Source: Bacteroidales bacterium
GTDB lineage: Bacteria > Bacteroidota > Bacteroidia > Bacteroidales > WCHB1-69
Assembly (NCBI GenBank): GCA_017551725.1
Contig: JAFZKY010000037.1
Location: 123,595 to 187,594 of the forward strand
Length of the DNA stretch: 64,000 bases
Direction: 5' to 3'
In this document: positions 1 to 64,000 of the stretch, in pieces
Layout: every line of letters begins with the position of its first letter
Numbering within the stretch: position 1 is the first letter of the stretch
Made by a program: the position numbers and the translations under genes
The notes under the pieces: model-generated
Database searches by the model: none
Told to the model about the DNA's origin: nothing
The model's input: only the letters and a program-made list of their open reading frames with translations

Positions 1-699
1 TTTTCCACCGTGGATGAAGCAGACAGGGGTGGTTTCATCTGCGTCTATCATTTCCGGATTGAAGATGCAACCCCAGAGCAATACGGCTCCTGCCACGCCA
101 AATGTTTGTTTGCGGGCCTCAGGTGTTCCCGTGGAGTGTAGCGAAGGAAATGCAGGCTTCTCGAATGTTTCCGCTGGACGTTCGTCCTCGTCCATGTACA
201 ATGCGTGGATAATGGCCACTGCCCCTGCCGACTGCCCCAGCAGGAAGATGCGGTTTGTATCGATGCGGTACTTCGCACTATTGGCCTTGAAGAAGCGTAC
301 CGCTGCACTCACATCCTGCGCCGCCATATAGCCGGTACGCACCAACCCCTTGGCTGAAAACTTCTTGGCGGGCATCACTCGATAGTCAATGGAGGCGGCG
401 GCATAACCATTTTCGGCAAAGCGGGTACACCATGCTTGCATGTCGGCCCAGTCGCGGGAGCCAAGCACGAAGCCGCCGCCGAACAGCGTGATGACCAGAG
501 GACGAAGCGTGTCAGACCTGTCCGACGGTTCGTAGAAGTCGAAGCAAAGTTTCTGCGGATGCGATTTTTCTGGAACAGACACCGGCGTATATACAATGTT
601 GTAGGGAAGCCCACGACGAACAATGATCTGGGGAGGCTGCGCGAAAACGCTTTCGCCCATCAACAAAATTGCAAACCAAATAAACGCGTGTCTTTTCAT
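1..699 (-). CDS. secreted alpha/beta-hydrolase fold esterase/lipase-type protein (3' end runs off window)
   Basis: Absent from the ORF track because it stays open to position 1. Reverse translation from the ATG at 699-697 gives MKRHAFIWFAILLMGESVFAQ (signal peptide), then ITLFGGGF (oxyanion-hole type motif), LLGQSAGA (GxSxG nucleophile elbow) and CFIHGGK at the window edge. Confidence 0.75.
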   Translation of the reverse strand, partial: MKRHAFIWFAILLMGESVFAQPPQIIVRRGLPYNIVYTPVSVPEKSHPQKLCFDFYEPSDRSDTLRPLVITLFGGGFVLGSRDWADMQAWCTRFAENGYAAASIDYRVMPAKKFSAKGLVRTGYMAAQDVSAAVRFFKANSAKYRIDTNRIFLLGQSAGAVAIIHALYMDEDERPAETFEKPAFPSLHSTGTPEARKQTFGVAGAVLLWGCIFNPEMIDADETTPVCFIHGGK

Positions 700-749
700 A
701 ACCTTTCATCAGGTTTCGACCCGCGAAAATACATTTTTTAAGCTTCCAA

Positions 750-3050
750 TTAAAACCTTACCCTCACACCTCCCAGGAAGTTGATGCCGGCCTGCGGGAA
801 GTAGCCCGTGTCATAGTATTTGCCCGGTTCATCCTCATAGTAAGAGGTGTAGATCCAGGCATTGCTTTCATACTTGGCGTTGAAGAGGTTGTTGACATGG
901 AAGAAGAGTTCCAAGTCCTTCAAGCATTTGAAATGGAAGGTGTATGAAAGACGCAGATTGCTGTAGGAGTACGGCCTCAAGCAATACGTGTCATCGCCGG
1001 AATTGTCGAGATATTGCTTGCCGACAAACTTGGTGGTCAAGGAGATGTTGAAGTCCTTGAGCGGGGTGAAGGTGAAGTCGTTGCCCAGAATCACGCCTGG
1101 CGAGAAGGAAATCGGGGTGTTGCCCAGTTCTTGGCGCACCTGTCCGTCCCAGTCCCAGTTCTCACCGGAATAGTGGTCCACATAGTTCACGTAATTCACG
1201 ATCCTGTTTATGCTGAGGTTTCCGTTGAAATGCCACGTGAAGAAGCGCACGGGACGGTAGCCCACTGACAGTTCAATGCCGCCGCGAAAGCTTTTATCCA
1301 CATTGGTCATCAGCGCGTCGCCGGTCTGGTCCAGCTCACCGGTGCGCACCAACTGGTTCTTGTAGTTCATGCCATACAGCGTGGCGTTGAGGAAAAACTT
1401 GTCGTTATGAGCCAAATAGCTGAATTCCAAATTGTAAAGAGTTTCCGGAATCGGTTTTCGATCATTTGGAGCCGCCACAAGGTCGTCGCGGGTGGGCTCG
1501 CTGTTGGCTGTGGAAAAGGAGAGGTCGAAGCTGTGTTTCAGTTTTCCACCGTTCAGGTAATAGTGCAGCGCGATTCTGGGGTTCACAAAGTTCCAGTTAT
1601 ATCGCTGCGCAATGTCCATCATATCATCGTTGGTACCGTCAATGACATAGTTGATGTGGCGATATTGCAATTCAGCCGTCACACTGAATTTCTTGTACCA
1701 GTAGCGCAGTCCGCCGAAAAACTTGGTCTGCGTCTTGTGACCAGTGCCGTAATACCATTGGTAATCACACGGATAGTCCTGCACGCGGTTGGGCTGCGCC
1801 CAGATCAGATTTCCGAAATGCTTGCCGTCATAGCGACTGTTGTCCATACCCACCACCCAGCGCAGGCCTTGGTCGGTATGGTTGCGGAACACTTGCGAGC
1901 CGGTATATTGTGCATGGATTCCATAAAAATAGTTGTCCAGATATTTTTGCGTGATGAAATCCGCCTTTTTGATGGAGTCATACAACGGTTCAAGCCCGAA
2001 ATTCCGGATTTTCTTGTTGTCTTTGTATTGCTGATAATAGCCTTCTCCACGCGTCAGGTAAGGCATCATCTGTAATTTGTGATGCTGAAGTCCGTCCTGA
2101 CGGATCCAGTCTTTCAGGTATTCCAGTTGATAGAATGTCTGGGTGTAATTGTCCTTGGAATCCGTATAATAGTGGCGTTGGCCGTCGTCTGTGTAATATT
2201 CGCCGCAGGGATTGTAGGTGCGGTTGGTGGCGAGGCTGTCATACGGAATGCCGCTCCAGGCGAGCCCCGTATGCTCGGTGCCGAACAGGAGATGGAACCT
2301 CAGTTTGCCGTAGTCCTTATTTTTCTTGAAGTTGTAAAGATTGTACTGCGCGGTGAGGAAACCGGAGTTGAGGCGCACGCCGGAATAGTCAAGGAAGCCG
2401 TCGCTGCGGATGTCGGAGAAGGAGGCCAGCATGGAGAAGTGTTTGCCGATAAGGCCGGTGCCTGCGCTCACCATGTTGTGAAAGGTGTTGTATGAGCCGT
2501 AGGAGCTGCGCACCTCGGCAAATGGTCTGTCGGGAATCTCCTTGGTCATAAAGTCGATACGAGTGCTGAAAAGCGTGCTGCCATCGTTGGAGTTGGCGCC
2601 GTTTTGCACGCTCACCTGCCCGATGTAGGCGGCCATATCGGGGAGGTTGACGAGCCAGGAGCCCTGCGACTCGGCATTGTTGATGGTCACTCCGTTGAGG
2701 GTGGTGTTGATGCGCGTCTGGTCGATGCCACGGATGAACATGTAGGTGGCGCCGAGGCCGTTGCCGCCATCCGAAGTGGTGACCACGGAGGGCATCAGCT
2801 CCAGCAGATTGTTGACGCTTCCGTTACCCTGCTGCGCGCGGATCTGCGGCATCGACATGGTGGTGACGTTGGCCGCCGTCTGCACCGTGGGCTTGGTGAA
2901 CTGGATGGTCACTTCCTCCACCTCGCCGCGCTGCACGGTGTCGATTTGTGCCGAAAGCATCGGAGACAACACAATGAGGAACAATAGGGTAACAAAGGAG
3001 TTGACTATGAACTCTGAACCATGAACTTTGAACTTTAAACTTTGAAACAT
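750..3050 (-). CDS. TonB-dependent outer-membrane receptor, TPP-riboswitch controlled (probable thiamine/thiamine-precursor uptake)
   Basis: 766-aa ORF with a signal peptide (..LLFLIVLSPMLSAQ) and a plug-like region (LMPSVVTTSDGGNGLGATYMFIRGIDQTRINTTLNGVTINN). A long barrel ends ..GGVRVRF with a terminal aromatic residue. A THI-box lies about 70 nt upstream. Confidence 0.85.
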   Translation of the reverse strand: MFQSLKFKVHGSEFIVNSFVTLLFLIVLSPMLSAQIDTVQRGEVEEVTIQFTKPTVQTAANVTTMSMPQIRAQQGNGSVNNLLELMPSVVTTSDGGNGLGATYMFIRGIDQTRINTTLNGVTINNAESQGSWLVNLPDMAAYIGQVSVQNGANSNDGSTLFSTRIDFMTKEIPDRPFAEVRSSYGSYNTFHNMVSAGTGLIGKHFSMLASFSDIRSDGFLDYSGVRLNSGFLTAQYNLYNFKKNKDYGKLRFHLLFGTEHTGLAWSGIPYDSLATNRTYNPCGEYYTDDGQRHYYTDSKDNYTQTFYQLEYLKDWIRQDGLQHHKLQMMPYLTRGEGYYQQYKDNKKIRNFGLEPLYDSIKKADFITQKYLDNYFYGIHAQYTGSQVFRNHTDQGLRWVVGMDNSRYDGKHFGNLIWAQPNRVQDYPCDYQWYYGTGHKTQTKFFGGLRYWYKKFSVTAELQYRHINYVIDGTNDDMMDIAQRYNWNFVNPRIALHYYLNGGKLKHSFDLSFSTANSEPTRDDLVAAPNDRKPIPETLYNLEFSYLAHNDKFFLNATLYGMNYKNQLVRTGELDQTGDALMTNVDKSFRGGIELSVGYRPVRFFTWHFNGNLSINRIVNYVNYVDHYSGENWDWDGQVRQELGNTPISFSPGVILGNDFTFTPLKDFNISLTTKFVGKQYLDNSGDDTYCLRPYSYSNLRLSYTFHFKCLKDLELFFHVNNLFNAKYESNAWIYTSYYEDEPGKYYDTGYFPQAGINFLGGVRVRF

Positions 3051-3117
3051 ACTCTTACAGTTTTGGTTTTTAATAAATTAAACAATACTGAAAGAGGGAT
3101 TTGGAAATAGAAACGTT

Positions 3118-3192
3118 TGTCTCCCTACGGCGGCATTATCCGCATCAGGTTCAACGGGTCTGATCTCAGCCTTTCGGCACCCCTTTCAAAAC
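3118..3192 (-). promoter_or_regulatory. TPP (THI-box) riboswitch aptamer
   Basis: The minus strand reads GAAAGGGGUGCCGAAAGGCUGAGAUCAGACCCGUUGAACCUGAUGCGGAUAAUGCCGCCGUAGGGAG. This matches the conserved TPP aptamer blocks GGGGUGC / GGCUGAGA / ACCC / ACCUGAU..GGAUAAUGCC.GCGUAGGGA. It sits between a -7 promoter box and the receptor start codon. Confidence 0.93.
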
Positions 3193-3197
3193 GGCGG

Positions 3198-3205
3198 CAA
3201 AGATA
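3198..3205 (-). promoter_or_regulatory. Bacteroidota-type -7 promoter box (TATCTTTG) for the riboswitch/receptor transcript
   Basis: The reverse complement of caaagata is TATCTTTG, which matches the TAnnTTTG consensus. It lies immediately 5' of the aptamer. Confidence 0.55.
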
Positions 3206-3263
3206 CAATATTATTTCCAAAAGACACAATATTATGTCCAATGGCGCGTTTTGAAAAAAAATG

Positions 3264-3271
3264 TACATTTG
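3264..3271 (+). promoter_or_regulatory. -7 promoter box (TACATTTG) for the flotillin operon
   Basis: TAnnTTTG match 70 nt upstream of the ATG at 3341, in a divergent intergenic region. Confidence 0.5.
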
Positions 3272-3340
3272 CCCCCGTACATTATTTAGCATTACAACAT
3301 AGTTACATAGCAACATTTAACCAAACAAAACACACACATT

Positions 3341-4858
3341 ATGAGTTCATACACTACCATTATCATTATTGCGGCCGTCATCCTGGGCTTTATCCTCATC
3401 ATCTCCTACGTTAAAACACCACCCAAAGAGGCCATGATCATCTCAGGTCTCTCCAAACAGCCCCGCGTGCTGATTGGCAAAGGCGGGTTCCGGATCCCGT
3501 TTTTCGAGCGTATCGACAAAGTGTTCCTCGGCCAGACCTCCGTGGACATCAAGACCAGCACCTCGGTGCCCACCAACGACTTCATCAACGTGATGGTGGA
3601 TGCGGTGGCCAAGATCCGCGTCATGAACACGCCGGAAGGTATCCGTCTGGCTGCCAAGAACTTTCTGAACATGTCGGAGAAGGACATCGCCGCGCAGTGC
3701 AAGGACTCGCTGGAGGGCAACATGCGTGAAGTCATCGGCGCCGTCACGCTGAAGAACCTCAACATTGACCGCGACGGCTTCTCGGACCAGATTGCCAAGA
3801 AGGCCGGTCCCGACATGGCCAAACTGGGTATTGAGATCATCTCCTGCAACATCCAGAACATCACAGACGAGGTGGGCTTGATCAAGGATTTGGGTGCCGA
3901 CAACACCTACGCCATCCGCAAGCAGGCCGCCATCACCAAGGCCGAGGCCGAGCGCGACATCGCCATCAAGCAGTCGGAAGCCAAGAAGGCCGCCAACGAC
4001 GCGCGCGTACTCAACGAGACCATCATCGCCGAAAAGAACAACGAGCTGGCAGTGAAGATTGCCGACCTCAAAGTGGTGGAAGACACGCAGAAAGCCAAGG
4101 CGGATGCCGCCTACATGATCCAGCAGCAGGAGCAGCAGAAGACGGTGAACGAGAAGACCGTGGAGGCCGTGGCCGCCAAGAGCATCCTCGAACAGGAGAA
4201 GCAGAAGGTCATCAACTCCAAGCAGGTGGAGGCCCAGATTGAAAAGGCGAAACGCGAGCAGGAGCTGACCGCCGAAAAGGTTAAGATTCAACAGAATACA
4301 TTGGAAGCTGAAATTCAGAAGAAAGCCGATGCCGACAAGTACAACACGGAGATCTCCGCCGCCGCCGAGCTGGAACAGCGCAAGCGCAACGCGGAAGCCG
4401 CCGCCTACGAGGCTGAGCAGAATGCCAAGGCAGTGCGTGCTCTGGCCGAGGCCGAACAGTACAAGATGGAGCAAGAGGCTATCGGTAAAAAGAAAATCGC
4501 CGATGCCGAGGCCTACGCCATCGAGCAGAAAGGTAAAGCCGAAGCCGAGGCTCTGCGCCTGAAGGCTGAGGCTTACAAGGAGTACGGCGATGCCGCCAAG
4601 GCCCAGATGGTCATTGAGAAGCTGCCGGAAATCGCCGCCAGCATCGCCGAGCCCATCGCCGCCATCAAGGACGTGCGCATCTACGGCAACGATGGCAAGG
4701 GTGTGGCCGAGATGTCGGGCAATGTGCCCACCGTCATCCGCCAGACTATGGATGTGGTATCCGACGCCACTGGCGTGAACATGGGTGAGATCATGAAGAC
4801 CACCACGCTGGAAGGCGCCGTGAAACGGACATCCCAGAAAAACAGCAATAACCAATAA
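3341..4858 (+). CDS. flotillin-like SPFH/band-7 family protein
   Basis: 505 aa with an N-terminal TM segment (IIIIAAVILGFILIISYV). An SPFH-like core follows (RIPFFERIDKVFLGQTSVDIKT..VDAVAKIRV), then a roughly 250-aa A/E/K/Q-rich coiled-coil region typical of bacterial flotillins. Confidence 0.85.
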   Translation: MSSYTTIIIIAAVILGFILIISYVKTPPKEAMIISGLSKQPRVLIGKGGFRIPFFERIDKVFLGQTSVDIKTSTSVPTNDFINVMVDAVAKIRVMNTPEGIRLAAKNFLNMSEKDIAAQCKDSLEGNMREVIGAVTLKNLNIDRDGFSDQIAKKAGPDMAKLGIEIISCNIQNITDEVGLIKDLGADNTYAIRKQAAITKAEAERDIAIKQSEAKKAANDARVLNETIIAEKNNELAVKIADLKVVEDTQKAKADAAYMIQQQEQQKTVNEKTVEAVAAKSILEQEKQKVINSKQVEAQIEKAKREQELTAEKVKIQQNTLEAEIQKKADADKYNTEISAAAELEQRKRNAEAAAYEAEQNAKAVRALAEAEQYKMEQEAIGKKKIADAEAYAIEQKGKAEAEALRLKAEAYKEYGDAAKAQMVIEKLPEIAASIAEPIAAIKDVRIYGNDGKGVAEMSGNVPTVIRQTMDVVSDATGVNMGEIMKTTTLEGAVKRTSQKNSNNQ

Positions 4859-4869
4859 TCCTGATTATC

Positions 4870-5106
4870 ATGAAAAAAATAATTGCGTTGCTGCTTTCTG
4901 CCTTGGGATTTTTTACAGCCTGTGACGGGCCCGAACTCATGTACGGTCCTGTTCCTCCTGAACATTGGACGACACCTGACGACACCATGTCGGTGATGTA
5001 TGGTCCTGGTTACAAAACATTTGTGCCGGACAGACAAATGGATGTCATCCAGTCAAAAGATGAAGCGTCCTCCGAAGATACGCCGTTCACGGACGAGTCC
5101 AAATAA
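4870..5106 (+). CDS. small putative lipoprotein (radical-SAM-associated type)
   Basis: 78 aa with lipobox LGFFTAC. The mature part carries two MYGP motifs (LMYGPVPPE, VMYGPGYK) and an acidic tail. It starts 11 nt after the flotillin gene and ends 6 nt before the radical SAM gene. Confidence 0.7.
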   Translation: MKKIIALLLSALGFFTACDGPELMYGPVPPEHWTTPDDTMSVMYGPGYKTFVPDRQMDVIQSKDEASSEDTPFTDESK

Positions 5107-5112
5107 CCGCGT

Positions 5113-6186
5113 ATGAAATTAGGTTGGAAGAAACGGGCCGCGCTGGAGTTGTATCGCAAGTACCACGCCATCGAGGTGCGGGAGCACACGCTGCAACAGC
5201 TCTTTTGGGAGTGTACGCTCCGTTGTTACCTCAACTGCAAGCACTGCGGCAGCGACTGTACCGCCAAAAGCAACACACCCGACATGCCGGCGGAGGATTT
5301 TATGGCCGTCATCGACAAGCTCACGCCGCACGTGGACCCGCACAAGGTAATGGTCATCTTCTCGGGTGGCGAGCCGCTGATGCGCACCGACTTGGAGCAG
5401 GTGGCGAAGGAACTCCACAAGCGCGAATACCCTTGGGGGATGGTAAGCAACGGCATGTTGCTGGACCGTGCCCGTTTGGATTCGCTGTTGCGTGCAGGCT
5501 TGCAATCCATCACCATCAGTCTGGACGGCTTCGCCGAGGAGCACAACGCCATGCGCGGCCATCCCGACAGCTTCGACCGGGCCGTGGAATCCATCCGCAT
5601 GATTGCGACGGAGCCGAACCTAACCTACGATGTGGTTACCTGCGTCACGCCAAAAACATACCCATATTTGGACCAGTTCAAGGAATTCCTGATCGGCATC
5701 GGGGTGCGGCGCTGGCGCATCTTCACCATCTTCCCGGCGGGACGCGCAGCGGACGACGACAGCTTACAACTTACCCACGAACAGGTGCAAGGGATTATGG
5801 AGTTCATCAAGCGTGCCCGACAAGAGGGTCGCATCCATTTGAACTTCGCCTGCGAGGGTTTTCTCGGCCGCTACGAAGCCGAGGTGCGCGACTATTTCTA
5901 CCATTGCGCCGCCGGCGTGAACGCGGCCAGCATCCGCATCGACGGCAGCATCTCCGGCTGCACCAGCATCCGGCACAACTTCCATCAAGGCAACATCTAC
6001 AAGGACGACTTCTGGGACGTATGGCAGAACCGTTTCCAGGAGTTCCGCGACCGCCGCTGGGCCAAGACCGGCCCGTGCGAGCACTGCGAGGCCTTCCGCT
6101 ACTGCCAGGGCGGCGGTATGCACCAGCGCGACGACGAGCGCCAACTGGTGGATTGTCTGTATTTGAAGTTGAATAGTATTCAGTAA
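5113..6186 (+). CDS. radical SAM protein with C-terminal SPASM/twitch-like Cys cluster
   Basis: 357 aa. CYLNCKHC is the CX3CX2C radical SAM cluster motif. GGEPL is a SAM-binding glycine-rich motif. The C-terminal CEHCEAFRYC (CX2CX5C) plus upstream Cys residues fit an auxiliary Fe-S (SPASM) domain. Confidence 0.85.
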   Translation: MKLGWKKRAALELYRKYHAIEVREHTLQQLFWECTLRCYLNCKHCGSDCTAKSNTPDMPAEDFMAVIDKLTPHVDPHKVMVIFSGGEPLMRTDLEQVAKELHKREYPWGMVSNGMLLDRARLDSLLRAGLQSITISLDGFAEEHNAMRGHPDSFDRAVESIRMIATEPNLTYDVVTCVTPKTYPYLDQFKEFLIGIGVRRWRIFTIFPAGRAADDDSLQLTHEQVQGIMEFIKRARQEGRIHLNFACEGFLGRYEAEVRDYFYHCAAGVNAASIRIDGSISGCTSIRHNFHQGNIYKDDFWDVWQNRFQEFRDRRWAKTGPCEHCEAFRYCQGGGMHQRDDERQLVDCLYLKLNSIQ

Positions 6187-6187
6187 T

Positions 6188-6294
6188 CAGGGATCAGGGG
6201 ACAGGGGTCAGTGATCAGTTAATAGTTGTCGTTCATTGTTCATTATTAACTATTAATTATTAATTGTTAATTATTAATTATTAATTGTTCATGG
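6188..6294. repeat. 7-nt-phased tract of about 15 units (CAG-phase heptamers, then AT-rich heptamers)
   Basis: CAG/TAG/YRT recur at 6188, 6195, 6202, 6209, 6216, 6223 ... 6286, exactly 7 nt apart: cagggat cagggga caggggt cagtgat cagttaa tagttgt cgttcat tgttcat tattaac tattaat tattaat tgttaat tattaat tattaat tgttcat. The tract starts 1 nt after the stop codon at 6184-6186. Confidence 0.8.
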
Positions 6295-6342
6295 TTGAAA
6301 TTCAAAACCCCACACCCGACATGCTATATGATTTTTTTTGAT

Positions 6343-6350
6343 TATTTTTG
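6343..6350 (+). promoter_or_regulatory. -7 promoter box (TATTTTTG)
   Basis: TAnnTTTG match 20 nt upstream of the preferred start at 6371. Confidence 0.45.
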
Positions 6351-6370
6351 CATGTTTAATAATTCCCCTT

Positions 6371-7249
6371 ATGCAATCGAACAAAAACATTTTACTTACG
6401 TGTTGCATCGCATTGTTTGCGGTGACGACTGCTTTCTCACAATCGTTGATGTGGAAGGTAAGCGGGAAGTCGCTCAGGTCGCCCTCCTACCTGTACGGCA
6501 CCATCCACATCCAGGACCAGCGGGTGTTTAACTTCGACAGCACCGTCTATCGGGCGCTTGCTTCCTGCGAGGCCTTCGCCATGGAGGTGCTGATGGACGA
6601 ACTGGACATGACGCAGGTGCAGACGAGCATGTATCTGCCGAAGGGGAAAACGCTTTCGGGCTTGATGCCCAAGGAGGATTTTGCCCGGCTGGACAGTTTT
6701 TGCAAAGCGCGCATCGGCACGAGCGTGATTTTTCTGAACACCATGAAGCCGATGTTCCTGAGCAGCGCCCTGGAGCAGGCCGTCATGCCCACCGATCAGG
6801 ACATGGCACTGGACGTCTTTTTCCTGCAGCAAGCCCGTAACCAAGGAAAGCTATGCTTTGGGGTGGAGGACTACACCGACCAGATGAAGGCGCTGGATGC
6901 CATTTCGCTTGACCAACAGATTGACATACTGATGCATGTGGTGGACGCGCCCGCAGACGAGAGCGAAAAGATGTACGACTCGCTGCTTCACGCCTACCTC
7001 GCCTTCGACTTCGGGGAGATGATGCGTTTATTTGCCGACACGTCGCTGCCCAGCGAGTTCAATTCAGTGTTGCTCGACAAGCGTAATGTGGTAATGTTGA
7101 AGAAGTTTGAATCCCTGGCCAAGGCTCACACGCTGTTCTGTGCCGTCGGAGCCGCGCACCTGGGCGGCGACAAGGGCCTGATAGCCATGCTGCGGAAAAA
7201 GGGATATACGGTGGATCCGGTGATTTTTGAATGGAAAAATAATTTTTAA
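6371..7249 (+). CDS. TraB/GumN family protein
   Basis: I prefer the start at MQSNKNILLTCCIALFAVTTAFSQ (signal peptide) over the ORF-track start at 6338, which overlaps the promoter box. Family motifs are SYLYGTIHIQD and CAVGAAHLGGDKGLIAMLRKKGYTV. Confidence 0.75.
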   Translation: MQSNKNILLTCCIALFAVTTAFSQSLMWKVSGKSLRSPSYLYGTIHIQDQRVFNFDSTVYRALASCEAFAMEVLMDELDMTQVQTSMYLPKGKTLSGLMPKEDFARLDSFCKARIGTSVIFLNTMKPMFLSSALEQAVMPTDQDMALDVFFLQQARNQGKLCFGVEDYTDQMKALDAISLDQQIDILMHVVDAPADESEKMYDSLLHAYLAFDFGEMMRLFADTSLPSEFNSVLLDKRNVVMLKKFESLAKAHTLFCAVGAAHLGGDKGLIAMLRKKGYTVDPVIFEWKNNF

Positions 7250-7271
7250 TTGTTATTCTATTTAAATATTG

Positions 7272-7279
7272 TATCTTTG
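7272..7279 (+). promoter_or_regulatory. -7 promoter box (TATCTTTG)
   Basis: TAnnTTTG match upstream of the 7350-9959 three-gene operon. Confidence 0.5.
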
Positions 7280-7349
7280 CCCCACCCTATTGAATGATTT
7301 TTTTTTTTAACCCACAAATATCAACATATATCCATTAAAATCCAATCTT

Positions 7350-7856
7350 ATGAAAAAATGTTTCCCTTTGTTTCTGCTGGCAGCAGTCCTGCTGTCGTCG
7401 TGTTCCGCCATATACACTTATCGTGAGTCCACGGCACGCTATGTGGAACCCATGCGGGCTGGGTTTATCACCCCGGTGGTGGCCGACATGAAAATCAACC
7501 CCACCAAGATTTCCTATACGGCAAAATTTGAGAACACACTCAGCAAAAGAGATGTAATCTCTATAATGAACGATGTGAACAACAACCGCGAGTCGGGCAT
7601 TGTGCTCACATGGAAGAAAAACACCATGGCTGCCGCGTTGAAACAACATCAGGCTGACGACATCATCACGCCCACATTCGAAATCACGCCCAGCGAAGAC
7701 CTTAAATACATCGAGGTGACCGTGACGGGTTATCCGGCCAACTACATCAACTACCGCAAGGCCACCCAAGAGGATGTCAACCTCATTGTGCCGTTCCTCG
7801 ACGACAACAAGAACCTGAAAACCGACGGTGTATTGATTATTAAGAAAAATAATTAA
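7350..7856 (+). CDS. hypothetical lipoprotein
   Basis: 168 aa with lipobox LLSSCSA. I recognise no other motif. Confidence 0.6.
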   Translation: MKKCFPLFLLAAVLLSSCSAIYTYRESTARYVEPMRAGFITPVVADMKINPTKISYTAKFENTLSKRDVISIMNDVNNNRESGIVLTWKKNTMAAALKQHQADDIITPTFEITPSEDLKYIEVTVTGYPANYINYRKATQEDVNLIVPFLDDNKNLKTDGVLIIKKNN

Positions 7857-7860
7857 ACAC

Positions 7861-8511
7861 ATGATTATGAAACGATTTTTCTGTTTGCTGATCTTGGTCG
7901 CCATAGTGGCTGGCTCGTATGCCCAGGTGGGCGTATATCGCAGCGCCGGCGCGGGCGCCATCAAAAAGGAAAAGAAGCCGCATTGGACCCAGCCTGTCAA
8001 GACCGGCTGGCAGAACACGCTCCTCCTCAATTATGAATTTACCGTCTGCCCGGGCATCCATTGGAACACCGGCTACCGCGTCAACAAGTGGCTGCTCGTG
8101 GGCGCCGGACTGGGCTACAACTTTGATTTTGTAAGTCCAGGAACTTCGTATGTTAACACACATTGGAGCAACTCCTACAATGGATTCGATGTTTCAAATC
8201 CCATCACACACCGATTCCCTTTGTATGCCCAATTGGGTTTTTACATCATAGGGGAGAGAAAAGTCAATCCGTATATAGGTGTGTCACAGGGTGTGGATCT
8301 CATCTATTACAAACAAAACCCAGCTTCGGACAAGATGTTAGGTCTGGGTTCACACACACGTTTGGATCTGGGGGCTAATTTCCGTCTGCCTAAATCCGGC
8401 CACAGCATATTGGTCACCTTTGACATGGGCATTTCCCCTGTAGGAGATAAATACAAAAAATCTATTACGCATGCATTTTATTCAGGATTAAACATCGGTT
8501 TCACCTTTTAA
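7861..8511 (+). CDS. hypothetical small outer-membrane beta-barrel protein
   Basis: 216 aa with a signal peptide (..IVAGSYAQ). It has alternating aromatic/Gly-rich strands and the C-terminus ..GLNIGFTF (terminal Phe). The gap to the upstream gene is 4 nt. Confidence 0.55.
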   Translation: MIMKRFFCLLILVAIVAGSYAQVGVYRSAGAGAIKKEKKPHWTQPVKTGWQNTLLLNYEFTVCPGIHWNTGYRVNKWLLVGAGLGYNFDFVSPGTSYVNTHWSNSYNGFDVSNPITHRFPLYAQLGFYIIGERKVNPYIGVSQGVDLIYYKQNPASDKMLGLGSHTRLDLGANFRLPKSGHSILVTFDMGISPVGDKYKKSITHAFYSGLNIGFTF

Positions 8512-8522
8512 ACGTCAGAATT

Positions 8523-9959
8523 ATGAAGAAGCTATATATTTTTTTAATGATGCTCGTGGGTGTCATGTTCTTCTCTTCCTGTGTAAAAGAGATAGTGGAC
8601 GACACCAGCATAAAGGTTATCACGGGTGACTTTATATCCAGATCCACAGAAATGACTGAATGCACGGCCACCATAGAGGCCGACAATGGCGATGCCATAT
8701 TGCAGCGCGGCATCTGCTACGGGTCCCGACCTTTGCCGAGTTTAGAACGCGAAAACGGCTATTCGGAAGGTTATTCATACAGCACGAACAATGGAAAAGG
8801 TGCCGGCACATTTACCGCAGTGTTGAAAAACATTCCCGAGTACAGTACAGTACACTACCGCGCATACGCCAAGACAAAAAAAGGGGTGGTATATGGAGAG
8901 GACAAGACATTTGAAATAACGGATAAACCCCGAGGAGTGATTACCGTTTATGCATCGCAATGGAGTCTCCCGGAATCTGTCGGGGTAAATGCCGTCTTGA
9001 GAAACACCAACACGTGGGGAAATGTCTATTACGATTACTGTGGTTTCATCTTCTCTACGGATCCGGATTTCAACTCCTTCGAAAAATTAGAGGCCGGCTG
9101 GTCATACACTCAAGGTACAAACCTGCCATTCAACGGAACACTGACCGGTTTGGATAAAGAACAGACCTATTATGTAAAGGCTTACATCATTTATTCTGGC
9201 ATGACCATGTACAGCGACAACACAGTCACACTGCAATATACAGGTGTTACCTGCCCACCCACTGTGCAGGATCGCGATGGCAACACTTACAGCACCGTGC
9301 AGATTGGCAGCCAATGTTGGATGAAGGAGAACTTGCGTACCACACACTACAGCACGGGGGGAAGTATCACGGATTTGACAAACAACACCTCCTCATGGTC
9401 AAGCACAACAGGGGGGGCGTACTGCTATTACGAAGGCAATGCAAGCAACAGGTCGAATTACGGCCTGTTGTACAACTACAAGGCTGTAGAGACCGGTAGT
9501 CTCTGTCCCGAAGGATGGCATGTACCCACCTCCGATGAGGTATTTACCACATTAAGCAACTCCATTTCCACGACAATAGGCAGCACATCGGTGGGTGGTG
9601 CCATGAAAACCACAGGCACGTCCTACTGGAATTCTCCTAACACAGGTGCCACAAATTCTTCGGGCTTTTCAGCACGTGGAGGCGGCTATCGTAACAATTC
9701 GGGCACCTATTCGGAACTGAAACAGTCGGGAGTGTTCTGGACAAGTTCCAATTACAACGGCACCTATTCATACAACTATATGTTAAGCTACGACCAGGGT
9801 GATTTGTATCATTATGGAACCGCATCCTATGATTATGCCATGCACCGTAATTCCGGCCTTTCCGTACGCTGCCTGAAGAACAACAACAAGAATGATGCCA
9901 ATGAAAAAAGCTATGAACAACCTGCAACAAACAGCGCCGTCAAAGCCGTAGTGGAATAG
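8523..9959 (+). CDS. lipoprotein with C-terminal FISUMP (Fibrobacter succinogenes major paralogous) domain
   Basis: 478 aa with lipobox FFSSC. The C-terminal half carries the FISUMP signature: DRDGNTYSTVQIGSQCWMKENL .. GLLYNYKAV .. CPEGWHVPTSDE .. GFSARGGGYR .. GLSVRCLK. Confidence 0.85.
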   Translation: MKKLYIFLMMLVGVMFFSSCVKEIVDDTSIKVITGDFISRSTEMTECTATIEADNGDAILQRGICYGSRPLPSLERENGYSEGYSYSTNNGKGAGTFTAVLKNIPEYSTVHYRAYAKTKKGVVYGEDKTFEITDKPRGVITVYASQWSLPESVGVNAVLRNTNTWGNVYYDYCGFIFSTDPDFNSFEKLEAGWSYTQGTNLPFNGTLTGLDKEQTYYVKAYIIYSGMTMYSDNTVTLQYTGVTCPPTVQDRDGNTYSTVQIGSQCWMKENLRTTHYSTGGSITDLTNNTSSWSSTTGGAYCYYEGNASNRSNYGLLYNYKAVETGSLCPEGWHVPTSDEVFTTLSNSISTTIGSTSVGGAMKTTGTSYWNSPNTGATNSSGFSARGGGYRNNSGTYSELKQSGVFWTSSNYNGTYSYNYMLSYDQGDLYHYGTASYDYAMHRNSGLSVRCLKNNNKNDANEKSYEQPATNSAVKAVVE

Positions 9960-10042
9960 GAGGTTCCTTCTTTCCCATTGTAATTTGAAACAATTTCGCC
10001 TATAAAAAAGCTGATGCTCGTGGGGCCGGACTGGGCTACAAT

Positions 10043-10080
10043 ATCGGGGATGCGCAGGTGCGTGTCCCCGATGTTGTTTT
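10043..10080 (+). terminator. rho-independent terminator hairpin
   Basis: An 8-bp stem pairs atcgggga (10043-10050) with tccccgat (10065-10072) around a 14-nt loop, followed by gttgtttt. It lies between convergent genes. Confidence 0.55.
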
Positions 10081-11585
10081 CAGTCCTTCCGCAACTGGAT
10101 GCGCATAACCGTGCCGTGGTCAATGACGGATGATTTCACGAACAACCGGCCCTTGTGGTACTCGTTGATGATGCGGCGGGCCAGCGTGAGGCCGAGACCC
10201 CAGCCTCTGCTTTTCGACGTGTAGCCAGGCGAGAAGATGCGCTTCTGCATTTTGACCGGAATGCCCTTGCCCGTGTCGGAAATATCCACATACACCTTGT
10301 TTTTCTCTTCTATAATGTCAATGTTGATGACCCCCTTGCCATCCATGGCATCCACGGAGTTCTTGCACAGGTTTTCCACCACCCATTCAAACAGATAGCG
10401 GTTGAGAGGGATGATGATGGAGGAAGCCTCCGGACGGTTGAAATGGATTTTCACCATAGAAGAAATGCGGCTTTGCAGATATTGGGAGAACTCGTCGATG
10501 ACGACCACCAGGTCGGTGGGCTCCAGCACGGGTGCCGAGCCGATTTTGGAGAAACGCTGCGCGATGGTCTCCAACCGATGCACATCCTTGCCGATTTCGG
10601 TGGGGATGGACTGGTCGATGGGCATCTCCTTCAGCAGTTCGGTCCAGGCCATGAGCGAGGATATGGGCGTGCCCAGCTGGTGGGCGGTCTCCTTGCTCAT
10701 GCCCACCCACACGCGATTCTGCTCCGACCTGCGCTGCGTGCTGAAGAGCAGGTAGGCGATGATAATGAAAACAAGAAGGAAACCGAGCTCAATATAGGGG
10801 AAGATGCGCAATTTGCGCAGCACGGGCGAGTTTTCGTAATAGACAAAACACTTGCCAATGTCAATAAGGTCAAGTTCGATGGGATTGTTTTCGTCGTTCA
10901 TCCGCTTGAGCTCCTGTTGGAGGCTCACGGGGTCTTTCAGCAGGTTGGTGTCCATGTTGCCAGCCGTGATGACATTCTGCCGAGTGCTGTCGGTGATGAT
11001 GACTGGCACAGAGGCCGAATTGATGACCGTCTCTTGAAAGAAAGATTGTATCAGGTTGTCGATGACGCTGTGCAAATCCACATACACGGGATCCTCCTGG
11101 TAGTAAACCTTCACGTAGTGCCGTCCGTAATACGGCAGAATGACGCTGTCATAGTCGGCCAAAGCAGCGCCCAACTCTTCCACATTCTTCATTTCAGCCA
11201 CGGAGTCAGGCACATTGACGGCGGCGGTGATGTTGCCGTTGGGCTCGGCCACGATGAGCGGCACGCTCGTGTTCATGGAGATAATGTCCGTGTAGAAGGT
11301 GATGTCCTCGTCGAAAGAGGCGGAGGTCACCTTGCGGATGGCGCGTGCGAGAATCTTGGCGTTGTTGCTCTCCTCCACACGAATGGAGTTGAAGAAGGCT
11401 TCCGTTTCATTGACAATCTGTGCCTTGTAGGAGATGGCCCCGGCCCAGATCTCCACACGCTGTCTCTCCTCCTGGGCTATGTTTTTGATAAGCTTGTTGG
11501 AGTAAACCATAATCAACACAAAGACAATGGCTGCGGATATGAAGAGCAGCCATTTCCATTGTGACTTTTGAATACCCTTGTTCAT
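10080..11585 (-). CDS. sensor histidine kinase (orphan, no adjacent response regulator)
   Basis: 501 aa with two TM segments flanking a roughly 230-aa periplasmic region. H-box HQLGTPISSLMAWTELL; N-box NLCKNSVDAM; G-boxes DTGKGI and GWGLGL. Confidence 0.85.
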   Translation of the reverse strand: MNKGIQKSQWKWLLFISAAIVFVLIMVYSNKLIKNIAQEERQRVEIWAGAISYKAQIVNETEAFFNSIRVEESNNAKILARAIRKVTSASFDEDITFYTDIISMNTSVPLIVAEPNGNITAAVNVPDSVAEMKNVEELGAALADYDSVILPYYGRHYVKVYYQEDPVYVDLHSVIDNLIQSFFQETVINSASVPVIITDSTRQNVITAGNMDTNLLKDPVSLQQELKRMNDENNPIELDLIDIGKCFVYYENSPVLRKLRIFPYIELGFLLVFIIIAYLLFSTQRRSEQNRVWVGMSKETAHQLGTPISSLMAWTELLKEMPIDQSIPTEIGKDVHRLETIAQRFSKIGSAPVLEPTDLVVVIDEFSQYLQSRISSMVKIHFNRPEASSIIIPLNRYLFEWVVENLCKNSVDAMDGKGVINIDIIEEKNKVYVDISDTGKGIPVKMQKRIFSPGYTSKSRGWGLGLTLARRIINEYHKGRLFVKSSVIDHGTVMRIQLRKD

Positions 11586-11597
11586 GGCAGGGGACGG

Positions 11598-12578
11598 TTA
11601 TTCGGCGGCGGCCAGCAGCTTGTCGATAATCTGCTCGACGGTAATTCCTTCGGCCTCAGCCTTGTAGTTCTTGATGATTCTGTGTCGGAGGATGTTGTAA
11701 GACACGGCACGCACGTCCTCGATATCGGGCGAGTACTTGCCATTGAGCACGGCGTGGGTGCGTGCGCCGATGATGAGGAACTGCGAGGCACGCGGGCCGG
11801 CACCCCACGAGAGGTAGTCGTTGGCCCACGGGTGCGCGCCTGCCGTGCCCGGACGCGTGAGCGTGGCCAGACTGACGGCGTAACGGTAGACGTTCTCCGG
11901 AACGGGCACCTTCATCAGCAACTTCTGGTAGAAGATGATGTCTTCCACCGTCAGCACGCGCTTGGGCTCCTGCATGGCCCCGTGGATGGTGCTCTTCACA
12001 ATCTGCACCTCCTCGTCCTTGGTGGGATAATCCAGCAGGATGTTGAACATGAAACGGTCCTGTTGGGCTTCCGGCAGCGGATAGGTACCCTCCTGCTCGA
12101 TGGGGTTCTGCGTAGCCAATACGAAGAACGGATCAGGCAGCTGGTAGGTGGTGCCGTTCATACTGACGGAACGCTCCTGCATGGCCTCCAAAAGAGCCGA
12201 CTGCGTCTTGGGCGGTGTACGGTTGATCTCGTCCGCCAGCACGATGTTGGCGAAGATGGGGCCCTTGACGAACTTGAAGTTGCGGCTGTCGTCCAGAATC
12301 TCCGCACCCATGATGTCGGACGGCATCAAGTCGGGGGTGAACTGGATACGGTTGTACGACATATCCACCGCCTTGGCGATGGTGGTGATCATAAGGGTTT
12401 TGGCCAGGCCGGGCACACCAATCAGCAGGGCGTGGCTGCGGCTGAACATGGCCATCAGGATATTCTTCACCACTTCGTCCTGCCCGACGATGACCTTGGC
12501 GATTTCCTTTTTCAGTTCGGCGTATTTTTCAACGAAAGCCTCAATAGCTTCCACATCGGATTTAGTGTTCAAGTCCAT
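11598..12578 (-). CDS. MoxR-family AAA+ ATPase
   Basis: 326 aa. Walker A GVPGLAKT, Walker B VLADEINRTPPKTQSALLEAMQE, and MoxR-typical length and C-terminus. Confidence 0.9.
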   Translation of the reverse strand: MDLNTKSDVEAIEAFVEKYAELKKEIAKVIVGQDEVVKNILMAMFSRSHALLIGVPGLAKTLMITTIAKAVDMSYNRIQFTPDLMPSDIMGAEILDDSRNFKFVKGPIFANIVLADEINRTPPKTQSALLEAMQERSVSMNGTTYQLPDPFFVLATQNPIEQEGTYPLPEAQQDRFMFNILLDYPTKDEEVQIVKSTIHGAMQEPKRVLTVEDIIFYQKLLMKVPVPENVYRYAVSLATLTRPGTAGAHPWANDYLSWGAGPRASQFLIIGARTHAVLNGKYSPDIEDVRAVSYNILRHRIIKNYKAEAEGITVEQIIDKLLAAAE

Positions 12579-12606
12579 ATTTTAGTTATTATCTTAAAAA
12601 TCTATT

Positions 12607-12641
12607 CTGTACCCTGTCAACTGTCCCCTGTACCCTATTCC
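12607..12641. repeat. 7-nt-phased tract (CTG-phase on + strand, so CAG-phase relative to the minus-strand gene it follows)
   Basis: ctgtacc ctgtcaa ctgtccc ctgtacc ctattcc, with CTG/CTA at 12607, 12614, 12621, 12628 and 12635. The last unit contains the PPIase stop codon (12635-12637). Confidence 0.75.
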
Positions 12642-13993
12642 GGAATCTGCCATTTGCTAACGAAAGGACAGTCTCTATATTGTTCATTTATTTTAATGCT
12701 GGTCACTTTTACCTTCTCAACCACCCATTTCTGGAGAGCGTCATAGCGTTTCTCTTCCAAGGCGGCATTCTTGATCATGTCGTAGTCCTCCACGATGTTG
12801 GCCTTGTGCTCGCTCACCTTCTCCTTCAGATAGAGGAGCCGGTAGGCCATAACGCCGTCATCGTTGACGAAGGGCACACACTCGGAATATTCGCCGGGGA
12901 TGAGCTTGTTGAGGGCGATATAGGTGGCGTCGTCAAGAGACTGGCGGTCGAATTCGTTGGAGCTGGTATAAGGGTTCACCACAAGGCCGCCGTTGAGACG
13001 CGTGGGGCCTTCGGAAAAGCGCTTGGCCGCCTCTTCGATGGGAAGTTTCTCGTTGAGGATGATGGCGCGCACGCTGTCGAGGTAGGTGATGGCCTTCACC
13101 TGCTCGTCGGTGGAGGGCTTGGGCTGGATGAGGATGTGCGCCACATGGATGGACTCGCCGCGGCGCTCGATCATCTGGATGATATGGTAGCCTGCCTGCG
13201 TCTTGATCACCTGGGATATCTCGCCGGACTTGAGGTTGAAGGCGGCGGCCTCAAATTCCGGATAGAGGGTACCGCGCTCCACGAAGCCGAGGTCGCCGCC
13301 CTTGGAGGCGCTGCCGGGGTCGTCGGAGTAGAGGCGTGCCAGCATGGAGAACTTCTCGCCACGGAGCACGCGCTCGCGGTAGCCGTTCAGCCGGTCCTTC
13401 ACCTCCTGGATCTCCACCTCGCTCACCGGCGGAATCTTGACAATCTCGCCGAAAAAGTAGCTGGTAGGCACCACTGGCATGCTGTCGGGCGACATCTTGC
13501 TGGCGAACTGCTTGACCTCCGACGGGGTGATGGTGATGTTGCCGGTGATCTTGCTCTGCTCCTGCTCAATGAGGGCCTGGTCGTACATCATCTCCCGCAG
13601 GTCTTTCTTGATCTCCGCCATGGATTTGTGGAAATACTCCTCAATGTATTTCTCGTTGCCACCCACCTGCTGGAGGAAATAGGACATGCGCGCGTTGATG
13701 CGGTAGTCCACCTCCTCATCCGAAACCTCGATGCTGTCAAGCCCGGCCTGGTTGACCAGCAACTTGTTGAACATCAAGGTTTCCAGAATAAAACAATGGG
13801 TCTCGAAAGGATCTTCCACCGTCTTGAACTGGGAGGTGTAGTCCAGATAGTTCTTCTCCAAATCCGACTGCAAAATAACCTCCTTACCAATGACGGCCAC
13901 GATACCGTCCACGGGTGTGCCCGCGCTCCGGGGTTGGGCGTTGAGCAGCAGGACGGACCAGACCGTAAGCAGGAGGCAGATGATTCTTTTCAT
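12635..13993 (-). CDS. SurA-like peptidyl-prolyl cis-trans isomerase (parvulin domain)
   Basis: Parvulin signature GGDLGFVERGTLYPEFEAAAFNLKSGEISQVIKTQAGYHIIQMIERRG. I prefer the start at MKRIICLLLTVWSVLLLNAQ (signal peptide, ATG at 13993). In-frame ATGs at 14005 and 14050 are alternatives. Confidence 0.85.
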   Translation of the reverse strand: MKRIICLLLTVWSVLLLNAQPRSAGTPVDGIVAVIGKEVILQSDLEKNYLDYTSQFKTVEDPFETHCFILETLMFNKLLVNQAGLDSIEVSDEEVDYRINARMSYFLQQVGGNEKYIEEYFHKSMAEIKKDLREMMYDQALIEQEQSKITGNITITPSEVKQFASKMSPDSMPVVPTSYFFGEIVKIPPVSEVEIQEVKDRLNGYRERVLRGEKFSMLARLYSDDPGSASKGGDLGFVERGTLYPEFEAAAFNLKSGEISQVIKTQAGYHIIQMIERRGESIHVAHILIQPKPSTDEQVKAITYLDSVRAIILNEKLPIEEAAKRFSEGPTRLNGGLVVNPYTSSNEFDRQSLDDATYIALNKLIPGEYSECVPFVNDDGVMAYRLLYLKEKVSEHKANIVEDYDMIKNAALEEKRYDALQKWVVEKVKVTSIKINEQYRDCPFVSKWQIPE

Positions 13994-14046
13994 TGTTTGT
14001 GACATTTGGAGACCTTTGGTGTTTTGAAAAAACAGGGTGCGAAAAT

Positions 14047-14074
14047 ACAAAAAAAAGAAGACATTTGCCTTCTT
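14047..14074 (-). terminator. weak hairpin plus T-run after rpmH
   Basis: The minus strand reads aagaag-gcaaatgt-cttctt followed by an 8-nt T run. The stem is only 6 bp. Confidence 0.35.
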
Positions 14075-14106
14075 TCTCTTGTTAAAACGCTTATGGGTTC
14101 CAGAAA

Positions 14107-14265
14107 TTATTTTCTACCCAGACTTTCGTCGGAAACTGTCAGTTTCTTTCTGCCTTTTGCACGACGGGCAGCCAGCACGCGGCGGCCGTTTGCCGTGGAC
14201 ATTCTCTCACGGAAACCGTGTTTGTTTCTGCGTCTTGTGTTTGAAGGTTGGAATGTTCTTTTCAT
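14107..14265 (-). CDS. rpmH: 50S ribosomal protein L34
   Basis: Not in the ORF track because it is shorter than 60 aa. Reverse translation gives [52 protein letters not shown], the canonical L34 sequence. Confidence 0.95.
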
Positions 14266-14304
14266 CTCTATTACTATTTATTTTTACTTCTTTTTTAAGG
14301 GCTG

Positions 14305-14312
14305 CAAAAATA
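14305..14312 (-). promoter_or_regulatory. -7 promoter box (TATTTTTG) for rpmH
   Basis: The reverse complement of caaaaata matches TAnnTTTG, 40 nt upstream of the rpmH ATG. Confidence 0.5.
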
Positions 14313-14443
14313 CACTTTTTTTGAAATCAACAAACCTATGGTTCAATATTTTTTTCAACAGCTCAAAAAAGCACTTTTTGAAAGTCGGAGGCAAAGTAAA
14401 TTTTTATTATTATTGCTTCCGTTTTGCAAAACCCGTAAATTAT

Positions 14444-16900
14444 ATGATTATGGATAAAAAATTGTCGGTCGTTTTTGTTTTTATATTTCTGATATTCAGC
14501 AATATAGTTTTTTCCCAAACCGAAAACCCATACGCAGGCTTCGACCCGTCGGCGCTGAAGAAAAATGCGCAATACGCACGCAATTTCGCGCCCAACAACT
14601 ACAAACCCGAGATCGTGTACAACTGTCTGACGGACATGATGGACCTGGCCCGCGCCCAATACCGCTTCCTGACGCCGCTAGGTCACAACATCCAGATGGA
14701 CTCCACGGCGCAGTTCCAGGCCGACTACCAGGCCGTGAAGGACGAGAAGCTGGAGGACAACCTGGCCCCCTACAAGACGCTGCCCTACCGTCTGCGCAAG
14801 TATGGCCTCTCGGGCAACGGCATCGAGCTGGTAGCCAAGACCAAAGCCTACCTCGGCGAAGTGGAATACACCTACTATGACATGTGCCTGTCCGTCATGC
14901 AAGGCTTGCTCAAGAACGTCAAAACCGCAGACATCCTGCTTGACAAGCAGTATTCCCTGGCGGGCATCGGGTTCAACACCGACAAGATGATGAAGAGCAT
15001 GTACTTCTCTATTGTCCTCGGCAACGACCGCACCCTCGGATACAAGACCCCCATCGGGGCACGGGACCTGCCCTACACCAAAGGCATGGCCGGCCTCAAA
15101 GCCTACGACGATAAGGTTTGCAAGAAATGCGCCGCCGAACCGGGCCTGGAAGTCCTTTCCGAGTACATCAGCGTGAACAAGAACGGCGATGTGTATCTGG
15201 TCTGCGACGACTATAAGAACCTCAAACGACTCATCGGGAAAGACGGCGACGGCATCGCGCTTGACTTTGTGCAGCACAGCCAGTACGACTGCGATGACCT
15301 GATCGTGGACTACGACCATGCGCACCGCGGCACTGTCACCAAACCCATCACCTACGAGAAGATTTTCGAAGCCAACGAGAATACCAACCTGAAATCCGGC
15401 AAACTGATGGCCAAGATCGGCTCTGTGCCCGAGAGCATCGAGCTGGACAAGGAGATGGACATCAACATCCTGGTCCTGAAAGAGGGCAACTACGTGTGCC
15501 GCACGGTGCTGGCTAAGCACATCGAGACGAAAAACGCCGACTACACCGAGAAAATCAACTTCATGAAGGACATGACAGGCATCAAGAGCACCGGCGAATG
15601 GGTGCCGTCAGAAGAAGAGGGCGACTTCAGCATCACGTTCCCCTACGTACACAAGAAAACCGACTACACGTGCGCCACGTTCGACTCGCTGCTGACCTTG
15701 GTGGACGTGCCCGAATACAAACTGAACAAAATCGAAATCATCGCCCACAACTCCCCCAACTATTACAAGGATGCCAACTATCAGAAAATACAGCAAAAAC
15801 GTGCCGATTTCCTGAAGAAAAGCATGATGACCAAATATCCCGGCGTGGAAATCACCATCTCCTACGATTACTGCTGGGAACTCTTTAAAAAAAATATTGT
15901 AAACAGCGGCGAGTATTACGACCTCAGCTTCCTGACCTTGGACGAGGCCGCCAAACAGCTGAAATCGGACAGCTACGCCCTGAAGGTGCTCGACAGCGCC
16001 TATCTGGCCCCGTGCCGCTACTACGAAATCAAATACTACGTCACCTACCCTATTGAAACCAAGGAGAAAGAGCAGAAATTCGTCATCTGGAAGTTCAACA
16101 ACGCCATGGCCAACAAAAACAAAGGGCTTGCCATGTCCATCGAGAACTACATGATTGACCAGATGGAGAAGGGCAACTACTCCGCCGACCTCCTTTCGGA
16201 TATGAACATCCCGAACAAGAAGGAGTTCCAGACGCTGTTGAACAACCGCCTCTACATGCAGTACTATGACGAAAACAAGATGACTCCCTCCATCGCTAAG
16301 CAGATGACCACCATCAGCAACCTCAATCCGGGCACTCCCACGATGCTTTTCAACACCACCGTGTGCGACGTGTTCCAAACCCCGATCCGCTCCACCGCCG
16401 ACATCACGAAGATTCAGGCCAACATCGACAAACTCTATGCCACTCCCGGCATCTCCAAGGAGAAGGTCAACAGCCTGAACATGGAATTCCAACTGAAAAT
16501 CATAAACTATCTGGATACGATTCCCGTGACGACCGAGACCTCCGCGCTTTCCGCCGCCACTTTCGCCAAAATCAAGGAGATACGCAATCCCAAGATGGAC
16601 AGCTGGCAGAACGCCTACAAGCTGGCCTCCTATTTTGTGAAGAAACATGATTACAGCTACGCGCTCTCGCTGATGGATCCCTTCCTGGATGAGAAGAACA
16701 TCGCGGAGGATTTCATCTTCTCCTACATCTCGATTGCCGCCCACCGCGAGCAGACCTACCTGAGCCCGCTCTTCTCGAAGGCCGTCAAGATGGCCTCCGA
16801 GCGCGACATCCCGCGCCTGTGCGGCCTGTTTGACAAGCTGCCTATTTGCGTGCTGGAGAACGAAACCGTTCGCGCCATCATCTGCAAATCCTGCAAATAA
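14444..16900 (+). CDS. large secreted hypothetical protein (about 818 aa)
   Basis: The ORF-track start at 14006 overlaps rpmH and its promoter. The plausible start is MIMDKKLSVVFVFIFLIFSNIVFSQ (signal peptide) at 14444 or 14450. A central stretch, IEIIAHNSPNYYKDANYQKIQQKRADFLKKSM, faintly resembles OmpA-C-like motifs. The C-terminus is Cys-rich (CGLFDKLPICVLENETVRAIICKSCK). Confidence 0.6.
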   Translation: MIMDKKLSVVFVFIFLIFSNIVFSQTENPYAGFDPSALKKNAQYARNFAPNNYKPEIVYNCLTDMMDLARAQYRFLTPLGHNIQMDSTAQFQADYQAVKDEKLEDNLAPYKTLPYRLRKYGLSGNGIELVAKTKAYLGEVEYTYYDMCLSVMQGLLKNVKTADILLDKQYSLAGIGFNTDKMMKSMYFSIVLGNDRTLGYKTPIGARDLPYTKGMAGLKAYDDKVCKKCAAEPGLEVLSEYISVNKNGDVYLVCDDYKNLKRLIGKDGDGIALDFVQHSQYDCDDLIVDYDHAHRGTVTKPITYEKIFEANENTNLKSGKLMAKIGSVPESIELDKEMDINILVLKEGNYVCRTVLAKHIETKNADYTEKINFMKDMTGIKSTGEWVPSEEEGDFSITFPYVHKKTDYTCATFDSLLTLVDVPEYKLNKIEIIAHNSPNYYKDANYQKIQQKRADFLKKSMMTKYPGVEITISYDYCWELFKKNIVNSGEYYDLSFLTLDEAAKQLKSDSYALKVLDSAYLAPCRYYEIKYYVTYPIETKEKEQKFVIWKFNNAMANKNKGLAMSIENYMIDQMEKGNYSADLLSDMNIPNKKEFQTLLNNRLYMQYYDENKMTPSIAKQMTTISNLNPGTPTMLFNTTVCDVFQTPIRSTADITKIQANIDKLYATPGISKEKVNSLNMEFQLKIINYLDTIPVTTETSALSAATFAKIKEIRNPKMDSWQNAYKLASYFVKKHDYSYALSLMDPFLDEKNIAEDFIFSYISIAAHREQTYLSPLFSKAVKMASERDIPRLCGLFDKLPICVLENETVRAIICKSCK

Positions 16901-16923
16901 ATATAATATAAGGTATAACTTTT

Positions 16924-16962
16924 TACATCCAACTATCCTGTTCTGCAGAGTAGTTGGATGTA
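16924..16962. terminator. bidirectional terminator hairpin between convergent genes
   Basis: A perfect 12-bp inverted repeat pairs tacatccaacta (16924-16935) with tagttggatgta (16951-16962) around a 15-nt loop, flanked by T/A-rich sequence. Confidence 0.6.
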
Positions 16963-17002
16963 TTAATATTACCTGGAATTAATAAAACCGTAATCCTCCG
17001 AA

Positions 17003-17968
17003 TCACCATCCGAACGGATGTTCAACCAAGGGCAGTGCGGCCAGCGGATGGTAATCGCCTTTCAGCCCCACAGGCACGGCATTGCGGATATCATAAACAA
17101 TTTGGATGCAAGTTCTTACATCATCCAATCCAAAGCCATTGCCGGCCAGAATCTGCCGGTAGCTTTCTGTGTGCAAGTCGGTGAAACCGCCGCTGAACTC
17201 GAACTCTTCCTCACCGATGCGGATGGAACGATACGTGCGCAGGCCATTGTCCAGCGCCTCGGGAGGCAACGTGTCGGGATTGATGCTGAGGAAATAGCGC
17301 ACGCGGGCTTTCTTCAACCTCAAAAAGCCGGCCACGCGGTCGAACGAGGAGACATGCACGATGTTTTCTTCCACATCGCCGAAGATGTACGATAACATGT
17401 CGTAGAAATGCACCCCGATGTTGGTGGCCACGCCACCGCTCTTGTGGGCATCGCCTTTCCACGAGGCGTAATACCACTTGCCGCGGCTCGTGATATAGGT
17501 TAGGTCCACATCGTAAACCTTGTCCTGCGGGCCTTCATCTACCCTTTTCTTCAACGCCACAATGGAAGGATGCAGGCGCAGCTGCAGGATGTTGTTGACC
17601 TTGTGGCCAGTTTCCTCCTCCACCCTCTGAATGCCGTCAATGTTCCATGGATTGAGCACGAGCGGCTTTTCGCAAACCACATCCGCACCCAGACGCAATG
17701 CGTAGCGCGTGTGCGAGTCGTGCAGGTAGTTGGGCGTACACACCGACACCATGTCCACCTGCCCGGGCGTACCCTTCTGCTTAGTGCAGTGCCGGTCGAA
17801 GAGCTCCAGCTCCGTGAAGACGGCGGCCTCCGGGAAGTAGCTGTCAATCACGCCCACGCTGTCACTCTTGTCGTAGGCGGCCACCAGGCGGTTACCGGTT
17901 TCGGCGATGGCCTTCAGATGGCGCGGGGCCACGTAGCCACCGACTCCTATTATGGCGAAGTTTTTCAT
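17003..17968 (-). CDS. wbpB: Gfo/Idh/MocA oxidoreductase, WbpB-like UDP-2-acetamido-2-deoxy-glucuronate 3-dehydrogenase
   Basis: 321 aa. MKNFAIIGVGGYVAPRHLKAI, SVCTPNYLH, CEKPL, NILQLRLHP, TYITSRGKWYYASWKGD and ATNIGVHFYDML closely track my recollection of Pseudomonas WbpB. Confidence 0.7.
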   Translation of the reverse strand: MKNFAIIGVGGYVAPRHLKAIAETGNRLVAAYDKSDSVGVIDSYFPEAAVFTELELFDRHCTKQKGTPGQVDMVSVCTPNYLHDSHTRYALRLGADVVCEKPLVLNPWNIDGIQRVEEETGHKVNNILQLRLHPSIVALKKRVDEGPQDKVYDVDLTYITSRGKWYYASWKGDAHKSGGVATNIGVHFYDMLSYIFGDVEENIVHVSSFDRVAGFLRLKKARVRYFLSINPDTLPPEALDNGLRTYRSIRIGEEEFEFSGGFTDLHTESYRQILAGNGFGLDDVRTCIQIVYDIRNAVPVGLKGDYHPLAALPLVEHPFGW

Positions 17969-19896
17969 TTTGATGTTTCTAAGTAGCTGTTCTGCTTGTC
18001 AATGACTTCAAATTCGGAGTTCTGGCTCTTGTATTCGTGAACCACCTCCTTCATCTGCGCCACGATGGTGAAATCGTCCTCGTTTTGCAGGTCGATGAGC
18101 TTCTGGATCTGCGGGGCCAGCGTGTCGTATTCATACGTGCGCACCTTGGCAATCTTGATTTTCTGGTGTTCCGTCTTGATGGTGTTCTCCTCCGTGGCCA
18201 GCAACTCCTCGTACAGTTTCTCGCCCGGCCGCAGGCCTGTGTATTGAATGGAGATGTCCTTGTCGAGCGTGAGGCCGGAGAGCTGGATCATCTTCTTGGC
18301 CAAATCACTGATACGCACAGACTTGCCCATGTCGAAGATAAAAATCTCGCCGCCGTTGCCCATCGCGCCGGCGGTAATCACCAGCTGACACGCCTCGGAA
18401 ATGGTCATGAAATAGCGGGTGATGTCGGGATGGGTGACGGTGATCGGGCCGCCTTTTTCTATCTGCTGGCGGAAAATAGGAATCACCGAGCCGTTGGAGT
18501 CCAGCACGTTGCCGAAACGCGTGGTGATGAACTTGGTGGTCGTCTGGTGGAAGTTCAGCGCCTGCACGTACATCTCTGCGATGCGCTTGGACGCGCCCAT
18601 GACGTTCGTCGGGTTAACGGCCTTGTCGGTGGAGACCATCACGAACTTCTTGGCCCCGTACTTCACGGCCATGTCGGCCAGCTGTTTCGTGCCCTCCACA
18701 TTGACCTTGATAGCCGAACGCACGTTCTTCTCCATCATGGGTACATGCTTATAGGCGGCGGCATGATAGACGATGTTGGGACGATAACGATCCATCAGCT
18801 TGTCCATCTGCTCCGTGTCGCAAATGTCCAAGATGTGCATGTTTACATCCTTCATGCCGTTGATCTGGTTGATTTCCCCTTGCAAGAAGAAGCAGGGCGT
18901 TTCCGCCTCATCGATGAGGACGAGCCGTTTGTACGGGAACTGCAGCAGCTGACGCACAATCTCACTGCCGATGGAGCCGGCGGCACCCGTGATCATAATC
19001 GTCTGCCCCGACAACTCGGGATTCAACAAGGAGAGGTCCAATTGTATCTGCGTGCGTTCCAGCAAATCTTCGATTTTCACCTTCTTGATCTGCTTGAAAC
19101 TGAGGTTGCCGTTGAGCCATCGCGACACGGGCGGCACCTTCAGCACCTTCACATTGTGCGGCAAAGCCGTTTCCGTAATCTCCTTCACCTTGGCATTGCC
19201 GATTTTCTGCACGGCAATAATGAGGAAGGATACATTATTGGTTTTAAGATAATTATTCAAATAATGATAATTCACAACCGGCAATCCCTCCAACTGCATC
19301 CCGATTTTTGTCGGATCCTCATCGAAAAATGCCAGCACCTTGTACTTGGAGGCATTGTCGCGGTCGATGGTCCGCTTGGTGGTCACGCCGGACTCTCCCG
19401 CCCCGAAAATCACGATGTTCTTGCGCAGCTTCACCGGATTCACGGTTTCCATATAATATATTTTGAAAATAAAACGGTAGAAAATCAACAGCACCGTGGT
19501 GATGAAGAACTCCATCATCCAAACGGAATTGGGAACAAAGAAACGGCCTGTTACTGAATATATTACGGAATTGATAAGCACAATAGCCATGGAACCGCCC
19601 AGACATGCCCAGAATATCTTGGCCACATCGCGGGTACTGGTGTAGCGTATGACCTGGTAGTTGACTTGGAAGATGGCCAAAAAGAGAATCCGCACCGGCA
19701 GAATCAGAATCGGCGCATTAATCCAATCAATATAGCCTAAATTCGACGGGAACTTGAAATTGTCGCGGATGAACATGGCCAGAAACACCGACAGGGCCAC
19801 GACCAGAATGTCAATGCACATGACCAGCCAAGGCGGCGTGATGCCTAACGATCTGACTTTGAGATATATTTTCTTTATTGGTGATTTCATACTCAA
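17965..19896 (-). CDS. polysaccharide biosynthesis protein, CapD/WbpM/PglF-type membrane-anchored NDP-sugar 4,6-dehydratase
   Basis: 643 aa with four N-terminal TM segments. Rossmann motifs GAGESG and TGAAGSIGSEI, then VSTDKAVNPTNVMGASKR. It overlaps the downstream gene by 4 nt. Confidence 0.88.
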   Translation of the reverse strand: MSMKSPIKKIYLKVRSLGITPPWLVMCIDILVVALSVFLAMFIRDNFKFPSNLGYIDWINAPILILPVRILFLAIFQVNYQVIRYTSTRDVAKIFWACLGGSMAIVLINSVIYSVTGRFFVPNSVWMMEFFITTVLLIFYRFIFKIYYMETVNPVKLRKNIVIFGAGESGVTTKRTIDRDNASKYKVLAFFDEDPTKIGMQLEGLPVVNYHYLNNYLKTNNVSFLIIAVQKIGNAKVKEITETALPHNVKVLKVPPVSRWLNGNLSFKQIKKVKIEDLLERTQIQLDLSLLNPELSGQTIMITGAAGSIGSEIVRQLLQFPYKRLVLIDEAETPCFFLQGEINQINGMKDVNMHILDICDTEQMDKLMDRYRPNIVYHAAAYKHVPMMEKNVRSAIKVNVEGTKQLADMAVKYGAKKFVMVSTDKAVNPTNVMGASKRIAEMYVQALNFHQTTTKFITTRFGNVLDSNGSVIPIFRQQIEKGGPITVTHPDITRYFMTISEACQLVITAGAMGNGGEIFIFDMGKSVRISDLAKKMIQLSGLTLDKDISIQYTGLRPGEKLYEELLATEENTIKTEHQKIKIAKVRTYEYDTLAPQIQKLIDLQNEDDFTIVAQMKEVVHEYKSQNSEFEVIDKQNSYLETSK

Positions 19897-19932
19897 TATT
19901 TATCCGTAAAAACGGGCGGCAAAAATACGAAA

Positions 19933-22335
19933 TTACTCTCTAACATACACTCTCGGGACGCGTTGCGAGATTCTTGTCATCAGTTCATAGCTGATCAGGC
20001 CGGCGGCTTTGGCCATGTCGCCCACGGTGTTGCCCTCGCCATAAACCACCACCTCATCGCCCTCATGGACATTCAATCCCGTAACATCAAGCATGCACAT
20101 GTCCATGCAAATCTTCCCGATGACCGGCACTTTCTGTCCCTGGATGACCACGGTGCCTTTCCCGTTCCCGAGCTCGCGCGGGTATCCGTCGGCGTAGCCA
20201 ATCGGGATGATGGCCACCTGCGTGTCGTGCGTGAGGCGGAAACTGCGGTTGTAGCCAATGGTCTCGCCAGCGGCTATCCTCTTCACCTGCGTCACCACTG
20301 TCTTGAGCGTCACCACGTTATGGAGCTTTTCGGCCACCTCTGGAATCTCGGAGCAGCCGTAGAGCCCGATGCCCAGACGCACCATCTCGAATTGCGACTC
20401 CGTGAAGCGGATGATGCCGGCACTGTTCAGGATGTGGCGCAGAATCGGATAGTCAAACGCCCCGATTAACGGGTCGGTCATTTGCTGGAAGAGGTCGATT
20501 TGATGATGTGTGTAGGCATCTTCCGAGGGATCCTCGGCGGCGGCCAAATGTGAGAAGACAGAGGCCACATGCAGCTGCGGCACCGACTGTATCTTCTGGA
20601 TCAGTCGCGGCACATCCTCCAAGTCGAAGCCCAGGCGGTGCATTCCCGTATCGAACTTCAGATGGATGTTGAACTGGCGGATTTCAGGATGTTTCTGCAA
20701 TACATTCACCAGCTCGTCCAGATAGTAGAAGTTGAAAATTTCGGGTTCCAGATTATGCTGTACCATCACATCAAAACTGTGCGCCTCCGCACCCAGCACA
20801 ATGATGGGGGTGGTGATGTGACGCTTGCGCAGACGCACGCCCTCGTCGGTGTAGGCCACGGCTAAATAATCCACACCATGGTGCACCAAATCATTGATAA
20901 TCTCCGCATCGCCCAACCCGTACGAATGGGCCTTGACCATCGCCACCAACTTGGTGTCGGGCTTCAGGAATGAGCGATGGAAATTGAGATTGTGTACCAA
21001 GGCCGGCAAATCGACATGAAGGATGGTGAGGTGCGTCTTGTGCTGCAACCTGCTGACTACCCGTTCAAAATGGAAGCTGCGGGCACCTTTCACCAGGATG
21101 GTTTCATACGAGATGGGTATTTGCTGCAATTCTGCGAGAAGGGTGGCGGTATCCTTGAAAAACCATTGCGCCGGACAGTCGAAGCAATGGGCGTGCTCGC
21201 ACAGGTGCGCGCCCACGGCCAGCAGTTTCGTAATATCATGTTGCTGCAAACGGCGGTTCAGTTCCCGGTAATCCTGATCCGACATTTTACCAATCTGCTC
21301 AAAATCGGACAGTATCAGCGTTTTATGGTCCATCTGCGTCTGCGTGTCCATGAAATCGAGCGCGGCGTTGAGTGAGTTGGCGTCCAAACTGTAGGTGTCG
21401 TTGATGATGACGGAATGATTGCGACCTTCCAGAATCTCGGTACGCATTTTTATACGGGTCAGGCGCGGAAGACGTTCCCGAATATCCGCCGGCTGACAAC
21501 CAAGTTCCAAGGCTGTAACAATCACGTGCAACGCATTTTCCACGGAGGCAGCATCCAAGAACGGGATCACATAACGCTCATGAGCCAGCTCCACCACCGT
21601 GGCATCCCCTTCCGCATGACGGTGTTCCACGGGATATGCCGCCGAGGCACTACCCCATGATACCTTTTGAAGATGGGCGTATTCGGGCTGGGCAAGCATT
21701 TCCAGCACCATTTTGTTGTCATCGTGGAAAATCAGTTTTTCACAAGTCTTGAAAAGTTGCAGTTTTTCCGCAATTTTCTGCCGTTCGTCACGGAAAAATT
21801 GGGCATGGGCCATACCGATGTTGGTGAGGATTCCGATTGTGGGCCGGATGATGTCGGCCAGCTGCTGCATTTCTCCGGGTTTGGAGATGCCAGCCTCAAA
21901 GATGGCAAGGTTTTGCTGATCCGACATCTGCCACACCGACAACGGCACGCCCAGCTGGGAGTTGTAGCTGTCGGGGCTTCGCACAATGTTGAAATCATCC
22001 GCCAGCAGGGTGGCCAGCCACTCCTTGACGATGGTCTTGCCGTTGCTGCCGGTGATGCCGATAACGGGATAGGAGAAGCATTGCCTGTGCGCGCGAGCAA
22101 TGGCCTGCAACGATTCCACCGGATTGGAAACCACAAAGTTGCGCACACCCATCTGCTGTAGTTGGGGGATGTATCGGTGGCCGTCGTTTTTATCCGTCTT
22201 GATGGCAAAAAAGAGCGTCTGCTCCGGATGCACCACCTTCCGGCTGTCGATGCACAATTCCGAAATCTCATCCTGGTCGCTGGCCACAACCAGATTCTCG
22301 GGATTGACGATAGAATACAATTCGGAAACCTTCAT
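19933..22335 (-). CDS. bifunctional UDP-MurNAc-tripeptide--D-Ala-D-Ala ligase (MurF) / alanine racemase (Alr) fusion
   Basis: 800 aa. The N-terminal half has the Mur ligase P-loop GITGSNGKT. The C-terminal half has the alanine racemase PLP site (AMVKAHSYGLG) and ..GYADGYPR.. This fusion is a known Bacteroidota architecture. Confidence 0.9.
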   Translation of the reverse strand: MKVSELYSIVNPENLVVASDQDEISELCIDSRKVVHPEQTLFFAIKTDKNDGHRYIPQLQQMGVRNFVVSNPVESLQAIARAHRQCFSYPVIGITGSNGKTIVKEWLATLLADDFNIVRSPDSYNSQLGVPLSVWQMSDQQNLAIFEAGISKPGEMQQLADIIRPTIGILTNIGMAHAQFFRDERQKIAEKLQLFKTCEKLIFHDDNKMVLEMLAQPEYAHLQKVSWGSASAAYPVEHRHAEGDATVVELAHERYVIPFLDAASVENALHVIVTALELGCQPADIRERLPRLTRIKMRTEILEGRNHSVIINDTYSLDANSLNAALDFMDTQTQMDHKTLILSDFEQIGKMSDQDYRELNRRLQQHDITKLLAVGAHLCEHAHCFDCPAQWFFKDTATLLAELQQIPISYETILVKGARSFHFERVVSRLQHKTHLTILHVDLPALVHNLNFHRSFLKPDTKLVAMVKAHSYGLGDAEIINDLVHHGVDYLAVAYTDEGVRLRKRHITTPIIVLGAEAHSFDVMVQHNLEPEIFNFYYLDELVNVLQKHPEIRQFNIHLKFDTGMHRLGFDLEDVPRLIQKIQSVPQLHVASVFSHLAAAEDPSEDAYTHHQIDLFQQMTDPLIGAFDYPILRHILNSAGIIRFTESQFEMVRLGIGLYGCSEIPEVAEKLHNVVTLKTVVTQVKRIAAGETIGYNRSFRLTHDTQVAIIPIGYADGYPRELGNGKGTVVIQGQKVPVIGKICMDMCMLDVTGLNVHEGDEVVVYGEGNTVGDMAKAAGLISYELMTRISQRVPRVYVRE

Positions 22336-22356
22336 GTCTATTTTTCAATGAGACGG

Positions 22357-22364
22357 CAAAGATA
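22357..22364 (-). promoter_or_regulatory. -7 promoter box (TATCTTTG) for murF-alr
   Basis: The reverse complement of caaagata matches TAnnTTTG, 22 nt upstream of the start at 22335. Confidence 0.5.
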
Positions 22365-22378
22365 ATCTTTTTTATTTG

Positions 22379-22386
22379 TATTTTTG
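22379..22386 (+). promoter_or_regulatory. -7 promoter box (TATTTTTG) for nadD
   Basis: TAnnTTTG match 22 nt upstream of the ATG at 22408. Confidence 0.5.
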
Positions 22387-22407
22387 CACCTTTTAAAAAG
22401 AGACCCT

Positions 22408-22986
22408 ATGCGCAAAACCGGCCTTTACTTCGGATCCTTCAATCCCATCCATATCGGGCATTTGATTATTGCCGAATACATGCTGGAACATTCTGACCTC
22501 GAAGAGCTTTGGTTCGTGGTCTCGCCCCGCAACCCGCTGAAAGAAAAAGCCTCTTTGTTGGATGATCGCCAGCGACTCCATTTGGTAAACCTGGCCATTG
22601 AGGATGACGACCGATTCCGGGCCAGCGACGTGGAGTTTGCCCTACCCCAGCCCTCGTACACGTGCCACACTCTGGTGCATCTGGCGGAGAAATATCCCCA
22701 GCGGGAGTTCGCCCTCATCATGGGGGAAGACAACCTGCAGACCATCTACAAGTGGCTGAACTATGACTGGATTCTGGAAAACTACGACCTCTACGTCTAT
22801 CCCCGTCCGGGATATGACGCCGGAGAATACAAGGAAGGCCCTCGCATCCATTTCGTGGAGGCACCGTTAATCGAGCTGTCGTCCACCCTGATTCGGGAAA
22901 ACCTCCGGCAGAACAAGGCTGTACGCTACATGCTACCACCAAAAGTATGGCAATATCTGGACGAAATGGGATTTTATAAAACTTAA
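22408..22986 (+). CDS. nadD: nicotinate-nucleotide adenylyltransferase
   Basis: I prefer the ATG at 22408 (MRKTGLYFGSFNPIHIGHL, the HxGH nucleotidyltransferase motif) over the TTG at 22384, which overlaps the promoter box. The C-terminal part contains the SSTLIR motif. Confidence 0.9.
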   Translation: MRKTGLYFGSFNPIHIGHLIIAEYMLEHSDLEELWFVVSPRNPLKEKASLLDDRQRLHLVNLAIEDDDRFRASDVEFALPQPSYTCHTLVHLAEKYPQREFALIMGEDNLQTIYKWLNYDWILENYDLYVYPRPGYDAGEYKEGPRIHFVEAPLIELSSTLIRENLRQNKAVRYMLPPKVWQYLDEMGFYKT

Positions 22987-23056
22987 GACCAACGACCAGA
23001 GACTATAGACCGAGGACTTTACAAACATTATAAACCTTACAAACATTACAAACAAC
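22987..23056. repeat. 7-nt-phased tract (GAC-phase heptamers, then A/C-rich heptamers) abutting the nadD stop codon
   Basis: gaccaac gaccaga gactata gaccgag gacttta caaacat tataaac cttacaa acattac aaacaac. GAC recurs at 22987, 22994, 23001, 23008 and 23015. Confidence 0.65.
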
Positions 23057-23076
23057 CCTTCTTCATCCACACGATC

Positions 23077-24483
23077 ATGTCATTCAAACGCTATACCATC
23101 GAAGATCTGGAAATCCTCTCCGCCGGTGCGGAGGGCAAAGCCGTGGCCAAGCTGGACGGCCTCACCATTTTTGTCCCATACGCCGTACCCGACGACATTG
23201 TGGATGTGGAAATCTTCAAGAAAAAGCATCATTACGCCGAGGCCAACCTGCTGGCCGTAAAACAGCCCTCTCCGGACCGCGTGGTGCCTCCCTGCCCGCA
23301 CTTCGGCGTGTGCGGCGGCTGCAAATGGCAGATGCTCGACTATGCCAAACAGCTGGAATACAAACAGAAACAGGTAGAGGACAACTTCCGCCACCTCGGC
23401 AAATTTGAATACCCGGAACTTCGACCGATTTTGGGCTCGGAGAAACAATACTACTATCGCAACAAGCTGGAGTACACCTTCTCCAACATGCGGTGGCTTT
23501 CATACGCCGACATGGCCCGCATGAAGGCAGGCGAACCGTTCGAGATGCGCTGCGCCGGCTTCCACATCCCCGGCATGTTCGACAAGATCCTCGACATCGA
23601 CCACTGTTGGCTGCAGGCGGCCCCGAGCAACGACATCCGCCTGTTCCTCAAAGACTACGCCATGCGCAACGGCATCACCTTCTACGACCCGCGCGAACGC
23701 ACCGGCGTGCTGCGCAACCTCATCATCCGCACCGCCTCCACCGGCGACCTTATGGTGGTGATGATTGTCTCTGTGTTCAATGAGGATGTTGAAAAGATGC
23801 TGAACGCACTCGCCGGCCAGTTTCCGGAAATTACATCTTTAATATATATGGTCAACACAAAGGTGAACGACGCCGTCTTCGACCTGCCTTTCCATCTGTT
23901 CAAGGGCAACGACCACATCATGGAAAAGATGGAAGACCTCTACTTCAAGGTGGGGCCCAAATCGTTCTACCAGACCAACAGCGACCAGGCCTACGTCCTC
24001 TACAGTGTGGTGCGCGACTTCGCCGCCATCCAGCCCCACGAGGTAGTCTATGACCTCTTCACCGGCACGGGCACCATTGCCAATTTCGTCGCCCACCAGG
24101 CGAAAAAAGTGGTCGGGGTGGAGTACGTGGACTCCGCCGTGGACGATGCCCGCATCAACTGTGAGCGCAACCAGATACACAATGCGGAGTTTGTGGTGGG
24201 CGACATGGCCAAGATCTTCACCGACGACTTCATCGCGCAGCACGGTCGCCCGGATGTCATCATCACCGACCCGCCGCGCGCCGGCATGCACCCCAACGTA
24301 ATCCAGATGCTGGTCAAGCTGCGGGTGCCGCGCATCGTGTATGTGAGCTGCAATCCCGCCACGCAGGCCCGCGACCTCACCCTGCTGAACAGCACCTACA
24401 AGGTAACAGCCGTGCAGCCCGTGGACATGTTCCCACACACCCAACACGTGGAAAATGTGGTGCGGATGGAACTCAGGGGATAA
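23077..24483 (+). CDS. rlmD: 23S rRNA (uracil-C5)-methyltransferase RlmD/RumA family
   Basis: 468 aa with an N-terminal TRAM-like region. Fe-S cysteines CPHFGVCGGCKWQ, SAM motif DLFTGTGTI, catalytic DPPRAG and SCNPAT. Confidence 0.88.
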   Translation: MSFKRYTIEDLEILSAGAEGKAVAKLDGLTIFVPYAVPDDIVDVEIFKKKHHYAEANLLAVKQPSPDRVVPPCPHFGVCGGCKWQMLDYAKQLEYKQKQVEDNFRHLGKFEYPELRPILGSEKQYYYRNKLEYTFSNMRWLSYADMARMKAGEPFEMRCAGFHIPGMFDKILDIDHCWLQAAPSNDIRLFLKDYAMRNGITFYDPRERTGVLRNLIIRTASTGDLMVVMIVSVFNEDVEKMLNALAGQFPEITSLIYMVNTKVNDAVFDLPFHLFKGNDHIMEKMEDLYFKVGPKSFYQTNSDQAYVLYSVVRDFAAIQPHEVVYDLFTGTGTIANFVAHQAKKVVGVEYVDSAVDDARINCERNQIHNAEFVVGDMAKIFTDDFIAQHGRPDVIITDPPRAGMHPNVIQMLVKLRVPRIVYVSCNPATQARDLTLLNSTYKVTAVQPVDMFPHTQHVENVVRMELRG

Positions 24484-24552
24484 TCTCCTATCTTTTGCCG
24501 TATCGAATTTGTTTTCTTGAGCAAAAAATAGCACTAATCACTATTTTAGCTG

Positions 24553-25440
24553 TCACGGCCAGATTTGAGTGACACCACGATAGGTGATTTCCACATGCCC
24601 ATCCTCAAGAAGATTTGCTTCTGCCCCATTGGTTCCTTGGTCGTTCGTGACTTGCATTTCAATTCTCCCAGCTCGGAAGAAAGGGGAATACGTGAAAAAT
24701 CCGGCATAACTCTGCAAATGTTGAATCTCCGAAGATTCCTCATAATAAGTCATCCCAAACTCCACGGGTTCAATAATACGATATTGCATAACCGTTCGCT
24801 TCTGTAAACGGACCCCATTATAAGTAAAACTTGAACGAAACCCGAACAGGCCCTGTCCTGACAATGACAGCGAAGCACCCAATGAGAGTGGCCACAGACC
24901 ATTCTCGTTGGTCAGTGTCAAGTCCATGCGACAATCTGAGGAATCCTGCGCATCGCTGACAAATGTCCATGTGTGCGCATCCAAACATGTAATATACACG
25001 ACGGACCCGTCCATCTTCTCAATTGTCTGGTTGTACTGTTCGGGAACCGGCACGCAAGTCATCCTCATACAGGCACCCTGCTCATTCAGCGATTGGCCCT
25101 GCAGCATTTCCACCTCCAGGTAGCTATGCGACCAACGGGTGTCGGTAATCCGCCAATGCCGTTCACCGATGGTATCCAGTTTTATCGAATAATTGAGGAA
25201 CAACGATTTCAAAAGATTGGCCTGTTCGGCACCGGATGCCGCCAGCACCGCATTCATACGAAGGGCGGTTTCTATCGTTGTACCCGTCATATCCCGCATA
25301 CTACTGAACCACCCATTGTACATAAGCCTGCCTGTTTGCGTCTTGCCTTTCTCGCCAACCCCGAGGGTGCAGGCCGTCATGGCCAATGCCAGCATTACGT
25401 ATGCCATCCCTCTAACCCACTGTCTGGTCTGTTTTTTCAT
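24553..25440 (-). CDS. hypothetical lipoprotein
   Basis: I prefer the start MKKQTRQWVRGMAYVMLALAMTAC (lipobox, ATG at 25440). The 52-codon upstream extension in the ORF track overlaps the preceding gene. No recognisable domain. Confidence 0.6.
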   Translation of the reverse strand: MKKQTRQWVRGMAYVMLALAMTACTLGVGEKGKTQTGRLMYNGWFSSMRDMTGTTIETALRMNAVLAASGAEQANLLKSLFLNYSIKLDTIGERHWRITDTRWSHSYLEVEMLQGQSLNEQGACMRMTCVPVPEQYNQTIEKMDGSVVYITCLDAHTWTFVSDAQDSSDCRMDLTLTNENGLWPLSLGASLSLSGQGLFGFRSSFTYNGVRLQKRTVMQYRIIEPVEFGMTYYEESSEIQHLQSYAGFFTYSPFFRAGRIEMQVTNDQGTNGAEANLLEDGHVEITYRGVTQIWP

Positions 25441-25471
25441 ATTTTTATTATTTATAATTTGAAACAAGAAA

Positions 25472-27028
25472 CTAAAACTCATAACCGAAACCGGCGGAAA
25501 TGAGGCCCTTGAAGCCCGCGCCCAACTCCACATTGCCGAACCAGCCTTTCGCACCCGCCTTGACACCCAGCATCGTAACGTGGACGGCCCCCGCAAACGC
25601 AGTATAGTTTGTGGCGACTGGCTGCACCTGTTTTGAGGTGAAATTGCCTATCAGCAAGCCTCCTGACAATTCAGAATACAACGTCACATGTTTCCGGTTG
25701 AGATAGGAGAAACGCAGATCTGCCATCAAATCAAAAAAGGTATTGTGTTCGGATTGTCCTTTCACCCGCTTGTCCGTCAGCCGGTCGTAGTAATAGGCGT
25801 AAAATTCAGAAAAGTCAGCGGTGAGGCCCACCCAAAGCCACTTGTAGGCGCGGTAATGATAACTTAGGGAAATCACAGGCGTGTAACGGACCTTGCTGTA
25901 CGTGTCACTGGTCAAAGTCCAATTATAGGGATTGTATTCTTCTTGGCTTATTAGATATTTTTTGTATAGTTTTGGAAACCAATCAGAAAAAATGGTAAAC
26001 ATCACCAACGAGCTGTATTCGGACTGTAGGTTCGGGATGCCGACGTTGAACTGAAATTCATGGCGATGGAACGTCTTCTCGTCAGACCAGCCCGGCGACA
26101 CTTCATCATACCAGGGTACTTTATGGAACTCTTTCTCTTTATGCTTCTGGAACGTATGGATGTATGCAATCTGCGGATATATGTATTGGTTTTTAAAAGA
26201 GACTGTACCTTCCTCTACAACAACATCTTGTGTAGAATATGTGTAGCAGCCATGCCAAAACATCGCTGGTGACAGATTGGTCCCAAGTGTAAAACGAAGC
26301 AAGCCGTTGTTTTTCAGCTGGTAATAGAAGCCCAAATCCATCAGGAAGCCCGTGTTGATACGACGCTCGTTTTTTATTTGAGAATAATACTCTGTTTCTA
26401 TAGGATAAGAAAACGACTGATCATCGTACAACAAACCGACACTGCTGAACGAACCGCTGTTACTGTAAGGATAGGGGGTGCTGAAACGGGCCCCTATATC
26501 GGCCACGAGCCAGAATCGGGAATTGAACGGCATGTGAAATTCAAATTTCAAGGGGACGGAAATACCGAACATGGAGAAACGGAAATGAGCGGGCTCACCG
26601 ATATAAACCGCATCCTCATACCTGATGTTACAGGCATAATGGGAGCCGAGATTGATCCCTGCTGAAACACCGAAATATTTCGCGAAATGGTAGGAAAACT
26701 CCAACCCGCCCACATACCCACTGCCCGGCCGAGATTTTATAAGGCTTTTTTCGCCGTCAGAATTGATAAGTTCCGCCGGACTCATCAGCTGGTACTGGAA
26801 AACGTATCCTAAATGGAACCCCTTGAAAATCTCGGGCACGAAGGCGGTTGTTCGGGTGGGTGCAACGGGCGTATCCGGCTCCGCCACCATCGGATAGTAA
26901 ATCGTATCGTGCATGTAAACAGTATCATATACAATCTTTTCCTCTACAACGTAGATGGTGTCGCGCGCCTGCCCATGCAACTGCATACACATTAGAATCG
27001 ATAAAAGGAATAAAGAGGTTTTATGCAT
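25472..27028 (-). CDS. hypothetical outer-membrane beta-barrel protein with DT[VI]Y-repeat N-terminal extension
   Basis: 518 aa with a signal peptide (..MCMQLHGQA). The mature N-terminus is RDTIYVVEEKIVYDTVYMHDTIYYP. The body is aromatic/Gly-rich with alternating pattern, and the C-terminus is ..SAGFGYEF. Confidence 0.6.
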   Translation of the reverse strand: MHKTSLFLLSILMCMQLHGQARDTIYVVEEKIVYDTVYMHDTIYYPMVAEPDTPVAPTRTTAFVPEIFKGFHLGYVFQYQLMSPAELINSDGEKSLIKSRPGSGYVGGLEFSYHFAKYFGVSAGINLGSHYACNIRYEDAVYIGEPAHFRFSMFGISVPLKFEFHMPFNSRFWLVADIGARFSTPYPYSNSGSFSSVGLLYDDQSFSYPIETEYYSQIKNERRINTGFLMDLGFYYQLKNNGLLRFTLGTNLSPAMFWHGCYTYSTQDVVVEEGTVSFKNQYIYPQIAYIHTFQKHKEKEFHKVPWYDEVSPGWSDEKTFHRHEFQFNVGIPNLQSEYSSLVMFTIFSDWFPKLYKKYLISQEEYNPYNWTLTSDTYSKVRYTPVISLSYHYRAYKWLWVGLTADFSEFYAYYYDRLTDKRVKGQSEHNTFFDLMADLRFSYLNRKHVTLYSELSGGLLIGNFTSKQVQPVATNYTAFAGAVHVTMLGVKAGAKGWFGNVELGAGFKGLISAGFGYEF

Positions 27029-27076
27029 AGGATTTTAGTATGAAAGTTTCAAAGTAAAAATTGTAGATTCAACTGG

Positions 27077-27084
27077 CAAAGTTA
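27077..27084 (-). promoter_or_regulatory. -7 promoter box (TAACTTTG) upstream of the beta-barrel gene
   Basis: The reverse complement of caaagtta matches TAnnTTTG, 49 nt upstream of the start at 27028. Confidence 0.45.
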
Positions 27085-27091
27085 TAAAAAA

Positions 27092-28132
27092 TTATGGCAT
27101 TGACACGGGAACATACACCGTGTCATGGACCGTTTTCACCACGGTTTTATACACTGTATCACGAATATACACATATTGGGGTTCTGAAATCACGGCAGTG
27201 TCGGGGATAGGTGCAACGGAGTGGAATTTTCCACCAGACGGACGGTCGGAGTTCTTCCGCATCAGGATATCATTGGGTTCGGTTGTGCCGTCGCCAAATG
27301 TGGCCGTGTCGGCCGGCGTGCAGGCGGCAGCTGCTGCGGGTACGGACGGGCCAGCGGGCGACAAACCGGCAGCGGGCGGGAAAAGGCGCGTGAAGACGTA
27401 GCCCGCCACAAGACAGATAACGAATCCAACCGCCAACGCCTGGAAGAGGCCCTTAGCGGCCAACAGTACGGGAATTTTGGGAACAGAACCCCACGGAATG
27501 GACGCCATCTCGTAGGGCACTGCGGGTTCCACCGAATAATCCCGAAGGTTTCTGCGGCAGATATCATCCACAGCATGACCACGTTTGAAAATGAGGAAAA
27601 ATGGAATCATAAGCTTTATTGGTTTTTGTTTTTTACTGATCAGCAGGCGTTGCAGCTGCTGGCGGGCCAAGGCGAGATGCCGTTTGGAGGTTCGCTCGGC
27701 CATGGAAAGCGTTTCCGCAATTTCCCGATGACTGTAGTTTTCAAAGACATACAGGTTGAATACGGTACGCTGCACGACAGGCAGGGCGGCTATGGCATCC
27801 AAAATCTCCGACTGGGTGAAATCGTAACGTCCCAATTCCTCCTCATCCTCGGGAACAGTCTCCAAATCAGCAGTGGAAAGATCATCCAGTTGGACAAAAC
27901 ACTGTTTTTTTCGCAGATGCTGCAACACCGTATTCGTCGTGATGCGCATCATCCACCGGTCAAAACTGCCAATTCCCCTGAAGGACCCGGACTTTTCGAT
28001 AGCCAGCAAAAACGCCTCATGCGCCAAATCCTCCGCCAGAGAGGGATCCGTCACATACCGATGGCACAAGCCGATCATCTTCCCGATGTTCTGTCGGTAT
28101 TTCTTCGACCAAAAATCCTGTGTGTCTGTCAT
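27092..28132 (-). CDS. ECF-type sigma-70 factor fused to a transmembrane/periplasmic anti-sigma-like extension
   Basis: I prefer the start at MTDTQDFW (28132). Sigma region 2 is LAEDLAHEAFLLAIEK..FDRWMMRITTNTVLQHLRK. Region 4 is LPVVQRTVFNLYVFENYSHREIAETLSMAERTSKRHLALARQQL. A TM helix follows (LFQALAVGFVICLVAGYVFTRLF), then a Pro/Ala-rich linker and the tail YVYIRDTVYKTVVKTVHDTVYVPVSMP. Confidence 0.8.
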   Translation of the reverse strand: MTDTQDFWSKKYRQNIGKMIGLCHRYVTDPSLAEDLAHEAFLLAIEKSGSFRGIGSFDRWMMRITTNTVLQHLRKKQCFVQLDDLSTADLETVPEDEEELGRYDFTQSEILDAIAALPVVQRTVFNLYVFENYSHREIAETLSMAERTSKRHLALARQQLQRLLISKKQKPIKLMIPFFLIFKRGHAVDDICRRNLRDYSVEPAVPYEMASIPWGSVPKIPVLLAAKGLFQALAVGFVICLVAGYVFTRLFPPAAGLSPAGPSVPAAAAACTPADTATFGDGTTEPNDILMRKNSDRPSGGKFHSVAPIPDTAVISEPQYVYIRDTVYKTVVKTVHDTVYVPVSMP

Positions 28133-28223
28133 ACTCTTTAAGAGGATGCAAAAAAACAAAAAAGGGCAAAAAAAATAACAAATCTGTTTTCGACACCATT
28201 TTCTGCCTCTACCAACTTTTTTG

Positions 28224-28231
28224 TATCTTTG
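28224..28231 (+). promoter_or_regulatory. -7 promoter box (TATCTTTG) for hutH
   Basis: TAnnTTTG match 52 nt upstream of the ATG at 28283. Confidence 0.5.
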
Positions 28232-28282
28232 CCCGCTTAATTAACGTGTATTAATTTGTAATTATTATAATAGCATATCATT

Positions 28283-29779
28283 ATGACGAGACACAAGATT
28301 TCTACCAAATTCCTGAGCATTGAGCAGGTTGAGAAAATCGTCAACCGCAAACAGAAAATCGAATTATCGCAAGAGGCCATCGATGCCGTGCAGAAATGCC
28401 GCGCCTACCTGGACAAGAAAACCGACACGGAGAAGGAACCCATCTACGGGGTGACCACCGGCTTCGGTTCTTTGTGCAACCGCAGCATCTCCAAAGAGGA
28501 CCTCTCCACCCTGCAGCGTAACCTAGTGATCTCGCACGCGTGCGGCGTGGGCAACGAGGTGCCCCAGGACATCGTGCAACTGATGCTGCTGATGAAAATA
28601 CAATCGCTCTCGTACGGGCACTCCGGCGTGCAGCTGGCCACCATCCAACGATTAGTGGATTTCTACAACAAGGGGGTGTATCCCGTTGTCTATCAACAGG
28701 GTTCGCTCGGCGCCTCCGGCGACTTGGCCCCGCTGGCACACCTGTGTCTGCCGCTCATCGGCATGGGCGAGGTTTACTACAAAGGAAAGAAATATCCTGC
28801 CTCCGTCATCAACGAGAAGTTCGGATGGGAGCCCATCACGCTGCAATCCAAGGAGGGTCTGGCCCTGCTCAACGGCACGCAGTTCATGAGCTCGTATGCC
28901 GTATGGCTGCTCATCAAGGCCAAGAAGCTCTCCTGGATGGCCGACATCATCGCCGCCATCTCGCTGGATGCCTTCGACGGCCGCATTGAGCCCTTCAACC
29001 TGAACGTCCATTTCGTGCGCCCGCACGCCGGCCAGATTATCACCGCCTCCCATATTCTCCAACTTTTGGAAGGTTCCGAGATCATCCAACAACACAAGGA
29101 GCACGTGCAAGACCCCTACTCTTTCCGCTGCGTGCCGCAGGTTCACGGCGCCTCCAAGGACTCCATCCAACATGTTCAGGATGTGGTGGAAACGGAAATC
29201 AACTCCGTCACCGACAACCCGACCGTGTTCCCGGATGAGGACATCGTGGTCTCCGCCGGCAACTTCCACGGCCAGCCGCTGGCCCTGGTGCTCGACTTCC
29301 TCTCCATCGCCATGGCAGAGCTGGGCAACATCTCCGAACGCCGTATCTATCAACTGATTGCCGGCAAACGCGGACTGCCCTCCTTCCTGGTCACGAACCC
29401 GGGCCTCAACTCCGGCTTCATGATCCCGCAGTACGCTGCCGCCTCCATCGTGAACCAGAACAAGGCCTTCACGATGCCCTGCTCCACCGACTCCATCGAA
29501 TCGTCGCAAGGCCAAGAGGACCACGTGAGCATGGGTGCCAACGCCGCCACGAAGTGCTACCTGGTGGTCAACAACGTGGAGAATATCCTCGGCATCGAGC
29601 TCTTCAACGCCGCACAGGCCCTCGAATTCCGCCGCCCGCTCAAATCCTCCCCGTTCATCGAGGAGTTTGTGGCCGCCTACCGCGAATTTGTGCCCTTCGT
29701 GGAAAACGACACCTACATGCACGAGCTCATCCAGAAGTCCATCGACTTCGTGAACGGCGTGCGTATGATTATGGACTAA
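28283..29779 (+). CDS. hutH: histidine ammonia-lyase
   Basis: 498 aa. The MIO-forming motif GSLGASGDLAPLAHL is present, and the sequence looks like an aromatic amino acid lyase throughout. Confidence 0.93.
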   Translation: MTRHKISTKFLSIEQVEKIVNRKQKIELSQEAIDAVQKCRAYLDKKTDTEKEPIYGVTTGFGSLCNRSISKEDLSTLQRNLVISHACGVGNEVPQDIVQLMLLMKIQSLSYGHSGVQLATIQRLVDFYNKGVYPVVYQQGSLGASGDLAPLAHLCLPLIGMGEVYYKGKKYPASVINEKFGWEPITLQSKEGLALLNGTQFMSSYAVWLLIKAKKLSWMADIIAAISLDAFDGRIEPFNLNVHFVRPHAGQIITASHILQLLEGSEIIQQHKEHVQDPYSFRCVPQVHGASKDSIQHVQDVVETEINSVTDNPTVFPDEDIVVSAGNFHGQPLALVLDFLSIAMAELGNISERRIYQLIAGKRGLPSFLVTNPGLNSGFMIPQYAAASIVNQNKAFTMPCSTDSIESSQGQEDHVSMGANAATKCYLVVNNVENILGIELFNAAQALEFRRPLKSSPFIEEFVAAYREFVPFVENDTYMHELIQKSIDFVNGVRMIMD

Positions 29780-29792
29780 CACGTTCACCCTC

Positions 29793-30284
29793 ATGAAGAA
29801 AGCCCTGCTCATCGTCTTGTGCGCGCTGCTGTTCGCCGCCTGCAAACGCCCCACGCCTTTCTCCGAAATCCCGTACATTGAATTTGTCGGGATTGAGAAG
29901 ATCGACAACGGGACGGGTGTGGACGACCAGGCGGACCTCACGCTCTATTTTCACGACGGCGACGGGGACATCGGCTTGGAGTCGGGCGATACCTCCGGCG
30001 TATTCTCCAAGGATTCAGCTTATTACTATAATCTCTTCATCCACTTTTATGAAAAACAGCGGGGCGAATGGGTGCAGGTGGAACTGCCCACCCCATTGCA
30101 CGCCCGTCTGCCCTACCTGAGCCACAACCTGCCCGAATCCATCGAGGGGAACATCACCATCACCACCTTCATCAACAACTACTTCTCGTCCTACGACACC
30201 ATAAAGCTGTCATGCCAGCTGGTGGATCGGGCTTTGCATACCAGCAACATTGTTGAAACACCTGAAATTATTGTAAAAAAATGA
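29793..30284 (+). CDS. hypothetical lipoprotein
   Basis: 163 aa with lipobox LLFAAC. A DGDGDIG Asp/Gly-rich stretch is present. It overlaps the nadC start by 4 nt (ATGA). Confidence 0.6.
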   Translation: MKKALLIVLCALLFAACKRPTPFSEIPYIEFVGIEKIDNGTGVDDQADLTLYFHDGDGDIGLESGDTSGVFSKDSAYYYNLFIHFYEKQRGEWVQVELPTPLHARLPYLSHNLPESIEGNITITTFINNYFSSYDTIKLSCQLVDRALHTSNIVETPEIIVKK

Positions 30285-31132
30285 AGATAACCGAAGACAT
30301 CAAACAACTGATCCAGCTGACGCTGAAAGAGGACATTGGCGACGGCGACCATTCCTCCCTTTCCTGTATTCCCGCCGATGCCCCCGGCAAGATGAAACTG
30401 CTGGTCAAGCAGGACGGCATCCTCTGCGGGGTGGACGTGGCCCGCGAGGTGCTGCGCCAGGTGGACGACACCATCCAGATGGAGCAGTTCATGCACGACG
30501 GCGACGCCATCCGCAAGGGCGACATCGTTTTCCAACTGCAGGGCCCGGCCAGGAGTATGCTCACCGCCGAGCGCACGCTGCTCAACTTCATGCAGCGCAT
30601 GAGCGGCATCGCCACCACCACCCACGAATATGTGGAGATGGTGAAGGACACCTCCGTGACCCTGCTCGACACGCGCAAGACCACGCCCAACATGCGTGTT
30701 TTCGAGAAATACGCCGTCACAGTGGGTGGCGCGCAGAACCACCGCTTCGGCCTGTTTGACATGATGATGCTGAAAGACAACCACATCGACTTCGCCGGCG
30801 GCATCGAAAAGGCCATTGACGCGGCCAATGCCTATCAGAAGGAACACGGGCTGCACCTCAATATCGAGATTGAGACCCGCAGCTTGGACGATGTGCGGCG
30901 CGTCATCGCCCATGGCGGCGTGCAGCGCATCATGTTCGACAACTTCACCCCCGACCAGATCCGCGAGGGCGTGGCGCTCGTCAACCATCGCTTTGAGACG
31001 GAGGCCTCCGGCGGCATCACCCGCACAACACTCCGCGACTACGCCGTCACCGGGGTGGATTTCATCTCCGTGGGTGCCTTCACACACCAGATCGCCAGCC
31101 TCGACATGAGCCTCAAAACCGTAATCCTATAA
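30281..31132 (+). CDS. nadC: nicotinate-nucleotide diphosphorylase (carboxylating), quinolinate phosphoribosyltransferase
   Basis: 283 aa. ERTLLNFMQRMSGIAT, LDTRKTTP, GGAQNHRFGLFDMMMLKDNHI and EASGGI are characteristic NadC blocks. Confidence 0.9.
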   Translation: MKITEDIKQLIQLTLKEDIGDGDHSSLSCIPADAPGKMKLLVKQDGILCGVDVAREVLRQVDDTIQMEQFMHDGDAIRKGDIVFQLQGPARSMLTAERTLLNFMQRMSGIATTTHEYVEMVKDTSVTLLDTRKTTPNMRVFEKYAVTVGGAQNHRFGLFDMMMLKDNHIDFAGGIEKAIDAANAYQKEHGLHLNIEIETRSLDDVRRVIAHGGVQRIMFDNFTPDQIREGVALVNHRFETEASGGITRTTLRDYAVTGVDFISVGAFTHQIASLDMSLKTVIL

Positions 31133-31134
31133 TC

Positions 31135-33114
31135 ATGAAAAAAGGAATGAAAATCTTCCTGATCATTGTCGGCTGCATAGTCGGACTGCTGTTGCTGATC
31201 AGCATATTGGCAGGGCCAATCGTCAAGTATTACGCTGAAAAGCACAGCGTTGAACTGTGTCACCGCGTGGTCACGCTGGAGCATGTGCGCATCAATCTCT
31301 TCACCGGCGGTGTCACCATTGTCGGGCTGAACGCCAAGGAAGAGAACGGCAAGGAGGATTTCCTCTCCTTCAAAAAGCTACATGTACGCATGTCGCTGCC
31401 CCGGCTGCTGGGCAAGACCGTCCGCATCAACCGTATCCGTCTGGACCAGTTGAAAGCCCAGGTCATCCAAAATGGCATCCGCTTCAATTTCAGCGACATC
31501 ATCGACTTCTACACCAAAGACCGGAAGCCCAAGCCCGACAAGGGTCCGTCAAAATGGTCGGTGGACATCCGCCACATCGATGTGCTGAATGCCGCCGTCA
31601 AGTATCAGGATGTGCGTGCGGGCAGCCTCTTCGACACCAAGGACGTGAACATCCGCGTGCCCAAGCTGGACCTCGACGGAGGCCCTTCCCATTTGGACAT
31701 GACCACAGCGTTCCGGCAGGGCGGCGATTTTTCCATAAACGGTAATTACAATATCAAAAAGGGTGATTTCGACGCCCACGTGCTGATGCACCAGCTTTCC
31801 ACCGATATGGGACGGCCCTACCTCAACCTGCTGTCGCATCTGGGCACCGTGAACGGCCTGCTGGACGGCGACGCCACCCTCAAAGGCTGTGTTAAGGAGA
31901 TTGAGAAGATGGTGTTTTCCGGCACAATGTCGTTGAACAATGTGCAGGCGCACAACGCCGACCAGTCGCCGCTGGCCTCGTTCAAATCCTTCGCCATGAA
32001 CATCGAGAAGGCGGACCTTGGCCAGAAAACCTTCAATATCAAATCTATAGAATTAAAAGATCCCGTTTTCAACTTCGACATCTATGCCGACGGGAACACC
32101 TTCAGCCGGCTGAAGGGCGACAAGCGCCCCGACGCGGCGTCAGACTCCACCAAGGAGGCCCGCACGGACACGTCCGCCTCCCCGACCGAAATCCGCTACA
32201 ACGTCAAGAAGATTGCCATCACCAACGGCTCGTTCACGTATGCCGACCACGCCGCCACCCCGGAGGAGCAGGTCTTCCCGGTCACCAATTTCCAGCTTAC
32301 GGCCGATAATCTGACCAACGGGAAACCATCACCCATCAAGGTTACAGCCAATCTGGGCTCATCCGGCAAGCTGGACTGCGAAGCCAGCCTGGATGCCTTG
32401 AACCTCAAAAACGCCGACATTGTCGTGTCCATCGCCAACCTTGACATTAGCGATTTCTCGCCCTACGCCCTGCACTATCTGGCCTACCCCGCCGAAAAGG
32501 GCATCCTCTCGTTCACCAGCGATGTCTCCATCAAAGACAACTGGCTGGACAGCCAGAATGCGCTGGACATCTACAAGCCCACCTTCGGTGACAAGGTCAA
32601 GGGGCTGAAACCGGCCGCCGCCAAGATACCCATGAAGACGGCCATGTACATCATCACCGACCGCAAGGGCCACGTCAACATGGAGCTGCCCGTCAAGGGG
32701 GACATCTCCTCTCCCGAGTTTTCTTTCCGCAAGATCATCTGGAAGACCTTCACCAACCTGTTGGTGAAGATTGCCGCCTCGCCCGTGGACATGATTGCCA
32801 AAGCCGTGGGCGGCGACAAGGTTTTCAAGAAAATGACCTTCCCCGCTGGCGAGACGCCGAAGCTGTCGAACGAGAACACCTTCCAGCTGAACGAGATAGC
32901 CGAAGTGCTCAAAGAAAAAGACCAGATGACGCTCGAACTTTCCGCCGTGGCCGGTCCCGACGGTGGGAACTCTGCCGCACGCGCCTGCGAGCTAATCCGC
33001 AACTATCTGACAGGCAAAGGAATTCCCGCCAAACAGGTGGAAATCCTTCCAGCCAAAACCACCGAAAACGCCGCTGATGTCAATGTGTCGTTTGAATTGA
33101 AAATGAACGAATAA
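31135..33114 (+). CDS. DUF748/AsmA-like membrane-anchored protein
   Basis: 659 aa with an N-terminal TM anchor. The pattern VTLEHVRINLFTGGVTIVGLNAKEENGKEDFLSFKKLHVRMSLPRLLGKTVRINRIRLDQLKAQVIQNGIRFNFSDII matches my recollection of DUF748 repeats. Confidence 0.55.
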   Translation: MKKGMKIFLIIVGCIVGLLLLISILAGPIVKYYAEKHSVELCHRVVTLEHVRINLFTGGVTIVGLNAKEENGKEDFLSFKKLHVRMSLPRLLGKTVRINRIRLDQLKAQVIQNGIRFNFSDIIDFYTKDRKPKPDKGPSKWSVDIRHIDVLNAAVKYQDVRAGSLFDTKDVNIRVPKLDLDGGPSHLDMTTAFRQGGDFSINGNYNIKKGDFDAHVLMHQLSTDMGRPYLNLLSHLGTVNGLLDGDATLKGCVKEIEKMVFSGTMSLNNVQAHNADQSPLASFKSFAMNIEKADLGQKTFNIKSIELKDPVFNFDIYADGNTFSRLKGDKRPDAASDSTKEARTDTSASPTEIRYNVKKIAITNGSFTYADHAATPEEQVFPVTNFQLTADNLTNGKPSPIKVTANLGSSGKLDCEASLDALNLKNADIVVSIANLDISDFSPYALHYLAYPAEKGILSFTSDVSIKDNWLDSQNALDIYKPTFGDKVKGLKPAAAKIPMKTAMYIITDRKGHVNMELPVKGDISSPEFSFRKIIWKTFTNLLVKIAASPVDMIAKAVGGDKVFKKMTFPAGETPKLSNENTFQLNEIAEVLKEKDQMTLELSAVAGPDGGNSAARACELIRNYLTGKGIPAKQVEILPAKTTENAADVNVSFELKMNE

Positions 33115-33117
33115 CCC

Positions 33118-34119
33118 ATGTTTTTAAACCTGAACCGCATACAAGAGAAGATTGATGCCTGGAGCGAAGATCTGGAACAGATTCCGGTACTCGGGAAGAT
33201 AGTCCGGAAATCCAAGACGCTCACGCTGCCGGGCTTCCAGCACATTCCCTTGTACGACGTGATGAGATACTTTTTCCAATCCATGGGGAAAGGGGTCATC
33301 TTCCAGCGGGCCGCCGCCTTGACCTACCGCATTTTCATCGCCCTGATTCCCATGATCATCGCCTTCTTCACGCTGATTGCCTACACGAGCACCGACATGC
33401 AGAACACCATCCTCTCCATGATGCAGACCGTCGTGCCGGTGTATGCCTGGTCGGCGGTGGAGGACATGATCACCTACGTGGTGACGCAGCCCCAAGAGGG
33501 ATTGTCCACGCTCATGTTCTTCATTGGCATCTACTTCACCCTCATCTGCACCAACGGGCTACTGGCCGCCATGAACACCTCCTACTTCAACAACAAGCAG
33601 CGCAACATTTTCAAACAGATAGGATTGAGTCTGGCCATCATGGTTATCGTCTTCTTCATCATCCTATTCGTGGCCATGCTGTTCATCATAGCCTCCATGA
33701 TCATGAACCACATCAACACCTATCTGATTGATTTGCGGAGCGGTTATTACTATCTGGTACATGGTATCAAATGGGTATTGGTTTTCGCAACCGTCTATTT
33801 CATGGTCAGCATCTTATACTATCTGGCGCCTGTCAACAAGGAAAATTACCGATTCTTTTCGGCGGGCTCGTCGCTTTGTACCATCCTTTTGGTGCTGATA
33901 CTCTGGATATTGAACATCTATTTTTCCAATTTCTCCAATTACAACCTCATTTACGGATCATTGGGGGCGTTGTTTGCCATTGTGCTGTGGCTGAACTGGA
34001 GCTCGCTCATCCTGCTCGTATGTTTCGACCTGAATGTGAGCATTGCCAAAGCCAAGGAGACCTCCCAATGCGTACCTACGAAAGCAGATCCGTCGGATCT
34101 TGAGAAAAAACAATTGTAA
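33118..34119 (+). CDS. YihY/BrkB (virulence factor BrkB) family membrane protein
   Basis: 333 aa. AAALTYRIFIALIPMIIAF and six predicted TM segments are typical of the YihY family. Confidence 0.8.
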   Translation: MFLNLNRIQEKIDAWSEDLEQIPVLGKIVRKSKTLTLPGFQHIPLYDVMRYFFQSMGKGVIFQRAAALTYRIFIALIPMIIAFFTLIAYTSTDMQNTILSMMQTVVPVYAWSAVEDMITYVVTQPQEGLSTLMFFIGIYFTLICTNGLLAAMNTSYFNNKQRNIFKQIGLSLAIMVIVFFIILFVAMLFIIASMIMNHINTYLIDLRSGYYYLVHGIKWVLVFATVYFMVSILYYLAPVNKENYRFFSAGSSLCTILLVLILWILNIYFSNFSNYNLIYGSLGALFAIVLWLNWSSLILLVCFDLNVSIAKAKETSQCVPTKADPSDLEKKQL

Positions 34120-34139
34120 ACTATACAATATTATAATAT

Positions 34140-34514
34140 ATGGAAGATTTTATAAGCATATTGATTTTGATTCTCCTCGGGTTGGCGCCCACGATTATCA
34201 AACTGGTCAAAGGGGAAAAACCGACGACGCCAAAGGCGATTCCCATCCTGGAAGATGAGGAGGAGGAAGAGGCGTTTTTTGAGACAACAGAAATGCAAAA
34301 AAACGAGCCGAATTTGCGAAATCAAACCGAATACTTCACCTACGAAACGCTTACAGACTTGGATGAACCTATGACCGAACCAACCGTAAAAGCGTCCCAA
34401 AAGCAGACACAAATATCTGATAATAAAGAAGAAGAGACTCCAAAATTGACACTGGAACCGGATGAAGTATATAAAGGTGTAATCTACGCCGAAATTTTAA
34501 AAAGGAAATACTAA
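34140..34514 (+). CDS. hypothetical membrane-anchored acidic protein
   Basis: 124 aa. An N-terminal TM segment (ILILILLGLAPTII) is followed by an E/T/D-rich, low-complexity region. The gene is AT-rich. Confidence 0.45.
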   Translation: MEDFISILILILLGLAPTIIKLVKGEKPTTPKAIPILEDEEEEEAFFETTEMQKNEPNLRNQTEYFTYETLTDLDEPMTEPTVKASQKQTQISDNKEEETPKLTLEPDEVYKGVIYAEILKRKY

Positions 34515-34540
34515 AAACCTGACTTAAAACTACTTTCAAA

Positions 34541-34582
34541 CAAAAAAAAAGCAATAGTGTGGAGGCTATTGTTTTTTTTTTT
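34541..34582. terminator. bidirectional rho-independent terminator (A-run / hairpin / T-run)
   Basis: The sequence reads caaaaaaaaa-gcaatag-tgtggagg-ctattg-ttttttttttt. A 6-bp stem is flanked by A9 and T11 runs. Confidence 0.55.
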
Positions 34583-34639
34583 AATTTAGCGCCCCAAAAA
34601 TTGTATTAGGTAAAATAGAATAATGTTTAATATAAATTA

Positions 34640-37600
34640 ATGGCTATGATTAAAAAATTACTCTCTACTCTCGGAGTGATCATCCTTTTCACAAGCATGG
34701 CATTTTCACAATCCTCTACCATCAAAGGTAAGGTATTGGACCAAGCGGGAGAGCCTTTGGCGTACACCAAGGTGTTCTTGAAGATTGGCGACAAGGTTGT
34801 GAACATGGGTATGGCGGATGACAAAGGAGACTACTCAATGTTCGGTGTGGAACCTGGAACGTACGATTTGACAGCCGACGCCCAGATGACCTGTAAGAAA
34901 TCGCAGACCAAGACCGACATCAAAGTTGGTTCCAGCCAGGTGATGTTCATTGACTTCACCATTGACTGTACCAACGATGTGCAGGAAGTCATCATCAAAT
35001 ACGAACCGCCCGTGTTCGACCCGGACAACACCAGTTCCACGAGCCGTATCAGCGGTGACAACGTGCGTACAACCCCTGGCCGTTCCGTGACCAGTGCCTT
35101 AGCCAACCTGGAAGGTGTGTCCAGCGTGGATGGAGCTATGTCATCCGTTCGTGGTAACCGTGCCGACGGTCAGCAGACCATTATCGACGGTGTGCGTGTG
35201 CGTGGTAACGGTAGTGTTTCCATGGCATCCATCGAAGAGGCCCAGCTGATTCAAGGTGGTATTCCCGCCGAGTATGGTGACGGTACCTCCTTCACGGTCA
35301 TCACCACCAAGTCTGCTCCGAAGGACTTCCACGGATCCTTGGAGTTACGAGGTTCCATCGATGGCTACAACAACTTCCTCGGTGCCGTGTCCATTTCCGG
35401 TCCCCTGTTGAAAGGCAAGACCAAAAACGACCCCACCCGCATCGGTTTCCTCTTCAGTGGGGAAATCTCTTATGACCAGGATTCCAGACCGTTGAGAGGC
35501 GGCTACTGGGTGGCCAACGACGATGTGATTGAGGACATTATAAACAACCCGCTCCGTTACAACCCGACCAGCATTGGTGCCTGGTATCAGGAAGCCTGCT
35601 ACCTCACCAGCGAGTCGTTCCACAAGGAGCGTGTGAAGAAGAACGCCGGCACATGGGATTATCTCGGCCAGTTGAAATTCGACTTCGTTCTGGGCAAGAA
35701 GCACAACATGCGTCTCTCCGTGGGCGGATCATACGAATACTTGAAAGGCAAATCCTGGGGTTTAGGCTACGCCCTGTTCAAACTCGAGACGCCTACAAGC
35801 ATCAACAACACCCTGCGTTTGAACGCCCGTTTGAACCACCGCGTGTTCACCGACACCACCGGCAAGGCTGCATTGAAGAATATCATGTACGACATCAACG
35901 TCAACTACACCCAGTTCAACTCCCTCTCCTACGCCTCGCAGCATAAGGACCGCCTGTTCGAATACGGCTATATCGGCAAATTCACCACCCAACGCAAGAA
36001 AGGCTATTCTGAACGCAAAGACGATCTGCAGATTTCCTGGGAGGGCAGTTCCATCGTCGTTCATGACGCTCGTGAGTTTGAAGGCTGGCAGGATTCCCTC
36101 GTGACCTTCAACATCAACCCGGAATTCAACTGCAACCCCATCCTGGCCCAATACACGCTGAATTTCATTGAAAACTATCCTGTGGAAGACCTGCACACCT
36201 ATCTTGGCAGCAACTATCCTATCGACCTTAACCTCTATCAGCAGTTCGGTGCTCTCCGTAACGGAGACTCTCCCGACGCCATTTATTCTCCGTACCTGTA
36301 CTATTCTCCGGGTACAGTTCTTGGCAGCTACAGCAAGAGCCAGACCGAGCAGTTCGGTGTCAAGGCCAGCATCTCCATGAACGTGAAGAACCACGAACTC
36401 AAGTTCGGTTACGACTTCGAAAAACTGACCTATCGTGGATACGGCATCGCCTCCTATTCTCTGTGGCAGCTTATGCGTACCGAAACCAACAAGCATATCT
36501 CCGAGTTGGACAAGGAGCATCCCATCATTGAAGCCCGTTATGATGCCGATTATGAAAGAGAACTCATTTATGTGGATTATGACCGCTTGAACGTGCTGGA
36601 TGATCAGACTGTCTTCGACCGCAACCTGCGCCGTTCCCTCGGCCTGGATCCTGACGGTTCCGACTGGATTGACATTGACAACCTCGACCCCACGGCCTTC
36701 AACATCAACATGTTCTCCGCCGAGGAACTGCTCACGGGAACCTCTTCCGGTTCCAACTCCCTGGTCAGCTATTACGGCTATGACTACACGGGCAAGAAGA
36801 ACCACAAGAAGACCACCATCACCGACTTCTTCGATGCAATGGATAAGAACGGCCAACGCTCCTACAACATTGGTGCTTACGAGCCCATCTACATGGCTTT
36901 CTATCTGCAAGACAAGTTCTCCATCAACTCCCTGTTGTTCAACATCGGTCTTCGTGTTGACCGCTTCGACGCCAACCAGGAAGTGTTGAAAGACCCGTAT
37001 TTGTTCCGCGAAGCCTATACCGTCAAGGACATCCGCAACCTCAACAGCACGATCAAATTCGCGGGCAATGTCGAAGACAACTGGGTGGTCTATTATTCCG
37101 GTACCGATAACTACATGAGCGAGGAAGGCATCGCCGGCAACGAGTTCAACTCCACATCCATTGTGGGTTATCGTAACGGCGACACCTGGTACAACGCTGC
37201 CGGCCAAGAGGTGGTTGACCCTGAATCCGAACTGTCACTCTATGTGAACGGTCCGATCCTTAAAAACGAAATTGACAAAGAAAGAAACACGAAGGTTGAA
37301 TCCGCCGCATTCGAGAAATACAAAGCTCAATGGTCTGTCATGCCGCGTATCTCCTTCTCCTTCCCTGTCTCTGACAACTCCCTGTTCTACGCTCACTACA
37401 ACATCATCACCTCCCGTCCTACCAACCTGCAGATTTCCCCCGTTGACTACCTGTTCATCCACAAGCGCAATTCCGCCAATGACATCGTCAACAACCCGAA
37501 CATGAAACCGCAGCAGAGTATCGACTATGAAATCGGTTTCCGTCAGAAAATCGGCAACAAGTCCTCCATCAGTATCAGCGCCTACTATTCCGAGAAACGT

Positions 37601-38449
37601 AACCAGATTCAGGCCTACCGCTTCTCCGGTGCATATCCGACCACCTATTATTCTTATCAGAACATTGACTTCGGAACAGTGCAAGGTTTCACGTTCGCCT
37701 ATAAGATGAACCGTACCAAGAACCTCACTCTTTCCGCCAACTACACATTGCAATATGCCAAGGGTACCGGTTCCAGCACGACATCCCAGCTTTCCATTCT
37801 TGCTGAAGGACAGCCTAACCTGAGAACCCTCACCAACCTTTCCTTCGACCAGAGACACCGTATCGGTATCAATTTGGACTACCGCTTCGAGAGCGGCGTG
37901 GACTACGATGGACCGAAGAAAGAGAAGACGGTCATGGTTGACGGCAAGCCGACCACAAAGACCATCCAATGGTTGGCCAACACGGGATTCTCCCTGTTGT
38001 TCTCCGCCGCTTCCGGCACGCCCTACACCCGTTCCGCCACACCGTACTCCATCACCGGTATCGGAACCTCCCAGGTGTCTGGTTCCATCAACGGCTCCAA
38101 CACTCCGTGGCAGTTCCAGTGTGACTTCCGTATTGACAAGACTTTCGTCTTCAATTTGAACAAGAATGCCAAGGACAAAGACGGCAACGCCAAATCCGCG
38201 AAGCCGGGTTATGTGACCGTCTATGTTGATATCGAAAACCTGTTCAACTTCAAGAACGTGATTTCCGTTTACGACTACACGGGCAATCCGGATGACGATG
38301 GTTTCATCTCCTCTGCAGAGTATCAACAGGTGATCAACTCCCAGGTCTATGTGCCGGGCTTCATCAACTACTACACGATGCGCGTTCAGAACCCCTACAA
38401 CTACAGCCGTCCTATCCGTGCCAGCTTAGGCTTACAATTCGGTTTTTAA
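34640..38449 (+). CDS. oversized TonB-dependent-receptor-like outer-membrane protein (CarboxypepD_reg-like domain + plug + roughly 1000-aa barrel)
   Basis: 1269 aa with a signal peptide (..FTSMAFSQ). STIKGKVLDQAGEPLAYTKVFL..DDKGDYSMFGVEPGTYDL is a carboxypeptidase-regulatory-like fold. Plug-like blocks are ISGDNVRTTPGRSVTSALANLEGV and IIDGVRVRG..IEEAQLIQGGIPAEYGD. The C-terminus is ..ASLGLQFGF. No SusD-like gene follows. Confidence 0.75.
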   Translation: MAMIKKLLSTLGVIILFTSMAFSQSSTIKGKVLDQAGEPLAYTKVFLKIGDKVVNMGMADDKGDYSMFGVEPGTYDLTADAQMTCKKSQTKTDIKVGSSQVMFIDFTIDCTNDVQEVIIKYEPPVFDPDNTSSTSRISGDNVRTTPGRSVTSALANLEGVSSVDGAMSSVRGNRADGQQTIIDGVRVRGNGSVSMASIEEAQLIQGGIPAEYGDGTSFTVITTKSAPKDFHGSLELRGSIDGYNNFLGAVSISGPLLKGKTKNDPTRIGFLFSGEISYDQDSRPLRGGYWVANDDVIEDIINNPLRYNPTSIGAWYQEACYLTSESFHKERVKKNAGTWDYLGQLKFDFVLGKKHNMRLSVGGSYEYLKGKSWGLGYALFKLETPTSINNTLRLNARLNHRVFTDTTGKAALKNIMYDINVNYTQFNSLSYASQHKDRLFEYGYIGKFTTQRKKGYSERKDDLQISWEGSSIVVHDAREFEGWQDSLVTFNINPEFNCNPILAQYTLNFIENYPVEDLHTYLGSNYPIDLNLYQQFGALRNGDSPDAIYSPYLYYSPGTVLGSYSKSQTEQFGVKASISMNVKNHELKFGYDFEKLTYRGYGIASYSLWQLMRTETNKHISELDKEHPIIEARYDADYERELIYVDYDRLNVLDDQTVFDRNLRRSLGLDPDGSDWIDIDNLDPTAFNINMFSAEELLTGTSSGSNSLVSYYGYDYTGKKNHKKTTITDFFDAMDKNGQRSYNIGAYEPIYMAFYLQDKFSINSLLFNIGLRVDRFDANQEVLKDPYLFREAYTVKDIRNLNSTIKFAGNVEDNWVVYYSGTDNYMSEEGIAGNEFNSTSIVGYRNGDTWYNAAGQEVVDPESELSLYVNGPILKNEIDKERNTKVESAAFEKYKAQWSVMPRISFSFPVSDNSLFYAHYNIITSRPTNLQISPVDYLFIHKRNSANDIVNNPNMKPQQSIDYEIGFRQKIGNKSSISISAYYSEKRNQIQAYRFSGAYPTTYYSYQNIDFGTVQGFTFAYKMNRTKNLTLSANYTLQYAKGTGSSTTSQLSILAEGQPNLRTLTNLSFDQRHRIGINLDYRFESGVDYDGPKKEKTVMVDGKPTTKTIQWLANTGFSLLFSAASGTPYTRSATPYSITGIGTSQVSGSINGSNTPWQFQCDFRIDKTFVFNLNKNAKDKDGNAKSAKPGYVTVYVDIENLFNFKNVISVYDYTGNPDDDGFISSAEYQQVINSQVYVPGFINYYTMRVQNPYNYSRPIRASLGLQFGF

Positions 38450-38476
38450 CAGTTTGAAATAAAAAAAAAGATATAT

Positions 38477-41400
38477 ATGAAAAACAGTAACAAAATTTTC
38501 TGCTTGACGCTCCTGATGGTCTGCATGGTATTCGGTACCGTGCGAGCCGAGAAAGTAAAAGGAGTTCGTAGATCCTCCTCACCCAAAGCGGAATCGGCGA
38601 CCTGTCTTCCGGCAAGTAACTCCAATGAGCTTTCGGTGAACAACGTACGTGCGTACATTGAAACCGGTGGTACGATGTGGTTCAAGGAAGTGGCCGAATA
38701 CGAAGTGCCCAAGGGATCCGGCAAAACCTCCATGTTCTCCGCAGCTTTGTGGATCGGTGGTCTGGATGCCAACGGCCAGTTGAAATTGGCTGCCGTCCGT
38801 TTCCGCCAAGTCGGCGACGACTACTGGACCGGACCTCTGAAAATCACGGGTGCCGGCACAACGCAATCTGAATGTATCAAGTTTGACAAACTGTTCAAAA
38901 TCTCGCGTGCGGAAGTGGATAACCACATTTCCAGTTTCAGCACCAGCGGCTACGTGACCCCTGCCAGCATTCTTAACTGGCCTGCCCACGGCGATGAAGG
39001 GTATTCCTACTATCTGGCCCCCTTCAAAGATGTGAACGTGAACGGTGTTTATGACCCGGAAGCCGGTGACTACCCGTACTATGACATCAACAACGACCTC
39101 TGTCCCTGGACGGAAGACAACATCGCCGCTGCAGCTGCCCATGAGCTGCCGAGAACACCCGAGGACCTGTGGATGGAATACCGCAATTATGGTGGCTCCG
39201 GTTCTGGTGAATTCCAGTATGACTGGAGACGTTCCAACGGTATGATTTATGCCGACCACGTGTTGAAAGGCGATGAAACCCTTTTCTGGATTTTCAACGA
39301 CAACGCCGGCGCCCACACCGAGTCTCAAGGTAGCCCCATCGGCTTGGAAATCCGCGGACAGTGCTTCGGATTCTCCACCAACGACGATCTGAACAACATG
39401 ACATTCTACTCCTACGAGATTATCAACCGTTCCACCTATACGCTGACGAACACGTTCTTCTCCCAATGGGTTGACCCCGATTTGGGTTATGAAAAAGACG
39501 ACTACGTAGGTTGCGACGTGGCTCGTGGTTTGGGTTACTGCTACAATGGTTCCAACGTGGACGGTACAGGCCAAACCAAGGCATACGGCGACCAACCGCC
39601 AGCGGTGGGTGTGGACTTCTTCCAAGGCCCCTACATGGATCCTGACAACCGCGACAACCCTAAATTCAACCCTGACAGCGCCTCTGTTCCTGGATATTGC
39701 AAAAAATTCCTCGATGATGAATTCGACCAGATGGCCATCAACGGTGTGAACTTCGGCGATGGCATCGTGGACAACGAGCGTTTCGGTATGAGAAGATTCG
39801 TGTATCACAACAACGACAACTCCGTGGTGGGTGACCCTGACGTGGCATTTGAATATTACAACATGCTGCAGGGTATCTGGAAAGACAACACCAAGATGCG
39901 CTACGGCGGAAACGCCCACTACACAGTAGGCGGTAACGGTCCTGAATGTGACTTCATGTTCCCCGCTCTGACGGACGTCTGTAACTGGGGTACGAAAGGT
40001 GAGGATCCTTCCGCTGCCACGTATGGTGCCGACGGATGGACGGAAGCCAATGTGGGCAACGCCCCCGCTGACCGTCGTTTCATGCAGTCCGCAGGCCCCT
40101 TCACGTTGAGACCGGGTTCTGTGAACTACATCACCGTTGGTATTCCATGGGCACGCGCTTCCCAAGGTGGCGCACAGGCTTCCGTGGAATTGCTGAAATT
40201 GGCCGATGATAAGTGCCAGTCGCTCTTCGAGAACTGCTTCAAAACCCTCGACGGCCCGTGGGCACCGGATTTGACCATCCGCGAACTTGAAAACCAATTG
40301 GTCATCTATATCTCCAACGAGAACAAAAACAGCAACAACTACCACGAAACCTACTTCGAATTGGATCCGCAGATTTCCAGAACACTGTCCACCTCCACGT
40401 TTGAAAAGGTGTACGACACATTATACGTGTATGATGTGAACGGAAATCCTGACACGGTAATCACCTCCAACATTGTAGCCGTCACCAAAGAAGACACGTT
40501 GAGCACCGAACAACGTCGCTATTACTTTGAAGGTTATCAGATTTACCAATTGGCAAACTCTTCCGTCAGCGCCACCGACCTGAACGATCCGAACAAGGCT
40601 ATTCTGATAGCCCAATGCGATATCAAAAATGGTGTAGGACAGATTGTGAACTGGGTTTACAATGAGGCTGTTGGAACATCTGTTGCCACGGAAATGGTGA
40701 ACGGCAGCGACCAAGGCATCTTCCACTCTTTCGTCGTGAAAGAAGACAAGTTCGCCACTGGTACGAACAAAGCGCTGGTGAACCACAAGGAATACTATTT
40801 CATGGCCATCGCTTATGGTTACAACCAATACAAGGAATTCAAACTGGATGCCGACTATCTTGACGGACAAAAGACACCGTATCTGGCCGGTCGTCTCAAC
40901 ATCGATGTTTACACTGGTATTCCGCACAAGTCCTCCGGCACTATCCAGAACAGCGTCTATGGCGATCAACCTATGATCACCCGTATTGAAGGACAGGGCA
41001 ATGGTGGTTTCTTCTTGGATATGACGGACGAATCCCGTCAGAAAATCTTGGAGAACAACACCTTCAACGACATTCAATACAAGAACAACTACGGTCCTCT
41101 GAATATCAAGGTGGTGGATCCGTTGCAGGTGAAACCTTACGACTACACCATCCGTCTGCTGCCCAACGATGTGGACAATGATGTGAACGACCAGACGGAA
41201 TGGCAATTGGTCATCAGCGACGAGGTTCCCGATGCCGAATTGGAAGAATTGGGCATTGAACGTGTTTCCAAAGCTGCCATGCCAATCAGCATGACCAATG
41301 AGGAATTGTTCCTCGACCTTGGTATTTCCATCTCGATCATCAACGACAACTTCAAGATTTATCAGAAGAATCTTAATGATTATGTGGCCGACAGCTTGGG

Positions 41401-43288
41401 CTTCAATTACAGAACCCTTACCTGGTACGGGCAGGTTGACCTTGTGGGTGCGACCATCGACTATGGTGACGGTCTGCCTTGGCTGACGGGTGTTGCCGAT
41501 ATTGAAGGTGACTATCCCGCCAACTGGATTCATGCTGGTAGCCAAGAAGCCGGAAAATGGTATGACTGGTACTCTCCCGATGAGGAACAACAGCATGGAG
41601 AGCCGGGTCAGGAAGGTGCCATGAACAAGTATTACGAATGGCGTACCGAAGACATGTGCTGTATCATGGACAAGGGAACACTGAACGAATCTGAGCCCAC
41701 CCGTGGATTCAAAGACCCGAACCAGCAGTTCGAGGGTATTTTGAACGGCACGTGGGCACCTTACGTGCTCTCATCCCCGTACGATGGAGGTCCTCAGGCC
41801 AAATACATCGTACCGGACAACAAATTCTATGATGAGGATGAAGGCAGTCCGGCCCCGGCATATTTCGACTTCACTCAGTTGAAAGGTTCTATCAGCAACC
41901 CGGGTTATAACCAGACGCTGACCAACCTGTACTCTGTTGACATCGTGTTGACTCCAGACAAGAGCCTTTGGACACGTGCTTTGGTATTGGAGGCTGGTTC
42001 AAGTCCTGAGTCAGAGAATTATAAAGTCAAACAGAACTTCAATGGCAAGACCTACACCAACTATCGTCATGAGCCGAAGACTTGTCCTTCCGTGGACAAG
42101 GATGGCAATCCTTACACAGGCACCGACAATGCTGCCAGCAACAACCCGGATGACCCGAACTACATCGGTGCTACCGGTTATGGTTGGTTCCCGGGCTATG
42201 CCATCAACGTGGAAACCGGCGAGCGTTTGAACATCATGTTCGCAGAAAACTCCCTGGATCCTTATAACAATGGTAGTGACATGATTTTCAACCCGACGAA
42301 TGTGTATGCTTTCTACCGTAATGCCGAAACACAAGAATTCATTCTGGATGAGGAAGGCAATCCTATGGGCATGAACCAAAGCACATTCAACATGATTCGT
42401 GACAGTTATGGTCAATATGCCATCATGTATGGTGAGCCTCAAAATGGTGGACGCCATTATGTTTACATCTGTGGCAGTTCCGGCAATACCTGTAGTATGT
42501 ATTACCGTTCCAGCACCCGTAAGCGTAACTTCAACGATTCCGACAAACAAACATCAAGCCAAGGTGTCAAACATGGTGGATATTTCACCGGTTCTGACGG
42601 AGGATACTATCCTTGGTACGATTGCGGTTCGTATGATAATGGCAGATGGCTGGGTGAAAAGTTCAAAACATTCGTCAACAAGAAAGACATGAACGATCCG
42701 GCCCGTATACTGATGAAGATGCAGTTGTTCAACAATGTCATGTACACCAGCATCCCGATGCCTTACATGATGATGGAAGACAACTGGCTCTCCTGCGATG
42801 CCACCATCAAGATTCGTGTTTCCCGTCCATACCTGAGATACTCTTCTCGCTGGTTTGATGATGCAAGCACGGCACCGAACGCTGACCAGAACGACGGTTA
42901 TCCTATGTACAAGTTCACCACAAAGAACCTCGCTCCGACCAAGTCGGAAACTGCAGAAGAGGTTCAGACTGTGCTTGACGACATCAACATCGTTCCGAAC
43001 CCGTACTACGGATTCTCCCAGTATGAGCAGACAGCTCTGCAGAACTACGTCCGCATCGTGAACCTTCCTGAAAAGTGTACCATCTCCATCTACACGGTCA
43101 ACGGTACACTCATCCGGACAATCACGAAGGGTAACACGGATTCTTACGTACAATGGGATTTGAAGAACCACGCCAACATCCCGATTGCCGGCGGTGTTTA
43201 CATCATCCATGTGAAAGCCGATGGATTCGGCGAACGCACGCTCCGGTTCTTCTGCGCAATGCGCCCAACAGACTTGAATGGTTTCTAA
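38477..43288 (+). CDS. giant secreted hypothetical protein (1603 aa) with T9SS C-terminal-domain-like end
   Basis: Signal peptide MKNSNKIFCLTLLMVCMVFGTVRA. About 24 Cys residues and several Asp/Asn/Gly-rich stretches (VNGVYDPEAGDYPYYD, DKDGNPYTGTDNAASNNPDDPN). I recognise no catalytic motif. The last roughly 100 aa are VPNPYYGF..VRIVNLPEKCTISIYTVNGTLIRTI..WDLKNHANIPIAGGVYIIHVKADGFGERTLRFF, which resembles T9SS CTD beta-sandwiches. Confidence 0.7.
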   Translation: MKNSNKIFCLTLLMVCMVFGTVRAEKVKGVRRSSSPKAESATCLPASNSNELSVNNVRAYIETGGTMWFKEVAEYEVPKGSGKTSMFSAALWIGGLDANGQLKLAAVRFRQVGDDYWTGPLKITGAGTTQSECIKFDKLFKISRAEVDNHISSFSTSGYVTPASILNWPAHGDEGYSYYLAPFKDVNVNGVYDPEAGDYPYYDINNDLCPWTEDNIAAAAAHELPRTPEDLWMEYRNYGGSGSGEFQYDWRRSNGMIYADHVLKGDETLFWIFNDNAGAHTESQGSPIGLEIRGQCFGFSTNDDLNNMTFYSYEIINRSTYTLTNTFFSQWVDPDLGYEKDDYVGCDVARGLGYCYNGSNVDGTGQTKAYGDQPPAVGVDFFQGPYMDPDNRDNPKFNPDSASVPGYCKKFLDDEFDQMAINGVNFGDGIVDNERFGMRRFVYHNNDNSVVGDPDVAFEYYNMLQGIWKDNTKMRYGGNAHYTVGGNGPECDFMFPALTDVCNWGTKGEDPSAATYGADGWTEANVGNAPADRRFMQSAGPFTLRPGSVNYITVGIPWARASQGGAQASVELLKLADDKCQSLFENCFKTLDGPWAPDLTIRELENQLVIYISNENKNSNNYHETYFELDPQISRTLSTSTFEKVYDTLYVYDVNGNPDTVITSNIVAVTKEDTLSTEQRRYYFEGYQIYQLANSSVSATDLNDPNKAILIAQCDIKNGVGQIVNWVYNEAVGTSVATEMVNGSDQGIFHSFVVKEDKFATGTNKALVNHKEYYFMAIAYGYNQYKEFKLDADYLDGQKTPYLAGRLNIDVYTGIPHKSSGTIQNSVYGDQPMITRIEGQGNGGFFLDMTDESRQKILENNTFNDIQYKNNYGPLNIKVVDPLQVKPYDYTIRLLPNDVDNDVNDQTEWQLVISDEVPDAELEELGIERVSKAAMPISMTNEELFLDLGISISIINDNFKIYQKNLNDYVADSLGFNYRTLTWYGQVDLVGATIDYGDGLPWLTGVADIEGDYPANWIHAGSQEAGKWYDWYSPDEEQQHGEPGQEGAMNKYYEWRTEDMCCIMDKGTLNESEPTRGFKDPNQQFEGILNGTWAPYVLSSPYDGGPQAKYIVPDNKFYDEDEGSPAPAYFDFTQLKGSISNPGYNQTLTNLYSVDIVLTPDKSLWTRALVLEAGSSPESENYKVKQNFNGKTYTNYRHEPKTCPSVDKDGNPYTGTDNAASNNPDDPNYIGATGYGWFPGYAINVETGERLNIMFAENSLDPYNNGSDMIFNPTNVYAFYRNAETQEFILDEEGNPMGMNQSTFNMIRDSYGQYAIMYGEPQNGGRHYVYICGSSGNTCSMYYRSSTRKRNFNDSDKQTSSQGVKHGGYFTGSDGGYYPWYDCGSYDNGRWLGEKFKTFVNKKDMNDPARILMKMQLFNNVMYTSIPMPYMMMEDNWLSCDATIKIRVSRPYLRYSSRWFDDASTAPNADQNDGYPMYKFTTKNLAPTKSETAEEVQTVLDDINIVPNPYYGFSQYEQTALQNYVRIVNLPEKCTISIYTVNGTLIRTITKGNTDSYVQWDLKNHANIPIAGGVYIIHVKADGFGERTLRFFCAMRPTDLNGF

Positions 43289-43316
43289 AATTATTAATCT
43301 GTAAAAATCCAAGAAT

Positions 43317-44498
43317 ATGAAAAATATATATAAGTCATTAATAATTTGCACAATGATTGCTCTTTTATCTGTCGGTACGTCCTACAACGTACTGGCAGGT
43401 AACAGAGACCGTTCCGGTCAGGCTGGTGCATCGCATCTGCTGATAGACCCCTGGGCACGCACCAACGGTATGGCGAATGCCGGCGTAGCCGAAATTCGCG
43501 GATTGGAGTCTGTATATTCCAATGTAGCCGGTTTGACGTACGTGAAAAAGACGGAATTTGCCTTCAACCGCACCCAATACTTGGTGGGTTCCAACTGTGG
43601 CATCAACATCAACGCCTTAGCCTTTGCCCAGCACCTCGGCAAGAACAAGGATTTTGGTACGATCGGTATCTCCTTCTCATCCATGGGTTTCGGCAACGTC
43701 CAGATTACCACGGTCAACCAGCCGGAGGGCGGTTTGGGAACATTCTCTCCCTCCCTTTCCGTTATCGGTATCCATTATGCCAAATCCTTCAACAACTTCA
43801 TCAAGGGTGGTGTTTCCCTGAAGATTGTGAACGAACGCATCGCTGACCTGCACGCCACGGGTTTTGCCATCGATGCCGGTGTCCAATACATTGCCGGTAA
43901 GTTCGAGAACTTCAAAATCGGCGTGACTTTGAAGAACATCGGTCTGCCCATGTCCTACAAGGGCGATGGTTTGACCTACAGAGGCCGAATCAACAACACG
44001 TCCGTTGAGCAGACATTGGCCGTCCGTTCCGCAGAATATGAGATGCCCTCCCTGTTGGCTATCGGTATTTCCTACGACTTCCTGTTTTTCGGCGGCGAAT
44101 ATGCTGGCATGTCCAAAGCCGAATTGGAAGAGGAAGGCCTCACCCGTGATGACGCAGCACACCGCATCACCCTGGCTGGTACCTTCACCGCCAACTCCTA
44201 CTCCCGCGACATCTTCGCCGTGGGTCTTGAATACGGCTTCATGAACTACTTCATGGTTCGCGCCGGCTACGCCCTGGAGAATGTCACGAAACGCACGGAA
44301 ACGAACGACGAAGGCCAAGAGCTTAGCACGATTCTGTTCAACAACGACTCGTTCTTTGCCGGTCCTTCCGCAGGTGCCACTGCTATCATCCCGTTGAAGA
44401 AAGGTAATACCGGTGCCCGTATTTACATTGACTATGCCTACAGATTCACCAACAAGTGGAGAGGCAATCACGTCATCGGTATCAAAGTCACCTTATAG
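43317..44498 (+). CDS. PorV/PorQ-family outer-membrane beta-barrel protein (T9SS shuttle-like)
   Basis: 393 aa with a signal peptide. The N-terminal block GQAGASHLLIDPWARTNGMANAGVAEIRGLESVYSNVAGL follows the PorV/PorQ pattern (G.aGa..L.i.p.AR..GMg.aGvA......NvAGL). The size equals that of PorV proteins, and the C-terminus is ..GNHVIGIKVTL. Confidence 0.7.
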   Translation: MKNIYKSLIICTMIALLSVGTSYNVLAGNRDRSGQAGASHLLIDPWARTNGMANAGVAEIRGLESVYSNVAGLTYVKKTEFAFNRTQYLVGSNCGININALAFAQHLGKNKDFGTIGISFSSMGFGNVQITTVNQPEGGLGTFSPSLSVIGIHYAKSFNNFIKGGVSLKIVNERIADLHATGFAIDAGVQYIAGKFENFKIGVTLKNIGLPMSYKGDGLTYRGRINNTSVEQTLAVRSAEYEMPSLLAIGISYDFLFFGGEYAGMSKAELEEEGLTRDDAAHRITLAGTFTANSYSRDIFAVGLEYGFMNYFMVRAGYALENVTKRTETNDEGQELSTILFNNDSFFAGPSAGATAIIPLKKGNTGARIYIDYAYRFTNKWRGNHVIGIKVTL

Positions 44499-44522
44499 AA
44501 TTTAATAACCTTTTATAACCCG

Positions 44523-44557
44523 AAAATAGAAGAGACTTTTACGGTCTCTTCTATTTT
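44523..44557 (+). terminator. strong rho-independent terminator after the PorV-family gene
   Basis: A 14-bp perfect stem pairs aaaatagaagagac (44523-44536) with gtctcttctatttt (44544-44557) around a 7-nt loop. The 3' arm ends in a T-run. Confidence 0.75.
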
Positions 44558-44581
44558 ATATTTTAACAACAAGAAGAAAAA

Positions 44582-45055
44582 ATGGAAGACGTAAAGTATT
44601 ACACTCAAGAAGGCTTGGACGCACTAAAGCGCGAACTCAACGAACTGGAAGCCGTCGAACGGCCGAAAATATCACAGGCAATTGCCGAAGCCCGCGACAA
44701 AGGCGATCTCTCGGAAAACGCCGAGTATGATGCGGCCAAGGAGGCCCAAGGACTGCTGGAACTCAAAATTGCCAACCTGCGCAACCTCATCGCCAAAGCC
44801 CGTATCCTGGACGAGTCCAAAATCGATATTTCCAAAGTGCTCATCTACTCTATTGTAAAAGTTCGCAATATCAAGAACAATGCCACGATGACGTACACCA
44901 TCGTCCCGGAATCCGAATCCGACCTCAAAGCCGGCAAGATCTCGGTCTCAAGCCCGCTGGCCAAAGCCCTGATCGGCAACTCCAAGGGCGACACGGTGAC
45001 CGTGCAAGCCCCCGCCGGCAGCATGGACTTTGAAATTCTGGATGTATCACGCTAA
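44582..45055 (+). CDS. greA: transcription elongation factor GreA
   Basis: 157 aa. The N-terminal coiled coil has AEARDKGDLSENAEYDAAKE, the conserved acidic tip region. The C-terminal part is a GreA/B globular domain. Confidence 0.93.
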   Translation: MEDVKYYTQEGLDALKRELNELEAVERPKISQAIAEARDKGDLSENAEYDAAKEAQGLLELKIANLRNLIAKARILDESKIDISKVLIYSIVKVRNIKNNATMTYTIVPESESDLKAGKISVSSPLAKALIGNSKGDTVTVQAPAGSMDFEILDVSR

Positions 45056-45067
45056 TTCTAAAACATC

Positions 45068-45469
45068 ATGGAAGATACCATTTTCACCAAAATCGTCAAG
45101 GGCGAAATCCCCTGCTATAAGATAGCCGAAAACGACAAGTTTTTTGCCTTTTTGGACATCTCTCCCATTGCCAAAGGACACACACTGGTCATCACCAAGC
45201 TGCAAAACGACTATATCTTTGACCTGCCGGACGACCTGTTGGGCGAGATGATGGTCTTCGCAAAGAAGGTGGCTGTCGGCATCCGGGAAGCCATCCCTTG
45301 CAACCGCATCGGCGTGGCCGTCATCGGCATCGACGTGCCGCACAACCACATCCATCTGGTGCCCATCAACGGCGTCGGCGACCTGAACTTCAAGGCCGAA
45401 CGCGTCAAGCTGACCCCGGAGGAATTCCAGCAGATTGCGGCCGACATCGCCCAGAAAATCAAATTATAA
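45068..45469 (+). CDS. HIT-family (histidine triad) nucleotide-binding protein
   Basis: 133 aa. IFTKIVKGEIPCYKIAEND is followed by the histidine triad VPHNHIHLVP. Confidence 0.9.
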   Translation: MEDTIFTKIVKGEIPCYKIAENDKFFAFLDISPIAKGHTLVITKLQNDYIFDLPDDLLGEMMVFAKKVAVGIREAIPCNRIGVAVIGIDVPHNHIHLVPINGVGDLNFKAERVKLTPEEFQQIAADIAQKIKL

Positions 45470-45489
45470 ACCGAAAAATCGTTTTTAAT

Positions 45490-46332
45490 ATGGATACAAA
45501 AGGATTACAAGACATTGCAGCTCAAGTACGGAGAGACATCATCCGCATGGTTCACGGTGCCAAGTCGGGCCATCCCGGCGGTTCGCTCGGATGCGCCGAT
45601 TTCCTGACGGCGCTCTTTTTCCAAATCATGGAAATCGACCCGGAGAAATTCACCAAGGAAGGCAACGGCGAGGACATGTTCTTTTTATCCAACGGCCATA
45701 TCACCCCGGTTTTGTACAGCGTGATGGCCCGCAGAGGCTTCTTCCCCGTTTCCGAGTTAGCCACCTTCCGCAAGCTGCACACGCGCCTGCAAGGGCACCC
45801 CACCCCGGTGGAAGGCCTGCCCGGCATCCGCATCGCATCCGGCTCGCTGGGACAGGGTGTCTCAGTGGCCATCGGGGCCGCCTTGGCGAAAAAAGCCAAC
45901 CAGGACCCGCATCTGGTCTATGCATTGACCGGCGACGGCGAGCTGCAGGAAGGCCAGATCTGGGAAGCCCTGATGTTTGCCGGTGCCAAACATGTAGATA
46001 ACCTCATCGTGACGGTGGACTACAACGGCAAGCAGATTGACGGCCCTACGGACCAAGTGTGCAACCTCGGCAAGATCCGCTCCAAATTCGAGGCTTTCAA
46101 CTGGATGGTACTGGAAATGGACGGCAACGACATGAAGAAATGCGTGCAGACGCTCACATTAGCGAAGACCTTGGCACGCAACCAGAAGCCCGTCGCCATC
46201 ATTATGAAGACCGAAATGGGCAAGGGCGTGGACTTCATGATGGGCACGCACAAATGGCACGGCTCAGCCCCCAACGACGAACAGGCTACCGCCGCACTGG
46301 CCCAGCTGCCTGAAACCCTTGGTGATTACTAA
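45490..46332 (+). CDS. transketolase, N-terminal (TPP-binding) subunit only
   Basis: I prefer the start MDTKGLQDIAAQVRRDII (ATG at 45490); the ORF-track extension from 45298 overlaps the HIT gene. Motifs GHPGGSLG, GDGELQEGQIWEA and HKWHG are present. The protein is 280 aa and ends where split transketolases end. No C-terminal subunit gene follows. Confidence 0.85.
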   Translation: MDTKGLQDIAAQVRRDIIRMVHGAKSGHPGGSLGCADFLTALFFQIMEIDPEKFTKEGNGEDMFFLSNGHITPVLYSVMARRGFFPVSELATFRKLHTRLQGHPTPVEGLPGIRIASGSLGQGVSVAIGAALAKKANQDPHLVYALTGDGELQEGQIWEALMFAGAKHVDNLIVTVDYNGKQIDGPTDQVCNLGKIRSKFEAFNWMVLEMDGNDMKKCVQTLTLAKTLARNQKPVAIIMKTEMGKGVDFMMGTHKWHGSAPNDEQATAALAQLPETLGDY

Positions 46333-46352
46333 CAGACCATACCCGCCGTCTC

Positions 46353-47822
46353 GTGAAAATCATCAACCGTTATCTCTGTAAAAACTTTCTGGGGCCCTTC
46401 GCCCTCACTTTTTTCGTGGCCTTGTTTGTGCTACTGATGCAGTTTTTATGGAAATGGGTTGATGAATTAGTCGGCAAAGGATTGGAAATCAGCATCCTGC
46501 TAAAACTCCTCTTCTACGCATCCATCACCCTCACCTCCATGGCTTTCCCCTTGGCCGTGCTGCTGGCCTCTCTGATGACCTTCGGCAACATGGGCGAACG
46601 CTACGAGATTGTGGCGCTGAAATCCGCCGGTGTCCCCATCAGCAAGATGATGATGCCGCTGGCAATTCTGTCCCTCATCATCTCCGTGATCGCCTTCCTG
46701 TTTTCAAATGTGGCCATACCCAAGGCCAGCGTGAAACTCAGGATGATGCTGTTTGACATTCAGGAGCAAAAGCCGGCCCTGAACATCGAAGAAGGCGTGT
46801 TTTACACCGGATTGGACAACTATTCCATCCGCGTGGGCAAGAAGATGCCCGACGGAGAGAAAATCAAGGACGTCCTGATCTATGACCATTCCAGCCACCA
46901 GGGCAACACCACCGTCACATACGCCAAAGAGGGCGTGATGACGGTCACGCCGGACAAGCACTATCTGCTGTTCACCCTTTACGACGGTTCCTTCTGGGAC
47001 GAAAGTTCCAAATCCGGCATCCGCTCGGATGGCCGGATGCATTACCCGCTCACCCGTGCCACCTTTTCCAAACAGTACAAACGTTTCGACATGTCGAGTT
47101 TCGACATGGCCGAGGTGGACGAAAGCCTCTATCAAGGCCACTCCACTGCCATGTCCACCAAACAGCTCAACCATAAAATCGACACGCTGAAAAAGGAAAT
47201 CACGGGATTGGCCCACGGAGCCTCCCGGGTGTTCTTCAGCAGCCTTTATTTCTTCAACTGGCTGGTGAAGGAGGACAGCTGTTTCGACACCATGTCAAGA
47301 CAGCAGGCGTTGGATTTGACCACCCTCAGTCCCACCACACGTGAGCGCATGTTCCGCAATGCGGAAAACCAGGCAAATTCCTATATTTTCAACGTCAAAT
47401 TTGCGTATCAGGATATGGCCTTCCGCACATCCTACCTGTGGGGCTTCCAGATTGAATACCTGCGGAAGTTCACCTTGTCGATTGCCTGCCTGCTCTTCTT
47501 CTTCATCGGTGCCCCGCTGGGTTCCATCATCCGCAAAGGCGGCATCGGCATCCCGCTGGTCATCACCGTCGTTTTCTTCACCCTCTACTTCGCCATTTCG
47601 ATCATGGGTGAAAAGATAGCCAAAACCAGCGCCATGCCCGTATGGTTCGGCATGTGGCTCTCGTCCTTTGTCCTCATCCCCATCTGTGTTTTCCTGACAT
47701 ATCATGCCACCACGGACTCGGCCATTTTCTCGCCGGAAACCTATTCCAAGATGGTGGAAAAACTGAAAAAAATAAAATCATCCTTTATAAAACGTCATGA
47801 AGATTCTCCAACTGTGTCATAA
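46353..47822 (+). CDS. LptF/LptG (YjgP/YjgQ) family LPS export permease
   Basis: 489 aa with a GTG start. MKIINRYLCKNFLGPFALTFFVALFVLLMQFLW is the family N-terminus. The layout is three TM segments, a periplasmic beta-jellyroll-sized insert, then three TM segments. Confidence 0.85.
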   Translation: MKIINRYLCKNFLGPFALTFFVALFVLLMQFLWKWVDELVGKGLEISILLKLLFYASITLTSMAFPLAVLLASLMTFGNMGERYEIVALKSAGVPISKMMMPLAILSLIISVIAFLFSNVAIPKASVKLRMMLFDIQEQKPALNIEEGVFYTGLDNYSIRVGKKMPDGEKIKDVLIYDHSSHQGNTTVTYAKEGVMTVTPDKHYLLFTLYDGSFWDESSKSGIRSDGRMHYPLTRATFSKQYKRFDMSSFDMAEVDESLYQGHSTAMSTKQLNHKIDTLKKEITGLAHGASRVFFSSLYFFNWLVKEDSCFDTMSRQQALDLTTLSPTTRERMFRNAENQANSYIFNVKFAYQDMAFRTSYLWGFQIEYLRKFTLSIACLLFFFIGAPLGSIIRKGGIGIPLVITVVFFTLYFAISIMGEKIAKTSAMPVWFGMWLSSFVLIPICVFLTYHATTDSAIFSPETYSKMVEKLKKIKSSFIKRHEDSPTVS

Positions 47823-49005
47823 ACCGCCTTTACCTTTGATAGACGGCGGATGCATCGCCATTCACAACATCACGGACGGCCTCCTCAATAGTGGTCAGGA
47901 GGTCAAGGTGGTTGCGATTGAAACCCCCAAGCACCCCGTGAAGCTGGATGTCATGCCCAAAGAATACCTCCAAAAGACGTGCTTCGAATCGGTCTTCATC
48001 GACACCACTCCCCGTTTCCGTGATGCCCTCCGTGCGCTCCTGCACCGGCATCCCTACCAGATCAACCGTTTTTATTCCAAATCAATGGTTTCCAAACTGA
48101 TATGGATATTAGAGCATGAAACGTTTGACATTATCCATCTGGAATCCATCTATGTTACCCCTTATATTGAAACTATTCGGAAACACTCCCAAGCAAAAAT
48201 CATTCTCCGGCTGCACAATATTGAGCACCAGATCTGGCAACGTCTCGCCGATAACGAATCCTGGCCGTTGCACAAGCTGATATACAAGACCAACGCCCGC
48301 CAGCTGGAACGGGTGGAGAACAACATTCTGCAGCAGGTGGACGGCTATATGACCATCTCGGAACCCGACCACCGCTTTTTCCAGCAGACAGCCCCCGACG
48401 TGCCGGGCACCATCGTCACGTTTGGGTTGGATATGGAGAAATACGATAACGACGAGGATTTCATCCCTTCCGACGAGCCTTCCCTGTGCCATATCGGCAG
48501 CATGAACTGGTCGCCGAATATCGAAGGCGTGGAATGGTTCCTGGACGAGGTATGGCCGGAGATTCACCGCGCGCACCCCGCACTCACCTTCACGCTGGCC
48601 GGACACAGCATCCCCGACCGCCTCTACCAGCGTCACGATGAAAATGTCATCATCGCAGGGGAGGTGCCCGATGCCAACGAGTTCATCCTGTCGCACGACC
48701 TGATGATTGTGCCCCTGCTCTCCGGCAGCGGCATCCGCATCAAGATTGTGGAGGCGATGGCCCTCGGCCGTGTCGTCATCACCACCTCTGTGGGAGCCGA
48801 GGGAATGGATATCGAAGACGGAAAACATCTGTTTATCGCCAACACGCCCGATGAGTTCCTCAATATCATCAACAAGTGCATTGCCACGCCCGACCTTTGC
48901 ACCATCATCGGTGAAAACGCCCGCGACTTCATTGCCATGAACCACAACAATGATCTCATCACGGACCATATTCTTGATTTTTACCAAAACGTCACCGCAA
49001 AATAA
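47797..49005 (+). CDS. glycosyltransferase family 4
   Basis: 402 aa. MKILQLCHKPPLPLIDGG is a GT4 N-terminal domain start. The C-terminal E..(7)..E-type region is PLLSGSGIRIKIVEAMALGRVVITTSVGAEG. The stop TAA overlaps the dxs ATG by 1 nt. Confidence 0.8.
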   Translation: MKILQLCHKPPLPLIDGGCIAIHNITDGLLNSGQEVKVVAIETPKHPVKLDVMPKEYLQKTCFESVFIDTTPRFRDALRALLHRHPYQINRFYSKSMVSKLIWILEHETFDIIHLESIYVTPYIETIRKHSQAKIILRLHNIEHQIWQRLADNESWPLHKLIYKTNARQLERVENNILQQVDGYMTISEPDHRFFQQTAPDVPGTIVTFGLDMEKYDNDEDFIPSDEPSLCHIGSMNWSPNIEGVEWFLDEVWPEIHRAHPALTFTLAGHSIPDRLYQRHDENVIIAGEVPDANEFILSHDLMIVPLLSGSGIRIKIVEAMALGRVVITTSVGAEGMDIEDGKHLFIANTPDEFLNIINKCIATPDLCTIIGENARDFIAMNHNNDLITDHILDFYQNVTAK

Positions 49006-50903
49006 TGGCATATCTCGATCAAATCGAAACTCCTGAAGACTTGCGCAAATTGCCCGTTTCCGCGCTGCCTGAACTATGCAACGAACTGAGAACGTTCATC
49101 ATTGAGCAAACCTCCCAGCATCCCGGCCATCTGGGTTCGAGCTTGGGCGTGGTGGAACTGACGGTGGCCATACACTACGTGTTCGACACCCCCAACGACA
49201 AGTTGGTCTGGGACGTGGGCCATCAAGCCTATTGCCACAAGATTCTGACGGGACGTAAAAAGCTTTTCCATACCAACCGATGCTATCATGGCATCAGCGG
49301 CTTTCCGCGCCGCGAGGAGAGCGAATACGATGCTTTCGGTACAGGACACTCCTCCACCTCCATTTCCGCCGCTCTGGGCATGGCCATGGCCGCCAAGATG
49401 GAAGGGAACACTGAACGCAACCACATCGCCGTCATCGGCGACGGGGCTATGACGGGCGGAATGGCCTTCGAAGCCATGAACCAAGCCGCCTACCGCGACG
49501 TGAACATGATGGTCATCCTTAACGACAACAAGATTTCCATCGACCAGAGCACGGGGGCCATGAGCCGCTATCTGCTTTCCATCACCGCCTCGCCCCAATA
49601 CAACCGTTTCAAAAACCGAATCTGGAACATCTTTACCTTCAAGACCAAGCAGTCGAACCGCATCACCCGTTTCTTCAGCGGAATGGGCAACGGCATAAAA
49701 GGTTACCTGCTCGGTGGGAGCAACTGGTTCCAGAGTCTGGGCTACCGCTACTTCGGTCCCGCCGACGGGCACGATGTCATCCACTTGGTAAAAACCTTAC
49801 AAGCCTTGAAAGCCCTGCCGGGATTGAAACTCTTCCACGTGCTGACCGTGAAAGGCAAGGGCTTGGACATGGCCGAGCAGAACCAGACGGCCTACCATGC
49901 ACCGGGCAAATTCGACCCTGCCACGGGAAAAATCATCAAACAACCGCAGGATCAAAACATTCCACCCAAATATCAAGACGTATTCGGGCACACCATCTTA
50001 GAACTGGCGCAACAAGACGAGAAGGTGGTGGGCATCACGCCGGCCATGGCCACGGGCTGCTCCCTGACCATCATGAACGACGTGTTCCCCGAGCGGGTTT
50101 TCGACGTGGGCATCGCCGAACAGCACGCCGTAACCTTTTCCGCAGGCCTGGCTGCCGAAGGTCTTATCCCCTTCTGCAACATATACTCTTCGTTCTTCCA
50201 GCGCAGTTATGACCAAGTCATCCACGACGTGGCCCTGCAAAAACTGCCGGTGATTTTCTGCCTAGACAGAGCCGGTCTGGTGGGCGAAGACGGCGCCACC
50301 CATCAGGGATCTTTCGACCTGGCCTTCCTGCGGGCCGTCCCCGACCTCATCATCGCATCCCCCTTGAACGAGCATGAGCTCCGCAACCTGATGCTGACCG
50401 CCTACCACAACGCAAAAAAGGGCGGACTACCGTTCGCCATCCGCTACCCGCGCGGACGAGGCGTGCTCACCGATTGGCACAACGAGCCGGAAGATATCCC
50501 CGTCGGCAAAGGACAACTGCTGCGCCAAGGCAAACAAATCGCGATGATCTCCATCGGTCCCATTGGCAACAACGTGGCCCAGGCGCTTGACCAGCTACAA
50601 GAAAAAAACATCTGCCCCACCCATGTGGACATGCGCTTCCTGAAGCCGCTGGACGAGACCCTGTTGCTCTCGCTCGCCGACACGCACAAGACATGGATCA
50701 CCGTGGAAGACGGCACCGAAAAAGGCGGACTGTTCTCGGCTGTGGCGGAATTTTTAGAGAACCACCAGCTGAACAACATCCTGCACCACATCGCCCTCCC
50801 CGACCAGTTCATCTCCCACGGCGACATCCCGCATCTGTATCACGAAGTGGGACTTGATGTGGAGAATATCGTCAAGACTATTACCGGATTGTGGCAAGAA
50901 TAA
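49005..50903 (+). CDS. dxs: 1-deoxy-D-xylulose-5-phosphate synthase
   Basis: 632 aa. Blocks GHLGSSLGVVELT, DVGHQAYCHKILTGR, GHSSTSISAALGMA, IGDGAMTGGMAFEA and DRAGLVGEDGATHQG are present. Confidence 0.95.
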   Translation: MAYLDQIETPEDLRKLPVSALPELCNELRTFIIEQTSQHPGHLGSSLGVVELTVAIHYVFDTPNDKLVWDVGHQAYCHKILTGRKKLFHTNRCYHGISGFPRREESEYDAFGTGHSSTSISAALGMAMAAKMEGNTERNHIAVIGDGAMTGGMAFEAMNQAAYRDVNMMVILNDNKISIDQSTGAMSRYLLSITASPQYNRFKNRIWNIFTFKTKQSNRITRFFSGMGNGIKGYLLGGSNWFQSLGYRYFGPADGHDVIHLVKTLQALKALPGLKLFHVLTVKGKGLDMAEQNQTAYHAPGKFDPATGKIIKQPQDQNIPPKYQDVFGHTILELAQQDEKVVGITPAMATGCSLTIMNDVFPERVFDVGIAEQHAVTFSAGLAAEGLIPFCNIYSSFFQRSYDQVIHDVALQKLPVIFCLDRAGLVGEDGATHQGSFDLAFLRAVPDLIIASPLNEHELRNLMLTAYHNAKKGGLPFAIRYPRGRGVLTDWHNEPEDIPVGKGQLLRQGKQIAMISIGPIGNNVAQALDQLQEKNICPTHVDMRFLKPLDETLLLSLADTHKTWITVEDGTEKGGLFSAVAEFLENHQLNNILHHIALPDQFISHGDIPHLYHEVGLDVENIVKTITGLWQE

Positions 50904-50921
50904 ACAATCCTCCTACCCTAT

Positions 50922-51923
50922 TTATCGGTTCGTCTTTACGGAAAAACTTTTGTTTAGCAAGACCTTGGCAATCCCGACCAGATAACCCCAACCGTAACTG
51001 ACATGAATGACCGGGAAAATTGCCATCAAAATGGGGACGATTTTGGGGTTGCGGGTGGATTTCAGGCTAAAAAGGAGGTCGGCAATAAGATAGAGAGCAA
51101 GAACGATCAGATATATGGCGAGGAATATGGGATGTACACAAGCAAGAATACCGCCGAATATCAATCCAAGGACAAAGCCCGGCGGGAAGAATTGCCGTAA
51201 GGTGGCCGGCTTGCCCAACTTTTTGTTTACCAATGGTTTGAAAAGCCCGTACTGGTAAAACATCTTGCTCACTTTGCCTATCGTGTCGCGGGCGTAGTAG
51301 TTGATGACAACGGACGGTATCAGGTATATTTTCCCGCCATTGCGGATGATTCTGCCGTTGAATTCATCATCCTGATTGCGCACCAGTTCTTCATCGAAAA
51401 AGCCGATTTTCTCGAAAATAGCCTTGCGGAAACAGCCGAAGGGCACCGTATCTACGGGCATCTCCCGGTCTGCGCCGATGCGGAAGTAGGAGTTGCCCAT
51501 ACCGAACGGCGAGCTGAGCGCGAAGGCGATGGCCTGGCACACTGGTGTGTCGTTGATTGGCAGTGTGCGGCACACGCCGCCCACGTTGTCGGCCCCGAGC
51601 GCGTTGAGCCGCTCGGTCAGGACCGAAAAATAGTTGTTCGGGTACTCCGCGTGCGCATCCAGGCGGATGATGATGTCGCCCTTGGCCACCCGGATGCCGA
51701 TGTTCAGCGCCACCGGCACAATCTTGTCGGGATTGTCCAACAGATGGATGAAAGGGTACCGCTCCGAAAACGCCTGCACCAGTTCCCGCGTGCGGTCTGT
51801 GCTCATGCCATCCACGAAGAGCACTTCCATATTCTCTTTCGGAAAGTCTTGAGCCAGAATGGATTCAATACATTTTTCAATGTATTTTTCTTCATTGTAA
51901 ATGGGACAGATGACGGAAATCAT
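50922..51923 (-). CDS. glycosyltransferase family 2 with C-terminal TM segments
   Basis: I prefer the start MISVICPIYNEEKYIEKCIESIL (ATG at 51923). VDGMSTD and RLDAHAEYP are the DxD/DxH-type GT2 motifs. The C-terminus has two or three TM helices. Confidence 0.8.
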   Translation of the reverse strand: MISVICPIYNEEKYIEKCIESILAQDFPKENMEVLFVDGMSTDRTRELVQAFSERYPFIHLLDNPDKIVPVALNIGIRVAKGDIIIRLDAHAEYPNNYFSVLTERLNALGADNVGGVCRTLPINDTPVCQAIAFALSSPFGMGNSYFRIGADREMPVDTVPFGCFRKAIFEKIGFFDEELVRNQDDEFNGRIIRNGGKIYLIPSVVINYYARDTIGKVSKMFYQYGLFKPLVNKKLGKPATLRQFFPPGFVLGLIFGGILACVHPIFLAIYLIVLALYLIADLLFSLKSTRNPKIVPILMAIFPVIHVSYGWGYLVGIAKVLLNKSFSVKTNR

Positions 51924-51928
51924 ACGGA

Positions 51929-54229
51929 TTAGGCTTTTGTCAGGATGTCTTGGTAAATGTTTTGGTAGGTGCGGGCAATGTCCGACCAATCGAATATGCG
52001 GAACCGTTCGGCGGACAATGTCTGATAGTCTTCCGGGTGGGTGAGCAGTTTGCGCAGGGCCTCCCGGATAGAGTCGGTAGAGTTGGGATTAACGCTTTCA
52101 CCTACCGTTTCTTCAAAAAGTCCGTCAATGCCTTCGTTTTTCGTGTAAAGCACAGACAATCCCTGGGACAAGGCCTCCACGTACACCAATCCGAAGGTCT
52201 CGTGGATGGAGGGCATTGCGAAGACACTGTTTTCTTTATACAGTTTTTGTAAAATATCTTTGTCGAAAATGCGTCCGTGGTAGGTGATGATGTCGGGATG
52301 GACATTCACCTGATCCAGAACCTTTTGTTCACACTCGCCCGTACCGCCTACCAGGTTGAGGTGTATGTCGGGGATGTCGTTTTTGAGTTGCAAAACAGCA
52401 TCCATAAGCCGCAGCACATTTTTATTATGGTCGAAATTGCCCACGAAGACGACAGAATGGTTCTTGCCATGCTGCTGCGGGTCGGGATGAAATGCCGACA
52501 ACCAGTAGTCGTTCAGTCCGTTGGAGATAACCACGCTTTTATCACTAAGTATAGACTTCATGCCTACGAGAGTCGGGTGTTTTGTCAAACGTTGTTGCAG
52601 CATCGGGGTGATGAAGACCACCTTTTCCGCCTCGCGGATGACGGCGCGGTGTACCCACCACAGATGGGGCGTGTATTTCAGGAAGGCATTGAGGTCGCTG
52701 TTGCGCACGGCCACGATGTAGGGGATGCCGTACTGCCGTTTCAGTCGCAAGGCCACAGCTCCGTCGCTGAACAGGTTGGTGGCATGTGCGCACGCCACCT
52801 CGTCCAGGTTCACCTGCTTGGCGATATCTTTTCCGATTTTGTCGATTTTACGGTTGAAAAACAACCGGTGCAACGGTTTCAGAATAAAGGAATAGATAAT
52901 GCGGGTATGCTCTCCCTCAAAGGCGTTTTGGTCAGTGAGTGATTCGTTTCGTATGGGGGAGTAAACAATCTGTTGAACGCCCTGTTGGTCAAGGTGCTGG
53001 TATAATTCCGTATGCACCTTGCTGTAGGTAAAGTCGTTGCTGATATGCAGTACGGTATTGCCGTGTGCGTCGCGGGCAGGCGCCTGCTGGTATTGGCGGA
53101 ACGTGGCCCCGAGGAGCAGGAAGGCCATCATCTGCACCGAGCCGGGCCCGTAGGGGAAGTTGGGTTCCACGAAGCTGACAATCAAGGGTATCATGCAGGC
53201 CACGAAGCCCACATCGCGCAGGGCGGTGCGCCGCTCCCGGAACAGTGCCACGATGGTCCGGATGCCGAAATAGAGATAGAACGCCACCAACGGGAACGAC
53301 CAGATGCCATAGCGCACCATGCGCAGCAGGATATAGTTGTGAATGATCAAAATGCCGGAAGACTCCTCCTGTTCGCCATGCAGCGGGTCTTTGAGGAAGA
53401 ACTCCAGACCCTGCTGGTTGCGTTCCCAACGGTTGGAGGTCAGCACGTCGATGTCGGAGGAGGACTTTCCGCCAACCATAAAACGTGTCAGCTCGTCGCT
53501 GATGAATCCTACATATATTATATAGGCAATCAGAAGGATGCCGAGAACGGTGAGAATGTTCTTCAAACTGGGCCGCCATTCCCAGTGGATATCTTTGACG
53601 GAGAGGAACAATGCACATGCCAGCAACGCGAAGCAGTCGGAGCGGGCACGGATGAGCACGAGCAAAAGCAGGGTGAGAAGGAAAAGAACCAGAAAGTGTG
53701 TGCGTTGTTGGGGCATTTTTAACGCAAAGAAGTACATGACGGCACCCGCGATGGCCACCATGCCGCCAATCTGGTTTTTGCCTTCGTCCAGCATATAATG
53801 CTCCGGCACGATGAGGTTGCCCGCCCAGAAAAAGCAGTTGATGACACACATGACGATAAGCCCCAGCGTGTAATAGTAGGCCACATCGGCCCATTGCCGC
53901 ATGTCCCAGTCCAAGGTCATGCCGATGCAGATGCACAGGCACGCTACCACCAGCTGCGACAGGTCGGCGGGACGGAACCGCTGGCCAAGCAGTTTGAACA
54001 CGGCGAACTCCACCGCCACGATGAGGATGGTGGCGAAAAACAGACGCACAAACCGTTCGGAACAGTAGGTCTCGAGGGAAAAAGTCAACACGAAGGCGGC
54101 AGCCATGCACGCCATGATGACGTAGCGCAGGATGTAGTACGTGACCGTCAGGTAAACCCACGGCAGGTAGGAGGCGATGACCATCCCCAGCGTGGCAAGT
54201 AGCAAATATTTGGCGATTTTATTTTTCAT
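51929..54229 (-). CDS. fusion protein: O-antigen ligase/polymerase-like (Wzy_C) membrane domain + GT4 glycosyltransferase domain
   Basis: 766 aa. The N-terminal roughly 390 aa are polytopic, with Wzy_C-like motifs (LIRARSDCFALL; IIHNYILLRMVRYGIWSF). The C-terminal roughly 370 aa are GT4-like (NVLRLMDAV.., FAMPSIHETFGLVYVEALSQGLSVLYT). Confidence 0.7.
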   Translation of the reverse strand: MKNKIAKYLLLATLGMVIASYLPWVYLTVTYYILRYVIMACMAAAFVLTFSLETYCSERFVRLFFATILIVAVEFAVFKLLGQRFRPADLSQLVVACLCICIGMTLDWDMRQWADVAYYYTLGLIVMCVINCFFWAGNLIVPEHYMLDEGKNQIGGMVAIAGAVMYFFALKMPQQRTHFLVLFLLTLLLLVLIRARSDCFALLACALFLSVKDIHWEWRPSLKNILTVLGILLIAYIIYVGFISDELTRFMVGGKSSSDIDVLTSNRWERNQQGLEFFLKDPLHGEQEESSGILIIHNYILLRMVRYGIWSFPLVAFYLYFGIRTIVALFRERRTALRDVGFVACMIPLIVSFVEPNFPYGPGSVQMMAFLLLGATFRQYQQAPARDAHGNTVLHISNDFTYSKVHTELYQHLDQQGVQQIVYSPIRNESLTDQNAFEGEHTRIIYSFILKPLHRLFFNRKIDKIGKDIAKQVNLDEVACAHATNLFSDGAVALRLKRQYGIPYIVAVRNSDLNAFLKYTPHLWWVHRAVIREAEKVVFITPMLQQRLTKHPTLVGMKSILSDKSVVISNGLNDYWLSAFHPDPQQHGKNHSVVFVGNFDHNKNVLRLMDAVLQLKNDIPDIHLNLVGGTGECEQKVLDQVNVHPDIITYHGRIFDKDILQKLYKENSVFAMPSIHETFGLVYVEALSQGLSVLYTKNEGIDGLFEETVGESVNPNSTDSIREALRKLLTHPEDYQTLSAERFRIFDWSDIARTYQNIYQDILTKA

Positions 54230-54239
54230 TACGGTAAAA

Positions 54240-55136
54240 TTAACGAGTGTTGATGGAAGGCAGGGTTATCTTTTGGCCAAACAATAAATCGGTTGAGGGC
54301 AGCCGGCCTTTGTCGAAGCCGCCGGCAGGCGTGAAGGTGAGCTCTCCGAAATAGGCTTTGCCTTTTTCCAGATAAAAATCGGCCCGCACGAACGGGAAAG
54401 GCTTGGAAAGTATCTCCGCATAATCGAAGAGCGCATCCATGCCGTCGGGTTTGGGCAAGGTGAAGCCCTCAGGAGCTTCGAGGCCCTGCCGGTTCAGCCG
54501 TTGCAACTCCCACTCGCGATTGAAAAAGTAGAAGTCTGGCTTCTGCTGGTGCCCGCGCCCGAAGCAGCACAGCACATATTCGGGTTTTCCATTGAAACAG
54601 TAAATCTTATAGTCCACGGGCGAAGAGCCGTCTTCCGTCTCGATGAACTGCTCACAAAGGATGCGTTTCTCAGGGAAGTTGTATTGCGGCTCGGCGGCGA
54701 TGAGGTGGAATTTGATTTTCTCGAAACGGTCCAAATCACGGATGGTGGCGGGGATGTCGAGCTTTGTCTTGTCGGGGCAGATGACGTTGCCGCCGCAGCC
54801 GAAGTTCCACTTCAGCACGAATTTGTCCGGCAGCGTCTCCCAGTTGATTTCCGACGCATGGGCATAGACGGCATGGAGCGGGTTGAGGATGTGCTCCAGC
54901 CCACATTCCGCCACGTAGTCCCGCACGCGGAGCTTGTCGGCGCAGCGTTCTACCAGCGCATTGTCCTTGTAGTAATAGAGTTTCATCCACTGGATTTTCT
55001 CATCCAAGGTCTGCGGGTCCTCCAGATTCAGCCGCTTGCGATGATATATGCGGAAAAGCGTTTTGACGCTCCATTTGGGCGACAGGGAGGTCAACGCATA
55101 ACGCATTAACAAATTGGGTATTGATCGAAATTCCAT
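54240..55136 (-). CDS. ATP-grasp amidoligase, TupA-like family
   Basis: 298 aa. LDEKIQWMKLY, DKLRVRDYV, FVLKWNFGCGGNVIC, DYKIYCFNGKPEYV, FVRADFY and YFGELTFTPAGG follow my recollection of the TupA-like ATP-grasp family (the teichuronopeptide type). Confidence 0.7.
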   Translation of the reverse strand: MEFRSIPNLLMRYALTSLSPKWSVKTLFRIYHRKRLNLEDPQTLDEKIQWMKLYYYKDNALVERCADKLRVRDYVAECGLEHILNPLHAVYAHASEINWETLPDKFVLKWNFGCGGNVICPDKTKLDIPATIRDLDRFEKIKFHLIAAEPQYNFPEKRILCEQFIETEDGSSPVDYKIYCFNGKPEYVLCCFGRGHQQKPDFYFFNREWELQRLNRQGLEAPEGFTLPKPDGMDALFDYAEILSKPFPFVRADFYLEKGKAYFGELTFTPAGGFDKGRLPSTDLLFGQKITLPSINTR

Positions 55137-55148
55137 GATGCGGGTTTT

Positions 55149-56231
55149 CTACCAGTAACTGTGTCTGGTATTTCGGTTTTTATAAATCTCCTTCAAAAAT
55201 TCCTCCGGATTCTCACCAAAGGCAGGTCCGTATGCCGACTGGCTCAGGTCGGGGTCGGCGTTCCACTCGATGAAGACGGGCTCGCCCTGCTCGCCCACGG
55301 CGAAGTCCCAGGCGGCGATATTGAAGTGGGGCAAGCGGAGATGCAGCCGTTTGGCGGTCTCCACCACCTCAGGAAAGGACGGGATGGCATAGCCGTCGAG
55401 GGTGATGCCGCTGTCGGTCTTCTCCACCATGTCGTAGCCCGGCGCGCCGAAGGCGTAGCGTCCCAGCGTGCCGTCGGGACGGATCAGCGTGCTGATGCCG
55501 CCGGCGCTCTCGTTGTCGATCACCTGGCCGGCACGCCCGATACGGATCACAGCATAGATCAGCCGCACCTCCATGTCGTGGCGGTAGGTGAGCAGACGGA
55601 TGGTGTTCACGGAGGCCGGGTTGAGGGCCGCCATACGCTCGTGCTGATGCACGGCCTCCTGCAGGATGAAGTCGCGCTCGTATTCGTCGAAGAGCTGCTC
55701 GATGCGCTTGCCCTTGCGGTCGGTGACCCCGTCCTGGACGCGGAGGCGCATGACTCCCTCGCCGCGTGTCAGCAGGGAGGGCTTCAGGATGGCCTCGTCA
55801 AGGTTCTGGCAACGGGCTATGGCCTCCTCGCGACTGATGGCCTTTCCGTCGGCGTAGAAATGATGGTTGATGTTCTTGATAAACGTCTTGGGCTGGATGA
55901 CGTCGGGGAAAAGCTCCTCTGACACGTTCTTGTCGGCATAGGCATCCTTGAATGGGAAGTTGTTCATCCGCCCGATCATCTCCGAGCGGTAAACGCCCAC
56001 GGGGATGTAGTAGGGCGAGTAGTTGCCGGTGCGCGAGTAGAGGAACTTGTGCCATATCAGCGGCACGCGCCGCCCGATGGCCCGGCGGTAGAAAGCCTGT
56101 ATTTCCCGCTTCTGCTGCCGCGTGAGCTTGCGCTTGATCTTCAGCTGGCGGTATTTTTTCCATATCTCGTAATGGAACGAGAATTCCAATACGATCTTCT
56201 TGATTTTGGAAGTGGTTCTCAAACTTTTCAT
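55149..56231 (-). CDS. sugar-transfer-associated ATP-grasp family protein
   Basis: 360 aa. ILKPSLLTRGEGV, ILQEAVHQHERMAALNPASVNTIRLLT, IGRAGQVIDNESAGGIS and AAWDFAVGEQGEPVFIEWNA fit the ATP-grasp fold family that is found next to glycosyltransferases. Confidence 0.65.
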   Translation of the reverse strand: MKSLRTTSKIKKIVLEFSFHYEIWKKYRQLKIKRKLTRQQKREIQAFYRRAIGRRVPLIWHKFLYSRTGNYSPYYIPVGVYRSEMIGRMNNFPFKDAYADKNVSEELFPDVIQPKTFIKNINHHFYADGKAISREEAIARCQNLDEAILKPSLLTRGEGVMRLRVQDGVTDRKGKRIEQLFDEYERDFILQEAVHQHERMAALNPASVNTIRLLTYRHDMEVRLIYAVIRIGRAGQVIDNESAGGISTLIRPDGTLGRYAFGAPGYDMVEKTDSGITLDGYAIPSFPEVVETAKRLHLRLPHFNIAAWDFAVGEQGEPVFIEWNADPDLSQSAYGPAFGENPEEFLKEIYKNRNTRHSYW

Positions 56232-56236
56232 AGCGT

Positions 56237-57361
56237 TTATTTTTTCAAAGATTGTATGAGAAGATTTCTTCTGGCATCGTTTTTCAGCAACATAAGCAGA
56301 CTCTTGTGTGAATCAGATGTGCGTCCTGTCAGGATGCGGATGCATTTTTTTGCCAATGTGCGTACTCTTCGGCGGAACGGCTGGCGGGTATGGAAGCGCT
56401 CGATAATGGGGTATTCTTGCTCCTCCGCCAGCTTCTTGACGGCAGCATCAAGGTATTGCCCATAAGCTTCAGGCTCCTGCAAATAGCGACATATTTGCTC
56501 GTTATGCTGTTGGCGAGCCTCGCTGTTATCCAACGAAAGCTCCCGGTTGGCCCGGTTCAAGGTGTTTACCGTTTCAAAGGAAATCTGGCCGTCGCAGATA
56601 TTGCCGATGACGCACAACCCTTCGTACCAGTGCGGCTTGTCGGCCTTGAAATCCGGTGTGGTCTTGCTGTTGAAGAAGAAATTGCCCAGACTGTAGAAGA
56701 TGGTCTTGCCCTTGTAGGTCTCCCACCCTTGCGGGCAGTGCGGGTGCGTGCCGATGACGGCGTCGGCTCCGTAGTCGATGAGGTCGCGGTAGCGGGCAAT
56801 GGTCTCCGGCATCGGCACGTCGATGTATTCGATGCCATCGTGCGGCAGGACGAACAGGAAGTCCACCTCCTTTTTTGCGGCCATGATGTCGTGGTTCACC
56901 CGCAGGTCGTTGAGGTAGGCACATCCAAGGCCCTCGTGGTGCCGCACATCGTCGAAGACACCTTTCTGTGCCGCGTAGCTCAATGCCATGAAGCCAATCT
57001 TCACCCCCTTCACGTCTACGATTTTCACCCGGTAGGCTTCTTCGTATGTACCAGAGCCAAAGGTTTTTCCTTCCAACGCCGCAACCGTTTTGCGGAAGCC
57101 TTCATCCCCGCAGTCAAAGGCATGGTTGTTGGCCATGGAGAATAGATCGAAACCCAAGCTCTTGAGGAAGGCGGGCGCATCGTCGTTCTGGAAAAACGTC
57201 ACATTGTGCAATGCCGGCTCCGGCATCAAGGGTATCTCGAAGTTGACAACACGCAAATCGCAACTTTCCAACAGGGCTCTCAACTCCCCGGATACGGAAA
57301 TGTGGTCGGTAGAGGGTTTGGAGCAGAAGTCTCCGGCGAAAAAGATTCGGATGTTTTCCAT
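56237..57361 (-). CDS. CapA-family (PGA_cap, metallophosphatase-like) protein
   Basis: 374 aa. FAGDF, MANNHAFDCG, VLPHDGIEY and IGTHPHCPQGWE follow the CapA/poly-gamma-glutamate capsule family pattern. Confidence 0.75.
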   Translation of the reverse strand: MENIRIFFAGDFCSKPSTDHISVSGELRALLESCDLRVVNFEIPLMPEPALHNVTFFQNDDAPAFLKSLGFDLFSMANNHAFDCGDEGFRKTVAALEGKTFGSGTYEEAYRVKIVDVKGVKIGFMALSYAAQKGVFDDVRHHEGLGCAYLNDLRVNHDIMAAKKEVDFLFVLPHDGIEYIDVPMPETIARYRDLIDYGADAVIGTHPHCPQGWETYKGKTIFYSLGNFFFNSKTTPDFKADKPHWYEGLCVIGNICDGQISFETVNTLNRANRELSLDNSEARQQHNEQICRYLQEPEAYGQYLDAAVKKLAEEQEYPIIERFHTRQPFRRRVRTLAKKCIRILTGRTSDSHKSLLMLLKNDARRNLLIQSLKK

Positions 57362-57370
57362 ATTGGCGGG

Positions 57371-58852
57371 TTATGCAGGTTCTTGTTGGTGGCGGTTTTT
57401 AAAACGGGAGAAGAGATCGCGGGCAATCTCCACAAAGTTGTTGAACGCCCGCAGCCGGAGCAGATAGGACATTCCGATATAGATAATCAGGAAGATGAGG
57501 AGTTGGATGCAGGCCAGCGGATACATGCTTAAATGAATAAATCGGGCGCAGTAGAAGCTTATAATAAAAGCGCAGATTCCCACAATGGCGATGGGCAACA
57601 GGTCCAGAAATTGCGTATGGAGGCGATACCCCACATGCTTGTGTACCAAAGCGGCGTTGATGATGTAGATGGTGTAGGAGGTGATGACCATACCGGCCAG
57701 CAACCCGTCCATTCCGAAGGCGGCCAACCCGCCCACCACAAGCACCAGTCCGATGCCACGCTTGATGAGAGTCCACAACAGCAGCTTGCCGCTCTTGCCC
57801 ACAGCAGCCACGGCATAATAGTTGATGCCCTGCAAACTGATGGCAATGCCCGCGATGCACAATATCTGGAAATAGTGAACCGACGGCAGCCATTTGGCAG
57901 AGTAGATGAGGATAATCAGCGGCTTGGCAACCAGGATGAACAACAACATCAACGGGATGGTCAGATAGGCCAGCGAGGTGATGAACTGGCTCAGCATGTG
58001 GATCATGCGGGGCTTGTCGTTCTGCGATTCTGCCAAAATGGGATAGGCCACACGGTCCACCACGTTGGAGATGCTGGTGGACGACAACTCCTCCAGCTTT
58101 TTCCCTTGGGAGTAATAACCCATGGTAGAGGAATTGTATATTTTACCTATCAACAACCCTTGGATATTGTTGCAGAAGGTGTTGACTAAATTGGCCAGCA
58201 GAATAAAAAAACCGAAGTTGAACAACTCCTTGAAGGATGTCCAAGAGAAAACAAGGCGCGGATGCCACCGACCCACAATCCACAGAAGCAGGGTGGAGAT
58301 GGAGCATAATAGCAGTTGCTGCGCCACCAACGCCCAGATGCCCCAGCCCTTAGCGGCAAGCAGTATCGTGATGGATATGGACACGATGGCGGAGATGATG
58401 TCGATAATGGCTAACTTTTTGAATTGCAACTGCTTCCGCAATCGGTTGTTTTGGATAATGCTCAAAGCGTTGATGATGAGCACCAAGCCCTCCACACGAA
58501 GAACGGCGGAGAGCAACGGGATATCGTAGAAGCGGGCTATGACAGGGGCTGTAACATACAGAATGCCATAGAGTAGCCCTGACAACAGCAGATTCCAGTA
58601 GAAAATAGTGGAATAATCTTCATCGGTGGGATCCTTTTTCTGGATGAGTGCCGAACCGAACCCGCCGTCGATGAAAGTGCTGGACAGGGTGATGAAGATG
58701 GCCAGCATCCCGATGCAACCGAAATCGTCAGGCGAGAGCAGTCGGGCCAGCACGATGTTGGCCACGAAGGAGATGGCCATGGCGCCGAATTTCTGGAAGG
58801 CGCTCCAGAAGACACCCGATATGGTTTTGGATTTCAGACTGCCCTGTGCCAT
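57371..58852 (-). CDS. Wzx-type oligosaccharide/polysaccharide flippase (MOP superfamily)
   Basis: 493 aa with about 14 TM segments. The N-terminus SLKSKTISGVFWSAFQKFGAMAISFVANIVLARLLSPDDFG is typical of polysaccharide biosynthesis flippases. Confidence 0.8.
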   Translation of the reverse strand: MAQGSLKSKTISGVFWSAFQKFGAMAISFVANIVLARLLSPDDFGCIGMLAIFITLSSTFIDGGFGSALIQKKDPTDEDYSTIFYWNLLLSGLLYGILYVTAPVIARFYDIPLLSAVLRVEGLVLIINALSIIQNNRLRKQLQFKKLAIIDIISAIVSISITILLAAKGWGIWALVAQQLLLCSISTLLLWIVGRWHPRLVFSWTSFKELFNFGFFILLANLVNTFCNNIQGLLIGKIYNSSTMGYYSQGKKLEELSSTSISNVVDRVAYPILAESQNDKPRMIHMLSQFITSLAYLTIPLMLLFILVAKPLIILIYSAKWLPSVHYFQILCIAGIAISLQGINYYAVAAVGKSGKLLLWTLIKRGIGLVLVVGGLAAFGMDGLLAGMVITSYTIYIINAALVHKHVGYRLHTQFLDLLPIAIVGICAFIISFYCARFIHLSMYPLACIQLLIFLIIYIGMSYLLRLRAFNNFVEIARDLFSRFKNRHQQEPA

Positions 58853-58861
58853 GATGCGATG

Positions 58862-60070
58862 CTATTTTTCATCAGCGAAAAATTGGAGATAGGCGAAATG
58901 CGGCGTGAGCACCCCGTTTTTAAGGATAGTGCCCCGTTGCACCACTTCGTTGTGGATGCCGGAGAGCAGCCCGGGAAGCACATGTTGCATGAGCATGTCG
59001 CCGAAATGGGCGCTGGTGTCCAATGCCAGGGCGTTGGGACAGGTGTCCACGGCCATCACGGTGATGTTGTTTTCATTAGAGAAAGCGGGTTCCTCAAGGC
59101 CGGTGGCAGGGTTGTAGTCGTAATAGGGCGCTTCGTGGGTGGCAGGCCGCAGCGTGGAACGGATGCTGCCCTGTATGTCGCAGGTGATGTCACCAATGAA
59201 TCGGATGCGCAGATCCTCGGCCCGCAAGTCCTCTTCGGAGAGATAAACGGGAGCCTCGGGAGTCCAGAAATGGCCGCAGAGCAGCACGTCGGCCTGCCGT
59301 GCCCACTTGTGGAAATCGCTGCGGTATGCCTGCGGGTTCTTCGTGAAGTGATCCCATGAGAATGTGCCGCCGTCACAGCGGGCCACCAGCCGGTCGGCGT
59401 CGGCCACGGTGTAGGTGAGACGGTCCACCGCGGGCGTGGAGAGGAACGTGTGTTCGTCCACACGCACAGCCCCGATTTTGTCCAGAATGAACTGTGCCCC
59501 CTGCGACACGCGCCCGTTGCCCGTCACCAACAATTTTATTTTCGGGAGAGTGATAGAAGATAGATTTTCCACCAACATTTCCATGGTAAAACGGCGGTCT
59601 GGCTTGGGGAGCGTGTATAGATGATGGCGCAGGCCGTAGCCGCGCAGGGTGTAGTAGGTGCCCACCACGCCGGCCCACCATCCGAACGCACACACGCGCC
59701 GGTTTTGCTCGTCCACCAAATACTCGTAGTCCGTGAAGGTGATGTGCTTGGCCATCAGAGTCTGCAGCAGCGGACGGTTGTAAGCCTGCATCTTGGCAAA
59801 ATGGCCAAAGAAAATGTAATGCTTGTCCGGCAGCAGGGCGTTTATATCCACCTCTTTGATTCCGAAAAGAATGTCGCAGTCCTGAACATCCTCCACCACG
59901 GGAATGTCGGCCTGCCGGTACTCCTCATCGGTGAAAGCACGGACAGGGCTGGTCTGCACCACGAACTGATGCTGCGGATATTGTCGCTGCAGATCGGCCA
60001 TCTGGACGGGCGACAGAGCCACACGGCTGTCGGCAGGAGTCTTGGTCTCTCTGATAAGTCCGATTTTCAT
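58862..60070 (-). CDS. alanine dehydrogenase/PNT-fold oxidoreductase, saccharopine (lysine-oxoglutarate) dehydrogenase-like
   Basis: 402 aa. MKIGLIRETKTPADSRVALSP, CDILFGIKEV and LVTGNGRVSQGA (Rossmann) resemble the LKR/saccharopine dehydrogenase and AlaDH N-terminal architecture. Confidence 0.55.
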   Translation of the reverse strand: MKIGLIRETKTPADSRVALSPVQMADLQRQYPQHQFVVQTSPVRAFTDEEYRQADIPVVEDVQDCDILFGIKEVDINALLPDKHYIFFGHFAKMQAYNRPLLQTLMAKHITFTDYEYLVDEQNRRVCAFGWWAGVVGTYYTLRGYGLRHHLYTLPKPDRRFTMEMLVENLSSITLPKIKLLVTGNGRVSQGAQFILDKIGAVRVDEHTFLSTPAVDRLTYTVADADRLVARCDGGTFSWDHFTKNPQAYRSDFHKWARQADVLLCGHFWTPEAPVYLSEEDLRAEDLRIRFIGDITCDIQGSIRSTLRPATHEAPYYDYNPATGLEEPAFSNENNITVMAVDTCPNALALDTSAHFGDMLMQHVLPGLLSGIHNEVVQRGTILKNGVLTPHFAYLQFFADEK

Positions 60071-60112
60071 ATTGTAGGAAAGTATATTTTTACCCTATTT
60101 TAATATAGGGTG

Positions 60113-60120
60113 CAAAAATA
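60113..60120 (-). promoter_or_regulatory. -7 promoter box (TATTTTTG) for the 60070-50922 operon
   Basis: The reverse complement of caaaaata matches TAnnTTTG, 43 nt upstream of the start at 60070. Confidence 0.5.
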
Positions 60121-60150
60121 CAAAAAATAAGATTATCCGATTATTTTGCA

Positions 60151-60158
60151 TATCTTTG
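60151..60158 (+). promoter_or_regulatory. -7 promoter box (TATCTTTG) for ftcD
   Basis: TAnnTTTG match 52 nt upstream of the ATG at 60210. Confidence 0.5.
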
Positions 60159-60209
60159 CAATCTCATTTATTGCAAAAATAATTTATTAAAAATCAATAT
60201 TTTACCAAT

Positions 60210-61910
60210 ATGAAACAGTTAATCGAATGTGTTCCTAACTTTAGTGAAGGCAAAAATCAAGACATCATCAACCAGGTGGCCGACGTAATCCGTCAGGCCG
60301 AGGGCGTCACACTGCTGGATGTGGACCCGGGTGCCACCACCAACCGCACCGTGGTCACGTTTGTGGGCACTCCCGATGCCGTGGTGGATGCCGCTTTTGC
60401 GCTCATCGCCAAATGCAAAGAGCTGATAGACATGCGTTATCATCACGGTGACCATCCCCGTTTCGGTGCCACGGACGTGTGTCCGTTTGTGCCGGTGGCC
60501 AACATCACCATGGAAGAGACGGCGGAATACGCCCGCAAGTTGGCCAAGAAGGTAGGTGAAGAATTGCAGATTCCGGTTTACTGTTATGAGAATGCCGCCT
60601 TTGAGGAGAAACGCCGCAACCTAGCCAACTGCCGCCAGGGCGAATACGAGGCCCTGAAAGAGCGCATCACCACCAAGGAGTGGAAGCCCGACTTTGGTCC
60701 CAACAAGTTCACGGAGAGTGTGGCCAAGAGCGGTGCCACCGCCATCGGCGCCCGCGACTTCCTCATCGCCGTCAACTACAACCTGAACACCACCTCCACG
60801 CGCCGCGCCAACGCCATCGCCTTCGACGTGCGCGAGAAGGGCCGCCCGAAGCGTGAGGGCAACCCCATCACCGGCAAGAAGGTGCTGGACGAGAAGGGCA
60901 ACCCGGTCATGATCCCCGGCACGCTCAAGGGCACCAAGGCCATCGGCTGGTACATCGCCGAGTACGGTGTCGCCCAGGTCTCCATGAACATCACCAACAC
61001 CAACCTCACCCCGTTGCACGTGGCCTTTGACGAGGTGTGCGACAAGGCGGCCAAGCGGGGCGTGCGCGTCACCGGCACGGAAATTGTGGGTCTCGTGCCC
61101 AAGAAAACCCTCATCGACGCGGGCAACCACTATCTGGCCAAACAGCACCGCTCCCTCGGCATCGATGAGCGCGAGAAGGTGAAAATCGCCGTCAAGTCCA
61201 TGGGCTTGGATGACCTCAAACCCTTCAATCCGGATGAGAAAGTGATTGAATACTTGCTTGAAAAAGAGGATACTACACCCAAGTTGGTGGACATGACCTG
61301 CACGGGTTTCGCCAATGAGACGGCCTCCGAAAGTCCGGCCCCCGGCGGCGGCTCCATTTCCGCCTACATGGGAGCCCTGGGCGCCGCCCTCGGCACGATG
61401 GTCGCCAACCTCTCCTCCCATAAGCCGGGCTGGGATGCCAAGTGGGAATATTATTCCCAATGGGCTGAAAAAGGCCAAGCCCTCAAAGACACGCTGCTGG
61501 CCCTCGTGGATGAGGATACCAACGCCTTCAACGTGATTATGAACGCCTTCGGTATGCCGAAAGGCACGCCTGAAGAGAAAGAGGCGCGTTCGCAGGCCAT
61601 CCAGGATGCCACCAAGTACGCCACCGAAGTGCCTATGCGCACCATCGAGACCTCCTTCAAGGTGTTCGAGATCTGCGAGGCAATGATCAAGAAGGGCAAC
61701 CCCGCCAGCGTGTCCGACGCGGGCGTGGGCGTACTCTGTGCGCGTGCAGCCGTCCACGGCGCCTACCTCAACGTCAAAATCAACGCCTCCTCGCTGAAAG
61801 ACAAAGCGTGGGCCGAGATGATGATCACCAAGGCGCACGACTACGTGATGAAAGCCGACCGCATCGAAAAGAGACTGATGAGGTTGACGGAGAAGGTGAT
61901 CGGTGAATAG
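60210..61910 (+). CDS. ftcD: bifunctional glutamate formimidoyltransferase / formimidoyltetrahydrofolate cyclodeaminase
   Basis: 566 aa. MKQLIECVPNFSEGKN is the hallmark start of the formiminotransferase domain. The C-terminal roughly 200 aa are helical and cyclodeaminase-like (GGGSISAYMGALGAALGTMVANLS). Confidence 0.9.
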   Translation: MKQLIECVPNFSEGKNQDIINQVADVIRQAEGVTLLDVDPGATTNRTVVTFVGTPDAVVDAAFALIAKCKELIDMRYHHGDHPRFGATDVCPFVPVANITMEETAEYARKLAKKVGEELQIPVYCYENAAFEEKRRNLANCRQGEYEALKERITTKEWKPDFGPNKFTESVAKSGATAIGARDFLIAVNYNLNTTSTRRANAIAFDVREKGRPKREGNPITGKKVLDEKGNPVMIPGTLKGTKAIGWYIAEYGVAQVSMNITNTNLTPLHVAFDEVCDKAAKRGVRVTGTEIVGLVPKKTLIDAGNHYLAKQHRSLGIDEREKVKIAVKSMGLDDLKPFNPDEKVIEYLLEKEDTTPKLVDMTCTGFANETASESPAPGGGSISAYMGALGAALGTMVANLSSHKPGWDAKWEYYSQWAEKGQALKDTLLALVDEDTNAFNVIMNAFGMPKGTPEEKEARSQAIQDATKYATEVPMRTIETSFKVFEICEAMIKKGNPASVSDAGVGVLCARAAVHGAYLNVKINASSLKDKAWAEMMITKAHDYVMKADRIEKRLMRLTEKVIGE

Positions 61911-61947
61911 GGTACAGGGTACAGTGAACAGGGTACAGGGTACATTT
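61908..61947. repeat. 7-nt-phased CAG-type tract (left flank of the four-helix-bundle gene)
   Basis: taggg tacaggg tacagtg aacaggg tacaggg taca. TAG/CAG recur at 61908 (the ftcD stop codon), 61915, 61922, 61929, 61936 and 61943. Confidence 0.8.
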
Positions 61948-61955
61948 TTTGAAAT

Positions 61956-62312
61956 ATGATAAAGAACTATAGAGAGTTGATTGTATGGCAGAAGGCTATG
62001 GAAATGGTGGAGAATATCTATACCTTGACCCAGTCGTTACCCAAAGATGAGTTGTTTTCCATAACTAATCAAATACGACGTGCAGCAATATCAGTACCTT
62101 CTAATATAGCAGAAGGATATGGGCGACAATCGAAAAAAGAATATCTGCAATTTCTATCAATAGCCAATGGCTCCGTATGCGAAATCGAAACCCAGTTATT
62201 GTTGTGTCTAAGAATTGGTTATCTAACAGAAGAAAACACAAAAGAGACCTTTCAATTACTTTCCGAAATTGGAAAAATAATAACAACAATCAAACAAAAA
62301 CTCAAAACATAA
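61956..62312 (+). CDS. four-helix-bundle protein (23S rRNA intervening-sequence protein / Avd-like family)
   Basis: 118 aa. The sequence LIVWQKAMEMVENIYTLTQSLPKDELFSITNQIRRAAISVPSNIAEGYGRQSKKEYLQFLSIANGSVCEIETQLLL matches the family signature (W.ka..l...iy.....P..E.....Q.rRaa.Si..NIAEG..r.s..e...fl.iA.GS..E..t.l). The gene is visibly AT-rich compared with its neighbours. Confidence 0.9.
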   Translation: MIKNYRELIVWQKAMEMVENIYTLTQSLPKDELFSITNQIRRAAISVPSNIAEGYGRQSKKEYLQFLSIANGSVCEIETQLLLCLRIGYLTEENTKETFQLLSEIGKIITTIKQKLKT

Positions 62313-62362
62313 TCCCTGTTCCCTAATTACTGACTACTATCCCCTGACCCCTGATTCCTAAA
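62313..62362. repeat. 7-nt-phased CTG-type tract (right flank, inverted relative to 61908-61947)
   Basis: tccctg ttcccta attactg actacta tcccctg acccctg attccta. CTG/CTA recur at 62316, 62323, 62330, 62337, 62344, 62351 and 62358. The reverse complement gives CAG-phase heptamers. Confidence 0.8.
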
Positions 62363-62371
62363 TAACACACA

Positions 62372-63535
62372 ATGAAACTATTAATGGTCCTCTCGCGCTT
62401 CCCGTATCCCCTTGAGAAGGGGGACAAGCTGCGTGCGTACCATCAGATTCGTTGCCTGTCGGAACAACATGAGATATTCCTGGCCGCCATGCACGACAAG
62501 CCGGTGACCGACGAGGACCTGCGCCAGCTGGAGCCTTTCTGCAAGGAGATCTTTCTTTTGGACAATAATCACCTTAAACGCTGCTGGAACATGGGCAGGG
62601 CTTTCTTCAAGGGCCTGCCCATCCAGTGCGGACTTTTCTACAACAAGACCAATGCGCGACGGCTGGAGGAGATTGTCCAAAAGGTGCAACCCGACCATAT
62701 CTACTGCCAACTCTTCCGGATGGCGGAATACGTGAAGACCATGCCCCTGCCCAAAACGCTTGACTATCAGGATGTCTTCTCCAAAGGCATGGCGCGGCGG
62801 GCCGAGAACGCCCGTGGACTGAAAAGGGCCCTCTTCCGCATGGAGGCCCGCCGCGTGGCACGCTATGAGGAGCACCTCTTCGACCTTTTTGACCATACGA
62901 CCATCATCACCGCCGTGGACCGCGACCTCATCCCCCACCCGCGCAACCGCGAGATTGCAGTGGTGCCCAACGGTGTGGACTTCGACCAATTCACCTATCA
63001 TGGCGAGACCAAATCGTATGATCTGATTTTCTCGGGCAATATGGGATATGCCCCCAATGTGGATGCCGCCGAATACCTGGCTACGGAAATCTTGCCCCCG
63101 CTACTGGAGGGATTTCCCGACATGAAACTGGTGCTGGTTGGGGCTAACCCCTCCGCAAGGGTGCGCGCCCTGCGCAACGAACACGTCATCGTGACCGGCT
63201 GGGTGGACACGATGGCCGACTGGTATGCCCAATCCAAGGTCTTCATCGCCCCGATGCGCATGGGCACGGGACTGCAAAACAAACTGCTGGAAGCCATGTC
63301 CATGCAACTGCCCTGCGTCACATCCCCATTAGCCGCCAAACCTCTGTCCGGAGCCGAAACTGAAAACGCCGTCTGCGTATGCCATAACACCCACGACTAT
63401 GTGGAAGCCATCCGCCAACTTTTGCGGAATGAAGAGGCATACCGACAGCTGGCCGCCGCCGGCCACCGCTTCGTGCACGAGCATTACGACTGGCAAAATG
63501 CCACAGACAAACTGTTGCAAATCATCGCCCAATAA
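62372..63535 (+). CDS. glycosyltransferase family 4
   Basis: 387 aa. MKLLMVLSRFPYPLEKGDKLRAYHQI is a GT4 N-terminal domain. The C-terminal part is FIAPMRMGTGLQNKLLEAMSMQLPCVTS. Confidence 0.8.
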   Translation: MKLLMVLSRFPYPLEKGDKLRAYHQIRCLSEQHEIFLAAMHDKPVTDEDLRQLEPFCKEIFLLDNNHLKRCWNMGRAFFKGLPIQCGLFYNKTNARRLEEIVQKVQPDHIYCQLFRMAEYVKTMPLPKTLDYQDVFSKGMARRAENARGLKRALFRMEARRVARYEEHLFDLFDHTTIITAVDRDLIPHPRNREIAVVPNGVDFDQFTYHGETKSYDLIFSGNMGYAPNVDAAEYLATEILPPLLEGFPDMKLVLVGANPSARVRALRNEHVIVTGWVDTMADWYAQSKVFIAPMRMGTGLQNKLLEAMSMQLPCVTSPLAAKPLSGAETENAVCVCHNTHDYVEAIRQLLRNEEAYRQLAAAGHRFVHEHYDWQNATDKLLQIIAQ

Positions 63536-63575
63536 CGGTTTTTTACTCGTTTTGCCGAGGAAACAAAAAAAAATG

Positions 63576-63583
63576 TACCTTTG
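63576..63583 (+). promoter_or_regulatory. -7 promoter box (TACCTTTG)
   Basis: TAnnTTTG match 90 nt upstream of the ATG at 63673. Confidence 0.4.
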
Positions 63584-63672
63584 CGCCATCTATTCCTAAC
63601 CGCAGTTGCGTATTCCTTTCTTTGCAACATATTGTGGTTCAATCAGATAATCAAATCATTAAAATCTCGTTC

Positions 63673-64000
63673 ATGTTAGATTCTACAGAAAAAAGACCTA
63701 AGAGGAGAAGAATTAACACGGCAAGTGATGTCTTAGTTGCCACCTCTAACGACAAGAAAAAAACAATCAAGGTGACGGTTGCTGAAAAAAAGCCAGTGGT
63801 CATTTTTAAAGAAAAACCCGTTATGGAAACCACCCCGGCCCCAGAAATATCCCGTCCGAATATTCCGGAAGAACCCATCATGTTTGCCAACCCTCTCCCG
63901 TTGACGGAAAAGCCCAAACAGACGCGGAAGCGCAAAGCCAAGGAACCGGAAGCATCGACTCCCGCAACGAAAGAGGCGGAAAAAACAGAGGTTGTCGCCG
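63673..64000 (+). CDS. 5' part of an ORF encoding a basic, Lys/Pro/Glu-rich low-complexity N-terminus (runs off window)
   Basis: Not in the ORF track because there is no stop in the window. The translation is MLDSTEKRPKRRRINTASDVLVATSNDKKKTIKVTVAEKKPVVIFKEKPVMETTPAPEISRPNIPEEP..KPKQTRKRKAKEPEAS.. The product cannot be assigned from this fragment. Confidence 0.4.
   Translation, partial: MLDSTEKRPKRRRINTASDVLVATSNDKKKTIKVTVAEKKPVVIFKEKPVMETTPAPEISRPNIPEEPIMFANPLPLTEKPKQTRKRKAKEPEASTPATKEAEKTEVVA

Follow-up and report, generated by a model that had tools for sequence, protein, structure and literature searches.

How is a cytoplasmic ECF sigma factor that carries its own membrane helix connected to the outer-membrane protein encoded right beside it? 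The question arises from positions 24553-28132 of the window (i.e., the whole 64-kb stretch of DNA under analysis), where three genes follow one another on the minus strand: (i) an ECF sigma fusion; (ii) an outer-membrane beta-barrel protein; and (iii) a lipoprotein. The coordinates and sequences given in a preliminary description were confirmed for all three genes:

27092..28132 (-): ECF sigma fusion gene (346 aa; open reading frame and sequence, Pfam, NCBIfam)
27077-27084 (-): TAACTTTG box in the 63-nt spacer between the sigma and barrel genes (read from the sequence)
25472..27028 (-): outer-membrane beta-barrel protein gene (518 aa; open reading frame; weak OMP_b-brl_2 match)
24553..25440 (-): lipoprotein gene (295 aa, MKKQT...LAMTAC; 31 nt downstream of the barrel gene)

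The barrel gene starts 63 nt downstream of the stop codon of the sigma fusion; most other lineages have no spacer at this point but an overlap of 3-31 nt. The box in this spacer fits TAnnTTTG, the Bacteroidetes -7 promoter consensus, and is a candidate promoter element. The sigma fusion and the barrel share one reading frame, but two in-frame TAA stops lie between them and, therefore, read-through from sigma into barrel is ruled out as an explanation. The barrel has its own ATG and its own signal peptide, separate from the sigma chain, and the sigma/barrel split is kept in more than 80 independent loci.

The sigma fusion consists, in this order, of sigma region 2, sigma region 4, a short hydrophobic stretch, a juxtamembrane helix, a TM helix, a disordered linker and a hexad tail:

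27902..28099 (-): Sigma-70 region 2, aa 12-77 (PF04542, Sigma70_r2, E 2.2e-13; pLDDT >90)
27653..27808 (-): Sigma-70 region 4_2, aa 109-160 (PF08281, Sigma70_r4_2, E 1.7e-14; pLDDT >90)
27524..27619 (-): hydrophobic stretch IKLMIPFFLIF (aa 172-182) and conserved cytoplasmic helix HAVDDICRRNLRDYSVEP (aa 187-203)
27392..27448 (-): inner-membrane TM helix, core aa 229-247, LFQALAVGFVICLVAGYVF (hydropathy 2.28)
27173..27367 (-): disordered tether, predicted to be periplasmic, aa 256-320 (P/A/S/T/G in 37/65 residues, 57%; pLDDT <50)
27104..27166 (-): C-terminal hexad tail IRDTVYKTVVKTVHDTVYVPV, aa 323-343 (sequence; homologue conservation)

With regions 2 and 4 only, in a core of about 170 aa, the protein belongs to the ECF (group 4) sigma-70 factors; with the NCBIfam model TIGR02937 (sigma70-ECF), it reaches 76.1 bits (cut-off, 42.9). 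The segment at aa 229-247 is the sole 19-aa hydropathy window above 1.4. The Pfam sigma domains and this single TM peak bear out the initial view of the protein as a one-polypeptide, membrane-tethered ECF factor. Tether and tail, placed beyond the TM helix, would lie in the periplasm; if the stretch at aa 172-182 crossed the membrane, the tail would be cytoplasmic, which would count against the periplasmic-tail reading. The tether is variable in length and sequence among homologues. The hexad tail is retained in homologues of about 50% identity, and among 58 diverse family representatives D325 is invariant and T326 nearly invariant.

In the AF2 model of the sigma fusion, confidence is high for the sigma domains only; a helix is modeled at aa 187-195 with moderate confidence. 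Within this juxtamembrane helix, D189, C192, R193, L196 and P203 are invariant or nearly so in 118 homologues, and the segment at aa 172-203 can be aligned colinearly with the start (xIDRLFxxGxS..P) of TM proteins that have a gene of their own. This segment is a candidate for a built-in anti-sigma or sigma-contact element. The hydrophobic stretch with which it begins has only 11 residues and is missing in unfused homologues.

In nine loci (L008, L015-L017, L019, L021, L022, L058 and L061), the TM-tail protein is encoded by a separate gene of 175-211 aa, with a stand-alone sigma upstream in eight of them; no sigma was detected near the TM-tail/barrel pair of L061. This separate protein aligns colinearly with the C-terminal half of the sigma fusions, and a TM segment homologous to aa 229-247 is also found in the unfused TM proteins. 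Judging from these alignments, the part fused to sigma and the single-TM protein that has its own gene in other genomes are homologues and, therefore, the "fusion" is a sigma factor plus an anti-sigma-like tether. The one-polypeptide arrangement applies to the fused form present here; in some genomes, sigma and the tether homologue are separate genes. A covalent sigma-TM-tail-barrel fusion exists as well (P0369).

Three parts can be differentiated in the barrel protein:

26966..27028 (-): signal peptide MHKTSLFLLSILMCMQLHGQA, aa 1-21 (sequence; AF2 helix 2-18; predicted cleavage site)
26888..26965 (-): N-terminal hexad extension RDTIYVVEEKIVYDTVYMHDTIYYPM, aa 22-47 (kept in barrel homologues; monomer pLDDT <50)
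25475..26821 (-): beta-barrel body (strands in aa 70-291 and aa 323-517, AF2 secondary structure)

The mature protein begins with RDTIYVVEEKIVYDTVYMHDTIYYP and ends in ...GFGYEF, and its AF2 model is all-beta (mean pLDDT 76). Foldseek returned local matches to the 8-stranded OmpW, OprG and OmpA, with a TM-score of about 0.6 over only some 230 columns, and half-size barrel homologues (308-330 aa) exist; the modeled body is probably made of two small barrels in tandem. PF13568 (OMP_b-brl_2) matches the window barrel weakly (19.6 bits, under the 27-bit cut-off) and one partner barrel, L127, significantly (45 bits). For the lipoprotein, Pfam and NCBIfam gave no match. Its homologues come after barrels with neither the motif nor a sigma neighbor; at loci L001 and L003, no lipoprotein homologue follows the barrel. 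The lipoprotein thus accompanies the barrel family and stands outside the sigma link.

Tail and extension are both built from a six-residue (hexad) repeat: (i) DTVYKT, VVKTVH and DTVYVP in the tail; and (ii) DTIYVV, EEKIVY, DTVYMH and DTIYYP in the extension. When the window is translated in all six frames, DT[VI]Y is found five times, and the match between tail and extension goes beyond chance because all five occurrences fall in these two segments. When the hexads are aligned, 10 of 23 residues are identical but only 49% of nucleotides; the ungapped score is 33 (shuffles, 13.9 +/- 5.6). All 10 identical residues are encoded by different codons and, hence, the resemblance is selected, not the product of a recent duplication. 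In the AF2 monomer models, both segments have low confidence and almost no secondary structure. Given their shortness and simple composition (V, T, D, Y), it might be thought that the motif is a chance, low-complexity feature common in this genome. The motif counts refute this reading, whose probability is negligible: to the count in the window must be added that, across 66 sources, repeat clusters are almost confined to the tail or N-terminal positions of paired genes.

The motif is part of a widespread Bacteroidota module defined by (i) a C-terminal alternating strand motif ...[RK]DT[VIL]...; and (ii) an immediately downstream secreted protein starting with DT[LIV]Y-hexads, both of which are present in the window. 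Co-occurrence of DT[VI]Y in sigma-barrel pairs across Bacteroidota, a search proposed in the preliminary description, was found in two surveys. As the tail-extension pairs are phylogenetically non-independent, all statistics on them are descriptive. In the barrel-anchored survey (55 species-level genomes), barrels with the N-terminal repeat and available upstream DNA had a tail-bearing ORF at -31 to +65 nt upstream, with two exceptions: a barrel with no adjacent sigma (L014) and a locus whose sigma gene is largely deleted (L039). None of the approximately 17 repeat-less barrels had a tail-bearing upstream neighbor, and paralogous barrels at other sites of these genomes lacked the extension. 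In the sigma-anchored survey (80 metagenome loci), about 45 of the 46 tail-type sigma fusions with downstream DNA were followed by a secreted partner starting with DT[LIV]YIYEE.xYDT[LIV]Y; the corresponding figure for fusions with other C-terminal domains was 0 of about 20.

Tail and partner extension are kept in clades of about 50% identity, where the genomic context is different and the genes overlap, and their association spans Bacteroidia and Flavobacteriia. The cultured Flavobacterium arsenatis carries the same tail-sigma/barrel pair, all the named sources of the module are Bacteroidota, and at least 1,113 database proteins carry the two-piece version at E <= 1e-10. Homologous fusions keep both the tail and the partner, so that neither of the two refuting outcomes named in the preliminary description came about. 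The persistence of the pairing across many lineages and differing genomic contexts upholds the idea of a periplasmic tail specifically linked to the extension of the neighboring barrel.

Tail and extension could also be independent signals that co-occur through the operon alone, the extension serving in the periplasmic handling of the OMP and the tail being a C-terminal degron or stabilizer. The variety of partner architectures on which the extension is found (234 aa, ~300-350 aa and 520-590 aa) and the disorder of both segments in monomer models would agree with such independence, which is nonetheless improbable: the extension is borne almost only by genes right after a tail-bearing gene, the paralogous barrels of the same genomes do without it, and no such neighbor ever accompanies sigma fusions that carry other periplasmic domains.

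The tail had also been said to mimic the extension. This is true in the window, but resemblance is not a conserved feature: in many lineages, a basic tail (PVVVKKxxRxxxxVVIxDT) and an acidic extension (DTLYIYEEEIxYDTLY) are mutually dissimilar (scores 7-17). Among 41 pairs, net charge is positive in 34 tails and negative in 36 extensions, and the two are inversely correlated (Spearman rho -0.74); complementarity is weak or absent in the L029-type and L048-type clades, and the contrast is small in the window clade (about +1 vs -2). Opposite, covarying charge speaks for direct pairing and not for competition for one common partner. In the latter case, an alternative raised in the preliminary description, tail and extension would each bind the same third component (e.g., BAM, peptidoglycan, or a chaperone or protease of the periplasm) instead of each other, and the sigma tail would be a decoy reporting the occupancy of that component by the barrel. 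Competition could account for the likeness of the segments in the window clade and several others, as reflected in the score of 33, and for those tail-bearing fusions with no adjacent barrel (P0015, L088 and P0016/P0017). Nevertheless, it is fairly unlikely in view of the dissimilarity in many lineages, a charge pattern that suits heterotypic pairing and not one shared site, the strict adjacency or overlap of the genes, and the existence of covalent fusions. In P0016/P0017, the hexads are located mid-protein, ahead of a weak TonB_C-like domain.

The Dma (dual membrane-spanning anti-sigma) proteins Dma1-3 have been described in the literature, including the sigma-fused Dma3, with sigma, TM, tether and barrel in one chain (PMC10927553). 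The repeats might be an evolutionary relic, left by the fission of a Dma3-like single chain or by duplication, with no present interaction, the barrel being a mere regulon member. Both fused (P0369, Dma3) and split forms do occur, and the common reading frame of sigma and barrel in the window points the same way. However, this reading is very unlikely in view of protein-level conservation despite complete synonymous divergence, a DT in the tail that is invariant or nearly so in distant family members, an association spanning two classes, covarying charges, and motif-less barrels with no sigma neighbor.

Direct pairing is central to the reading that we favor with moderate confidence: a two-polypeptide trans-envelope module comprising a tethered sigma, tail-extension pairing, and release of sigma upon perturbation of the barrel. 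The cytoplasmic ECF sigma would be held covalently at the inner membrane by the homologue of a small single-pass anti-sigma-like protein, and the disordered linker would span the periplasm, with the hexad tail, prone to form a beta-strand, at its end. The barrel encoded downstream bears the hexad extension that matches this tail, right at the N-terminus of the mature protein. Motif and charge patterns suggest that tail and extension probably pair across the periplasm; they would form an intermolecular beta-sheet there, aided by opposite charge. Against this reading count the low AF2 confidence of both segments, the tail-bearing fusions with no adjacent barrel, the motif-bearing barrel of L014 with no adjacent sigma, the clades of weak or absent charge complementarity, and a second signal-peptide-like segment that many partners have between extension and barrel. 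Pairing would rebuild, non-covalently, the one-chain layout of Dma, i.e., anti-sigma, TM helix, tether and OM barrel (in Dma3, sigma is fused too). In the paired state, the tail would be shielded, and sigma membrane-bound and inactive. With the barrel missing, misassembled or perturbed, the exposed tail would undergo periplasmic C-terminal or site-1 proteolysis, followed by an intramembrane cleavage that would free sigma. Gene anatomy, the homology of fused and unfused forms, their conserved co-occurrence with the partner, charge covariation and protein-level conservation are observed, whereas physical pairing, topology, release by proteolysis and the kind of signal are inferred; there is precedent for such release in IutY and FoxR of Pseudomonas (PMC5411451, PMC11637429).

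A broader proposal, to which we give slightly less than even chances, is that of an undescribed, widespread inter-membrane wiring in which a tethered sigma (or tether) and diverse OMPs would be joined by a short, charge-complementary beta-zipper between a basic tail and an acidic DTxY hexad extension, with release when the cognate OMP is absent or perturbed, and interconverting split and Dma3-like forms. The two-piece module also suggests a portable trans-periplasmic "Velcro" tying OM events to transcription, and a likely regulatory logic for many unannotated ECF sigma fusions and "hypothetical" OMPs of gut and rumen Bacteroidales. A two-piece version with a defined pair of contact motifs of about 20 residues would make the coupling step directly testable.

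Several known systems can be compared with this module. Nineteen groups with C-terminal extensions are recorded in the ECF classification 2.0 (PMC7826278); like them, the window protein has an ECF core with a fused extension and no separate anti-sigma gene, and the main text of that classification mentions no group in which a single TM and a disordered linker are combined with a conserved strand motif at the C-terminus and an OMP partner matched to it. IutY of Pseudomonas putida is a sigma/anti-sigma hybrid, encoded beside the outer-membrane receptor IutA that signals to it, and its sigma is freed by Prc and RseP proteolysis (PMC5411451). The likeness to IutY/IutA is one of architecture only: an ECF sigma, a single TM and a periplasmic part in one chain, plus an adjoining OM protein gene. 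But while IutY has a folded anti-sigma domain of the FecR type in the periplasm, the window protein would have a disordered linker with a 20-aa tail there; and while IutA is a TonB-dependent transducer with a signaling domain, the window OM protein has no detected Plug or TonB-receptor domain.

The comparison with FecA/FecR made in the preliminary description is a fair functional analogy. In FecA-FecR-FecI and FoxA-FoxR-FoxI, an N-terminal periplasmic extension of the barrel meets the C-terminus of an inner-membrane ECF regulator, as would happen in the window, and in Fox the receptor domain shields the anti-sigma from Prc until the signal arrives (PMC11637429). Those contacts are made by folded domains, whereas the contact elements in the window are short repeats; Pfam and NCBIfam gave no match to STN, Plug or TonB_dep_Rec on the barrel, and, even with hits up to E 0.1 admitted, Pfam found neither FecR nor DUF4974 in the sigma fusion.

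The closest layout is that of Dma, compared here at the level of architecture. Dma is restricted to Bacteroidota, the source of every named member of the module, and has an N-terminus that controls sigma in the cytoplasm, then a single inner-membrane helix and a long disordered tether. The Dma1 barrel belongs to the Pfam family OMP_b-brl_2 (PMC10927553), which the window barrel matches below the cut-off. Dma sigmas are assigned to ECF21 (PMC10927553). The Dma N-terminal segment binds and sequesters its cognate ECF21 sigma; in the window, sigma is itself fused, next to a conserved juxtamembrane helix that may play a comparable part. The window barrel, of about 450 aa, is probably double, whereas Dma has one 8-stranded barrel. 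The window fusion has its ECF sigma at the N-terminal end, like Dma3, and a long disordered tether, presumably periplasmic, after the TM helix, like Dma; but its chain breaks off before the barrel, which has a gene of its own, and a hexad beta-strand motif lies on each side of the break. The module is best read as a relative of the Dma family that is split in two and would be held together non-covalently.

The locus at 24553-28132 is made up of three successive genes on the minus strand, which encode an ECF sigma fusion, an outer-membrane barrel protein (the partner) and a lipoprotein:

27092-28132, minus strand: gene 1, ECF sigma fusion of 346 aa; Sigma70_r2 and Sigma70_r4_2, and passes NCBIfam sigma70-ECF
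Gene 1, aa 12-77, minus strand: Sigma70_r2 domain match
Gene 1, aa 109-160, minus strand: Sigma70_r4_2 domain match
Gene 1, after region 4, minus strand: hydrophobic stretch of 11 residues, IKLMIPFFLIF
Gene 1, C-terminal to the IKLMIPFFLIF stretch, minus strand: conserved helix HAVDDICRR...
Gene 1, aa 229-247, minus strand: single TM segment (hydropathy 2.28, the sole 19-residue window above 1.4 in the protein)
Gene 1, after the TM segment, minus strand: linker of 65 residues, 37 of them P/A/S/T/G
Gene 1, C-terminus, minus strand: tail IRDTVYKTVVKTVHDTVYVPVSMP
27077-27084, minus strand: TAACTTTG in the spacer between genes 1 and 2
25472-27028, minus strand: gene 2, barrel of 518 aa, starting 63 nt downstream of gene 1
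Gene 2, N-terminus, minus strand: signal peptide, then RDTIYVVEEKIVYDTVYMHDTIYYPM
24553-25440, minus strand: gene 3, lipoprotein of 295 aa, starting 31 nt past gene 2

The C-terminal segment of the sigma fusion (the tail) and the N-terminal segment of the mature barrel (the extension) share a motif with a period of 6 residues: DTVYKT/VVKTVH/DTVYVP in the tail and DTIYVV/EEKIVY/DTVYMH/DTIYYP in the barrel. This shared motif, already pointed out in the preliminary description, is real and not a chance or low-complexity feature, because all 5 occurrences of DT[VI]Y in the six-frame translation of the 64 kb fall within these two segments. A rumen MAG labelled 'Bacteroidales bacterium' encodes a protein with 100% identity to the barrel, and the lipoprotein of gene 3 has no family match. 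Joining of sigma and barrel by read-through or frameshifting was rejected: two in-frame stops are present in the window, and frames and overlaps vary between lineages.

Homologous fusions might have lacked both the tail and the barrel neighbour, and this is not the case. Sigma homologues of about 50% identity (P0004-P0015) retain HDTVYKTVVKVVHDTVY at the C-terminus, and three homologous loci (L001-L003) keep both features, the sigma gene overlapping by 32 nt a barrel of 532-536 aa with N-terminus ARDTIYIHEERIVYDTVYLHDTIYQF; compared with the window, these loci have other surrounding genes and no lipoprotein after the barrel. Remoter sigma homologues match from the sigma domain through the juxtamembrane helix to the TM segment, but have another periplasmic domain at the end: (i) WG_beta_rep; (ii) DUF2807; or (iii) a '...KYGDKGKNGAVEI' module.

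The same parts are also found unfused. At L008 (GCA_024686335.1), the order is a stand-alone 174-aa sigma, two small lipoproteins, a 182-aa single-pass protein and a 550-aa barrel; the 182-aa protein ends VVVKTVVEKRDTVHIKETITIKDTVYVP and overlaps the barrel, which starts RDTVYVTETKIVYDTIVQRDTLFLHDTLHL. Such a separately encoded, tail-bearing protein with one TM segment (TM-tail protein) occurs in eight loci beyond L008, with a stand-alone sigma upstream in seven of the eight; for the TM-tail/barrel pair of L061, no stand-alone sigma was found within the range searched. Aligned with the fusions, TM-tail proteins are colinear with their C-terminal half (xIDRLFxxGxS..P, TM, variable linker, tail) and, hence, the window protein joins an ECF sigma to an anti-sigma-like tether. 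Its cytoplasmic segment is strongly conserved, with little or no variation at D189, C192, R193, L196 and P203 in 118 sequences. The tail is probably periplasmic, given that the N-terminus of the unfused homologues is K/R-rich and is followed by a single TM segment, and that the extra hydrophobic stretch of the fusions is only 11 residues long. In unfused loci, the stand-alone sigma is separated from the TM-tail protein by 1-4 paralogous small lipoproteins (~160-170 aa, C..PEK..L.GTWQW..TSGGIAG...) which match no Pfam family:

L008, 5449-6456: paralogous small lipoproteins
L017, 288-2628: paralogous small lipoproteins
L016, 6815-7471: paralogous small lipoproteins

Co-occurrence of the motif in sigma-barrel pairs, a check put forward at the outset, was surveyed from both sides. 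The barrel-anchored scan, with one genome per species, yielded 55 loci, every one in a Bacteroidales MAG from ruminant gut; these were analysed with a custom ORF, phmmer and motif pipeline. Repeat-bearing barrels almost always have directly 5' of them (-31 to +65 nt) an ORF with a repeat tail, be it (i) a sigma fusion of 335-441 aa; or (ii) a TM protein of 175-211 aa. The exceptions are L038 and L041 (contig edge), L039 and L014. None of the ~17 repeat-less barrels in this survey has a tail-bearing neighbour, and what tracks with the sigma is the N-terminal repeat of the barrel. A homologue of the window lipoprotein is found 3' of most repeat-less barrels and, in consequence, the lipoprotein belongs with the barrel family; as a part of the sigma link it was discarded, going as it does with repeat-less barrels and being missing after the barrel in L001-L003.

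Several loci depart from the simple pair. In L039 (7497-9254), the sigma gene is almost wholly deleted and what remains of sigma region 2 (MERADTCRATGNFLAWLMRI) is fused in-frame to the barrel signal peptide, which makes this locus a naturally 'sigma-less' form of the module. L014 (8001-9530) has a motif-bearing barrel (N-terminus RDTIYIREEKIVYDTVYVHDTIYQP) and a lipoprotein without an adjacent sigma, and L066 (1039-2085) has the tail-bearing sigma P0015 (tail RDTIIKTVVKVVHDTVYL) without an adjacent barrel; each is ~50% identical to its window counterpart, and the two could be an unlinked cognate pair. At L019 (8001-10629) and L017 (3001-5146), another gene comes after the first partner; its product has N-terminal DTxY hexads too and is a half-size homologue of the barrel (330 aa in L019; the contig end cuts the L017 copy), so one tail may serve two extension-bearing proteins. 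At L061 (15501-17066, minus strand), a 308-aa half-size partner comes directly after the TM-tail protein.

From the sigma side, a full scan of the sigma fusion against 1.84 billion representatives gave 180 at E <= 1e-30. Most representatives of 320-400 aa share an end of roughly PVV[IV]KKx[IV][IV]x[RK]xT[VI][VI][IV][RK]DT[VIL]; among 58 aligned representatives D325 is invariant and T326 nearly so, which makes them as conserved as core sigma residues. This alignment, used as query, retrieved 80 metagenome loci. Tail calls by a regular expression (at least two DT, 6 residues apart) were corrected by inspection, as the expression misses L048/L050 (RETVIVRDTDIVKDTIYL) and most basic VVVKK..xDT tails. 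A secreted partner with the mature N-terminus xDT[LIV]YIYEE[EV][IV]xYDT[LIV]Y accompanies ~45 of the 46 tail-type fusions with downstream DNA, L088 being a tail-type fusion without one; none of the ~20 fusions with other C-terminal domains in these 80 loci has a DT-hexad partner. The gap from sigma to partner usually ranges from an overlap to ~100 nt (L137 has its partner two genes off), and partners measure 234-236, 323-352 or 554-562 aa. The L127 partner has a significant OMP_b-brl_2 match (45 bits), the others have no Pfam match, and 6 of 10 listed partners end in phenylalanine. A profile search reached 1,113 proteins at E <= 1e-10, with named Flavobacterium species among them: in Flavobacterium arsenatis, a 365-aa fusion with the end KVVVIKKQIIKKDTVYVTK overlaps a 302-aa protein starting ...SKKIDTVYVYEEIIIRDTIFIEKP.

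On a 2.5-Mb contig, L148 (5001-9164) carries two sigma-fusion/partner modules in tandem, whose tails are basic and without DT (…VVIRKQVVLDEN…, …QVVIKKKVYIKR) and whose partners retain DT hexads. L007 (5836-9402) holds two divergent sigma fusions, one of them tail-type with a barrel partner; the other, with a WG_beta_rep end, is followed by a secreted DUF2807 protein, and thus other members of the family may also have dedicated downstream partners. The tail-bearing sigmas P0016 and P0017 have no adjacent partner; their locus shows synteny with the window (hutH, sigma, tRNA methyltransferase, nadD), and in both the hexads stand mid-protein, ahead of a weak TonB_C-like domain. In P0016 (446 aa) this hexad segment is PDTVYKTVVKVVHDTIIK, a Gly-rich linker comes next, and the TonB_C-like match is 17.8 bits (below the cut-off). 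The locus of P0016 in a related genome (L004-L006, 6001-7341) shares with window positions 22384-29779 histidine ammonia-lyase, the sigma fusion, tRNA U5-methyltransferase and nadD, and has neither barrel nor lipoprotein. With the locus the same, the sigma C-terminus different and the barrel absent, the periplasmic output end of the sigma is swapped at a fixed chromosomal site.

The preliminary description held that the tail mimics the barrel N-terminus. This stands for the window clade, where the best tail-extension 12-mer scores 33 against 13.9 +/- 5.6 for shuffles, but mimicry is not conserved: in the rumen clade with 234-aa partners, scores are 7-17, that is, background. Among 41 hand-curated tail/extension pairs, compared for charge and similarity, 34 have a net positive tail (mean +2.5) and 36 a net negative extension (first 20 residues, mean -2.7), with a Spearman rho between both charges of -0.74 (p 2.5e-8; the statistic ignores kinship). 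Clades with positive extensions (L029-type, L048-type) have the least positive tails, and complementarity is weak in some clades. Since charge is opposite in most pairs and similarity is at background in some clades, motif identity is not the conserved trait; what is kept is a tail and a DTxY extension that are both strand-prone and opposite in charge. Pairing of the two segments and competition for a common partner had both been proposed; this pattern favours direct heterotypic pairing rather than competition for a single site.

As for the origin of the resemblance in the window, 10 of 23 residues are identical in the aligned hexads and nucleotides agree at 49%. All ten identical residues use different codons and no DNA repeat links the two segments in the window, so recent duplication or gene conversion was rejected and the resemblance is kept by selection on the proteins.

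AF2 models the sigma fusion (118-sequence alignment) with pLDDT >90 in sigma2 and sigma4, moderate confidence in a helix at 187-195, and <50 from the TM segment through the C-terminus. The barrel model (mean pLDDT 76) is all-beta, with strands at aa 70-291 and 323-517 and an N-terminal extension (aa 19-60) at <50. Foldseek against the PDB gave local matches only, to 8-stranded OmpW, OprG and OmpA (target TM-score ~0.6, ~230 columns), which suggests two small barrels in tandem, a reading that agrees with the half-size homologues of 308-330 aa. That the motifs look unstructured in monomer models is neutral: it would be expected if they fold on binding, and plain disorder fits too. Many partners have a second signal-peptide-like segment (e.g. 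MDSIKKYGLAGLIILGLNAMSPA, MKKLNFFGVVFLAFQTMVLSQT) ~100 aa past the first signal peptide, preceded by the hexad extension with a short helical region and followed by the barrel; some database entries begin at the internal Met:

L007, 4011-5771, minus strand: second signal-peptide-like segment, present also in L029-L064 barrels and L078, L097 and L099 partners

According to the proposed mechanism, tail and extension would form an intermolecular beta-sheet that shields the tail, and loss or perturbation of the barrel would lead to periplasmic and intramembrane proteolysis and, with it, to release of the sigma. What is established is the anatomy, the homology of fused and unfused forms, a co-occurrence that is both conserved and specific, the covariation of charge, and conservation at the protein level. 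Functional coupling of the two motifs is very probable; the full model of pairing plus proteolysis is somewhat favoured. Against it, or unexplained by it, are the tail-bearing sigmas without an adjacent partner (P0015, L088, P0016/P0017), the L014 barrel without an adjacent sigma, the low charge complementarity of some clades and the second signal-peptide-like segment. The finding in the window is real and more general than first described, and the module offers a short, mutable contact pair for testing how Bacteroidota couple outer-membrane events to transcription.

Proteins of the Dma family, described in Bacteroidota, consist of a single chain in which an N-terminal anti-sigma segment and an inner-membrane helix are joined through a long disordered tether to a C-terminal OMP_b-brl_2 barrel of 8 strands; in Dma3 (BT_2778), a sigma is additionally fused at the N-terminus (Pardue et al., PMC10927553). 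The window module has all the Dma3 elements in the same order but is split between tether and barrel, with the hexad motif on each side of the cut; no named B. thetaiotaomicron protein is among the best matches of the profile and representative searches. P0369, a 600-aa representative, is a covalent sigma-TM-linker-tail-barrel fusion of the window's own family and, hence, provides a 'Rosetta-stone' argument for the split parts acting together. In its single ORF, the hexad tail runs directly into the partner's post-hexad region and small barrel, with one hexad set; it is either a genuine Dma3-like fusion, arisen when the DNA between the two repeats was deleted, or an artefact of assembly. In Pseudomonas, the sigma/anti-sigma hybrid IutY is freed by Prc and RseP (PMC5411451), and in Fox signalling the receptor N-terminal domain binds the anti-sigma C-terminus and shields it from proteolysis (PMC11637429). 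Both are functional parallels; domain searches found no TonB-receptor, Plug, STN or FecR domain in the window module, which lies outside both families. Searches of the accessible literature found neither the split arrangement nor the motifs described, and the main text of ECF classification 2.0 mentions no group of this kind among its 19 groups with C-terminal extensions. The module is best classed as a non-covalent version of Dma-type or cell-surface-signalling control of ECF sigma factors.

Follow-up and report, generated by a model that had tools for sequence, protein, structure and literature searches.

A candidate operon for an amino-acid-amidated surface polysaccharide, with a polymerase-like glycosyltransferase fusion, in an uncultured rumen Bacteroidales bacterium

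Described systems closest to the locus

Bacterial glycans in which uronic acids carry amide-linked amino acids have long been known as a class (PMC10609480), and TupA-like genes, including WemR, have been associated with the attachment of amino acids to surface polysaccharides. The sole biochemically characterised TupA-like domain found in our literature search is Cj1438C of Campylobacter jejuni, which amidates glucuronic acid at its C6 carboxylate in the HS:2 and HS:19 capsules (PMC11800379; compared here by description). The amine in that system is ethanolamine or serinol phosphate, and the ligase is fused to a GT2 domain, whereas in the locus described here the ligase is separate and the fusion joins a polymerase-like domain to a GT4 domain. 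Campylobacter capsules are also ABC-transporter-dependent, in contrast to the Wzx and Wzy-like domain seen here.

The O-antigens of Proteus, Providencia and E. coli and the capsules of Klebsiella share with our locus a Wzx/Wzy repeat-unit route and, as we predict for it, an amino acid amide-linked to uronic acid (PMC10609480). Providencia rustigianii O14 has, as a natural structure, an opine-type N-epsilon-(1-carboxyethyl)-lysine amide on GalA (PMC10609480), with the TupA-like WemR as its candidate ligase. These bacteria belong to another phylum, while the rumen clade is known here from genes alone. Its operon differs from the enterobacterial amidated-glycan assignments in a gene resembling lysine-ketoglutarate reductase (LKR) or octopine dehydrogenase, and in our literature search no publication attributed a gene of this sort to those enterobacterial glycans. 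It also has extra ATPgrasp_ST and CapA-like genes, which suggests side chains of more than one residue.

Bacillus teichuronic acid (tuaABCDEFGH) and teichuronopeptide (TupA) synthesis likewise combines a flippase, a Wzy-like polymerase, GT4 and GT2 transferases and a TupA-type ligase. Our operon, however, lacks an equivalent of TuaA, TuaD or TuaF, its host is Gram-negative, and its polymerase-like and GT4 parts are fused. From the same order come the capsule (CPS/PVR) loci of Bacteroides, also of Wzx/Wzy type, and an ATP-grasp protein has been recorded in one phase-variable capsule locus of B. intestinalis (PMC12118408). Unlike them, the window (the whole 64-kb stretch of DNA analysed) has no UpxY/UpxZ regulators, Wza/Wzc-type export genes or initiating transferase, and the core of our locus is not hypervariable but conserved among species. 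A sequence-only reading of this DNA had noted the lack of a phosphoglycosyltransferase, Wza/Wzc and an UpxY-type regulator in the operon, which holds for the entire window. That reading had also proposed a polysaccharide with amide-linked amino acids or peptides as a hybrid glycopeptide polymer new to Bacteroidales capsules; the polysaccharide is still the best reading, but it would be no new kind of polymer, since amidated uronic acids are long known and ATP-grasp proteins occur in Bacteroides capsule loci.

Layout of the operon and comparison of related loci

The operon consists of seven minus-strand genes at 50922-60070, separated by 9, 9, 5, 12, 10 and 5 nt and divergent from ftcD, and we reproduced the coordinates and gaps given earlier. 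The features are as follows.

60210-61910: ftcD, formimidoyltransferase-cyclodeaminase, divergent neighbour
60174..60181, minus: second TATTTTTG box, from a motif scan, in the same 139-nt intergenic region as the first
60113..60120, minus: Bacteroidetes-type -7 promoter box TATTTTTG (TAnnTTTG), consensus match only, 43 nt 5' of the first ATG
58862..60070, minus: gene 1, LKR/saccharopine-dehydrogenase-like oxidoreductase of the AlaDH superfamily, predicted to be opine-forming (Pfam AlaDh_PNT_N, 1.9e-19)
57371..58852, minus: gene 2, Wzx-type MOP flippase (Polysacc_synt_3, 1.6e-94)
56237..57361, minus: gene 3, CapA-like protein of metallophosphatase fold, cytoplasmic (PGA_cap, 2.1e-48)
55149..56231, minus: gene 4, ATPgrasp_ST amidoligase (PF14397, 5.1e-35; 121.5 bits, cut-off 31.4)
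54240..55136, minus: gene 5, TupA-like ATP-grasp amidoligase, conserved core (ATPgrasp_TupA, PF14305, 6.9e-34; 117.9 bits, cut-off 25; profile positions 1-240 of 241)
51929-54229, minus: gene 6, 766-aa Wzy-like::GT4 fusion protein
53060..54229, minus: gene 6 N-terminal domain, residues 1-390, multi-helix membrane domain of WaaL/Wzy (O-antigen ligase/polymerase) fold, from a structure model and relatives
51929..53047, minus: gene 6 C-terminal domain, residues ~395-766, GT4 family (GT-B), predicted cytoplasmic (Glycos_transf_1, 4.3e-21, and Glyco_transf_4, 1.8e-9, together spanning residues 407-739)
50922..51923, minus: gene 7, GT2 glycosyltransferase, 333 aa, with a hydrophobic C-terminal membrane tail (Glycos_transf_2, 2.7e-29)

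All these Pfam families score above their gathering thresholds, both ATP-grasp assignments included. Gene 7 was taken to start at the ATG at 51923; a mechanical list of open reading frames gives an upstream TTG at 51989, overlapping the preceding gene. The single promoter box described before turned out to be two, which are among 11 TAnnTTTG matches on the minus strand of the window, and a motif scan of that strand found none within the operon. Gaps of 5-12 nt and boxes only upstream fit a single transcription unit, so that, together with the conserved gene order, the seven genes may well form one transcript. A count of intrinsic-terminator-like sites gave 19 in the region against 12.2 +/- 3.7 in shuffles, which is no clear enrichment. 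On the other side the operon is convergent with dxs, gene 7 lying 18 nt from the dxs stop codon. A gene for an LptF/G permease and another GT4 gene are found 2-5 kb from the operon in conserved synteny.

For comparison we used 50 related loci, each from the metagenome-assembled genome of an uncultured Bacteroidales bacterium of the gut or rumen. The seven genes had been read as one unit, but this composition is not fixed: a conserved core of the TupA-like ligase, the Wzy-like::GT4 fusion and the GT2, in this order, is joined by a variable cassette of Wzx, CapA-like, ATPgrasp_ST copies and an acyltransferase-like gene. The TupA-like gene is 5' of the fusion gene in 50/50 loci and a GT2 gene is 3' of it in 39/50; Wzx is close by in 33/50, while about 16 have the core trio or pair with no Wzx inside 10 kb. 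With the near-identical loci L001-L004 left out, identities are 65-82% for TupA, 49-68% for the fusion and mostly 61-74% for GT2 (44-56% in four loci), against 75-81% for the neighbouring dxs. The core diverges about as dxs does, which suggests vertical inheritance of the trio within this uncultured rumen and gut clade, and the remaining genes would be interchangeable decoration modules.

The cassette shows why a link to poly-gamma-glutamate systems, drawn earlier from CapA, is weak. One might suppose a polymer of the poly-gamma-glutamate or teichuronopeptide type, with a polyamino-acid chain assembled by the ATP-grasp enzymes and CapA before its attachment to a glycan. The clear PGA_cap domain speaks for it, as does the TupA family, which takes its name from teichuronopeptide synthesis; the more distant locus L053 moreover has a Mur-ligase-family gene beside PGA_cap and five ATP-grasp genes. 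Solved relatives of the CapA-like protein are three near-identical chains annotated as 'poly-gamma-glutamate synthesis protein' (8gq9, 9e-10), matched over residues 192-235 only, and a local match to the NCBIfam MslH epimerase model is far under its cut-off. However, the Pfam search found no CapB/PgsB or CapC/PgsC homologue in the operon, no hydrophobic N-terminal membrane anchor was seen when the protein sequence was read by eye, and the secondary NCBIfam matches that would also favour it, of the flippase to TuaB (194 bits, cut-off 580), of GT4 to TuaC (60 bits, cut-off 550) and of GT2 to TuaG (46 bits, cut-off 400), all fall far below the cut-offs. CapA-like genes occur in about 10/50 loci, each time with ATPgrasp_ST (as one fused protein in L006), ATPgrasp_ST itself varies from zero to two copies per locus (three in L053), and both are missing from most related loci where the core is retained. 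We therefore regard such a polymer as highly unlikely.

The membrane fusion protein: polymerase or ligase

The sequence-only reading had called gene 6 a Wzy-like/GT4 fusion. Its GT4 half is confirmed by Pfam, and the WaaL/Wzy fold by modelling and by relatives, but residues 1-390 themselves have no Pfam match even at E<=10, Wzy_C included, and no sequence match in the PDB, so the Wzy_C profile is not the basis of the label. An AlphaFold2 model of the domain (pLDDT 78, pTM 0.81) has about 12 long helices, and its only significant Foldseek match in the PDB is WaaL (7tpg_B, E 5.8e-6, TM 0.64). A profile search with the domain recovered 404 representatives, mostly standalone and of 380-410 aa, and of ten of these, eight matched Wzy_C weakly. 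On this evidence the domain is Wzy-like at the fold or superfamily level only, where polymerase and ligase are not separable.

Gene context points towards polymerisation. In L053 the membrane domain and GT4 are unfused with gene order unchanged (TupA, Wzy-like, GT4, GT2, then further genes and last a Bac_transf transferase), and in L055 the order is UDP-sugar dehydrogenase, flippase, Wzy-like, GT4; relatives of the domain thus occupy the expected polymerase position in Wzx/Wzy loci. Wzy proteins are typically very variable between strains, whereas the domain of gene 6 is conserved across the whole clade (the full-length fusion is kept with identities of 49-92% across 50 species-level genomes), which counts against a polymerase.

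It may be suggested instead that the domain is a ligase which puts a short, non-polymerised amino-acid-decorated oligosaccharide on lipid A-core. The product would then be a single O-unit or an outer-core decoration of lipooligosaccharide, and no polymerised exopolymer. The WaaL match would agree with this, as would the presence of just two glycosyltransferases with no chain-length regulator or exporter, a clade-wide conservation like that of a core-oligosaccharide function, and the syntenic LptF/G permease and GT4 genes. We consider it unlikely, taking into account the polymerase-like setting of the standalone relatives and that no heptosyl- or Kdo-transferase genes are adjacent; WaaL, moreover, is alone of its fold class in matching the model in the PDB search, so a ligase as best structural match says little on activity.

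[quoted passage not shown] The outlines are alike, since both run from wzx through a variable stretch to two conserved glycosyltransferase genes, one GT-B and one GT2, and our locus is likewise single-copy with conserved ends and genomic position, unlike typical variable capsule loci. Oglyco_Wzx is also the best NCBIfam model for gene 2, but at 304 bits against a cut-off of 720 this match is unspecific, because flippases of the ordinary large polysaccharide loci L057 and L059 score about the same (283-297 bits). No metG is found upstream of the operon, LFG loci as described have neither a WaaL/Wzy-like gene nor ATP-grasp ligases, both of which are present here, the terminal GT2 has 333 aa and a membrane tail against 255 aa of T. 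forsythia GtfE, and standalone relatives of the membrane domain lie in classical Wzx/Wzy loci with Bac_transf or sugar-nucleotide genes. An LFG counterpart is accordingly, in our opinion, quite improbable.

The oxidoreductase gene and the predicted product

Gene 1 had been described simply as AlaDH/saccharopine-dehydrogenase-like; the family assignment stands, but its role was left out, though comparatively this gene is among the most informative parts of the operon. Over its full length it is closest, among solved structures, to the LKR domain of human AASS (8e8u, 4e-30, residues 16-398), with yeast saccharopine dehydrogenase next. It might be taken for a housekeeping enzyme of lysine catabolism that merely lies upstream of a six-gene glycan system: no other gene of the set is so well conserved (61-72% identity within the clade), its homologues at E<=1e-20 number more than 1300, it adjoins ftcD, an amino-acid catabolism gene, and it is missing at some related loci. 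Against this, only 9 nt separate it from Wzx in the window, and homologues of 66-67% identity are embedded in three other, unrelated large polysaccharide loci, beside Wzx, PGA_cap, ATPgrasp_ST and TupA genes and 3' of UDP-sugar dehydrogenases. Directly 5' of Wzx, a gene 1 homologue or an Octopine_DH-family gene is found in 25/34 Wzx-bearing loci, and in six otherwise syntenic loci the latter, of a different fold family (best solved relative N-(1-carboxyethyl)-norvaline dehydrogenase, 1bg6, 5.6e-26), takes the gene 1 slot; eight loci have neither. A mere housekeeping role seems very unlikely to us, and gene 1, judging from its neighbourhoods, is a real glycan-locus gene. Two enzyme families with a common reaction type sharing one slot may hint at an opine-forming role.

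From this analysis we think it rather probable that the operon is responsible for the later stages in making a surface polysaccharide that is carried on undecaprenyl and assembled by a Wzx/Wzy-type route, and that a uronic acid in it would bear an amide-linked amino acid or short peptide, which may be a lysine derivative of opine type. The flippase, the WaaL/Wzy-fold domain and the two glycosyltransferases fit a lipid-linked repeat-unit route, as had been proposed, and amidation is the best reading since Cj1438C acts on C6 of glucuronic acid. Initiation of the lipid-linked unit would fall to a phosphoglycosyltransferase, and provision of the uronic acid to a UDP-sugar 6-dehydrogenase, both encoded elsewhere; no gene for either, or for export or chain length, was found in the 64-kb window, so the uronic acid is an assumption. 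The cytoplasmic GT4 domain and the GT2 would add backbone sugars to acceptors that we can only presume, and the TupA-like ligase, by analogy to Cj1438C, would join an amine to the C6 carboxylate. ATPgrasp_ST may lengthen the side chain by another residue, and the CapA-like protein, a soluble metalloenzyme, may process this chain, perhaps by epimerisation as in its family member MslH; these would be the variable, strain-specific steps. The gene 1 enzyme would produce or alter the amino acid itself, condensing an amine reductively with a 2-oxo acid to give an opine-type residue such as N-epsilon-carboxyalkyl-lysine. Wzx would then flip the unit, and the WaaL/Wzy-fold domain would polymerise it on the periplasmic face, ligation to an acceptor being less likely.

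Such a polymer could be O-antigen-, capsule- or 'common-antigen'-like. Amino-acid amidation of uronic acids is already known from other bacteria; in this operon it would be accompanied by an unusual polymerase–glycosyltransferase fusion and a predicted opine-type dehydrogenase.

Operon layout, core and cassette

Seven closely spaced minus-strand genes had been recognised in the window from the sequence alone, and the measured intergenic gaps of 9, 9, 5, 12, 10 and 5 nt bear this out. The genes, with their Pfam matches, are the following:

58862-60070, minus strand: gene 1, LKR-like (lysine-ketoglutarate reductase-like) oxidoreductase; AlaDh_PNT_N
57371-58852, minus strand: gene 2, Wzx flippase; Polysacc_synt_3 1.6e-94, Polysacc_synt 7.8e-39
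56237-57361, minus strand: gene 3, CapA-like protein; PGA_cap 2.1e-48
55149-56231, minus strand: gene 4, ATPgrasp_ST (PF14397); 5.1e-35, 121.5 bits against a cut-off of 31.4
54240-55136, minus strand: gene 5, TupA-like ATP-grasp (PF14305); 6.9e-34, 117.9 bits against a cut-off of 25, profile positions 1-240 of 241
51929-54229, minus strand: gene 6, 766-aa fusion; GT4-type domains at residues 407-739
50922-51923, minus strand: gene 7, GT2; Glycos_transf_2

The start of gene 7 must be the ATG at 51923, while the mechanical ORF list uses a TTG at 51989 that overlaps gene 6. On the profile check every gene scored above its Pfam gathering score, as had been expected of it, with the exception that the N-terminal 390 residues of gene 6, a predicted membrane domain, found no Pfam match even at E<=10, Wzy_C included. 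The single TATTTTTG box that had been placed upstream proved to be two, at 60120-60113 and 60181-60174 on the minus strand of the upstream region; our motif scan found none inside the operon and only 11 on the whole 64-kb minus strand.

The operon lies between the divergent formimidoyltransferase-cyclodeaminase gene (ftcD, 60210-61910, plus strand) and the convergent dxs. A histidine ammonia-lyase-type gene (28283-29779, plus strand) is 30 kb from ftcD, the histidine-utilisation genes being scattered. A small gene for a "23S rRNA-intervening sequence protein" (four-helix-bundle, bAvd-like; 61956-62312, plus strand) is found between ftcD and a GT4-like gene. On the other side, an LptF/LptG-family permease gene and a GT4-like gene (47797-49005) overlap at the start of the latter, and the GT4-like gene runs straight into dxs; this block (46353-49005, plus strand) is syntenic with the glycan core in some 12 of the related loci, and a second, similar GT4-like gene occupies 62372-63535. 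The window also carries a radical SAM/SPASM protein gene (5113-6186, plus strand) and a gene for a protein with a Fibrobacter succinogenes major domain (8523-9959, plus strand), which fits a rumen origin.

The sequence-only reading treated the seven genes as one unit; comparison of 50 loci shows a modular arrangement instead, in which a core (the TupA-like gene, the fusion and the GT2) is accompanied by a variable cassette between Wzx and the TupA-like gene. The fusion was searched for in one genome per species, and window proteins were mapped onto the related loci alongside our own gene calls with clustering. It was found in 50 loci, and a further one (L049) has a separate C-terminal fragment; all carriers are uncultured Bacteroidales from rumen, hindgut or faeces, with a full-length identity of 49-92%. 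Homologue searches with the TupA-like and LKR-like proteins listed only close and uncultured matches; over the length they share, the window's TupA-like protein is 100% identical to one encoded in a metagenome-assembled genome labelled "Bacteroidales bacterium". The fusion has a TupA-like gene upstream of it in every one of the 50 loci, in four of them with a CapA-like gene in between; the GT2 follows the fusion in 39 of 50, and Wzx is present within 10 kb upstream in 33 of 50, or 34 loci when the window is counted; some genomes have the core trio behind unrelated genes and no Wzx nearby.

The interval between Wzx and the TupA-like gene is empty in loci L027-L044, and elsewhere holds one or two ATPgrasp_ST paralogues (the second, c7, scoring 129.5 bits against PF14397), a CapA-like gene or a conserved 249-aa protein. 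The last, encoded directly after Wzx in eight loci (L002-L005, L007, L009, L046, L048) with a 4-nt overlap of the Wzx stop codon, has no Pfam match and looks like a hexapeptide-repeat (left-handed beta-helix) acyltransferase. All seven genes stand in the window's exact order in L011 and L006 as well; L010 lacks only gene 1, and in L007 and L014 further genes separate Wzx from CapA. Leaving out the near-identical loci L001-L004, identities are 65-82% for TupA, mostly 61-74% for GT2 (44-56% in four loci), 49-68% for the fusion and 75-81% for dxs. With a divergence of its genes similar to that of the flanking dxs, the core looks vertically inherited with a conserved function, unlike a hypervariable capsule locus. 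Directly after the GT2 in L011, L014, L017 and L019 comes a DegT/DnrJ/EryC1-type aminotransferase gene, again with a 4-nt overlap of the preceding stop codon, a hint that some variants have an amino sugar in their backbone.

The gene 6 fusion and the flippase pathway

A profile of the membrane domain found no match among PDB sequences, and the domain was modelled with AlphaFold2 from 15 aligned relatives (pLDDT 78, pTM 0.81). Among PDB structures Foldseek matched the model significantly to one alone, the O-antigen ligase WaaL (7tpg_B; E 5.8e-6, probability 1.0, TM 0.64), all others having E > 0.5. A profile search of 1.8 billion representatives returned 404 relatives, nearly all of them standalone proteins of 380-410 aa; eight of ten sampled match Wzy_C weakly, and one is above the cut-off. 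Profile comparison with the bona fide Wzy_C protein of locus L059 showed no relationship (probability 1.4%), such proteins being too divergent for an informative comparison.

Two gene contexts of the relatives were retrieved. The distant locus L053 has, in order, a TupA-like gene, a Wzy-like gene (387 aa), a GT4 gene (376 aa) and a GT2 gene, then an acetyltransferase, a deacetylase and a Bac_transf initiating transferase, and this is the window's arrangement in unfused form; its upstream part contains a Mur-ligase-family gene, a second TupA-like gene, a PGA_cap gene and three ATPgrasp_ST genes. In L055 a relative of the membrane domain lies between flippase and GT4 within an ordinary polysaccharide locus that has a UDP-sugar dehydrogenase. 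On account of the WaaL fold match, the Wzy_C-matching relatives and these two contexts, in which the relatives take the polymerase position of Wzx/Wzy loci, we place the domain in the O-antigen ligase/polymerase fold class, within which the fold does not separate the two activities, and the gene context favours a polymerase role. That the domain acts as a lipooligosaccharide ligase, as its one structural match might invite one to think, is unlikely in view of that context. Its fusion to GT4 is a derived trait of one clade. Three features, the lysine-rich N-terminus, a basic loop at residues 332-336 and the WaaL-like layout, suggest a cytoplasmic C-terminus and hence a cytoplasmic GT4 domain; on the same predicted layout the invariant residues R267, R270 and H297 would face the periplasm.

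Gene 2 provides the MOP-family flippase that a Wzx/Wzy pathway requires (Pfam). The earlier statement that the operon has no initiating phosphoglycosyltransferase, Wza/Wzc or UpxY-type regulator holds, and the scans extend it to the window: Pfam found no initiating transferase in the seven genes or in the other scanned ORFs, tblastn with two Bac_transf proteins hit nothing in the window (L053 carries such a gene), no scanned ORF has a Wzz, Wzc or Wza-type domain, and with regard to UpxY/UpxZ the scanned ORFs include no NusG/KOW-type protein, the first gene being the LKR-like oxidoreductase. A UDP-sugar 6-dehydrogenase was not found in the window either, and because of these missing parts the uronic acid in our scheme is an assumption. 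A GtrB-like branch through an Und-P-sugar was considered and dropped, as the GT2 gave generic GT2 matches in the PDB and nothing specific to polyprenyl-phosphate transferases such as GtrB or ArnC.

[quoted passage not shown] The window likewise has its GT-B ahead of its GT2, and the best NCBIfam match of its Wzx is the O-glycosylation flippase model, NF058658. The score, however, is only 304 bits against a cut-off of 720 and is not specific for LFG, since the flippases of ordinary large polysaccharide loci reach much the same value, which led us to downgrade the idea; moreover, there is no metG immediately upstream of wzx as in the Bacteroides-type locus, the LKR-like gene and then the divergent ftcD lying there, and relatives of the membrane domain occur in classical Wzx/Wzy loci. 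We regard the LFG reading as improbable. In its boldest form, in which the locus is this clade's equivalent of LFG and for which the chance is slighter still, the gene fusion would point to the enzyme family that is missing throughout the phylum.

Ligases, CapA-like protein and dehydrogenases

Cj1438C, a characterised TupA-like amidoligase, catalyses ATP-dependent amide formation on the carboxylate of a uronic acid (PMC11800379), and TupA-like genes, among them Proteus WemR, have been linked to the decoration of surface polysaccharides with amino acids (PMC13419641). By their profile matches gene 5 belongs to the TupA-like amidoligase family and gene 4 to the sugar-transfer-associated ATP-grasp family (PF14397), and both are predicted ligases; compared with PDB sequences, the two proteins gave chance matches only.

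CapA had initially been noted as belonging to poly-gamma-glutamate capsule systems. The PGA_cap domain of the CapA-like protein is indeed present, and the solved proteins related to it by sequence are three nearly identical chains (8gq9), all deposited under the name "poly-gamma-glutamate synthesis protein", but the CapB/PgsB and CapC/PgsC partners are absent from the operon, where Pfam found neither a Mur_ligase nor a CapC domain in the seven genes. Owing to this absence a poly-gamma-glutamate or teichuronopeptide polymer is very improbable. The CapA-like protein has no hydrophobic N-terminus, its GD, NNH and HPH motifs are readable, and it matches locally the NCBIfam model of the MslH lasso-peptide epimerase; processing of an amino-acid side chain, possibly epimerisation, is a plausible role. 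In L006, from a goat-reticulum genome, the CapA-like protein and ATPgrasp_ST form a single 738-aa ORF (6866-9082), which may be a natural fusion or may stem from misassembly and, if real, would tie both proteins functionally.

The window's only Mur-ligase gene, 30 kb from the operon, is a MurF-alanine racemase-type fusion (19933-22335, minus strand) whose 800-aa product contains a complete alanine racemase besides a Mur ligase middle domain. It adjoins genes for a WbpM/PglF-like Polysacc_synt_2 dehydratase (17965-19896) and a GFO/IDH/MocA oxidoreductase (17003-17968), and the latter two could be a source of modified sugar nucleotides.

LKR and saccharopine dehydrogenases reductively join an amine and a 2-oxo acid. 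Gene 1 is similar over its full length to characterised enzymes of this type within the AlaDH superfamily: its best solved relative is the LKR domain of human AASS (8e8u, 4e-30, residues 16-398), and yeast saccharopine dehydrogenase matches residues 7-149 at 6e-13. Three homologues with 66-67% identity each sit in a large polysaccharide locus: in L057 after rmlBCDA and ahead of Wzx, PGA_cap and two ATPgrasp_ST genes; in L058 amid a Bac_transf transferase, GT4, ATP-grasp and acyl-carrier genes; and in L059 after UDP-sugar dehydrogenases and ahead of Wzx, a TupA-like gene, the Wzy_C protein, GT4 and a second TupA-like gene. These contexts argue against gene 1 being a chance housekeeping neighbour, and that it has nothing to do with the glycan system, a view which concerns this gene only and is compatible with the other alternatives, is very improbable.

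In six loci (L027, L036, L038, L041, L042, L044) the place directly upstream of Wzx, at about 6500-7600 in each, is taken by an Octopine_DH-family gene (359-360 aa, Pfam 3e-31), and these loci are otherwise syntenic with sister loci holding the LKR-like gene. The best solved relative of its product is N-(1-carboxyethyl)-norvaline dehydrogenase (CENDH; 1bg6, 5.6e-26). Of the 34 loci with Wzx, 19 have an LKR-like and 6 an octopine-dehydrogenase-like gene in this slot, 8 lack the gene and 1 has a different one. Here one opine-forming enzyme family stands in for another by non-orthologous replacement; since two unrelated folds share a reaction type and a gene slot, the best explanation is a common predicted role in the synthesis of an opine-type amino-acid substituent. 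A substituent of this kind is documented for the O14 antigen of Providencia rustigianii, where an amide links N-epsilon-(1-carboxyethyl)-lysine to galacturonic acid (PMC10609480). Our literature search gave nothing relevant on opine dehydrogenases in polysaccharide gene clusters, and the literature searched yielded no gene assignment for such substituents.

Proposed polymer and its meaning

We propose that a lipid-linked unit would be started by a transferase encoded elsewhere and extended by the GT4 domain and the GT2. Its uronic acid would be amidated by the TupA-like ligase with an amine supplied or modified by gene 1, the ATPgrasp_ST ligase and the CapA-like enzyme may elaborate it further, and the unit would then be flipped by Wzx and polymerised by the WaaL/Wzy-fold domain.

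A hybrid glycopeptide polymer of this sort had been thought undescribed for Bacteroidales capsules. Amino-acid amides of uronic acids have long been described from Proteus, Providencia, E. coli, Klebsiella and other bacteria (PMC10609480), and Bacteroides capsule loci, too, can contain ATP-grasp proteins (PMC12118408); given these precedents and the characterised TupA-like amidoligase, the kind of system is known. What is new is the conserved Wzy-like::GT4 fusion, the core-plus-cassette organisation over an uncultured clade, the evidence placing an LKR-like or octopine-dehydrogenase-like enzyme in such loci, and the pairing of ATPgrasp_ST with a soluble CapA-like enzyme.

The natural fusion offers a handle on how completion of a repeat unit is coupled to polymerisation or ligation, the two unrelated opine-dehydrogenase families in one slot are a genetic candidate for opine-type polysaccharide substituents, and the uncharacterised ATPgrasp_ST and soluble CapA-like enzymes now have a defined context. 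If our reading is true, an uncultured rumen and hindgut clade of Bacteroidales (50 species-level genomes) would have in common a conserved surface glycan whose backbone machinery is fixed and whose amino-acid or peptide side chains are swapped via small ligase cassettes, and the surface charge, antigenicity and phage recognition of abundant rumen bacteria would depend on these decorations.

Follow-up and report, generated by a model that had tools for sequence, protein, structure and literature searches.

Complementary heptamer arrays flank a four-helix-bundle gene of the 23S rRNA intervening-sequence family between protein-coding genes in most bacterial phyla sampled

In a 64,000-nt stretch of DNA from a Bacteroidales bacterium (hereafter the window), the whole 461-nt gap between the genes for formiminotransferase-cyclodeaminase (ftcD) and a GT4-family glycosyltransferase is filled by a purine-rich heptamer array, an ORF of 118 codons and a C-rich array complementary to the first. 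What kind of unit is this, and what are its repeats for? The original prediction placed all three elements correctly (an array beginning with the ftcD TAG codon, a 357-nt ORF and an inverted array). It read them as one unit, whose arrays would be either the target structure of a small mobile cassette or the two sides of a long-range stem around the gene.

All features of the junction lie on the plus strand. The upstream host gene, ftcD, extends from 60210 to 61910, and its stop codon, TAG (61908-61910), is also the first unit of the 5' array. In relatives, ftcD is one codon shorter (565 aa, ending in KVIG*); here the TAA has become GAA and the TAG of the array serves as the stop. The 5' arm (61909-61944) is composed of five purine-rich heptamers in YAG phase (TAGGGTA, CAGGGTA, CAGTGAA, CAGGGTA, CAGGGTA), detected by TRF as a repeat of period 7 and 5.1 copies with consensus AGGGTAC and score 58. 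A short spacer with no exact promoter box, ATTTTTTGAAAT (61945-61955), separates this arm from the four-helix-bundle (4HB) gene (61956-62312; 357 nt including the stop), which is present as a single copy in the window. The 3' arm (62314-62362) begins 1 nt past the ORF stop and comprises about seven C-rich heptamers, the inverted counterpart of the 5' arm (TCCCTGT, TCCCTAA, TTACTGA, CTACTAT, CCCCTGA, CCCCTGA, TTCCTAA). The GT4 gene (62372-63535) has its ATG 9 nt beyond this arm. Strong period-7 arrays occur four times in the window and never in local shuffles (n = 50), and no strong arrays of period 5, 6 or 8 are found there. Neither Rfam nor PADLOC returns a match on the cassette, and Rfam detects no rRNA in the window.

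A Bacteroidota-type -7 promoter box (TAtcTTTG, 60151-60158) is located 5' of ftcD and is the only TAnnTTTG on the plus strand between 59900 and 63575; the search matched only at 60151 and 63576. The GT4 gene has no box of its own here, while a TAtcTTTG box precedes it in relatives that have lost the cassette. No terminator-like site was found between ftcD and GT4. On these grounds, ftcD, the 4HB gene and GT4 appear to be cotranscribed, which would place the two arms on the same transcript.

The encoded protein is a member of the PF05635 / TIGR02436 four-helix-bundle (S23p) family, with matches to PF05635 (E = 2e-41; 140.9 bits, cutoff 33.8), TIGR02436 (133.7 bits, cutoff 24) and NF008911 (148.6 bits, cutoff 137). 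Matches in the PDB are the solved four-helix bundles 2GSC (XCC0516 of Xanthomonas campestris; E = 1.7e-24) and 2RLD (Bacteroides thetaiotaomicron; E = 4e-7), which crystallise as pentamers, both being deposited with five chains. At E <= 1e-3 the family holds 25,083 clusters at 50% identity. The kinship with Avd that had been predicted holds, though the scores fall below the cutoffs of the Avd models (bAvd PF22296, 38 bits against 40; DivGenRetAVD NF033474, 45 bits against 80). Avd is a pentameric RNA-binding barrel that resembles S23 proteins (bioRxiv 10.1101/2023.10.23.563531); that of Bordetella phage BPP-1 (PDB 4DWL) has a homologous four-helix-bundle fold, and its positively charged pentamer binds to a stem-loop RNA. 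Among orthologues at the ftcD–GT4 junction dN/dS is 0.06-0.11, and the ORF is thus under strong purifying selection. Its visible AT-richness is real, with a GC content of about 0.33-0.39 against 0.55-0.65 in the flanking genes. As a mark of transfer it fails, since the ORF lies below its flanks in 79 of 80 homologous loci and follows the GC content of the host (r = 0.87); AT-richness is a property of the family and not a sign of recent transfer.

The 80 homologous loci of our comparison set were drawn by similarity to this query and include Clostridia, Proteobacteria, Planctomycetota, Acidobacteriota, Bacteroidota, Actinobacteria, Elusimicrobiota, CPR and others. In the 120 nt adjoining the ORF, a strong array of period 7 is found upstream in 35 loci and downstream in 29; the remaining periods in the range 4-12 each score zero or one. 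Arrays are 32 times as dense next to the ORF as elsewhere in the same loci (3.19 against 0.099 per kb), and weaker arrays are seen in nearly all of the listed loci and in most of 34 loci on viral contigs. The inverted period-7 brackets expected at other members of the family are therefore present, and the layout of one gene with its arrays recurs in most of the bacterial phyla sampled.

Within a locus, the downstream array repeats the upstream heptamer of that locus in reverse complement, while the heptamer itself varies from locus to locus. When the upstream arm is locally aligned with the reverse-complemented downstream arm, the median score is 33, compared with 14 for pairs taken across loci, and the consensus heptamers of the two arms share at least 5 of 7 positions in 36 of 37 loci, compared with 23% of cross-locus pairs. 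Cross-locus duplex energies had also been considered as a control; they are confounded by GC content and array length and were dropped, and we rely on the alignment and consensus comparisons instead. A YAG core is conserved among the upstream units (Y 87%, A 88%, G 95%). Arms that pair are 31 nt long at the median, and array length has its mode at four to five units. GGG is present in only 13 of 52 consensus heptamers, and for this reason we rejected G-quadruplex formation as a general role of the arrays.

The position of the unit also follows rules. Median distances are 1 nt from the stop of the upstream gene to the 5' arm, 7.5 nt from the ORF stop to the 3' arm, and 10 nt from the end of that arm to the downstream start. 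The upstream neighbour is co-oriented with the ORF in 65 of 76 loci (86%) and the downstream neighbour in 58 of 76 (76%), figures only modestly higher than the approximately 70% typical of bacterial neighbours. In many copies from Bacteroidota and viral contigs, a promoter-like TAnnTTTG sequence occurs between the ATG and the 5' arm, and transcripts starting there would hold the 3' arm alone.

At the window locus the two arms are predicted to pair as RNA, as the original prediction had supposed in one of its two readings. The calculated duplex energy of -38.4 kcal/mol compares with -20.6 ± 3.6 kcal/mol for shuffled partners, none of 500 of which reaches it, and the arms are paired in both the MFE and the centroid fold of positions 61895-62375. 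The predicted stem is imperfect, with about 5 of 7 pairs per unit, and the fold of the whole cassette has a z-score of only -1.9. Mismatches between arms are of the G:U type in 64 cases and of the A:C type in 77 (p = 0.31); with no wobble signature, pairing in the sense RNA is not specifically favoured over complementarity at the DNA level or homogenisation. This test is uninformative on RNA versus DNA pairing; most variation arises through turnover of units and not through point mutation.

The arrays vary among close relatives. In strains with an identical 4HB protein, the 3' arm ranges from 3 to 11 units in steps of 7 nt, so that 33 to 89 nt separate the 4HB stop from the GT4 start, while the 5' arm has four or five units (in strain L015 it is one unit longer than here). 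The arms thus change length independently, and a length-matched stem is not strictly maintained. The unit as a whole varies as well. At the same junction, the ORF has internal deletions with the arms retained in loci L122 and L123, L120 consists of the two arms alone, abutting (predicted hairpin, -22.2 kcal/mol), in L115 the space between the arms holds about 1 kb of unrelated cargo, and in L121 and L127 the cassette is lost.

Presence and absence of the gene at this junction had been anticipated and is observed, but not as a result of insertion. In the GT4 and ftcD trees the gene-less junctions are nested within cassette-bearing lineages, so the cassette is ancestral here and the polymorphism is one of loss or decay. 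Recent mobility at this site is not supported. An interim reading of L121 and L127 as naive empty sites, with the arrays arriving together with the cassette, was withdrawn on the same trees, which nest both among cassette-bearing lineages; their spacers hold probable arm remnants, seen by eye. The junctions compared include neither an insertion event nor a naive empty site. We conclude that the cassette at this junction is ancient, vertically inherited and repeatedly lost or decayed. Its distribution suggests that the unit can move.

Heptamer arrays without a gene are also present in the window. The original prediction noted them at 6188 and 12607 and considered them empty sites. Both exist, found at 6186 and 12607. 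The first (6187-6302, plus strand) starts directly after the TAA of a radical-SAM/SPASM gene, on its sense strand, and contains about 16 in-phase units that drift from TCAGGGG to TTATTAA. The second (12600-12637, minus strand, again the sense strand) belongs to the same heptamer family as the cassette arms, with units TAGGGTA, CAGGGGA, CAGTTGA, CAGGGTA and CAGAATA, the first TAG being the stop codon of a SurA-like gene. A degenerate CAAAGTT-type array (3001-3050, minus strand) lies between a TPP riboswitch and the start of a TonB-dependent receptor gene. We compared the sites of the solo arrays across relatives by identical neighbouring proteins (the TraB-like neighbour has no record). Relatives with identical neighbours show turnover of units and no cassette; at the 12607 site none is present in seven related contigs, and strains with an identical MoxR neighbour never carry one there. 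The empty-site reading was rejected, as the arrays at 6186 and 12607 have one arm only and the relatives have no cassette. Such partnerless arrays are common, which indicates that pairing is not the sole role of arrays of this kind.

On balance, we lean towards the view that the cassette is a module of the 23S rRNA intervening-sequence (IVS) type residing in an operon, in which pairing of the arms within the polycistronic RNA would create a probable substrate of RNase III. In this mechanism ftcD, the cassette and GT4 would be transcribed as a single RNA from the ftcD promoter, and the two arrays would form an imperfect stem, about 35-45 nt long, with the ORF looped out and with the stop codon of ftcD and the start codon of GT4 brought together at its base. 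RNase III would most likely cut this stem, by homology with the 23S rRNA IVS that carries the same ORF family. Cleavage would free the ORF-bearing RNA and set the ends of the host messages, and we propose that the insertion is tolerated for these two reasons. As simple-sequence repeats, the arrays would expand and contract by slippage, each arm on its own, with selection or homogenisation holding the arms of one locus complementary. Since GT4 has no promoter of its own, the length of the 3' array may in addition tune its expression, a candidate effect. Given its homology to Avd, a pentamer that binds RNA, the 4HB protein is itself a probable RNA binder; a plausible target is its own YAG-N4 repeats or the stem.

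The comparison with ORF-bearing 23S IVSs, known from Coxiella burnetii and also from Leptospira, gives this view its analogy. Both have a PF05635 ORF within terminal inverted repeats able to form a long stem, CAG-core heptamers upstream, a GC content under that of the host and an ORF that decays in some strains. In the Coxiella IVS, inverted repeats form a 28-bp stem that is cut by RNase III in vitro, and GACAGAT heptamers of strain-variable copy number lie 5' of an ORF of the same family (PMC4990558). A second precedent for this view is the heptamer hairpin of Haemophilus influenzae hmw1A, likewise processed by RNase III (PMC12721329). The differences are of position, structure and state. The cassette lies between two protein-coding genes of an operon (ftcD and GT4) and not in helix 25 or 45 of an rRNA gene, both of its arms are heptamer arrays, and its ORF is under strong purifying selection, whereas the Coxiella S23p is decaying and, according to the authors, probably not made (PMC4990558); RNase III cleavage here is putative. 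That IVS is the only case in which we found heptamers in the literature on this gene family, and in open-access text (free-text comments in databases were outside the scope) we found no report linking PF05635 genes outside rRNA to heptamer arrays. The recurring layout connects heptamer repeats of a long-puzzling class with one particular protein family.

Heptamer arrays as such have been described before, as the cyanobacterial STRR / GGGGA(C/T)T repeats, as GGGAATC in Xanthomonas (PMC4692102) and as TAACTGA in Beggiatoaceae (PMC4679880). Like the cassette arms, these are intergenic period-7 arrays that often abut stop or start codons, are biased in orientation relative to genes and vary in copy number between relatives; some occur as convergent pairs, 70-75 of them in Xanthomonas. 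In these papers the arrays stand alone, interpreted as G-quadruplexes or as sites of an unknown regulator, and the 4HB family goes unmentioned, whereas the cassette arrays are tied to a specific gene. A wider proposal, which we offer tentatively and as one that may well prove wrong, is that the 4HB family is the missing partner of these enigmatic repeats. The unit would then be a small element distributed domain-wide in transcribed stop–start junctions and rRNA hairpins, its pentamer would recognise 7-nt repeats, and solo arrays and ORF-less hairpins would be its footprints or trans-targets.

A related but different explanation puts the arrays first. Heptamer arrays could be genome-wide cis-elements on transcripts, bound or generated by the 4HB pentamer, whose own gene would be flanked by them through autoregulation, making the cassette-like appearance secondary. 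The solo arrays of the window fit this idea, being CAGGG-type heptamers like those of the cassette and always on the sense strand of their neighbours, and arrays far from the ORF at other loci belong to the heptamer family of the local cassette. At a Pyrinomonadaceae locus two divergent 4HB paralogues have their own heptamer families, CAGTGGT and GCGGATT. In Xanthomonas a GGGAATC array, one of 186 in the genome, abuts XCC0516, the gene of the 2GSC protein (PMC4692102 supplement), and MacGregor proposed an unknown post-transcriptional binder of the TAACTGA arrays (PMC4679880). Similarity between 4HB proteins correlates with similarity between their heptamers (Mantel rho 0.18, p about 0.001), although only weakly and with host relatedness and GC content as confounders. 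The modal four to five units would suit a pentamer, but the strains at our junction span a much wider range. Binding by the 4HB protein is itself putative, and this explanation alone accounts neither for the complementary downstream array nor for arms that abut the stop and start codons of the neighbours. We regard it as unlikely.

It is also conceivable that hairpins made of a G-array and a C-array pre-exist between genes, and that the 4HB ORF or other cargo enters their loops, as IVSs do at the tips of rRNA hairpins, so that gene-less arrays would be unoccupied sites. Two-armed hairpins with no ORF do exist: besides L120, they occur in L107 (3672-3741), L059 (229-326) and L071, and three stand in tandem in L020. 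The unrelated cargo between the arms of L115 and the presence of 23S_rRNA_IVP ORFs at several distinct rRNA insertion sites in CPR bacteria (PMC11270868) point the same way. The only junction with a readable history argues against this: its ORF-less and gene-less states derive from ORF-bearing ancestors, with the ORF deleted from inside in L122 and L123. Moreover, the loci, read by eye, show no obvious conserved sequence at the ends of the ORF insert, and the window's solo arrays are one-armed and have no cassette in relatives, while genuine ORF-less versions keep both arms abutting. The idea of the arrays as a pre-existing attachment site is not supported, and we consider the target-hairpin model quite improbable.

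Two further classes of element share the promoterless co-oriented ORF, the imperfect inverted repeats and the ORF-less derivatives that multiply locally (as in L020), namely integron cassettes and MITE/REP elements. Integron cassettes have a single 3' attC and an associated integrase and attI; the present cassette instead has two arms, and an integrase domain was not detected among the 39 window ORFs scanned. Nor were a transposase, a target-site duplication or conserved termini of the MITE/REP kind found, although the gene-less junctions, being secondary losses, offer no naive empty site in which to read them, and the arms are tandem heptamers that differ by locus.

We give little credence to the reading of the junction as a contingency locus, in which a 7-nt repeat 5' of a promoter-less surface glycosyltransferase gene tunes or switches GT4 and the 4HB gene is a passenger. 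The strain-variable copy number, a trait of contingency loci as well as of Coxiella-type IVSs, the resulting spread in distance to the GT4 start and the box that is absent here but present in cassette-loss lineages are in its favour. There is also a precedent in Haemophilus influenzae hmw1A, where a heptamer repeat within an RNase III-processed hairpin controls the downstream gene and the dynamics of the repeat itself (PMC12721329). As in the cassette, transcribed heptamers in the hmw1A 5'-UTR pair with a purine-rich partner into a long hairpin 5' of a surface-related gene, and the repeat differs in length between strains; unlike the cassette, the partner arm is adjacent, the loop holds no ORF and there is no 4HB protein. 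The same architecture stands beside all kinds of genes in 80 genomes and is not specific to GT4, and strong purifying selection on the ORF speaks against a passenger.

A remnant or component of a diversity-generating retroelement (DGR), with the 4HB protein as its Avd, was rejected as extremely improbable: the Avd matches are weak and below the curated cutoffs while the IVS-protein and TIGR02436 models score far better, heptamer arrays are not a DGR feature, PADLOC found no such system, related junctions hold only ftcD, the 4HB gene and GT4 with no reverse transcriptase in this neighbourhood, and, in line with the expectation that the window lacks a reverse transcriptase or recombinase, neither was found in the 39 ORFs scanned (a set that leaves out the 1603-aa ORF at 38477-43288).

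Three long-standing loose ends would join into one testable system: the purpose of the ORFs in rRNA intervening sequences, the large family of stand-alone Avd-like proteins, which are among the largest uncharacterised families of small proteins, and the over-representation of heptanucleotide tandem repeats in bacterial intergenic regions. The rule seen here is specific, a YAG-core array, an ORF and a complementary array set between a stop codon and a start codon. It predicts that RNase III-dependent ends lie within the arms, that the protein binds (YAG-N4)n and that the downstream gene responds to array length, all open to testing in cultured organisms for which structures of the protein are solved, namely Xanthomonas campestris and Bacteroides thetaiotaomicron. 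It also bears on annotation, as the arrays displace the ends of genes, here the ftcD stop, and their variation among strains can break assemblies.

The 461-nt gap between ftcD, a formiminotransferase-cyclodeaminase gene (60210-61910; domains FTCD_N, FTCD and FTCD_C), and the glycosyltransferase gene GT4 (start at 62372) is filled by one unit of array, ORF and inverted array. This agrees with the original prediction, since all parts could be located and the two arms are complementary. The 5′ period-7 array (61909-61944; TRF score 58) comprises the five units TAGGGTA, CAGGGTA, CAGTGAA, CAGGGTA and CAGGGTA and overlaps the ftcD stop codon TAG (61908-61910). An 11-nt spacer separates it from the four-helix-bundle (4HB) ORF (61956-62312, 357 nt), and a C-rich 3′ period-7 array begins one nucleotide past this ORF and ends at 62362. 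The 4HB product matches PF05635 (E = 2e-41) and TIGR02436, and its nearest solved structure is 2GSC from Xanthomonas campestris (E = 1.7e-24). GC content is about 0.35 in the ORF, against about 0.6 in its flanks.

Four strong period-7 arrays are present in the window versus none in 50 local shuffles, and no strong arrays of period 5, 6 or 8 are found there. The duplex energy between the arms is −38.4 kcal/mol, compared with −20.6 ± 3.6 kcal/mol with shuffled partners, and folding of the whole unit pairs the arms in both the MFE and centroid structures. On the plus strand of 59900-63700, the Bacteroidota −7 box TAnnTTTG is found only at 60151, 5′ of ftcD, and 63576, 3′ of GT4. With these boxes outside the three genes and no terminator-like site between ftcD, the 4HB gene and GT4, both arms should lie on a single transcript.

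The ends of ftcD (61902-61910) and of the unrelated gene for a SurA-like rotamase (12635-12643, minus strand) are identical, GAATAG followed by GGTACAGGG, and in both the stop codon is the first TAG of the adjoining array. In relatives, ftcD stops one codon sooner; the array has thus captured the end of this gene. Elsewhere in the window, a continuous in-phase array of about 16 heptamers (6187-6302) directly follows the TAA of a radical-SAM/SPASM gene, drifting from TCAGGGG to TTATTAA without a complementary arm. On the minus strand at 3001-3194, a degenerate CAAAGTT-type array of about six units comes after a TPP riboswitch (RF00059, 67.6 bits) and continues into the start annotated for a TonB-dependent receptor gene, which places the array within a riboswitch-controlled leader. 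A weak heptamer-like run of AGACCA-type units at the end of a cytidylyltransferase gene (22975-23054) precedes a 9-nt repeat (TTACAAACA, four copies) and the next gene. Large ORFs of 964, 347, 518 and 393 aa in 14006-16900, 24553-27028 and 43317-44498 gave no Pfam match at E ≤ 1e-5.

Starting from an alignment of 29 homologues, we collected 80 loci across many phyla, drawn from species-representative genomes, and scored arrays as 21-position windows with at least 17 period-7 matches, no more than 120 nt from the ORF. Such arrays lie upstream in 35 of the 80 loci and downstream in 29, whereas periods 4-6 and 8-12 gave 0 or 1 by the same criterion. Array density is 3.19 per kb adjoining the ORF, compared with 0.099 per kb in the rest of these loci. 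Inspection of the flanks by reading revealed weaker arrays in nearly all remaining loci, and of 34 loci on viral contigs most likewise have arrays. Common to the upstream units is a core of Y (87%), A (88%) and G (95%), with G/T-rich positions after it. The heptamer varies between loci (GGTTAGT, GGCAGTG, GGACTAG, GGAATAG and others), and at each locus the downstream array is the reverse complement of its own upstream unit. Consensus units share at least 5 of their 7 positions in 36 of 37 loci versus 23% of cross-locus pairs, and the median arm-to-arm alignment score is 33 within loci versus 14 across them. The feature is real and statistically solid; the layout belongs to the gene family and not to the ftcD-GT4 locus alone, and the cassette in the window is one case of a rule across most bacterial phyla sampled.

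The median paired arm is 31 nt long; four units are most common, followed by five. Median distances are 1 nt from the stop codon of the co-oriented gene upstream to the 5′ arm, 7.5 nt (mode 0) from the ORF stop to the 3′ arm, and 10 nt from the 3′ arm to the downstream start; the neighbour is on the same strand upstream in 65 of 76 loci and downstream in 58. The low GC of the cassette gene noted originally holds for 79 of the 80 loci (median difference from the flanks −9 points), but it follows host GC (r = 0.87), so AT-richness characterises the family and does not indicate recent transfer.

Known systems offer a close parallel. In Coxiella burnetii, the intervening sequence (IVS) of 23S rRNA carries an ORF of the same family bordered by inverted repeats that form a 28-bp stem cut by RNase III in vitro; GACAGAT heptamers upstream of the ORF vary in copy number between strains, and cleavage falls at the start of the first heptamer (PMC4990558). 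S23p-family ORFs, called uncharacterised, are likewise found within insertions in the 16S and 23S genes of CPR bacteria (PMC11270868). In Haemophilus influenzae, a transcribed heptamer repeat folds into a hairpin that RNase III processes and that governs both hmw1A and the dynamics of its own length (PMC12721329). Our cassette and the rRNA IVS are one and the same module, with the window copy in an operon. An IVS-type module resident in an operon is the best-supported reading, and we hold it with somewhat better than even confidence. The arms would pair in the polycistronic RNA, enclosing the 4HB ORF and bringing host stop and start codons to the stem base, and by homology with the rRNA IVS would probably be processed by RNase III. 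Slippage would turn over each array separately, with complementarity held by selection or homogenisation.

Several points weigh against this reading or leave it open: wobble pairs are not in excess between the arms (64 G:U-type versus 77 A:C-type mismatches), arms are not length-matched among strains, and solo arrays are common. A promoter-like box at the 5′ arm of many Bacteroidota and viral copies is a further such point, since transcripts begun there would carry the 3′ arm alone. In eleven Bacteroidota-type viral copies (L206, L208, L213-L216, L219, L221, L223, L225 and L226), a TAnnTTTG-like box separates the 5′ arm from the ATG. Unlike the window copy, these may be transcribed from a promoter within the cassette.

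A 4HB protein acting in trans on heptamer arrays genome-wide would fit the heptamer families common to arrays within one genome, the weak correlation between protein and heptamer similarity, and the two paralogue subfamilies with distinct heptamers in a Pyrinomonadaceae MAG (L106); we consider this role unlikely. The second, divergent L106 paralogue (118 aa, 357-713, within 320-756) lies between fabH-like and fabD-like genes, flanked by four GCGGATT and four AATCCGC units, while the first has CAGTGGT-type units. An AATCCGC-type array at another locus (L068, 3895-3934) is coding and translates to the ...NPQSEIRDPQS... linker of a lipoyl-domain protein.

All close homologues down to 75% protein identity lie between ftcD and GT4, even with different outer neighbours. 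Contigs with an identical 4HB protein range from 3 to 11 units in the 3′ array, compared with 4 or 5 in the 5′ array, and the lengths always differ by multiples of 7. Scanning metagenomes with the GT4 protein revealed further junction states: cassettes that are intact but carry other heptamers (L114, CAGTAGT-type; L116), ORFs deleted internally with arms retained (L122, L123), arms only, which abut within a 64-nt spacer (L120; fold −22.2 kcal/mol), and ORF-less junctions with arm remnants of at most one unit and a promoter box before GT4 (L121, L127). In L115 (1830-3000), unrelated cargo of about 1 kb, encoding a protein of about 250 aa, lies between GAGACGT and ACGTCTC arrays. The cargo of L119 (1706-3000), accompanied by weak remnants of arrays, is toxin-antitoxin-like and comprises an antitoxin-like ORF, a 102-aa ORF that we take, from sequence alone, to be ParE/RelE-like, and a putative lipoprotein. 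The two cargos have their first and last segments in common. In L020 (GCA_024686335.1), the 386-nt ftcD-4HB spacer (2615-3000) contains three ORF-less hairpins in tandem, each made of a G-array, the conserved loop CCACATGGCAAC and a C-array, and then a long C-type array, with a fourth such hairpin 3′ of the 4HB gene (3358-3469); these look like an ORF-less derivative multiplied locally.

Gene-less states are nested inside cassette-bearing lineages in neighbour-joining trees of both the GT4 protein and the ftcD 3′ end. The cassette is therefore ancestral to the clade; the presence/absence polymorphism originally proposed as a check exists but reflects repeated decay rather than insertion, and no gain event was seen. 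Insertion of the ORF into pre-existing heptamer hairpins would explain the ORF-less hairpins and the arms around other cargo in L115, but the decay series and both trees speak against it, and we regard it as improbable. Within the reach of these searches a diversity-generating retroelement is excluded: the 4HB product matches models of its accessory protein Avd at sub-cutoff scores only and, in line with the original prediction, none of the 39 window ORFs scanned gave a reverse transcriptase domain (the 1603-aa ORF at 38477-43288 lay outside the scan).

Unexplained heptamer arrays have been reported in Xanthomonas and Nostoc (PMC4692102) and in Beggiatoaceae, cyanobacteria and Bacteroidetes (PMC4679880), with no mention of the S23p/PF05635 family in either paper. 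The supplement of the former lists, between bccP (XCC0517) and XCC0516, a GGGAATC array that overlaps the XCC0516 start as annotated; XCC0516 is the 2GSC protein. As the module is already known from the rRNA IVS, the operon-resident cassette is not categorically new. We found no paper in the searchable literature tying PF05635 genes outside rRNA to inverted heptamer arrays, and the operon setting, two-armed YAG-heptamer architecture, positional rules and link to orphan heptamer repeats appear undescribed there. Where retained, the 4HB ORF is constrained (dN/dS 0.06-0.11, with synonymous sites saturated between deeper lineages), and its protein is functional. Avd is a pentameric, positively charged, S23-protein-like barrel that binds an RNA stem-loop (bioRxiv 10.1101/2023.10.23.563531); by homology the 4HB protein probably binds RNA, and the natural candidate for its target is its own YAG-N4 repeats.
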